DNA of 26,741 nucleotides from the NCBI GenBank assembly GCA_029259155.1, contig JAPDJI010000043.1:1-26741 (forward strand), in the 5' to 3' direction. Position 1 is the stretch's first letter; each line of letters begins with the position of its first letter. A program made the translations under genes and the position numbers. This document shows positions 1 to 26,741 of this stretch, piece by piece. The notes below the pieces were generated by a model that did no database searches, had not been told where the DNA came from, and saw only the letters and a list, made by a program, of their open reading frames with translations. The stretch is from Candidatus Methanomethylicia archaeon. Lineage in GTDB: Archaea; Thermoproteota; Methanomethylicia; Nezhaarchaeales; B40-G2.

Positions 1-120
1 TCCAAGCTAGACCACACCCCTGAGGAAAACCTGGCCATTCAAGATTACTTTGACTCCATAAAGGTCTACGCCCAAGCCTTAAGAGAGCTGGAATCACTCC
101 ACCGACGCGTCGACCAATAA
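1..120 (+). CDS. lysK: 3' end of M20-family [LysW]-lysine/[LysW]-ornithine hydrolase (partial, begins upstream of window)
   Basis: Frame 1 reads SKLDHTPEENLAIQDYFDSIKVYAQALRELESLHRRVDQ* (TAA 118-120). (S)xLDHTPxE matches the C-terminal metal-His motif of LysK (GPGDSxLDHTPxE). lysW/lysX lie 4 kb away. Not in the ORF track. Confidence 0.75.
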   Translation, partial: SKLDHTPEENLAIQDYFDSIKVYAQALRELESLHRRVDQ

Positions 121-265
121 ACTGGAAAGATCAAGCCTCAAGTTTCCGCCTGTCTATCCTCCTTTCCATGACACTTTGAAGAGATACAGTTGGGAAATAA
201 CATTAGCCTCGTAAACCCAGCTAGGTTTTTAAACATTGATTCCCTATTAAGCACTCGACCGGGCT

Positions 266-397
266 ATGAGTAGCTTTAAGCTAAGGTATGGTAGATGGGT
301 ACTTAAAGACAAGGCTTTTAGGGAGCCCTACTTAACTATTGGCCGATGGATTTTAAGGGCCGAAGAACATGGTTGTACACGTAAAACTAAGGGTTAA
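266..397 (+). CDS. Putative 43-aa microprotein with an internal GRW repeat
   Basis: ATG 266 to TAA 397: MSSFKLRYGRWVLKDKAFREPYLTIGRWILRAEEHGCTRKTKG. TTTTTAAA about 35 nt upstream. Overlaps the next gene by 29 nt. Confidence 0.35.
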   Translation: MSSFKLRYGRWVLKDKAFREPYLTIGRWILRAEEHGCTRKTKG

Positions 398-782
398 GCC
401 TAGAGGAGGAGCTCCTAAGGAGCTTATGGTACTCGTTAATGGAGGAGCTCATAGCCCTGAGCCTGTGTTAGTGGTTGATGAAGGGATTGCAAGGGAATTT
501 GGATATACTTCAGGCGAGGAGGTTGAAGCCTCAATCGCTGACTCGACGAGGAAGGTTCAACTTGTAAGAGAAGCCCTTGAGCTAACCCTCCTGGACGACG
601 AGGGGGGTGAGCTTTCAAGCATCAAAGCACACTTAGTAATCCATCCAGGGCTGGAGGAGCCCTTAATAACAGATGTAACGATCGATGAATTAGGGATAAC
701 CGTGGTAAGCTTTAGTAAAGGGTTATGGAGGCACTTAAAAGACCCTCCTAGCATGGTTAGGAGGAGTGCTAAGGCGACTTAA
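369..782 (+). CDS. Retropepsin-like (clan AA aspartic protease fold) archaeal hypothetical protein; catalytic Asp replaced by Asn
   Basis: LVNGGA occupies the position of the LxDTGA motif. The SIAD flap and PLITDVTIDELGI resemble the C-terminal motif of small archaeal clan-AA protease-like proteins. Confidence 0.6.
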   Translation: MVVHVKLRVKPRGGAPKELMVLVNGGAHSPEPVLVVDEGIAREFGYTSGEEVEASIADSTRKVQLVREALELTLLDDEGGELSSIKAHLVIHPGLEEPLITDVTIDELGITVVSFSKGLWRHLKDPPSMVRRSAKAT

Positions 783-849
783 ACCTCAAGGTTAACGTTA
801 AGCTAGCTTAAACCTACCCCTAAAATGCATATCGTCAAGAGGATACGAC

Positions 850-1020
850 CTATAAAGCCTCCTCCACGCTCAACCTTCCCTTAAGCACAGCCTCCTTCCA
901 GAACGCGTTGCCCAGCTCGTAGCGCGCTAGCTCCACGGTCAACCCATCGCTTAGAGGAGTCAACCTCCCCCTCCACATAAGGGCGTAGATCGAGCTCGCG
1001 TCGAAGGTATACACCTTCAC
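850..1020 (-). pseudogene. vapC: Truncated VapC/PIN-domain toxin (56 aa, N-terminal half only)
   Basis: GTG overlaps the antitoxin TGA (GTGA at 1017-1020). Translation MKVYTFDASSIYALMWRGRLTPLSDGLTVELARYELGNAFWKEAVLKGRLSVEEAL* has the PIN motifs hhDASS and YELGNAxWK. It stops at TAG 850-852 with no recognisable continuation. Confidence 0.8.
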
Positions 1021-1247
1021 TTAGCCTCCCTATCCTCCCTTATAAGCGAGGCAACCTCCCCAGGGCCCAGCTTAGCCAACACCTCCCTCAATCCTTCAAC
1101 CCTCCTCTCCAGATCCCTAAGCTCAGCTTCACGCACAGCCCTTTCAAGAGCCGCCCTCACCACCTCACCCACCTTAACACCATACCTCTCAAGCTTATCC
1201 CTCAGCTCGCGTGGAACCTTCACCGACAAGGTAACGAGGCCACCCAT
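1017..1247 (-). CDS. vapB: VapB-like antitoxin, ribbon-helix-helix (CopG/CcdA-like)
   Basis: 76 aa. N-terminal TLSVKVPRELRDKL beta-helix and C-terminal IREDRE are typical of archaeal VapB. Coupled to a downstream PIN gene; AGGTGG RBS and TTTAAATA box upstream. Confidence 0.8.
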   Translation of the reverse strand: MGGLVTLSVKVPRELRDKLERYGVKVGEVVRAALERAVREAELRDLERRVEGLREVLAKLGPGEVASLIREDREAK

Positions 1248-1723
1248 AAGACCACCTATAAGTAGTATTTAAACGTCGCCTCAAGACCACCTAGAGCGTC
1301 ACACCTAGACAAGGCGTGGCCACGCAAGGGTTAAGACGCTGAAGCTTAACGATGTAAAGAGGCCCCTTAACCACCTTAAGCAGCGGCGGAACTCTACGCA
1401 GCCCTTTAGGAGGAGGAAAATGAAGAGCGTACAGAACCCCTCCTAAGCCGCTTTAGCTTCAATGGACTTACTCCTTACCGAGCGCCCCCGCAGAGTTCAA
1501 TGAAAGCTTGCATGCATCCCATGGAAGGTAAAATTATTTAGCGAATAAAGTGATCCACGCGGCTTTAATTGTGAGACGATAAGAGTTACATGCTGAGCAA
1601 CCTCTTTCAGTACTTGTCCATAGTTCATGAAGTCGAGAAGCTAATTAGCGTTTTAAAGCGGGATGTGTGTGGGGCGAAGGACTTTTAATCTATGTTTGGA
1701 AGACTATTGCTCGGGGCTCTTCC

Positions 1724-1831
1724 TTGTCACTAGCTCCTACCTACAGCTTAGTTAAGCCGTATCTACTCTTCACAGTTACGCCAGTGCACGCTGGAATTGG
1801 TAGAGGGATTGAGGAGCACCTTGAGCTATAG
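1724..1831 (+). pseudogene. cmr4: Probable N-terminal remnant of type III-B CRISPR RAMP protein Cmr4
   Basis: TTG 1724 to TAG 1831: MSLAPTYSLVKPYLLFTVTPVHAGIGRGIEEHLEL*. TPVHAGxG followed by H(V/L)(D/E)L resembles the Cmr4 N-terminal motif (TPhHhGxG...vDLPiqR). It breaks off where LP would follow. Confidence 0.55.
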
Positions 1832-2099
1832 GAGCCCAAGCTAATCGAGCTTCTCCAGATCCTCGAGAGGCTTCTTGAAGGAGTTGATGGACAGGTTACC
1901 GCGATACCTGTCTGTGGGAGGGATTTGGGCAGGGTTTTGGTGGTTGGCGAGCGGCTTAGAGAAGACACGGTTTTCTAGCTTAATTGCCTTGAAGGCGCTT
2001 GGCCTCCTAGTCTACGTTTTCTCCATTATCTTAGGCCTAGGATTTGAGAGGCCGTTAAAGCAACCTCTATATAGGAGAGCTTGCTGACCCTCAACCGTA

Positions 2100-2792
2100 A
2101 TGGTTCTAGAGGAAGCTGCGGGCTACATTTACGGGTTGATGTTAAGCTATGGATATGTTGGAGCTTTTATCTCTGCTTTCCTCTCTCACCTCGTACCGTT
2201 CATAGCGCTACCATACCTAGCGGTGGTTTGGCTCCTCGTGACTACTGTGCCTCAGCTAAACCCTGCTTTGATAGGCTTGTTGAGCGGTTTAGGAGCAGGG
2301 ATGGGTAAGGTCTCCTCCTACTACATAGGGGTGGGTGGGGCTAGGGTTGTAGGTGAAGCTAGGCGTAGGGAGCTTGAGGCTTTAAGGGGTCTTCTTAAAG
2401 ACTACGCTGCTTTGGCCGCTTTCCTCGCAGCTGCCACGCCCATCCCTGACGACGTGGTGCTCATCACAGTAGGGATGATAAAGTACCCGCTCTGGAAGTT
2501 CCTCGTATCAACGGTGCTGGGGAAGATACTGCTGTGCTCAGCGGTGGCTTTAACAGCCTCTAAGTTTACCGAGATACTTGGATGGTTGGTGGGGGCTGAG
2601 GGAGGGTTAACTGGGACTTTCATCTCGGTGGCCACCATGCTGGTTTTCACCTTCTTCGTGCTTAAGATAAACTGGTCATTTATAGCTGAGGTGGTTGGCA
2701 GGGAGGGTTGGAGGGGGTTGGTGGCTAAGGTTAGGCGTGAAGGTCTAGGCACTATATTTCTAAGTAGAAAAAGCCGTAAAAGCCAAGCTTAA
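2100..2792 (+). CDS. DedA/YqaA (VTT/SNARE-associated domain) membrane protein
   Basis: Hydrophobic 230 aa. GAGMGKVSSYYIG, AATPIPDD and GMIKYPLWKFLVSTVLGK are VTT-domain signatures. Confidence 0.85.
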   Translation: MVLEEAAGYIYGLMLSYGYVGAFISAFLSHLVPFIALPYLAVVWLLVTTVPQLNPALIGLLSGLGAGMGKVSSYYIGVGGARVVGEARRRELEALRGLLKDYAALAAFLAAATPIPDDVVLITVGMIKYPLWKFLVSTVLGKILLCSAVALTASKFTEILGWLVGAEGGLTGTFISVATMLVFTFFVLKINWSFIAEVVGREGWRGLVAKVRREGLGTIFLSRKSRKSQA

Positions 2793-2811
2793 AGGAACGC
2801 TTCAATAAGGC

Positions 2812-2863
2812 AGCTCCCACTCCTCGACTGGATTGGAGGCTTCTTCCAATACAGGAGGTGGCT
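2812..2863. repeat. Imperfect inverted repeat (hairpin) between convergent genes
   Basis: Core ATTGGA (2832-2837)/TCCAAT (2845-2850), extended with bulges by CTG/CAG and CCACTCCT/AGGAGGTGG. Confidence 0.4.
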
Positions 2864-2911
2864 AAAGATTCTAGCTAAGGTTAAATGTAGGGGTTAGTGG
2901 AGGCGGCATCG

Positions 2912-3847
2912 TTAAGCTTGACTGTTCTTTAACCACCTCGTAATTCTGTAGTAAGACTCCCTGAATGAGGCGGCTAGGTCTAAGACCTCATCCACGTCCT
3001 TTAACCTCAACTCGGCTATTCGCTCAAAGTTCCACCCCATGCATTTTACCGCTGAAAGGATGGATGCAGCGGTGGTGGCTTTATGTAGATCGTTGGTCTT
3101 GGCGTATGCTGTTAGGAAGGCTCCGCACCACACATCCCCAGCTCCAGTGACGTCTACAGGCTTCTTCACTAAGGCTGAGAGGGCGGGTGTGAGCTGCGCT
3201 TTATCCCCCTCTTTGATCAAGGCTCCCACCTCGCCCAGCGTAACGACCAGGGTTTTAGCCTTAACCTTCCTCATAGCCAAGGTGATCGCTTCTATCCCTG
3301 TGAGTAAGCGTAGCTCTTGGTCGCTAACTATGGTTACGTCAGCCTCCTCAGCAGCCTTTAAGAAGAGGCCTCTGTTCCTAGCGTTGTTTTCGAGGTAGTG
3401 CGTGCAGGTGTTAATGGATACCTTTAGCGATGAGGCTTTCTCCTTCAACCCTTTAACTATCTTTAAAACCTTCGGAGGGTTCATGGGCGCCACGTGTAGG
3501 AGGCTGCTTTTCAACACGTGGGGTTTAACCACGTCCGCGACTGTTATCTTGGCTCCTGCGCCTATCTCCACTTTCCTGTAGTGGGCTTTCCAGGCTTCAT
3601 CGTACTCTATCTCAAACCTTGTTGAGGGGAGGTTTACGAGCTTAATGCCTTGCGAAGGGAAGTTGCTGTAGAGGATTTCCTTGTAGGGGTAGTCGTAGCC
3701 TATCGCTGTGATGAGGAGGGGGCTGGCCCCTAAGGCCTTAGCTGCCATGGAAGCATACAGGGCGGCTCCTCCAGGCTGGGTTCGTTCTCCTTGCTGGGTT
3801 CTTACGTTATCTATGGATACGTGGCCTACAAACACCGCCTTAACCAT
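2912..3847 (-). CDS. PfkB/ribokinase-family kinase
   Basis: N-terminal GHVSID and PGGAALY, VTLGEVGA, and the signature VDVTGAGDVWCGAF. Confidence 0.9.
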   Translation of the reverse strand: MVKAVFVGHVSIDNVRTQQGERTQPGGAALYASMAAKALGASPLLITAIGYDYPYKEILYSNFPSQGIKLVNLPSTRFEIEYDEAWKAHYRKVEIGAGAKITVADVVKPHVLKSSLLHVAPMNPPKVLKIVKGLKEKASSLKVSINTCTHYLENNARNRGLFLKAAEEADVTIVSDQELRLLTGIEAITLAMRKVKAKTLVVTLGEVGALIKEGDKAQLTPALSALVKKPVDVTGAGDVWCGAFLTAYAKTNDLHKATTAASILSAVKCMGWNFERIAELRLKDVDEVLDLAASFRESYYRITRWLKNSQA

Positions 3848-3959
3848 TACCCGCTAACCGTCTCTCTCCATGCTGAGGAACGAGAAAAGCCTTCCGTCTA
3901 AGCGTTAATCCTTATATACAGGGATTGTTGCCGTTGATAAAGGGTCGGAGGTTTACGAA

Positions 3960-4130
3960 ATGAAGGTTAAGTGTCCTGAATGCGAAAAGGAAATTGATGT
4001 TGGGGACGACGTCCTTCCAGGCGAGATTGTTAGCTGCCCTGACTGTGGCCAGGAATATGAGGTTGAGGTAGCTGAAGGGAAGATCACGTTGAGGTATGCT
4101 GAGCGGTTGAAAGAGGATTGGGGAGAGTAG
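3960..4130 (+). CDS. lysW: Amino-group carrier protein LysW (56 aa)
   Basis: Missed by the ORF track. MKVKCPECEKEIDVGDDVLPGEIVSCPDCGQEYEVEVAEGKITLRYAERLKEDWGE* has two CPxC zinc knuckles and the diagnostic C-terminal EDWGE. GGAGG RBS at 3947-3951, CTTATATA at 3911-3918. Confidence 0.97.
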   Translation: MKVKCPECEKEIDVGDDVLPGEIVSCPDCGQEYEVEVAEGKITLRYAERLKEDWGE

Positions 4131-4146
4131 CGGCGGGATCTAACTG

Positions 4147-5004
4147 ATGAAGATCTGTATCTTCTACGACAGGGTTAGAGCCGAGGAGAAAGCCCTTTAC
4201 GATGCTATCGTCAAGGCGGGCGCGGAGCCCTTAGTGTTCGACTCTAAGGACTTCTACGTCTCTATTGGCCAAGGAGAAGTGATGGATCCTTTAAAGGGCG
4301 TGGACGTCTTCATTCAAAGGTGTGTTAGCCACTATAGGGCTCTCCACACGTCCATGGTTCTGGAGCATAAAGGCTTCCACGTCGTAAACTCCTATAGGTG
4401 CCTCGACGCGTGCGGCAATAAGTTGTTGACGAGCATCCTTCTAAGTGAGGCTAAAGTGCCTACACCTAGGACCTATGTGGCTTTCACCAAGGAGGCTGCC
4501 CTTAAAGCTCTAGAAGAGGTAGGGTACCCTGCTGTGCTTAAACCGGTGCTTGGTAGCTGGGGGAGGTTGCTGTCGCTTGTTAAGGATCCCCGCTCAGCCG
4601 AAGCGGTGATAGAGCACCGTGAACACTTACCTCCCATATACCAGGTTTACTATGTGCAAGAATACGTTAAGAGGCCTCCTAGGGATATCAGGAGCTTCGT
4701 GGTGGACGGGGAGGTTATAGCTGCTATCTATAGGTACTCGGCGCCTCACGAATGGAGGACCAATACAGCTCTAGGGGGGAGAGCTGAGAAGTGCAAGGTG
4801 ACACCTGAGCTAGAGGAGCTGAGCGTTAAGGCTGCTAAGGCTGTTGGAGGCTTCTTCTTGGGCGTGGACTTAATGGAGAGCCCTGACGGGCTGCTGGTGC
4901 ATGAAGTGAACGCTGTCGTTGAGTTTAGGAATAGTGTACCTGTTACTGGAGTTGATATTCCTGGTATAGCTGTGAAGCGCATAGTTGAAGTTTTCAAAAG
5001 GTAG
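4147..5004 (+). CDS. lysX: LysX/ArgX ATP-grasp ligase (alpha-aminoadipate/glutamate--LysW ligase)
   Basis: RimK-family motifs QRCVSH, KPVLGSWGRL, YVQEYV, RDIR, WRTNTALGG and HEVN; directly downstream of lysW. Confidence 0.93.
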   Translation: MKICIFYDRVRAEEKALYDAIVKAGAEPLVFDSKDFYVSIGQGEVMDPLKGVDVFIQRCVSHYRALHTSMVLEHKGFHVVNSYRCLDACGNKLLTSILLSEAKVPTPRTYVAFTKEAALKALEEVGYPAVLKPVLGSWGRLLSLVKDPRSAEAVIEHREHLPPIYQVYYVQEYVKRPPRDIRSFVVDGEVIAAIYRYSAPHEWRTNTALGGRAEKCKVTPELEELSVKAAKAVGGFFLGVDLMESPDGLLVHEVNAVVEFRNSVPVTGVDIPGIAVKRIVEVFKR

Positions 5005-5063
5005 AGCCTACATGTAAAGGCTAAGATTAGTGGCTCGCTCATCTTGCCTCTCGGTGTAGAGAC

Positions 5064-6344
5064 ATGGAGCCTGCGCAGTTAGCGGCGCTGATTATCTTCA
5101 TAGGCACGGTCATAGTGGTGATAAGCGGAGTTATGGATAGGGCGCTCGCTGCTATGCTTGGAGTGGTCTTCATGGTGCTGCTCGGGGTGATGGAGCCTTC
5201 AGACGTGGTGCGCTTCGTGGACTGGAACATATTGGCGTTGCTAGTAGGTATATGGCTCATCGCAGGGTACTTCACTGACTCAGGGGTGCCTGAGCACTTG
5301 GCGATGAGGATGCTTCAACGTTCTAAGGGGGACTTAGCGAAGCTGATGATTATGATGGCCACCTTCGCCGCCCTCATATCCATGTTCGTGGATAACGTGG
5401 TGGTGGTGTTGATGACAGCCCCCATGATCCTCTCCCTGTGCCGCTCCCTCAAGGTGAACCCTTCGCCTTTCGTCCTCTTCACGGCTTTAAGCGCAAACTT
5501 CTCTGGCACGGCTCTTCTTATCGGTGACCTGCCTCCCATGATGCTGGCTAGCGTTGCTGGGATCGGGTTTATGGACTTCTTCGTTAATCAAGGTAGGCTT
5601 TCAGCCTTCCCTATTTTGATGTCCACTTTGACCTTGTTGATGGTGTTGTACTGGTTATACTTCAAGAAACGTTTTCGTTTTAGCCACGTCCACTCTGACT
5701 TCTCCTCTGTAAAGCTGGGGTTGAAGGATAGTAGGCTAGCCAAGCTTTCATCTCTTTTTTTCGCTGGGACTGTGGTTGCCTTGGCTATGCACGAGGTCTT
5801 GAACCTTCCTTTAGGTTTGATAGGTATGTGTGGTGCCATAGCTCTAGCCCTCGCGGTTCGCCGAGACTTCGACAAGCAGCTGTCTGGGATAGATTGGAGG
5901 GCGGTATTCTTCTACGCTTCTCTATTTGCGTTGGTGGGTGGGCTTGAGAAGGTGGGCGTTATTGAGATGCTAGCTCACGGCATATCCTCCTTCATGGGCA
6001 CCTCTACTTTGACGAACGTGTCGGTGATATATTGGACCAGCGCTGGGCTGGTGTCGGTTGTGGAGCATGATGCGTATATTCTGGTCATGCTCCACGTCAT
6101 TAAAGACCTCTCGGCGCTACATGGAATAACCCCTTACCCTCTTTGGTGGAGCTTGGTCTTGGCTGGGACCTTGGGGAGCAACTTCACTATGATGGGGGCT
6201 CCTGCCCTCCTGGTGGCCCTGAACATCTGTGAGAAGGAGGGTTACAGGGTGAGTCCTAGAGAGTTCTTTAAGATGACGGTGCCCTACTCAGCTTTATCGC
6301 TTATCATATGTTTCTTCATCACCCTAGCTGCCTGGACCCTCTAG
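5064..6344 (+). CDS. ArsB/NhaD (SLC13-like) anion/carboxylate permease
   Basis: 426-aa multi-pass protein with VDWNILALL, SMFVDNV, ANFSGTALLIGDLP and GTLGSNFTMMGAPA ion-transporter superfamily motifs. Confidence 0.85.
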   Translation: MEPAQLAALIIFIGTVIVVISGVMDRALAAMLGVVFMVLLGVMEPSDVVRFVDWNILALLVGIWLIAGYFTDSGVPEHLAMRMLQRSKGDLAKLMIMMATFAALISMFVDNVVVVLMTAPMILSLCRSLKVNPSPFVLFTALSANFSGTALLIGDLPPMMLASVAGIGFMDFFVNQGRLSAFPILMSTLTLLMVLYWLYFKKRFRFSHVHSDFSSVKLGLKDSRLAKLSSLFFAGTVVALAMHEVLNLPLGLIGMCGAIALALAVRRDFDKQLSGIDWRAVFFYASLFALVGGLEKVGVIEMLAHGISSFMGTSTLTNVSVIYWTSAGLVSVVEHDAYILVMLHVIKDLSALHGITPYPLWWSLVLAGTLGSNFTMMGAPALLVALNICEKEGYRVSPREFFKMTVPYSALSLIICFFITLAAWTL

Positions 6345-6382
6345 AAGAGTAGGGTTTTAAGTCTCCACGCCTTGAGTGAGGT

Positions 6383-7069
6383 GTGAGGCCTATAGTCATA
6401 GCTCATAGAGGAGCCTCTGCCTATCGGCCTGAAAACACGGTTGAAGCTATTTTGAAGGCGGTGGAGCTTGGAGCTAACGCGGTGGAAGTGGACGTTAGAC
6501 GCAGTAGGGATGGGGAGCTTGTGGTTATCCACGACGAATCCCTGCGGAGGGTAGCTGGGTTAAACGTCAAGGTATCTGAGCTGAGCTATGAGCAGCTTAG
6601 AAAGGTTAGGTTGAAGGAGGGTGGCTGGATACCGACTCTCCCCGAGGTGATAGAGATTACTAGGGGTAAGGCTGCCTTAGTGGTGGAGGCCAAGGAGGAA
6701 GGTTTTGAACATGAACTGGTAGGTCTTCTTCAAGGGCTCGAAGGGGTTACGGTGACCTCCTTCATCCACCGCTCGGTCAAGAAGGTAAAGGAGCTAGCTA
6801 AGCAACTGGAGACCGGGGTTATCTATACCTGTCTGCCGGTGAAGGTTGTAGACCTCGCGTTGGACGCTGAGGCAGACGCGATTTTTCCTAGGAGGGATTT
6901 CACAACGGTGGAGGTTGTTGAGGAGGCTCATAGACATGGGTTGAAGGTTTACCCTTGGACTGTAGACGATGTCGACGAGGCTGTATGCTTAGCGAAGCTA
7001 GGGGTGGACGGCTTAGTTACCAATAGGCCGGACGTTGTACTTGAAGCTTTGAGGAGGGCTGGTTTATGA
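6383..7069 (+). CDS. Glycerophosphodiester phosphodiesterase (GDPD family)
   Basis: IAHRGAS, PENT, VEVDV, VVIHD, WTVDD and GLVTNRP motifs; GTG start with GAGG. Confidence 0.93.
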   Translation: MRPIVIAHRGASAYRPENTVEAILKAVELGANAVEVDVRRSRDGELVVIHDESLRRVAGLNVKVSELSYEQLRKVRLKEGGWIPTLPEVIEITRGKAALVVEAKEEGFEHELVGLLQGLEGVTVTSFIHRSVKKVKELAKQLETGVIYTCLPVKVVDLALDAEADAIFPRRDFTTVEVVEEAHRHGLKVYPWTVDDVDEAVCLAKLGVDGLVTNRPDVVLEALRRAGL

Positions 7070-7701
7070 GGCTGGAGGAGGAGAAGAGGAGGCTCAGGGA
7101 GATCATTTGGTCTGAGATGATGCGTAGAGGCGTGGCCCTACCTCCACTGCCTTGTCGAGGTAGGATCCCTAACTTCGTGGGGGCTGATGTTGCGGCCAGA
7201 AACCTCAGGCAGATAAGAGAATACTTGGAGGCTAAGGTTGTACTGGTTAACCCTGACTCTCCTCAGCTTCATGTTAGGAGGATGGCTCTTCTAGACGGTA
7301 AGACCGTGGTCATGCCGACCCCTAGGCTTAGACAAGGCTTCCTAGTCCTTGTTCCGGGTAGGATTGGTGGAACGGTGGATGAGGCCTGTACGATTAAAGG
7401 GGCCTTTAAGCATGGCTTGCGCGTAAAGGAGATGCCTGAGGTGGATTTTATCGTGGAGGGGAGTGTTGCTGTGGATTTAGAAGGCAATAGGCTCGGTAAG
7501 GGCGGAGGCTACGGCGACGTGGAGATAGAGATGGCTAAGTCTAGGAGGCCTGACGTAAAGGTGGCGACTACTGTCCACTCGATCCAGGTGGTTGAGCGTG
7601 TACCGGCTGGTGAGAAGGATTTCAAGGTAGACTACATAGCTACTGAGAAGGAGCTTCTTGTGGCGGCTTCTTCATCTACTCGTAGAGCTCATCCAGCTTA
7701 G
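7066..7701 (+). CDS. 5-formyltetrahydrofolate cyclo-ligase family protein (archaeal/MTHFSD-like paralog subgroup)
   Basis: GRIPNFVGA, NPDSPQ, MPTPRL, GSVAVD and RLGKGGGYGD motifs. ATGA overlap with the GDPD gene. Confidence 0.88.
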   Translation: MRLEEEKRRLREIIWSEMMRRGVALPPLPCRGRIPNFVGADVAARNLRQIREYLEAKVVLVNPDSPQLHVRRMALLDGKTVVMPTPRLRQGFLVLVPGRIGGTVDEACTIKGAFKHGLRVKEMPEVDFIVEGSVAVDLEGNRLGKGGGYGDVEIEMAKSRRPDVKVATTVHSIQVVERVPAGEKDFKVDYIATEKELLVAASSSTRRAHPA

Positions 7702-7963
7702 CGTCTCCTTTAGGCCTAGTGTATAGAGCGTATAGGGTTTCAGGCTCTGCTTTTAAGCAGGCTCTACATGTTTCATCGACGTCCTCAGGATTAATCGGCT
7801 CAAGGTGAACTTCGAAGCCCAGCGACCTATAAAGATCCTCAGCTTCTCTTAACCTAGCTCCGCTCGTGGCAAACCGGTAAGTCCAGCCTTTCTCTCTTAG
7901 CTCAGCGTCTCTTCGAGGTTTAAGCTTGCAGGTCCCTTCTTCCCTCGCCATGTAATGCTCCAT
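7676..7963 (-). CDS. Small uncharacterised CxxC protein downstream of the benzoyl-CoA reductase cluster
   Basis: 95 aa (alternative start ATG 7951 with GGAG RBS). GWTYRF...RLREAEDLYRSLGFEVHLEP...CRAC...LYTRP. Co-oriented with bzdV; TTTTATAG box at 7983-7990 on the minus strand. Confidence 0.75.
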   Translation of the reverse strand: MEHYMAREEGTCKLKPRRDAELREKGWTYRFATSGARLREAEDLYRSLGFEVHLEPINPEDVDETCRACLKAEPETLYALYTRPKGDAKLDELYE

Positions 7964-7996
7964 ATCAATGATGACTGGGGGTCTATAAAACTTTTG

Positions 7997-8011
7997 TTTT
8001 TTTAAAAAAAA
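7997..8011. terminator. T7/A8 tract; oligo-U terminator after bzdV (minus strand), potentially bidirectional
   Basis: TTTTTTTAAAAAAAA 17 nt past the bzdV stop. Archaeal intrinsic terminators are oligo-U tracts. Confidence 0.6.
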
Positions 8012-8028
8012 GTTTGTTAGGAGGAGGG

Positions 8029-10554
8029 TTATTCGTATAGGTCTTCTTCGAGGCCAACGTTCATTTGAGGTAACTTGCCGTGTGTCTGTAAGTATTGCTG
8101 CAATAGTTCGCTCTCGCGTGATGTGAACATCTTAGCCTCCTCCCACATGAAGTACTTGGCTTGAGGCGTTGTCTCGATGAGTTGCAATAGTTCCTGTTTC
8201 ATGTTGGCGGTCCCCTTGATGTATATGACCTCTTTATTAGCGTCTAGTAGTTGAAGCACGCCTTCTGTTTCAGGGACAACTTCAAGGTTTTCCCTTGTGA
8301 ACTCTATCCATTTCTCTGGGGGTAGGGTTACTTGGGTGATGTAGAACCTGAGGTCGCACCTTAAGCATCGTTTAGCTTCATCTAAAGCTGCTTTATCTTC
8401 AAAGCATAGCTCAACTGGCTTAAACGTTGATCTACGTTCCTCTAAGGGTGGACGCGGTGTAGCTACCCTAGGCCAATAGCCGAATTTCTCGTCCCTCCCT
8501 AGCCATGGGCTTGGAGGCTCTGCTGGGGCTAAAGCTAAGTCTATGACGCCGTCTCCTCCTAGGTACTTATCAATGCTTGAAGCTGCTTTTCGTCCAGCGG
8601 CTATGGCCTCTATCACCGAGGCTGGCCCGGTGACAACGTCCCCTCCTGCGAAGAGGCCTTTAACGTTGGTCTCCATAGTGTCAGGCTTAACCTCTATGGT
8701 TCCTTTTCTTGAAAGCTTCAAGTTCAAGGAGCTTGGTATGAATGAGGTGTCCACTTCTTGGCCTATGGCCGGTATGACAGTTTCCACTTCAAGCAGGAAC
8801 TCTGAGCCTTTAATGGGGATTGGTCTACGTCTACCTCCAGCGTCAGGCTCGCCTAGCTCCATCTTGATGAGCTCAATACCCGTTACCTTGCCTTCGCTTC
8901 CTATGATTTTTGTGGGCGCAACGAGGAACATGAACTTCACACCTTCCTCCTCCGCTTCAGCTACCTCCATCGGGTGGGCTGGCATCTCTTTGCGCGTCCT
9001 ACGGTATGCCACTATGACCTCTTCGGCACCTAGCCGTAGAGCGGTCCTAGCACAGTCTATGGCTGTATTGCCTCCTCCTATAACCACGGTTTTACGTCCG
9101 ACCTCAACCTTATCGCCGAGGCTTACCTTCCTAAGGAACTCCAACGCAAAGATTACTCCATGTAGGTCTTCGCCCTCTATGCCTAGCTTAGCGCTACGCT
9201 GAGCTCCTGTAGCAACGAAGACAGCGTCGTACTCTTTTAGGAGCTTGGATACATCGTCTACTACCTCGCTCAGCCTTATTTCTACGCCTAATGCCTCGAT
9301 CTCCTTTATCTCAGCCTCTAGAACCTCTCTCGGCAGTCTGTACTTGGGTATAGCTAACGCTAGCATTCCTCCTGGTAGAGGCTGTGCTTCGTAGACGGTG
9401 ACTTTGTGGCCCTTCAAGGCTAAGAAGTAAGCTGCAGTCAACCCTGCTGGGCCAGCTCCCACTATGGCCACCTTCTTCCCAGTGGGGGGCATCGGTTTAA
9501 TCCTTGTCTTCCATTTATCCCCTCCGCGTTCAGCAGCGTAGCGTTTAAGCCCTCTTATGGCTATAGGCTCGTTCACCAGCCCTCTTCTACATTTATCTTC
9601 ACATGGCCTCATACATACGTAGCCTAGAACTCCGGGGAAGGGGACTTTCTCTCTGACCACGGCTAAAGCTTCGTCCGGCTTACCTTCGGCTATAAACCTA
9701 ACGTAGCGAGGGACGTCTATGCCAGCTGGACAAGTATATTTACATGGTATGAGGCTTTCTTCACGCTTAGCTGGATCTATATCCTTGTCTAGCAGCGCTC
9801 CCGTGGGGCAAACCTCGACGCAGGCGCCACAGAACTTACAGCCTGAGTCCTTTAAGGTTGGAGCGATGGTCCCTACTACAACCCTTCCATCGACGAAGGT
9901 GAAAGCCAATGCACCTACTCCTCTAACCTCTTTACAAACTCTAACGCAACGCGTACACCCTATGCATAGGTTATAGTCTCTCAGGAAGAGAGGTTCGTCC
10001 TTAACGACCGGGAGCCCTTCGAAGGTATACTTAGGAGTCTCAGGCGAGATGCCTACGTAGTCTGCTACTTTGCCTAGCTCACATCTGCCTAAGAGTATGC
10101 AGCATCTTTCATCTTGGGGCACGTTGAGCGTGCACCTTAACCTATCACAGCCTTCACGGTTAGTGCAGGTTAAACAAGCGTGAGGATGTGTAGCCAGTAT
10201 TTTAGCTAGGTTCTTTCGCCTAGCTTCGATGATTTCAGGGGTATTGGTGTACACCACCATTCCTTCAGAGACCTGGGTATTACAAGCCCTAACAAGCTCG
10301 CTTACTCCCTCTACCTTTACTAAACAGAGCTGGCACCCCTCATACTCCTTACCTGCCTCCCCCTTTACTTCCTGGCCATCCCTATAGACTACTTCAGAGG
10401 AAAGCATAGATCCGCTTACGGGAGGTAGATCGGGATGGTAACATAGGTGTGGTATGTATATGCCTGCGTTAAGAGCTGCTTGGAGGATGGTTTGTCCGGG
10501 TAGGGCTTCTACTTCAACACCGTCTATAATAATTTTAATTTTTTCTTCAGACAT
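8029..10554 (-). CDS. bzdV: BzdV-like multi-Fe-S FAD/NAD(P)H oxidoreductase (NuoG/HydA-like Fe-S N-terminus fused to a GltD-like domain)
   Basis: [2Fe-2S] ligands HLC...GCQLC...RAC; His-ligated cluster HPHACLTC; 2x[4Fe-4S] CIGCTRCVRVC and CKFCGACVEVCP. GltD Cys motifs PCKYTCP and VCMRPCEDKC; FAD site GAGPAG; NAD(P) site GGGNTA...YRR. Follows bzdNOPQM as in the Azoarcus bzd cluster. Confidence 0.8.
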   Translation of the reverse strand: MSEEKIKIIIDGVEVEALPGQTILQAALNAGIYIPHLCYHPDLPPVSGSMLSSEVVYRDGQEVKGEAGKEYEGCQLCLVKVEGVSELVRACNTQVSEGMVVYTNTPEIIEARRKNLAKILATHPHACLTCTNREGCDRLRCTLNVPQDERCCILLGRCELGKVADYVGISPETPKYTFEGLPVVKDEPLFLRDYNLCIGCTRCVRVCKEVRGVGALAFTFVDGRVVVGTIAPTLKDSGCKFCGACVEVCPTGALLDKDIDPAKREESLIPCKYTCPAGIDVPRYVRFIAEGKPDEALAVVREKVPFPGVLGYVCMRPCEDKCRRGLVNEPIAIRGLKRYAAERGGDKWKTRIKPMPPTGKKVAIVGAGPAGLTAAYFLALKGHKVTVYEAQPLPGGMLALAIPKYRLPREVLEAEIKEIEALGVEIRLSEVVDDVSKLLKEYDAVFVATGAQRSAKLGIEGEDLHGVIFALEFLRKVSLGDKVEVGRKTVVIGGGNTAIDCARTALRLGAEEVIVAYRRTRKEMPAHPMEVAEAEEEGVKFMFLVAPTKIIGSEGKVTGIELIKMELGEPDAGGRRRPIPIKGSEFLLEVETVIPAIGQEVDTSFIPSSLNLKLSRKGTIEVKPDTMETNVKGLFAGGDVVTGPASVIEAIAAGRKAASSIDKYLGGDGVIDLALAPAEPPSPWLGRDEKFGYWPRVATPRPPLEERRSTFKPVELCFEDKAALDEAKRCLRCDLRFYITQVTLPPEKWIEFTRENLEVVPETEGVLQLLDANKEVIYIKGTANMKQELLQLIETTPQAKYFMWEEAKMFTSRESELLQQYLQTHGKLPQMNVGLEEDLYE

Positions 10555-10603
10555 GCAAACACCTACCTACGAAATGGTTGAGGGTAATCATACGAACTTG
10601 AAA

Positions 10604-10619
10604 TAAAAAATCGGGGAGG
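10604..10619 (-). terminator. Putative internal U-tract terminator after bzdM
   Basis: Minus strand CCTCCCCGATTTTTTA, 2 nt after the stop codon. Confidence 0.45.
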
Positions 10620-10621
10620 TT

Positions 10622-10906
10622 TTACCAGCTATGTTCTATGGCTTCTTTAGGGCATGCAGCGATGCAGGGAGGTGTGACTTGTTTGCCTACAGGTTTACAG
10701 GGGCCGCAGGTGTACTTTAACTTCCAGCGATGCTCCTCCTTGACCGCAGCCATCATGCCTCCCTCAATGTCGTAGTCGTTAGGGACCACTTCCAGCACTC
10801 CTTGGGGACATGCTTCGACGCACTTGCCGCATCCATCGCACTTGTCGGTGTCAATTATTATGAAGTAGGCCCCCGATCCATCTCTGTAGCCGTAGTGAGC
10901 TTTCAT
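10622..10906 (-). CDS. bzdM: 2x[4Fe-4S] ferredoxin of the benzoyl-CoA reductase system
   Basis: CDGCGKCVEACP plus CGPC-x10-CIAACP. N-terminal YGYRDGSGxYFIxIDTDKC is typical of BzdM-type ferredoxins; immediately after bzdQ. Confidence 0.88.
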   Translation of the reverse strand: MKAHYGYRDGSGAYFIIIDTDKCDGCGKCVEACPQGVLEVVPNDYDIEGGMMAAVKEEHRWKLKYTCGPCKPVGKQVTPPCIAACPKEAIEHSW

Positions 10907-10917
10907 GGTTTACCCGC

Positions 10918-11808
10918 TCACGCTTTCCTCTCACGCTCGTATAGCGCCTTAGCGAAGAGGGCCGCTCCTATAGCTCCCGCTGCCACCGGGTCGTATCCTG
11001 GCTTAGTGGGGTTAGGCAAAGGTTGTAGTCCTAGTAGCCTCGACACTCTCGTTACGATACCTATGTTCTTTGACTGTCCTCCGGTTACTACTAGGTCTTT
11101 CTCGACGCCTAGCCTTTCAAGGAGCTCGACCATTCTCATAGCCATGGCTATGTGGTAAGCAGCAGCTACTCTTTCCTTAGGCCACCCCTGCCTTAGTAGG
11201 GCGGTAGCCTCGTTCCTAGCAAACACTACGCATGTGTTGCTGACCGGTGGAGGCTCCTCTTTTACGCTTAGTGAGAGGTGCCCTATATCCTGGATGGGTA
11301 CGCCGAGCAGGTCTGAGAAGACCTCCATCCCACGTCCTGTACCAGCAGCGCATTTATCGTTCATTAGGAAGGATATTACCTTGCCCTTCTCGTCGCACCT
11401 GATGGCCTTAACGTCCTGCCCTCCTACATCTAAGATTGTTCTAACAGAAGATCCCCATAGGAAGTTGGCGCCTCTGGCGTGACAGGCTATCTCTGTTATT
11501 GCTCTCTTAGCGAAGGGCACGTTTACTCTACCGTACCCTGTACCGACCACGTAGTGTATGTCTTCAAGCTTCATCCCTGTGGCCTCTAGGATCCAGCTAA
11601 TGGCCTTAATGGCGCTGTCTGAACTGCTGGACCCTGTCCTCATGTAGTCATAGGCATAGATTTCCCCATCTACGAGTATGGCTGCCTTGGAGCTAACGGA
11701 GCCTACGTCCACGCCGGCAGTTATCACCTTCCCCTTGGTCCAGTCTATGTCGGGGTTCACCCACCTATACTCAGGCCACCTCCAATACTCCTTCTTCTCC
11801 TCAGACAT
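10918..11808 (-). CDS. bzdQ: Benzoyl-CoA reductase, bzd-type, ATPase subunit Q
   Basis: ASKHA ATPase GVDVGSVSSKA, GTGYGR, TEIACHARG, DVGGQD, NDKCAAGTG and NTCVVFA. Trp-rich N-terminal extension YWRWPE is characteristic of BzdQ. Confidence 0.92.
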   Translation of the reverse strand: MSEEKKEYWRWPEYRWVNPDIDWTKGKVITAGVDVGSVSSKAAILVDGEIYAYDYMRTGSSSSDSAIKAISWILEATGMKLEDIHYVVGTGYGRVNVPFAKRAITEIACHARGANFLWGSSVRTILDVGGQDVKAIRCDEKGKVISFLMNDKCAAGTGRGMEVFSDLLGVPIQDIGHLSLSVKEEPPPVSNTCVVFARNEATALLRQGWPKERVAAAYHIAMAMRMVELLERLGVEKDLVVTGGQSKNIGIVTRVSRLLGLQPLPNPTKPGYDPVAAGAIGAALFAKALYERERKA

Positions 11809-11842
11809 TTAACCACCTCCCATGAGCTTAAGGAAGGATGGG

Positions 11843-11858
11843 TAAAAAATCAAGGAGG
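11843..11858 (-). terminator. Putative internal U-tract terminator after bzdP
   Basis: Minus strand CCTCCTTGATTTTTTA, 7 nt after the stop; 14/16 identical to the element after bzdM. Confidence 0.45.
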
Positions 11859-11865
11859 CTATCAC

Positions 11866-12648
11866 CTACTCCTTCTTAGCTGCTAGCAGGGCGGCTCCAA
11901 GGGCTCCTACGTACTCGGGCTCCGGCGGCACGACGATGTCGGTGGCCAGCTCCTTCTTCAAGGCCTCGACGAACGCCACGTTCTTGGCGACGCCGCCTAT
12001 CAACACTACGTCCTTCTCGATGCCCACCCTCCTGACCATGGAGGCGATCCTGGCGGCCATGGAGTCAGTTATGGCCTTGGCTATGTCCTCCTTCGGCGTG
12101 CGCTCGTGGATGAGCGTGACCACCTCGCTCTCAGCGAACACGGTGCACTGGGCGTTCATGGGTATGGTCCTCGTGGACTTTAGGGCCAGCGGCCCCATGT
12201 CTTCGAGCCTGACCTCTAGGGCCCTCGCCATGGCCTCGACGAAGGTCCCAGCGCCGGCGGCGCACCTCTCGTTGATCACGAAGTCCTTGACCGCGCCCTT
12301 CTCGTCGCACCTCAGGGCCCTGCCCTCCTCGGCGCCCACGTCGATGACAGTGCGGGCAGCTGGGTGGACGGACACAGCCCCCATGGCGGCGGCGGTGACC
12401 TCAGTGACCTCGCGGTCGGCTGAGATGGGGGGCTCAAGGCATACCTTCCTGCCTACGCCTGTGGCCACTAGGCCTGCTAGGTCCTTGCGCGAGATCCCCG
12501 CCTGCTTCAAGGCGGCGTTGAGCGCCTCCTCGGCGGACTGCTTCTGCTCGAAGCCGGTGATGGTTATTGCCTTGGCCAGCACCTTGGAGCCGTCCATTAT
12601 CACCGCCTTAACCGTCCTCGCGCCGAGGTCTATCCCAGCCGTAACCAT
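11866..12648 (-). CDS. bzdP: Benzoyl-CoA reductase, bzd-type, ATPase subunit P
   Basis: GIDLGARTVK, ATGVGR, DVGAEEGRA (AEE variant typical of the P subunit), NERCAAGAG and NAQCTVFAESE; located between O and Q. Confidence 0.88.
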   Translation of the reverse strand: MVTAGIDLGARTVKAVIMDGSKVLAKAITITGFEQKQSAEEALNAALKQAGISRKDLAGLVATGVGRKVCLEPPISADREVTEVTAAAMGAVSVHPAARTVIDVGAEEGRALRCDEKGAVKDFVINERCAAGAGTFVEAMARALEVRLEDMGPLALKSTRTIPMNAQCTVFAESEVVTLIHERTPKEDIAKAITDSMAARIASMVRRVGIEKDVVLIGGVAKNVAFVEALKKELATDIVVPPEPEYVGALGAALLAAKKE

Positions 12649-12661
12649 CCCATCTCACCCC

Positions 12662-14026
12662 CTACTCCTTCTTTATCTTGGATAAGCCCAAGCTCTCCAT
12701 GAACATGTCGAACCTCGCCAGCGTCCTGGGCATGTCGAACTCCCTCTCATCACCCATGTTACCCTCGAACGCCATGACTGGTATGCCTGCCCTCAGGATG
12801 TCCAAGCGGTTTTGAGTTATGTGTACCGATAACCCTTCACATCCTCGGTTGTAGTGTAGCGCGACGCCGTCGAGCTTCCATTGCTTAGCTATCTTGATGA
12901 TGAGCTCGCTCTTCACCCTTGGATTGAAGAAGTGAGGCCACTCAGGTTTGTTTAACATCCACTCCGCGTACATGCGTACGGCTGTTTCTCTATCTTTAAG
13001 CGCACTCTTTGGAGGCACCGTCTTGGGCCCTAATGAGCCGTCTTCCTTAACCTCCCACATCCCTATGAGGCCGAAGGTGTAAAGTGAGCCCACCGATACG
13101 CATCCGTATTCGCGCTCTAGGTAGCGGAAGATGGATAGGAAGCCCCATGGAGGCTGGGTATCGGTTATGATCCTACATCTCTCGTGTGCACACGCTGCTA
13201 TGCCTCTGCGGACCCTGTCTTTAACTTCGGCCAAGAGCTTTTCATAGAAGTCTACGCACTCCTTCTTATGCTTCATCAAGGTGCCAAGCACGTATAGCGA
13301 GTACATGCTTTTCTCGTCGAGCGGGGCTGGAACGTTAGCGTTCCAGACGCAGATCTCGGCCCATAGGCTGGTGGAGCGCATCTCATTGTATATGGCGTCT
13401 ATCATCTTCTTATCGTCGAAGCGCCTACCGGTAACCTTCTCCAGCCACTCTATGCCGTCTAAGAGCTGCCTAGTCACGTACTCTAGGCGCCAGTCGGTTA
13501 GCTCGTCGTGTAGGTTGGGTATGTGTGAACCTACCGATACGTCGATGCAGTACATAGGTATGTCCTTGCCCTTCACCTTCTTCTCGATCTCTCGGAGTAC
13601 TTGATACCACTTGGCGTGGCTGCAGCATATATGGTCCTGCCATATGAAGTCGGGGGTGGGGAACCCCTTAACTATCCTCCCGTCGGCTAAGATGTATTCA
13701 TCTCGTAGAGCAGATCCCCAGTAGTTGCGCATGTAGGCACAAAGGTCACGTGCGTAGCCAGCTGCCTCGCTGGCTTCCTGGCACTTCATGGCGAACTCCT
13801 TGAAGAAGGCGATGGTTGCTCCGTAGGGCTCGCTTGTGATGCAGTAAACGTCGTCCCCTAAGCCGTCAGGTATAGCGCTGAAGCTCCAAGCTCCTCCAGC
13901 CCACCTAATAGCTCCCTTCTCATGGGCGGTTAGGTAGTCCTCGTAGTACTTTCTCCTGAGAGCTTTTGCCTCATCCCAGCACTTAAGGGGTTCTGTTGGG
14001 TAATCAGGTATATCTTTCCTAACCAT
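12662..14026 (-). CDS. bzdO: Benzoyl-CoA reductase, bzd-type, subunit O (HgdA/B family)
   Basis: YPTEPLKCW N-terminus, SEPYGA, RDLCAYMRNYWG, HICCSHAKWYQ, HYNRGCEG and FEGNMGDEREFD. Confidence 0.92.
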   Translation of the reverse strand: MVRKDIPDYPTEPLKCWDEAKALRRKYYEDYLTAHEKGAIRWAGGAWSFSAIPDGLGDDVYCITSEPYGATIAFFKEFAMKCQEASEAAGYARDLCAYMRNYWGSALRDEYILADGRIVKGFPTPDFIWQDHICCSHAKWYQVLREIEKKVKGKDIPMYCIDVSVGSHIPNLHDELTDWRLEYVTRQLLDGIEWLEKVTGRRFDDKKMIDAIYNEMRSTSLWAEICVWNANVPAPLDEKSMYSLYVLGTLMKHKKECVDFYEKLLAEVKDRVRRGIAACAHERCRIITDTQPPWGFLSIFRYLEREYGCVSVGSLYTFGLIGMWEVKEDGSLGPKTVPPKSALKDRETAVRMYAEWMLNKPEWPHFFNPRVKSELIIKIAKQWKLDGVALHYNRGCEGLSVHITQNRLDILRAGIPVMAFEGNMGDEREFDMPRTLARFDMFMESLGLSKIKKE

Positions 14027-14046
14027 TCACGACCACCTCCATAAAC

Positions 14047-15222
14047 TTAAAACAATTCTTCGATCCCTCCTAGGGCTTCGAAGAAAGCTTCTACTCTAGT
14101 CCTAAACTGGCCCCAAGGCACCGTTACGTCGAGCTCGAGGAAGTACATCGATATTCCCATGTCCCTAAGCGCGTTCCTCACCGCTACAACGTCAAGCTCA
14201 TGTGGGTCGCAGTACTTGTACTGTAGGTATAGGGCTCCTTGGACGTTCCATTCCTTGGCTAGCCTCTTTATGTGTTCAAGCCTCCATCTTTCAGGCCAGT
14301 CCTTAGCTGGGCAAGGTATCCTCTTCAGGATGTAGCGCTCAGCTAGAGCCATCATCCTATCAGGCTTTTCAGGTACATCGCCCCAGAAGTACCTCATCCC
14401 CGTACACTGGTCGTCTACGACCACGGTGGAGCCTAGGTCCTCGACTTTATGAATGAAATCTACGTGGTCGTTGAGGCTGCTAAGTGTCATTAGCCTGAAC
14501 CCTGTTTGACGGTCAAGCTTCCTGTCTGGTAGGAGCTTGAGCAGCTGCTCGAGTTTATCTACGTACTCTCTTTTATCGCTGTACATAGCGGCTAGCACGG
14601 TGTAGAGGGCTTCGGTGCCTGTTATCGGTGGGTTGTCGCGCTTCCTATACTCGTAAAGCTGGTTTAAGAGCTGGCGTGTCTTGTTCATTAGCTTGATGCC
14701 TTTATCGATGTCAGCGTCGCTCAGCGTCTTGCCGATCCATTTCTCCACCGCTTTCTTGAACTCGGCTATCTCAGCAGCCATGTAGGGGACGGCTGGCGGA
14801 TTTTGGACGCCGTGGGGGACGTAAATGTAATGCATGAACTCGTAGTCCTTGCCTCTATCCTCCTTCATGAACAGCCTCCATGCATTGTAGGCCTGCCTCA
14901 TGTGGATGCAGGACTGGCCTATACATATGCCGTCGAGGTAGTCGTAGAGCCCTATGAAGCCTTGGGCACAGCAGTCTCGGCAGAGGGGGCAGAACATGGA
15001 GTAAATGTAGGGCTCGACAAAGCTCATGCCTTCTAGGGAGTGCCCTGGAGCTACCCTTACGGGAAGTATGTTGTCGGCTGCATAGAAGATCTCCTCCGGA
15101 GTATAGGTGCAGAAGTACCCTACAACCTTGCCGTTGGTTCGTTCCTTCCAAGCCTTAGCGTACTCGTGTCGCTTTTCTACTATGTCCTTGAACTCGGCCA
15201 AAATATCCTCTACATTAACCAT
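14047..15222 (-). CDS. bzdN: Benzoyl-CoA reductase, bzd-type, subunit N (HgdA/B family)
   Basis: RHEYAKAWKERT, GYFCTYTPEE, MFCPLCRDC, DDQCTGMRYF, CPAKDWPER, KYCDPHELD and GQFRTRVEAF; GGAGGAGTGG RBS. Confidence 0.92.
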   Translation of the reverse strand: MVNVEDILAEFKDIVEKRHEYAKAWKERTNGKVVGYFCTYTPEEIFYAADNILPVRVAPGHSLEGMSFVEPYIYSMFCPLCRDCCAQGFIGLYDYLDGICIGQSCIHMRQAYNAWRLFMKEDRGKDYEFMHYIYVPHGVQNPPAVPYMAAEIAEFKKAVEKWIGKTLSDADIDKGIKLMNKTRQLLNQLYEYRKRDNPPITGTEALYTVLAAMYSDKREYVDKLEQLLKLLPDRKLDRQTGFRLMTLSSLNDHVDFIHKVEDLGSTVVVDDQCTGMRYFWGDVPEKPDRMMALAERYILKRIPCPAKDWPERWRLEHIKRLAKEWNVQGALYLQYKYCDPHELDVVAVRNALRDMGISMYFLELDVTVPWGQFRTRVEAFFEALGGIEELF

Positions 15223-15265
15223 GGACCACTCCTCCCATAGCCCAAATGCCCAAGCTCCTTTAGCC

Positions 15266-15273
15266 TATATAAG
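15266..15273 (-). promoter_or_regulatory. Putative TATA box of the bzdN operon
   Basis: CTTATATA on the minus strand preceded by A-rich CAAAATT, about 45 nt upstream of the bzdN ATG. Confidence 0.55.
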
Positions 15274-15290
15274 AATTTTGAATGTACTGT

Positions 15291-15306
15291 TTATAGAGCT
15301 CTATAA
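15291..15306. promoter_or_regulatory. Perfect 16-bp palindrome, candidate transcription-factor site in the divergent promoter region
   Basis: TTATAGAGCTCTATAA is its own reverse complement. Confidence 0.5.
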
Positions 15307-15383
15307 CTCGCATCGAGAGGTGAAGCCAGTTTTAAAGATTCCACCTAAAAGGTTCTATTTCTAATTACTTGGCTTAGAGAGGC

Positions 15384-15400
15384 AAAGAAAAGTTATAAGT
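15384..15400 (+). promoter_or_regulatory. Putative BRE/TATA promoter of the dehydrogenase operon
   Basis: AAAGAAAAG followed by TTATAAGT, 35 nt upstream of ATG 15436; AGGTG RBS. Confidence 0.6.
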
Positions 15401-15435
15401 AAACACGACTCCTACCAACTTATAGGTGCTTTGGG

Positions 15436-16452
15436 ATGAAAGCTGCCGTGTTTTATGGCCCTAATCAGCCCTTAAAGGTCGAGGAGTACCCTACACCTAA
15501 GGTTGGACCTGGAGAAGCTTTAGTGAAGGTAGCTGCTTGCGGTGTATGCCACACCGACATGCATTACTTGAAGGGTGTCCCTACATTTAAGAAGCCACCT
15601 ATGATCCTCGGCCACGAGATCTCAGGTACCGTGGCTGAGGTAGGTGAAGGAGTGACAGCGGTAAAGCCCGGTGACCGGGTGCTAGTACCTGCCATACTCC
15701 CATGCGGCAGGTGCTACTACTGTAGAATTGGGAGAGAGAACATTTGCCTCAACTTGTTGATGGTGGGGAACCACGTCGATGGCGGCTATGCTGAGTACAT
15801 AAAGGTGCCCGCTAAGGACCTCATACCGCTGCCAAGCGAAATTCCTCTTCAGGAAGGCGCTATCATAGCAGACGCTATCACAAGCCCTTACGCCGCCGTG
15901 GTTCGCAGGGCAGAGCTTAAGCCAGGTGAAACTGTGGCGGTGTGGGGCGCTACAGGAGGCTTAGGCCTTAACGTCGTGCAGATTGCAAGTGCTCTAGGAG
16001 GCAAGGTTATAGCGCTTGGGCGGAGGGAAGAAAACCTGAAGCTCGCGAAGGAGCTTGGAGCATGGGAGACCATAAACCTCAAGGAGGACAAGGAGCCTGT
16101 AAGGACCGTTAGGAGACTTACCGGAGGAGGCGCAGACGTGGCATTTGATGTTACCGGTGTACCTCAAGTAATAGAGCAGGCCTTTGAGAGCATTAAGCAA
16201 GGAGGAAGGTTTATCGTTGTTGGCTACTCCGATAAACCCATTACCATCAACGCCGGCAGGATAATGTTCAGGGAGCTGGAGATAAGGGGAGTCATGGGCT
16301 GTAGGCCCATCGATTACTACGGAGCAATAGAGCTTGTAAGGTCAGGCAAGATAAGGCTGCTTGTCTCGCATAAGCTTCCTTTAGAGCAGATAAATGAAGC
16401 CTTTAAGCTCCTCGAGGAAGGCAAGGTCACGAGGGCTATCGTAACTCCATAG
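15436..16452 (+). CDS. Zn-dependent MDR alcohol dehydrogenase; probable 6-hydroxycyclohex-1-ene-1-carbonyl-CoA dehydrogenase (Had/BzdX-like)
   Basis: CGVCHTD, LGHEISG, structural Zn CGRCYYC...C, IADAITSPY, RIMFRE and MGCRP. The specific function is inferred from context. Confidence 0.7.
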   Translation: MKAAVFYGPNQPLKVEEYPTPKVGPGEALVKVAACGVCHTDMHYLKGVPTFKKPPMILGHEISGTVAEVGEGVTAVKPGDRVLVPAILPCGRCYYCRIGRENICLNLLMVGNHVDGGYAEYIKVPAKDLIPLPSEIPLQEGAIIADAITSPYAAVVRRAELKPGETVAVWGATGGLGLNVVQIASALGGKVIALGRREENLKLAKELGAWETINLKEDKEPVRTVRRLTGGGADVAFDVTGVPQVIEQAFESIKQGGRFIVVGYSDKPITINAGRIMFRELEIRGVMGCRPIDYYGAIELVRSGKIRLLVSHKLPLEQINEAFKLLEEGKVTRAIVTP

Positions 16453-16520
16453 TTCTGCTCCTCTTTTTTGTTGATTGATTAAGTAAGCCTTATAAGAGCT
16501 GTTGTTGCTAGCTTAGCTCG

Positions 16521-17414
16521 GTGGAGGTTATGGTATTGAAGGTGGAGGACGTAAAGAACGTGACCGTTATAGGCTTCGGCGTAATGGGAACAGGAATAGC
16601 ACAGGTGTTCGCTCAAGCAGGCTATAATGTGGTGGCTAGAGATGTTTCAGAAGATTACCTTAAGAGAGGCTTGGAGATCATCAAGAATGGCCCCTTCGGC
16701 CTGTATAAAGCGGTGGAGAAAGGTAGGTTGAAGAAGGAGGAGGCTGACGCTGCGTTGGCTAGGATTAAAATCACCACTAGCCTAGATGAGGCAGCTAAGG
16801 ATGCTGACGTAGTGGTTGAGGCTATCTTCGAGAACTTGGACCTCAAGAAGCAGCTGTTTAAGGACCTCGATGAAAAATGCCCTGAACACACAGTATTGGC
16901 TAGCAATACCTCTACGCTGAGCATTACTGCTCTTGGAGGAGCCACTAAAAGACCTGACCGTGTAGTAGGGATGCACTTCTTCAACCCTGTCCCAGTGATG
17001 AAGCTTGTAGAAGTGATAAAGGGCATAGCTTCCTCTGATGAAACCGTCCAGCTCATAAAGGATCTTTCAGTGAAGCTTGGGAAGACGCCAGTGGTAGTTA
17101 AGGACGTACCAGGATTTATAGCCAATAGACTCGCTTTACCCTACTTAGCTGAAGCCATGAGGGCCTATGAGCAAGGAATCGCCTCGGCTGAAGACATAGA
17201 CACAGCTATGAAGTTAGGTTACAACATGCCTATGGGCCCACTGGAGCTTCTAGACCTCATAGGGCTTGATACCACCCTCGACGTACTGGAGTCGATCTAT
17301 AGGGAAACCAACGATCCTAAGTATGCTCCACCTGTAATCCTGAAACAGATGGTAAGGGCTGGCTGGACAGGGCGTAAGAGTGGACGAGGTTTCTACGACT
17401 ACACGAAGAAGTAG
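16521..17414 (+). CDS. hbd: 3-hydroxyacyl-CoA (3-hydroxybutyryl-CoA) dehydrogenase
   Basis: VIGFGVMGTGIAQ, EAIFE, ASNTSTLSIT, GMHFFNPVP, PGFIANR, PMGPLEL and GRKSGRGFYDY. True start is probably 16530 or 16536, because GGAGG lies at 16523-16527. Confidence 0.92.
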   Translation: MEVMVLKVEDVKNVTVIGFGVMGTGIAQVFAQAGYNVVARDVSEDYLKRGLEIIKNGPFGLYKAVEKGRLKKEEADAALARIKITTSLDEAAKDADVVVEAIFENLDLKKQLFKDLDEKCPEHTVLASNTSTLSITALGGATKRPDRVVGMHFFNPVPVMKLVEVIKGIASSDETVQLIKDLSVKLGKTPVVVKDVPGFIANRLALPYLAEAMRAYEQGIASAEDIDTAMKLGYNMPMGPLELLDLIGLDTTLDVLESIYRETNDPKYAPPVILKQMVRAGWTGRKSGRGFYDYTKK

Positions 17415-17431
17415 GTTGAGGAAGCAGTGCC

Positions 17432-18214
17432 TTGAACTACTCTAACATTCTCTATGAGAAGAAAGGCCCGGTAGCGTGGATAACGCTGAATCGCCCTCAA
17501 GTACTTAATGCCCTCAACCCCGCCACCTTCCTAGAACTTGAGGGTGCTTTTAAGGAAGCCGAAGCTGACCCGGAGGTTAAGGTAGTGGTGGTGACGGGAG
17601 CGGGGGGGAAGGCCTTCTGCGCAGGCCTAGATTTGAAGGAAATAGTGGATAAAAGCCCTATGGAGGCGAGGGAGCTTTCAAGGCTGGGACATAGGGTCTT
17701 CAAGCTAATTGAAAACCTCTCAAAGCCGGTCATAGCAGCGGTCAATGGCTACGCATTAGGTGGAGGGATGGAGCTTTCCCTAAGCTGCGACCTCGTCATA
17801 GCTTCGGAGGACGCTATCTTCAGCCAGGCGGAGGTTAACGTAGGTGTAACCCCAGGATGGGGGGCTACTCAGAGGCTTTGGAGGATGGTCGGGGTAAGGA
17901 AGGCTAAGGAACTTGTCCTTACCGGAGACCGTATCACAGCGGTGGAGGCTGAAAAGATAGGTCTCGTAAATAAAGTGGTTCCTCCCGATAAGCTCAAGGA
18001 AGAGGCCGAAGCCTTAGCGCTTAAACTAGCTGAGAAGAGCCCAGTGGTGCTGAGGATAGCTAAAGAACAAGTAAACCAAAGCCTAGAAAACACGCTTTCG
18101 GCGGGACTTGATTACGAGGCTGAGCTTTGGAGCCTCCTCTTCTCAACCTACGATGCACGCGAGGGCGTCAAGGCGTTTCTAGAAAAACGTAAACCTTCCT
18201 ATAAAGGAGAATAA
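17432..18214 (+). CDS. Enoyl-CoA hydratase (crotonase family, Crt-like)
   Basis: LNRPQVLNAL, AFCAGLDL, GGGMEL and QAEVNVG (both catalytic Glu present), EGVKAFLEKRKP. Confidence 0.92.
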   Translation: MNYSNILYEKKGPVAWITLNRPQVLNALNPATFLELEGAFKEAEADPEVKVVVVTGAGGKAFCAGLDLKEIVDKSPMEARELSRLGHRVFKLIENLSKPVIAAVNGYALGGGMELSLSCDLVIASEDAIFSQAEVNVGVTPGWGATQRLWRMVGVRKAKELVLTGDRITAVEAEKIGLVNKVVPPDKLKEEAEALALKLAEKSPVVLRIAKEQVNQSLENTLSAGLDYEAELWSLLFSTYDAREGVKAFLEKRKPSYKGE

Positions 18215-18216
18215 CC

Positions 18217-19008
18217 TTAACCACCTTTCGCTTTTTCCTTAGCTATCAACGCTGCTCCTAAGGCTCCTACTATCTGCGGCTCTTCAGGTATTATTACACT
18301 CCTCCCTAGCTTTTCCTCTAAGGCTTTTACAAAGCCTATATTCTTGGCTACGCCTCCCGTCATCACTACGTCGTCCTCTACCCCGATGTTCATAGCCAGG
18401 CTGTATATCCTGCTCGCCATAGCTTCGTGGATGCCTGCTATGATGTCCTCCTTAGGTAGACCCTTAGCTATCAGTCCAACGACTTCGCTCTCAGCGAACA
18501 CTGTGCATGTACTGCTTATATGTACCTTAACCTTCGACTTGAGGGAAAGCCTACCTAGGTCTTCAAGCCCTACTTCTAAGGCTTGAGCCATGACCTCTAG
18601 AAACCTACCTGTACCGGCAGCGCACTTTTCATTCATGACGAAGTTTAGGACCCTCCCCCCCTCACCCACCTTTATTACCTTACTGTCCTGTCCACCTACA
18701 TCTATTACTGTCCTTACCTTAGGATACTGTTTAAAGGCCCCCCTCGCGTGGCAGGAGATTTCTGTGACCGTGGTGTTGGCATAGGGTACGATAGCTCTTC
18801 CATACCCAGTGGCTACGGTAAACGCTACCTCCGCCTTGTTTACGCCGGCCTCCTTTAGAACCCGCTCGAACACCTTGAGGGAGGCTTCACGGCTATTAGC
18901 CCCAGTCTTCATAATGTGATAGCTTACCACTCTTTCCTCCTCGTCTATGAGGAGGGCTTTGGTAGTTAAGGAACCTACATCCACGCCTAGAAACAACTTG
19001 CTAGGCAT
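18217..19008 (-). CDS. Stand-alone CoA-substrate-specific enzyme activase (HgdC/BcrA-BadF-type ATPase)
   Basis: GVDVGSLTTKA, ATGYGR, TEISCHARG, DVGGQDSK, NEKCAAGTG, STCTVFAESE and TGGVAKN. Confidence 0.92.
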   Translation of the reverse strand: MPSKLFLGVDVGSLTTKALLIDEEERVVSYHIMKTGANSREASLKVFERVLKEAGVNKAEVAFTVATGYGRAIVPYANTTVTEISCHARGAFKQYPKVRTVIDVGGQDSKVIKVGEGGRVLNFVMNEKCAAGTGRFLEVMAQALEVGLEDLGRLSLKSKVKVHISSTCTVFAESEVVGLIAKGLPKEDIIAGIHEAMASRIYSLAMNIGVEDDVVMTGGVAKNIGFVKALEEKLGRSVIIPEEPQIVGALGAALIAKEKAKGG

Positions 19009-19107
19009 TGTACCGGTCGCTGGGTTTATGATGCCTCTTCCCGATAAAGCTTCTCCCTCTGGCAGCTAAAGCTTAAGTTTAGGCAATACTCTAGCCTATG
19101 GGCATCT

Positions 19108-19596
19108 ATGGACATGCTGAAGATTCTAGCCGTCTTCCTACTTGCTGCTGCGCCTATATCGGAGGTTAGGGGGGCCATACCTTACGGAGTGTGGGTTGGC
19201 TTAAACCCTTTAACCGTCTTTTTCGTAGCGGTGGTGGGTAACATAGCACCTGTTCTCCCTCTTCTCTTACTGCTTGGTAGTTTAGAGGCCATGCTTTCAA
19301 GGTTTGTTGAGTCTGGTAAAGGTCCAAGGCTATTTCTGAAAACGGCTAAGCTATACTTTAACTACGCTAAGAGAGCTAGGGATAGGGTGAGGCCTTTTGT
19401 AAACAAGTATGGAGCGTTGGGCTTAGCCATATTTACAGCTATCCCCTTTCCTCTCACAGGTGCTTGGACTTCAGTGTTGGCGGCTCATGTTTTAGGTATG
19501 GATAGGAAGGTGGCTTTACTTTCCATATCGTTAGGTGTAACAACAGCTGGCGTCGTAGTTTCGGTATTGATAGGGATCGTTACGCTAAGCATATAG
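19108..19596 (+). CDS. Putative small multidrug export family membrane protein
   Basis: PISEVRGAIP and AIPFPLTGAWT family motifs; hydrophobic. Confidence 0.85.
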   Translation: MDMLKILAVFLLAAAPISEVRGAIPYGVWVGLNPLTVFFVAVVGNIAPVLPLLLLLGSLEAMLSRFVESGKGPRLFLKTAKLYFNYAKRARDRVRPFVNKYGALGLAIFTAIPFPLTGAWTSVLAAHVLGMDRKVALLSISLGVTTAGVVVSVLIGIVTLSI

Positions 19597-20316
19597 TGCT
19601 AGGCGCAACTTATCTTCGCTTTCCTTAACTGTCCTTAGATGCTCGACGATTCCTTGTAGCTTCTCCACCACCTGGTTAGCGTTAGCCAGTAGAATGTCGG
19701 TCTTTACTTTCAGCCCTAGAAGACTATTGAGGGCTTGTAGAAGGGCAGCTGCAGCCTCCACATCCGGTTTAGACACATCTGCCTGGACAAAGAGGCAGAC
19801 ACCTTTAACCCTCCTCACTAAACACTCATTCATGATAGCTCCGCTTATCCCCGCCACCACTCCCGCATTAAGCGGCTTGATGCCTCTCTTCTCGAGCTCA
19901 TCTACGTCTTCAGCAGCTCCATAGGCCAACCGCTCTCCACGCTCTCCACTGGCAGGTACTCCTTCTAGGCAAACGATCATGTAAACGCCTTTACTTTCAG
20001 CCCAGTTTACGATGGAGGAGGCTACATCGTAATAGGCGATGCTGGGCACTAGTGTCTCAGCTATCAACACGGCTAGCTTCCTGGCTCGCTTAATGTGAAC
20101 CCTAAAAGGGTGTTGAAGCCTCCCTTCATAGAACATGGAAATGGGAGGTAGCAGCCTAGACCTTAAATAAGCGACCTCTTCCATTTTAAGGTACCCTGCC
20201 AGATACTTTGCCGCTATGCTTCCAACCAAACCTGGGCCGGGGAAACCGCAGACCAGCTTACCTCCTTCTAGATCTATCTTCTCTAGCTCCACTATTTCTC
20301 CGTGGAGGACTCTCAA
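19585..20316 (-). CDS. PAC2-family proteasome assembly chaperone homolog (PbaA/PbaB-like)
   Basis: GFPGPGLVGSIA, PFRVH, GISGAIM and PDVEAAA; C-terminal LYA is an HbYX motif. Confidence 0.88.
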   Translation of the reverse strand: MRVLHGEIVELEKIDLEGGKLVCGFPGPGLVGSIAAKYLAGYLKMEEVAYLRSRLLPPISMFYEGRLQHPFRVHIKRARKLAVLIAETLVPSIAYYDVASSIVNWAESKGVYMIVCLEGVPASGERGERLAYGAAEDVDELEKRGIKPLNAGVVAGISGAIMNECLVRRVKGVCLFVQADVSKPDVEAAAALLQALNSLLGLKVKTDILLANANQVVEKLQGIVEHLRTVKESEDKLRLALYA

Positions 20317-20535
20317 GGCTTACACCGCCCCTGTAGTTGGGATGTGGAAACTTAAAAATTCATGTGGAGAGCTAAGGTTTCTCTTTTAGTTAACCTCTAC
20401 TTCAAGCCTCCTTCATCGAAGGTTTTTCGTGCTCCCACCTTTAGCTTAGCATAATTAACATGACTTTTAAGTCCTTAGGTTGTTGTGGCGGAAGCTTTAA
20501 GTCTATATGCTAGGTCTTTGAGGCGGTGCCTGGCG

Positions 20536-21003
20536 ATGTATGACGTGCCCTTTGTAGCTACGCCTGAACACGTAGCGAGAAGAATGCTTGAACTAGCCTC
20601 CGTAGGCCCCGACGACACGGTATACGACCTAGGCGCTGGGGACGGGAGAATCTTGATATTGGCTGCTAAGGAGTTCGGTGCGAGGGCTGTAGGCATAGAG
20701 CTGAGGAAGGACCTCTTCAATCAGATCGAGAGGAGGATCAAGGAAAACGGCTTGGATGGACGCGTAAAGGTAATTCATGGCAGTTTCTACGAAGTAGATA
20801 TTAGTGAAGCTAGTGTCGTGACGCTTTATCTTCTAACTAGCGTTAATGAAAAGCTTCGCCCAAAGCTGGAGAGGGAGCTCCGTCTGGGGTCAAGGATAGT
20901 TTCTCACGACTTCGAGGTTCCTGGGTGGAGACCTATTAGGATGGAGGAGATTTACGATACTTGGACTACACATAAAATATACATGTATAGGATCTCAAGG
21001 TAA
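20536..21003 (+). CDS. SAM-dependent protein lysine methyltransferase, aKMT/FAM173-like
   Basis: Start reassigned to ATG 20536 (GCGGTG RBS). VPFVATPEHV, YDLGAGDGRI, DISEASVVTLYLL, LRPKLERELxxGSRIVSHDF closely parallel the Sulfolobus aKMT. Confidence 0.85.
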   Translation: MYDVPFVATPEHVARRMLELASVGPDDTVYDLGAGDGRILILAAKEFGARAVGIELRKDLFNQIERRIKENGLDGRVKVIHGSFYEVDISEASVVTLYLLTSVNEKLRPKLERELRLGSRIVSHDFEVPGWRPIRMEEIYDTWTTHKIYMYRISR

Positions 21004-21011
21004 AATTAAAG

Positions 21012-21344
21012 CTAAGGCTTAACTGATTCATCGAGCCAGTTAAGGTATCCTGTGTAGCCTTCAATTATCGGCAAAGCTATGATTTCAGGCACTGTATAGC
21101 TGTGGAGAGCTTTTACCTCCTTTACCAGCTCTTCGAAGAGGTCTAACCTAGTCTTTATTATCAGTAAAGCCTCATCGGCCTCGTCTATTCTGCCTTCCCA
21201 CCAAAACCTTGACTTAACGTCGGCGACAACGTTGATGCAGGCCGCCACTTTAGCTTCGAGGAGCCTCTTAGCTAGCTTCTCAGCCTCTTCCTTAGACGAG
21301 CAGGTTATTAGGGCAACGATGTATGACCCTTTAACTAGAACCAA
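21012..21344 (-). CDS. cutA: Divalent cation tolerance protein CutA
   Basis: AACINV, SRFWWEGRI, IIKTR, LHSYTVPEIIALPI and YLNWL. Confidence 0.95.
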   Translation of the reverse strand: MVLVKGSYIVALITCSSKEEAEKLAKRLLEAKVAACINVVADVKSRFWWEGRIDEADEALLIIKTRLDLFEELVKEVKALHSYTVPEIIALPIIEGYTGYLNWLDESVKP

Positions 21345-21402
21345 GCTATCCCCCCTTACACTAATTATTTAGCACCCTGTCCTAAACTTTAGCTACGAGA
21401 AC

Positions 21403-24400
21403 ATGGATTCTTCGCTGCTGCTATCGGAATTGGGCTACGAGTACTATTCCTACGTGGAGCCTAAACTTGAACCTGAAAAGGTCGAGGTAGGTTTCGTTGA
21501 CATAGTTCCTCAGCTAAGTAGGCTTGGAGCCTCCTCAATAGCCTTTAAGAGGCTTTATAGGCATCAGCTCGAGGCTCTTGAGGCTTTAAGGTCAGGGCGT
21601 AACTTGATACTTCGATCCGGGACGGGTTCAGGCAAGACGGAGGCTTGGCTTCTCCATGCACTCTCCTCTAAGCTACCTACATTAGTGGTGTATCCCACGT
21701 TAGCCTTAGCTAATGATCAGGTCAGGAGAATTAAGGAATATGCTGGCGTTGCTGGGCTTGAAGTAGAGGTTTTAGATGCAGCTCGGCGGGGGCACCTCAT
21801 TAAGCTTGAGGGCTCATCGAGGGCGAGGTCAAGGCTGACGAAGCAGGACATAGTTATAACGAACCCTGCTCTACTACTACATGAAATCAAAAGAGCTGCG
21901 CTGGGCAAGGCTTCACTTCTGGAAGGCTTCTTCCAGAAACTCGGCCTCCTTGTACTGGACGAAGTAGATTTCTACGGTCCCCGTGAAGTGGCCGTGCTCA
22001 TGGGGATGATCAAGGCTCTTAAGATGTTGAGAGGTGAAGGCTTCCAGGTAGCTGCATTAACTGCTACTCTAGAAAACCCGGAGGACTTAGCACGTTTCTT
22101 CTTAGAGGTCTTGGAACGTGACAGTGCGATAATTGAGGGACGCCCCTTCCGGGTGGAGAACAGAGTGTATGTAGTTTTAGGGAAGGATCTGAGGAAGCAG
22201 TGGATAGAGCTTAAAGCTAAGATTACGGAACTCGCTGACCGTGTAGCCCCTGACGTAATGGAGTCCTTGGAGAGCTTTGAACGCTTCAAGGAGAACGTGC
22301 ATAAAATCTTGGAGGTAGCTCAAGCACTTAACATAGCCATACCCTCCATGGACCTCGACCCCCTCGCCCTCTTGGCTAAGTACGTCGAGGATTCCTGGGT
22401 TACTTTAGTGTTCACGAGAAGCATAGCTAAGGCGGAAGAACTCGCTCGACGTCTTCGGAGCGAGCTTCCCGACTATTTAAAGGAGGCTGTAGCTTCTCAC
22501 CATCACCTCCTATCCCGAGAGGCGAGAGCTAAAGCGGAGGAAGGCGCTAGATCGGGGAAGGTTAAGCTACTCATATCTCCAAGGACGCTCAGCCAAGGCA
22601 TTGACATCGGCACGGTAGCTCGGATAGTACATATAGGCCTACCTGAGGATCTTCGAGAATACCATCAGCGAGAAGGGCGTAAAGGTAGACGAAGAGAGCT
22701 CAAGTTCTCTGAAACGGTGATAATACCTAGCGGTGGCTGGGATCGTGATGTGCTCTCAAGAGGCCTCGCTGCGCTTAGGGTTTGGCTCTCAATGCCTATC
22801 GAAAAAGTAATCGTCAATCCAGGGAACGAGTACCTCAAGCTTTTCGTATCTCTGTTAAAGTTTACCTCTCCGAGGCTTAAGAAGCTCCTAACTGAGGATG
22901 AGTATAGTTTCCTCGAGCGCCTAGGCCTAGTTTCAAGAGGAGAGCTAACGGATAAAGGCAAGGAAGCCTGGCGTAACCTCAATTTCTATGAGTTTGCACC
23001 TCCCTTCGGCATAAACAGAGTTATGGTTGAGGGTGGCGAGGAACGTTACCTAGAAAGGATCTCTCACTGCGACCTTGTCGAGAAGTTTCAGGTAGGATGC
23101 ATGGATTATACTTCTGACGGCATCGTGGTTGAACATAGGGTAGGCGGGCGTACAGGGAGAGTGGTAGCTGCGGTGCTTGAGGAGAGGCTTAGGGAATCTG
23201 CGCTATGGCGGAGAGAAGGGCTGGCTGAAGCCTTAGAGGAGTACAGGGAGGCAAAGTCAAAGTGGGGGGAGGAGCCGTCCATAGTCCACGACTACATCTA
23301 CGGGAGGCTTCACAGCGAGGTGCTCTGTGTCGTGTATCCTCCGCGTAGAGGTTTCGGCAAGTTCTTGAAGATACCTAACCGTGTTTCTTGGAGGATTTAC
23401 TCTTCTAAACCTGTGGTTAAGAAGGTGAAGGGAAGAACATTGGTTTTCAGGGACTTTAAAGTGGTTCCCGTCCCAACGCAAACCAACGGTAAATACTCAG
23501 ACTATACTTATGGAAGCTTCTACGAACTTGACCCTTCAGAAGATGTCAACATGCTTAGGATGGGACTAGCTTTAGTGATGATCGTGCTTCGCAGGCTTAA
23601 GGGGATACCTTTCGAGACCATCATGTACGACGTGGGCAAGGTGGGAGAGAAGAAGTTTTTGGGGTTGCATGAACCAGAGAGCGCAGGGCTTCTCCATACT
23701 CTTGACTGGCTTGAAGTTAAGAAGCTAGTAGAGACGTATCAGCCCGACGAGCTTGATGAGGTGTTAATGAAGTCCTTCGACGAGTACGCGTACGCTGACT
23801 TCATCTCGATGGGCTTAGACTGGGACATCGTTAAGCAGGCAGCTATCAAGGCGCTAAACTACGTGTTGCTCGAGGATAGGATTAAGCTTAGGTTCAAGGA
23901 CCTAGAGCTGACGGTACCTAAGCCCTCAAGAGCCTTGAAGCTGGCTTCTCTAGACGCACTCTACGTGCCTCTTCTAGAGGACGCTAAGATAGGCTTAATG
24001 TGCCTTAGCCTCTTTGACGGTGAGGAGGTGAAACAGGAGTTTCTACATAGAAGTTTTGGGTCGATGAGGGATGAATGGGGCCTTGATAGATACCTAAACC
24101 GCCTCATAGATCAAGAGTTCACCTTACTCGTCTATGACCTTGAAGGCTTCTTGAACACGGCGGCCTCATGTAACCTTAAGGCCCTCCCCACGTTGCTTAA
24201 GGCTCTAAGTATTGAAGGTAGGCTTATCGACGTTAAAAAGAGGGCGGAGGAAGCCTTAGGTGAAGGTCCAGCACCTTTAGAGGAAGTATCTAGGTTTGTG
24301 TCGGAGAGACGTTATACACTGCTGGATATAGCTTTGGAGGCTGAGAGGTCGAGGAGAAGGGTTATGCAGAGTCCACTCGGTGAGTGGGAGCGCTACACGA

Positions 24401-24504
24401 GGTTTCTGAAAGAAACGGTTAAGGAGTATTTGGCGGAAAACTGTAGATCCGTGTATATGCTTTACCTAGCCTTAAAGGAATACAGTTGTTTGATTAACCC
24501 TTAG
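21403..24504 (+). CDS. SF2 helicase, Hrq1/MrfA(SftH)-like, with long C-terminal extension
   Basis: Motif I SGTGSGKT, Ia YPTLALANDQ, Ib ITNP, II DEVD, III TATLEN, V RTLSQGIDIG and VI QREGRKGR. Confidence 0.88.
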   Translation: MDSSLLLSELGYEYYSYVEPKLEPEKVEVGFVDIVPQLSRLGASSIAFKRLYRHQLEALEALRSGRNLILRSGTGSGKTEAWLLHALSSKLPTLVVYPTLALANDQVRRIKEYAGVAGLEVEVLDAARRGHLIKLEGSSRARSRLTKQDIVITNPALLLHEIKRAALGKASLLEGFFQKLGLLVLDEVDFYGPREVAVLMGMIKALKMLRGEGFQVAALTATLENPEDLARFFLEVLERDSAIIEGRPFRVENRVYVVLGKDLRKQWIELKAKITELADRVAPDVMESLESFERFKENVHKILEVAQALNIAIPSMDLDPLALLAKYVEDSWVTLVFTRSIAKAEELARRLRSELPDYLKEAVASHHHLLSREARAKAEEGARSGKVKLLISPRTLSQGIDIGTVARIVHIGLPEDLREYHQREGRKGRRRELKFSETVIIPSGGWDRDVLSRGLAALRVWLSMPIEKVIVNPGNEYLKLFVSLLKFTSPRLKKLLTEDEYSFLERLGLVSRGELTDKGKEAWRNLNFYEFAPPFGINRVMVEGGEERYLERISHCDLVEKFQVGCMDYTSDGIVVEHRVGGRTGRVVAAVLEERLRESALWRREGLAEALEEYREAKSKWGEEPSIVHDYIYGRLHSEVLCVVYPPRRGFGKFLKIPNRVSWRIYSSKPVVKKVKGRTLVFRDFKVVPVPTQTNGKYSDYTYGSFYELDPSEDVNMLRMGLALVMIVLRRLKGIPFETIMYDVGKVGEKKFLGLHEPESAGLLHTLDWLEVKKLVETYQPDELDEVLMKSFDEYAYADFISMGLDWDIVKQAAIKALNYVLLEDRIKLRFKDLELTVPKPSRALKLASLDALYVPLLEDAKIGLMCLSLFDGEEVKQEFLHRSFGSMRDEWGLDRYLNRLIDQEFTLLVYDLEGFLNTAASCNLKALPTLLKALSIEGRLIDVKKRAEEALGEGPAPLEEVSRFVSERRYTLLDIALEAERSRRRVMQSPLGEWERYTRFLKETVKEYLAENCRSVYMLYLALKEYSCLINP

Positions 24505-25942
24505 TGACCGCTATAGGTCTAAGCCTCGCTACCCTGGTAGCGATGCCGACCTCATGGCTAACTAATGAGACACGATCCACGTCTTTATACGCCCGGTCCC
24601 ATTCCTCGGCGAGTACTCTTATGCTGGCTGCTCTGACGGCTATGCCTCTACCCTCAAGCTCGCTCTTAACCTCAGAGCCTCTCACCTTCCTGAGTGCTGC
24701 TTCTCTGGACATCATTCTTCCTGCTCCGTGAGCTGTCGAGCCGAAGCTTATCTCCATGGATTTGGGTGTGCCGATCAATAGCCAGGAGGCTGTTCCCATG
24801 CTTCCAGGTATTATCACTGGCTGGCCTATCGGCCTATACCAGGAAGGCACCTCTGGATGTCCGGCAGGGAAAGCTCTGGTAGCTCCCTTTCTATGCACAT
24901 AGACTTTCCTTCTACCTCCATTAACCACGTGCTCCTCAACCTTACATATGTTGTGAGCTACATCGTAGATTAGCCTTAGACCTAGACTATCAGCGCTCTT
25001 TTTCAAAACCCTCTCGAAGGCCTCTCTTACCCAATGGGTTATACACTGACGATTAGCCCAAGCGAAGTTGGCTGCACAGGACATGGCAGCGAAGTAGTCT
25101 TCAGCTTCTCTCGACGTAGTGGGCGCGCATGCTAGCTCACGGTCAGGTATAGCTATTTTATACTTCCTTACGGCCATCTCCATGACTCTGAGGTAGTCGC
25201 TGCATACTTGATGTCCTAGTCCACGGCTCCCTGTATGTATCATGACTGTCACTTGTCCCTCGTGGGTTATCCCCATGGTTTTAGCTGCCTCCTCGTTGAA
25301 GATTTTATCGACCACTTGGACCTCGAGAAAATGATTACCGCTACCTAACGTACCCAGCTGTTCTAGGCCTCTATCCTTAGCCCTTGAAGATACCTTGTCA
25401 GGGTCTGCCGCATTCATGCATCCCTTCTCTTCACAGTTTTCTTTATCTTCGCTCCAGCCGTATCCTCGATCGATAGCCCACTCAACGCCCTCGGCCAATA
25501 CCCTTTCAAGCTCTCCTCGGCCAATCCTTATTTTCCCAGTTGAGCCTAGACCTGAAGGCACCAAGGTGTAAAGCATGTCTATGAGCTCTCTTATCTTAGG
25601 TTTCACGTCCTCTAGGTTTAGGTCGGTTTTGAGCAGTCTTACTCCGCAGTTAATGTCATAACCTATGCCTCCTGGGCTTATGACACCTTCGTCAGCATCC
25701 ATCGCCGCTACGCCTCCTATGGGGAAACCATAGCCTTGATGTCCGTCAGGGAGGGTTATTGCCCACTTATAGATGCCTGGTAGATGAGCTACGTTAGCAG
25801 CCTGTTGAAGGGTCATGTCCTCCATCATCTTTCTTATCAACACTTCGTCAGCGTATATCCTAGCAGGAACCCTCATTCCTGACTTGTAGGTTTTAGGTAT
25901 CTCCCAGACGAAACGATCAACTTTATTTAGTGGAATATTCAA
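24494..25942 (-). CDS. rtcB: RtcB RNA-splicing ligase (intein-free)
   Basis: LPDGHQGYGFPIGG, GYDINCG, GSGNHFLE, HTGSRG, AHN, HRKGAT, PGSMG and STAHGAGR; TTG start with GGAGGGG RBS. Confidence 0.97.
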   Translation of the reverse strand: MNIPLNKVDRFVWEIPKTYKSGMRVPARIYADEVLIRKMMEDMTLQQAANVAHLPGIYKWAITLPDGHQGYGFPIGGVAAMDADEGVISPGGIGYDINCGVRLLKTDLNLEDVKPKIRELIDMLYTLVPSGLGSTGKIRIGRGELERVLAEGVEWAIDRGYGWSEDKENCEEKGCMNAADPDKVSSRAKDRGLEQLGTLGSGNHFLEVQVVDKIFNEEAAKTMGITHEGQVTVMIHTGSRGLGHQVCSDYLRVMEMAVRKYKIAIPDRELACAPTTSREAEDYFAAMSCAANFAWANRQCITHWVREAFERVLKKSADSLGLRLIYDVAHNICKVEEHVVNGGRRKVYVHRKGATRAFPAGHPEVPSWYRPIGQPVIIPGSMGTASWLLIGTPKSMEISFGSTAHGAGRMMSREAALRKVRGSEVKSELEGRGIAVRAASIRVLAEEWDRAYKDVDRVSLVSHEVGIATRVARLRPIAVTKG

Positions 25943-26054
25943 GCTATACCCCTCCTTTATGTCAAGTCATGGTTGACTTCGGCTCTCTTAAGCTTACCGC
26001 CCATAGTCAACCTCTATATCTCGGTTAACTTGATGGATAGTAGGTGGAGGGACG

Positions 26055-26741
26055 TTGAAGGTAAAGGCTATAGCCGTTGACGTCGACGGCACAATCACGG
26101 ACGCCAGGATGAAACTTAGTCTTAAGGCAATTTCTGCTATTAGGAGGCTTGAAGCTTCAGGAATACGGGTAATCTTGGCTTCAGGCAACACCCTCTGCGT
26201 AGTGAAGACTCTAGCTACTTACATAGGTTGTTCAGGTGCATGTATTTGTGAAGGAGGAGGAGTGGTGGAGTATCGTGGCGAGATCAGGAAGCTTGGATCT
26301 AGGAACCTTGCGATGAAAGCACTAGCTAAATTAAAGAAGCTTTACGGAAATGCGATCGAAGAAAGCTGGTCTAACCCTTATAGGCTGGTTGACGTGGCCT
26401 TTCACTCCTCCTTAAGTATGGAAGAGCTTTCAAAAGCTCTTAAGAGGGTCAAAGGCGTCAAGCTCCTCTTCAGTGGCTTCGCCTATCACCTGGTAGATGC
26501 CTCCGTGGATAAGGGCAGAGGCCTTAGGGTGGCTGCCGACCTCATGGACATAGACCTCGATGAAGTGGTGGCTGTAGGGGATAGCGACGTGGACATAGAA
26601 CTATTGAAGGCATCAGGTCTTGGTGTAGCCTTAGGGAACGCCCCTAGAAGTTTAAAGAGAGTCGCTGATGTAGTGATTGCTAGATCATATGGAGAAGGCT
26701 TCGCCAAGTTTGGCTCCATGATACTTAAAGGTAAACTTGAG
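26055..26741 (+). CDS. HAD-superfamily (Cof/SPP-like) phosphoglycolate phosphatase, archaeal type; runs off the window end
   Basis: Not in the ORF track (no stop in window). TTG 26055 after GGTGGAGG: MKVKAIAVDVDGTITD...LASGN...EGGG...SGFAYHL...VDKGRGL...VGDSDVD...LGNAP. Confidence 0.9.
   Translation, partial: MKVKAIAVDVDGTITDARMKLSLKAISAIRRLEASGIRVILASGNTLCVVKTLATYIGCSGACICEGGGVVEYRGEIRKLGSRNLAMKALAKLKKLYGNAIEESWSNPYRLVDVAFHSSLSMEELSKALKRVKGVKLLFSGFAYHLVDASVDKGRGLRVAADLMDIDLDEVVAVGDSDVDIELLKASGLGVALGNAPRSLKRVADVVIARSYGEGFAKFGSMILKGKLE

Follow-up and report, generated by a model that had tools for sequence, protein, structure and literature searches.

The window, meaning the whole stretch of 26,741 nucleotides that was analysed and one entire contig (C17) of a 47-contig, 1.55-Mb bin, probably encodes a Bzd-type benzoyl-CoA reductase (BCR), the product of which would be processed by a non-canonical enzyme set dispersed in the genome, in Mcr-free Nezhaarchaeales of hydrothermal and sediment habitats. 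From homology and gene order, a probability of roughly 0.75 is assigned to this reading.

Organization of the locus

The minus strand carries bzdN (14047-15222), for the [8Fe-9S] double-cubane subunit of the catalytic dimer; bzdO (12662-14026), for the subunit that binds benzoyl-CoA and carries the aqua-[4Fe-4S] cluster of the active site; a bzdP-like ATPase gene (11866-12648; PF01869 179.5 bits, TIGR00241 231 bits) and the bzdQ ATPase gene (10918-11808), for the two halves of the electron-activating heterodimer; a gene for a 94-aa 2x[4Fe-4S] ferredoxin matching Fer4 dicluster families (10622-10906); and a gene for an 841-aa Fe-S flavoprotein (8029-10554). The intergenic gaps among the minus-strand genes measure only 11-67 nt, which suggests that the bzd genes form one operon. 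Divergent from them, on the plus strand, are the genes of a "type 2" Zn-alcohol dehydrogenase (ADH2; 15436-16452), an Hbd-type 3-hydroxyacyl-CoA dehydrogenase (16521-17414; PF02737, PF00725) and a short-chain enoyl-CoA hydratase or crotonase (17432-18214; PF00378, 263 bits), the latter two assigned to the lower pathway. The arrangement given in the preliminary description, bzdN-O-P-Q-M with a bzdV-like gene and divergent Had-like, Hbd and crotonase genes, was recovered in full, in order as well as in position. The flanks hold archaeal housekeeping genes, namely LysX (TIGR02144 335.5, above the cut-off of 275.6), RtcB, PAC2, CutA, an aKMT-like methyltransferase (171, below the cut-off of 200) and an archaeal phosphoglycolate phosphatase.

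Two further genes in the span had not been named before. A conserved 95-aa ORF at the operon end (7676-7963, minus strand) gave zero family matches in Pfam and NCBIfam and only "hypothetical" clusters in Atlas; 9 of 80 loci have a homologue (tblastn, 37-56% identical), and in the two whose gene order was read (L002 and L010) it comes immediately after the 841-aa gene. A third HgdC/BzdQ-like ATPase or activase gene (18217-19008, minus strand; TIGR00241 285.8 bits) occupies this place in two of the five Bzd-bearing genomes of families f1 and f2, G000 and G001, and not in the three others, and its tie to the Bzd system is uncertain.

The 841-aa protein has an N-terminal [2Fe-2S] and NuoG/HydA-type Fe-S domain, then an NfnB/GltD-type FAD/NAD(P)H module and a C-terminal DUF7508 (Pfam); it scores 504.4 with PRK12771, under the cut-off of 516, and its residues 269-738 match the NfnB-like module of 9bov_A, 8oh5_C and 9n5u_A "NfnA" at 458-499 bits. 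It is presumed to be a BzdV-like NAD(P)H:ferredoxin oxidoreductase, and the ferredoxin is presumed to be a BzdM-like electron donor. The BzdNOPQ-BzdM-BzdV system of Aromatoleum (Azoarcus) sp. CIB shares the N-O-P-Q order, with genes for a ferredoxin and an NAD(P)H-type oxidoreductase coming after it, although that host is a denitrifying bacterium and the window host an archaeon. In the window the oxidoreductase gene directly follows the ferredoxin gene, unlike in Azoarcus, whose operon has bzdS, bzdT and bzdU between the two and continues with bzdWXY (Dch, Had, Oah) and bzdA.

The reductase and its likely substrate

The NCBI equivalog cut-offs applied were 453.8 (TIGR03190), 448.6 (TIGR03191), 380.2 (TIGR03192) and 338.65 (TIGR03201). 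BzdO (TIGR03191 599.3) and BzdQ (TIGR03192 386.2) exceed the cut-offs of their Bzd families, with HadB (127), BcrB (42) and double-cubane (33) families far lower on BzdO, whereas BzdN falls under its own (TIGR03190 382.7), yet this is its best family by far, the next scoring 176. Among structure chains, window BzdO matched HadB at 99 bits and MbdO, the enzyme for 3-methylbenzoyl-CoA, at 29.5 bits. The solved Aromatoleum chains 8s02_A (BzdO) and 8s02_B (BzdN) matched at 553.5 bits and at 370.6 bits (E 7.9e-110), respectively. By these sequence comparisons the N and O subunits group with Bzd, as previously proposed, rather than with 2-hydroxyacyl-CoA dehydratases or Bcr.

Residues were mapped by hand from printed alignments onto the residues named in PMC11971306, which describes the Aromatoleum BzdNO structures (8s02, 8s1t, 8s2r). 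Fifteen of the 16 named active-site residues of BzdO are kept (C95, C128, C380, E65, H131, A45, W46, Y97, Q124, Q274, Y298, L302, E381, G382, L383), a set shared with Aromatoleum that includes the three Cys ligands, Glu65 and His131 as well as the residues that bind the thioester and the ring. R53, R267, R290, H330 and S239 of solved BzdN align with R56, R277, R301, H341 and S249, and seven Cys are conserved. Besides the BzdN score under its cut-off, the window differs from Aromatoleum at BzdN Gln324, aligned with Y335, and at BzdO Ser44, the sole active-site change, which is Gly in 22/22 sequences of alignment A1 and in the whole MAG clade. The solved structure places Ser44 at 3.6-4.0 Å from C3 of the ring, and the substrate range may therefore differ.

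By homology, electrons would pass from NAD(P)H through the 841-aa NfnB-type flavoprotein to the 94-aa ferredoxin, ATP hydrolysis by the BzdP/BzdQ heterodimer would lower their potential, and from the [8Fe-9S] cluster of BzdN they would then reach BzdO and its water-bearing [4Fe-4S] cluster, where benzoyl-CoA would be converted to cyclohexa-1,5-diene-1-carbonyl-CoA.

An unlikely reading, but the best placed of the alternatives, is that this Bzd-family dearomatising enzyme physiologically reduces a substituted or amino-acid-derived aryl-CoA instead of plain benzoyl-CoA, which could be a hydroxy- or methyl-benzoyl-CoA from aromatic amino-acid fermentation. The substitutions at BzdO Ser44 and BzdN Q324 speak for it, as do IorAB, an acyl-CoA ligase and an aromatic-acid MFS-like transporter on contig C12, a 4-hydroxybenzoyl-CoA-reductase-like Mo enzyme on contig C20 (TIGR03194 640.5, below 994.55) two genes from a Dch-like crotonase, and the lack of a benzoate-CoA ligase over the cut-off in the window's own genome (best 260 against 375.25), such ligases being observed only in G003 and G004; however, the other benzoyl-pocket and thioester-site residues are unchanged, the MbdO match is low, and a peripheral route ending in benzoyl-CoA fits the same genes equally.

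Downstream genes and energy metabolism

Canonical Dch, Had and Oah all stayed under their cut-offs in the five Bzd-bearing genomes (best 178 against 292.5, 239 against 338.65 and 151 against 464.45). The genome instead holds an alternative trio: the Dch-like crotonase on C20, the type 2 ADH of the window and, on contig C9, an Oah-like crotonase of 331 aa. The trio shares its enzyme classes with the canonical set (TIGR03189, TIGR03201, TIGR03200; BzdW/X/Y), namely a hydratase of the crotonase type, a Zn-ADH and a crotonase-type hydrolase extended at its C terminus, but all three members fall under the curated cut-offs. The gene earlier called Had-like encodes a Zn-ADH, but not a canonical Had (TIGR03201 235.2), and it is proposed as a functional stand-in; its identity to the canonical Had of loci L010, L018 and L077 is 38%, and homologues at 49-89% identity adjoin cassettes in 12 of 80 loci, none of which also has a canonical Had. 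Dch-like homologues adjoin cassettes in 23 and Oah-like homologues in 6 of the same 80 loci, other phyla included, and the two Oah types never co-occur; an alignment of 311 residues between the 331-aa protein and a canonical Oah shows 28% identity. The Oah-like and Dch-like genes have orthologues in 5/5 Bzd-bearing genomes of the order and the type 2 ADH in 4/5, against 0/10 in family f3, where the search detected only paralogues, with identities no higher than 47%. A distance of 10.6 kb separates the Oah-like gene from an Ech-Hbd-ADH2-bzdN block in G003; the Oah-like family also occurs in five genomes without BzdO, and sources name it only generically. The dienoyl-CoA product would probably be handled by the trio and then degraded to acetyl-CoA by Hbd, crotonase, thiolases and acyl-CoA dehydrogenases; this acetyl-CoA would meet an archaeal Wood-Ljungdahl pathway and hydrogenases.

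A role of the reductase as electron sink or in detoxification, with ring cleavage absent and the ADH, Hbd and crotonase being ordinary beta-oxidation genes, is quite improbable. That reading draws on the missing canonical enzymes, on the generic short-chain types of the window Hbd (PRK05808 389.8, cut-off 408) and crotonase (PRK05809 309.9, cut-off 394; TIGR03189 only 85.6), and on a host that appears to be fermentative or acetogenic, with hydrogenases and CODH/ACS and with McrA and DsrA not found. Against it, spending 2 ATP per ring is costly for mere electron dumping, and the three trio families recur beside two BCR types in several phyla, standing as adjacent genes beside a Bcr-type-like reductase in L109, from another Thermoproteota family.

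The suggested coupling of aromatic degradation to methanogenesis is not supported by the McrA search, which gave 0/5 in the Bzd-bearing Nezhaarchaeales genomes (92-98% complete) and 4/10 in the Bzd-free sister family. The Wood-Ljungdahl part of that proposal holds, as CODH/ACS and the H4MPT branch are present (CdhC 5/5, MCH 4/4), but class I BCR with acetogenic oxidation is already proposed for other lineages (PMC5736913, PMC6472368). DsrA, the only respiratory-acceptor marker covered by the search, was found in 0/4 genomes, and a 2-ATP reductase is energetically awkward in an organism where that search gave no respiratory acceptor. No RNA runs holding the stretch were found. To our knowledge, the class I BCR pathway of Ferroglobus placidus is the only archaeal case with physiology, and its Dch, Had and Oah have reportedly been characterised. 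F. placidus resembles the window host as an archaeon with class I BCR and the Wood-Ljungdahl pathway (PMC5736913, PMC6472368), but it respires iron and belongs to the Archaeoglobi, in another phylum.

Host lineage and distribution of the cassette

A MAG named Ca. Nezhaarchaeales archaeon (L002) shares with the window a collinear stretch that runs from pfkB to the phosphoglycolate phosphatase gene, its BzdO is 90% identical and its GTDB family code is the same; three further genomes of the host family preserve synteny that takes in the housekeeping flanks, and the contig correlates with the rest of the bin at 0.982 in tetranucleotides. The Thermoproteota, Nezhaarchaeales-like host suggested earlier is borne out by this synteny, family code and bin-like composition, and an Archaeoglobi host is ruled out by the shared code and housekeeping synteny. 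That the enzyme is a 2-hydroxyacyl-CoA dehydratase or another BCR/HAD-family member, or the contig misbinned or chimeric, is very improbable and largely refuted: Pfam shows only HGD-D and BcrAD_BadFG, the bzdP-like gene is a foreign-looking compositional outlier (GC3 0.854) and the core 8029-15222 correlates with the bin at r 0.86, below the 0.98 of the flanks, but equivalog scores and PDB matches favour Bzd 4- to 5-fold in bits, the operon has two different ATPase genes, the HAD-like pair that the genome has on C12 differs clearly from it (HadB 212.7, BzdO 165.4) and is a far outgroup in the tree, the flank-inclusive synteny holds, and independent assemblies span the junctions (X2 8023-20642, X3 15612-25400).

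BzdO is over the cut-off, or split over two contig ends, in 5/5 genomes of families f1 and f2, compared with 0/10 in f3 and 0/46 in the rest of the class. The Bzd-bearing kin are not independent, and the phyletic pattern within the order represents one or two events; the cassette was probably already present in the common ancestor of the host family, a claim included in the joint probability given above. In the BzdO tree, the window sequence falls within a clade (SH-aLRT 99) that comprises Nezhaarchaeales, 20 rows from Bathyarchaeia and a single row from unclassified Thermoproteota; an Asgard clade adjoins it.

Forty-six loci have enough flank around BzdO (upstream 1.3 kb or more, downstream 6 kb or more), and 40 of them show N, P, Q, ferredoxin and the 841-aa gene in the window's order; the bzdP-like ATPase is in the P position in 45/46, the ferredoxin after bzdQ in 45/46 and the 841-aa gene after the ferredoxin in 41/46. 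Canonical Had (465-470 bits) and Oah (529-555 bits) adjoin the cassette in L010, L018 and L077, and the cassette family is therefore tied to the benzoyl-CoA pathway. The six-gene cassette also occurs in Bathyarchaeia (20 loci, same phylum as the host), Asgard, Thermoplasmata and many bacterial MAGs, and Bzd clusters in uncultured archaea are already published (10.1101/763623, PMC8163825, PMC6472368). The clusters of Bathyarchaeia, Loki-, Thor-, Heimdall- and Hermodarchaeota and Thermoplasmata have the same six genes, with BzdO 60-70% identical, in strict anaerobes with Wood-Ljungdahl genes like the window host; the window differs in its host order and in downstream genes that are non-canonical and dispersed in the genome. 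The extension of aromatic metabolism to a new group thus stands at the level of the order only. Nezhaarchaeales have been portrayed as methanogenic (PMC9723716, PMC9635834), and a literature search found no publication tying them to benzoyl-CoA. The main gain is accordingly a new host lineage, a non-methanogenic branch of Nezhaarchaeales with what is probably a complete and well-conserved gene set for ATP-driven dearomatisation.

The bzd locus and the identity of its reductase

The window makes up the entire contig C17 of an archaeal bin of 1.55 Mb and 47 contigs (94% complete, 2.6% contaminated; genome G000), and carries seven minus-strand genes at 7676-15222, which include bzdN (14047-15222), bzdO (12662-14026), a bzdP-like ATPase gene (11866-12648), bzdQ (10918-11808), the genes of a 94-aa 2x[4Fe-4S] ferredoxin (10622-10906) and an 841-aa iron-sulfur flavoprotein (8029-10554), and a 95-aa ORF without family (7676-7963), with gaps of 11-67 nt between the seven genes and of 11-57 nt within the N-O-P-Q-ferredoxin part. 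A 213-nt gap separates bzdN from a divergent plus-strand series comprising a Zn-alcohol dehydrogenase of 'type 2' (ADH2, 15436-16452), an Hbd-type 3-hydroxyacyl-CoA dehydrogenase (16521-17414) and a crotonase (17432-18214), and a third HgdC/BzdQ-like activase ATPase lies on the minus strand at 18217-19008 (TIGR00241, 285.8 bits). The flanks consist of archaeal housekeeping genes (LysX, RtcB, PAC2, CutA, an aKMT-like methyltransferase, a 1033-aa helicase and phosphoglycolate phosphatase). The bzdN-O-P-Q-M-V-like locus with divergent genes and housekeeping flanks, as given in the preliminary description, is thus borne out by gene calls and family models, and the 95-aa ORF and the third ATPase are genes beyond those named there. 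No tRNA and no Rfam family was detected in the window, and its 1.3 kb at 783-2099 are devoid of ORFs of at least 80 aa, tRNA genes, Rfam matches and notable repeats.

The assignment of the N and O subunits to Bzd, rather than to the 2-hydroxyacyl-CoA dehydratases, is favoured by equivalog scores and by matches to PDB entries, in agreement with what had been proposed. BzdO reaches 599.3 bits against the curated equivalog TIGR03191 (cut-off 448.6), BzdQ exceeds the cut-off of TIGR03192 by a slim margin (386.2 against 380.2 bits), and BzdN stays below that of TIGR03190 (382.7 against 453.8 bits), which is still its best family, with the runner-up at 176. A dehydratase identity was rejected on scores of 127 (HadB) and 146 (HadC) bits, as compared with 599 and 383 for Bzd; similarly, 2-hydroxyisocaproyl-CoA dehydratase (PDB 3o3m) matched with 99 bits (O) and 123 bits (N), and the catalytic BzdNO dimer of Aromatoleum sp. 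CIB (PDB 8s02) with 553.5 and 370.6 bits, respectively. A class I reductase of the Thauera Bcr type was also rejected, with BcrB and BcrC at only 42 and 87.4 bits, and 3-methylbenzoyl-CoA reductase MbdO/N matched with 29.5 and 83.8 bits.

Residues named in the available text of PMC11971306 were mapped by hand onto the printed HMMER alignments, with Aromatoleum BzdO as the reference. Fifteen of the 16 active-site residues named there are kept in BzdO, including the cluster ligands C95, C128 and C380 (three cysteines, with one iron left for water), the proposed acid-base pair E65/H131, and the thioester- and ring-binding set of A45, W46, Y97, Q124, Q274, Y298, L302, E381, G382 and L383. The sole change, S44 to Gly, affects a position at which Gly is invariant in a 22-sequence alignment of MAG homologues. 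For BzdN, R53, R267, R290, H330 and S239 of the same text are kept, as are seven cysteines of the protein, and Q324 is replaced by Tyr. Two different ATPase subunits are encoded with the catalytic pair and are followed by the ferredoxin, in the order N-O-P-Q-Fd. Judged from its sequence, the enzyme has strong support as a predicted dearomatising benzoyl-CoA reductase of the Bzd type.

Host, integrity and history of the cassette

The best-matching locus, L002 of a Ca. Nezhaarchaeales archaeon (BzdO 90% identical), is collinear with the window over ~20 kb through pfkB, LysX, the whole bzd block, aKMT, CutA, RtcB and the phosphatase, at a nucleotide identity of 67-76% and with RtcB proteins 83-85% identical. 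Its BzdO row is identical to that of G002, a genome of the window's own family f1, and the arrangement of the window is also found in genomes G001 and G003. The family shared with G002 and the ~20 kb of synteny place the host in Nezhaarchaeales (Thermoproteota), the lineage at which the flanking genes had been taken to hint. Misbinning or chimerism of the contig is disfavoured by a tetranucleotide correlation to the rest of the bin of 0.982 (0.94-0.99 for the other contigs of at least 27 kb, C1-C16), by contigs of independent public sequencing runs, which cover the entire compared stretch at 95% likeness or more, and by independent contigs that bridge 8023-20642 (run X2) and 15612-25400 (run X3). 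Five DNA runs from five studies contain at least half of the sampled words, the best run being left out as a possible source, and their habitats are hydrothermal vent, sediment or marine sediment metagenomes; four of the five were compared with the window. No RNA run was among those listed as containing the stretch.

Some local irregularities were also observed. The bzdP gene (11866-12648) shows a GC content of 0.646 and a GC3 of 0.854, as compared with a GC3 of 0.49-0.67 in its operon neighbours; the rise is limited to this ORF, and the GC3 of bzdP never exceeded that of its neighbours in 16 other loci checked. Because the related genome behind L002 has a GC3 of ~0.85 throughout, these values suggest allelic replacement of a single gene from a GC-rich relative, and the X2 contig, which spans the region, rules out an assembly chimera. 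One base at 20433, between the PAC2 and methyltransferase genes, is absent in 4/4 runs compared, which may point to a fixed indel or to an error in the consensus of the window. In a 16,042-nt contig of run X3, the two end segments correspond to window positions 5508-8008 and 8023-8709 and are separated by 12,854 other letters, and contigs of runs X2 and X5 break at the same A/G-rich spot (8008-8023). The pattern may reflect an insertion of 12.9 kb in a strain variant, which would part the 841-aa gene from the 95-aa ORF, or an artefact of the assembly graph.

Within the order, BzdO was found in 5/5 genomes of the families f1 and f2, with scores above the cut-off in G000, G002, G003 and G004; the G001 copy is divided between the ends of two contigs. 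It was absent from all ten genomes of the sister family f3, which hold only a paralogue of 63-92 bits, and from the 46 genomes searched in the rest of the class; in an even sample of the phylum, seven of 401 genomes carried it at E <= 1e-120. McrA was detected in 0/5 genomes of f1 and f2 (92-98% complete) versus 4/10 of f3. Overall, a Bzd-type cassette that is genuine and intact is present in a branch of Nezhaarchaeales without Mcr.

A quick maximum-likelihood phylogeny was built from 84 BzdO rows and rooted on the HAD-like paralogue of G000 itself, with locus L079 left out owing to a stop within its tblastn sequence. BzdO of the window clusters with that of the f1 genomes (SH-aLRT 99), G004 and 20 Bathyarchaeia rows form the sister lineage of this cluster (95), and one unclassified Thermoproteota row joins next (99), with an Asgard clade alongside (90). 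A single clade of f1 and G004 was rejected among 34 chosen rows (ΔlnL 59.8, p-AU 0.001), the constraint being defined by taxonomy and tested after the tree was seen, and the order therefore holds at least two Bzd histories within a Thermoproteota-wide clade.

In a scan of 185,579 species genomes, a BzdO relative is encoded by 566 stretches. The best 80 were kept as loci, and the 46 of these in which BzdO has 1.3 kb or more of sequence on its upstream side and 6 kb or more on its downstream side were counted. Among these 46 (from the best 80 of 566), N, P, Q and the ferredoxin accompany BzdO, in the gene order of the window, in 45, the 841-aa gene occurs in 41 and all five partners in 40. The hosts within the best 80 of 566 include the archaeal Bathyarchaeia, Promethearchaeota, Heimdallarchaeota and Thermoplasmata, as well as Aminicenantes, Planctomycetota, Gemmatimonadota, Ignavibacteriota and further groups, and close homologues in Bathyarchaeota and Thermoplasmatota MAGs are publicly named 'benzoyl-CoA reductase, bzd-type, subunit O'. 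Published accounts, as far as their accessible parts state, place Bzd-type clusters in Loki-, Thor- and Heimdallarchaeota (10.1101/763623), in Hermodarchaeota with BzdV, ferredoxin, Dch and Had (PMC8163825), and in Thermoplasmata and Bathyarchaeota (PMC6472368). Given this wide spread and the published archaeal clusters, the kind of system is already known; of the expected extension of aromatic metabolism to a new archaeal group, the new host order stands, and the novelty of the system does not, as it is present in many archaeal and bacterial MAGs. A tblastn search of BzdO against plasmids returned only HAD-family proteins with 21-23% identity, in eight records.

The 841-aa protein combines an N-terminal [2Fe-2S] and NuoG/HydA-type Fe-S part, an NfnB/GltD-type part (Fer4_20 and Pyr_redox_2) and a C-terminal DUF7508, and its residues 269-738 match the NfnB-like modules of 9bov_A, 8oh5_C and 9n5u_A ('NfnA') with 458-499 bits. 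For Azoarcus, the portion of PMC5658619 available describes BzdM as a ferredoxin and BzdV as a putative NADPH:ferredoxin oxidoreductase; the 841-aa protein is provisionally termed BzdV-like by domain architecture and linkage (41/46 loci) alone. The 95-aa ORF (7676-7963) overlaps the 3' end of a 5-formyl-THF cyclo-ligase gene by 26 nt, and its homologues occur in 9/80 Bzd loci (the best 80 of 566) of archaea and bacteria, directly 3' of the 841-aa gene in L002 and L010, and two Asgard loci have weaker homologues on the upstream side of the cassette; no informative match to the ORF came from Pfam (E up to 5) or the Atlas.

Non-canonical candidates for the downstream pathway

The most interesting lead of the locus is a trio of non-canonical genes, comprising the window ADH2, a Dch-like crotonase on contig C20 and an Oah-like 331-aa crotonase on contig C9, where 'non-canonical' means below the cut-offs of TIGR03189, TIGR03201 and TIGR03200. 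Canonical Dch (TIGR03189, cut-off 292.5) was not found, the best G000 score being 170.3 and the five Bzd-bearing genomes reaching 178.4 at most; nor was canonical Had (TIGR03201, cut-off 338.65), with the window ADH at 235.2 and a best of 239.2 in the five genomes, nor canonical Oah (TIGR03200, cut-off 464.45), for which the genome search gave a best score of 144.2 in G000 and none above 151 in the five genomes, the C9 protein scoring 156.5 against the same model by hmmscan. Canonical Had (465-470 bits) lies directly beside the cassette in loci L010, L018 and L077, and canonical Oah (529-555 bits) is beside the cassette among these loci, which belong to the same clade, so that the cassette is tied to the classical pathway.

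The window ADH is 38% identical to the Had of these three loci, and ADH2 homologues (49-89%) lie beside the cassette in 12/80 loci (the best 80 of 566), none of which has canonical Had. The C20 protein (256 aa) is 48-55% identical to a Bathyarchaeia crotonase divergent from bzdN and has homologues in 23 of the same 80 best loci of 566. The C9 protein is matched about equally by the MenB, BadI and Oah models (156-166 bits), shares 28% identity with a canonical Oah along 311 aligned residues, and is 42-54% identical to crotonases of 319-347 aa beside the cassettes of L010, L052, L059, L067, L073 and L080; these six loci among the best 80 of 566 all have no canonical Oah. On sequence grounds, the C20 and C9 crotonases would plausibly complete a set with the window ADH. 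Whole-genome searches found no canonical Oah in the genomes of L012, L059, L080 and L066 or in genome G189, where the best Oah-like match is an ORF of 330-358 aa with a score (138-179 bits) similar to that of the C9 protein; in G189, the homology of this ORF to the C9 protein was also confirmed (54% identity). In contrast, canonical Oah is present in the genomes of L042, G243 and G263.

Orthologues of the Oah-like and Dch-like proteins occur in 5/5 Bzd-bearing genomes of the order and those of ADH2 in 4/5, and f3 has only paralogues of the trio with at most 47% identity. In G003, the contig with the Ech-Hbd-ADH-bzdN block also encodes, at a distance of 10.6 kb, the Oah-like protein together with a thiolase, a DUF35 protein and an F420-type oxidoreductase; this gene order, the only basis, suggests that C9 follows C17 in G000, and the right end of C17 showed no sequence overlap with any contig start.

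The Oah-like protein was detected (E <= 1e-70) in 11/401 genomes of the phylum, six of them BzdO-positive and five, of another Thermoproteota family (f18), without BzdO, and the family is therefore not exclusive to Bzd; the BzdO-positives (seven, plus the split G001 copy) are too few for statistics on co-occurrence. Four of the five f18 genomes have the Oah-like gene 7-8.5 kb from a BCR/HAD-family gene, and in the one f18 locus read (L109, G335:C2:63000-82500) the Oah-like, ADH2 and Dch-like genes are adjacent and encode proteins 51%, 54% and 41% identical to those of G000. The reductase adjoining them scores best as BcrC (267.8), BcrB (307.6) and BcrD (160.6), all below the cut-off, and the trio is hence associated with two types of class I reductase, the best evidence for the proposal that it would act on the ring-reduction product. 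L109 also contains a tungsten-AOR-like gene, two ORFs (302 and 246 aa) without NCBIfam match and one recognised activase, and is possibly an undescribed archaeal Bcr-like dearomatisation cluster. The Oah-like family carries only generic names in public sources.

The boldest reading is that the two Mcr-less Nezhaarchaeales families would be degraders of aromatic rings under anaerobic conditions, in which the trio, with an Oah-like hydrolase of ~310-350 aa, replaces Dch, Had and Oah (BamA), and that the same replacement would apply to some Asgard, Bathyarchaeia, Zixibacteria and Acidobacteriota and to a further Thermoproteota family; we place its probability at about 0.45, slightly short of even odds.

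Benzoyl-CoA supply and the metabolism of the host

A benzoate-CoA ligase scored above the cut-off only in G003 and G004 among the five genomes, and two loci of G000 are candidates for the source of benzoyl-CoA, namely IorAB with a ligase on contig C12 and a 4-hydroxybenzoyl-CoA-reductase-like molybdenum enzyme on C20. On C20 (L097, 5217-11916), this enzyme, a molybdenum hydroxylase with an FAD subunit, is encoded two genes away from the Dch-like crotonase; its best family is the alpha subunit of 4-hydroxybenzoyl-CoA reductase (TIGR03194, 640.5 bits, below the cut-off of 994.55), and it possibly provides a peripheral route into benzoyl-CoA. On C12 (L099, 3094-12689), a second BCR/HAD-family pair of 371 and 416 aa (double-cubane 259, HadB 213 bits) precedes genes for an acyl-CoA ligase and for indolepyruvate:ferredoxin oxidoreductase (IorAB), and an MFS transporter of the aromatic-acid type lies upstream with a 521-aa ORF between, so that the locus looks like a cluster for the fermentation of aromatic amino acids. 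A paralogue of the 416-aa subunit, matching TIGR03191, is found in the other four Bzd-bearing genomes and in 6/10 genomes of f3. The third activase of the window (18217-19008) adjoins the crotonase, a position shared only with G001 among the five Bzd-bearing genomes, and might activate the HAD-like pair of C12, near which no dedicated activase gene lies.

Nezhaarchaeia are predicted, in the available text of PMC9723716 and PMC9635834, to be hydrogenotrophic methanogens with the Wood-Ljungdahl pathway, MCR and MTR. Two couplings had been envisaged for the host, to methanogenesis or to acetogenesis. The first is unsupported, because the McrA pattern is opposite to that of BzdO, with McrA in 0/5 Bzd-bearing genomes. 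A Wood-Ljungdahl pathway is present, with CdhC in 5/5 Bzd-bearing genomes and methenyl-H4MPT cyclohydrolase in 4/4 of those searched, and [NiFe] hydrogenases were found in 4/4 and DsrA in 0/4 genomes searched; the host is probably a fermenter or acetogen. The cdhC gene of G000 is split over two contig ends (C32:7800-8501 and C4:93559-94278, model positions 2-231 and 233-460), so that C32 and C4 are probably neighbours. [quoted passage not shown]

The list of Bzd hosts gains a thermophile-associated TACK order, described until now as methanogenic, in which Mcr and Bzd occupy separate families, and the locus adds one more case to the energetic puzzle of an ATP-consuming (2-ATP) ring reductase kept by strict anaerobes without obvious respiration, a puzzle to which the literature likewise draws attention. 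If the replacement of the classical enzymes by the trio is true, surveys that use the bamA/oah marker, with canonical Had and Oah/BamA models, would miss a whole set of aromatic degraders.
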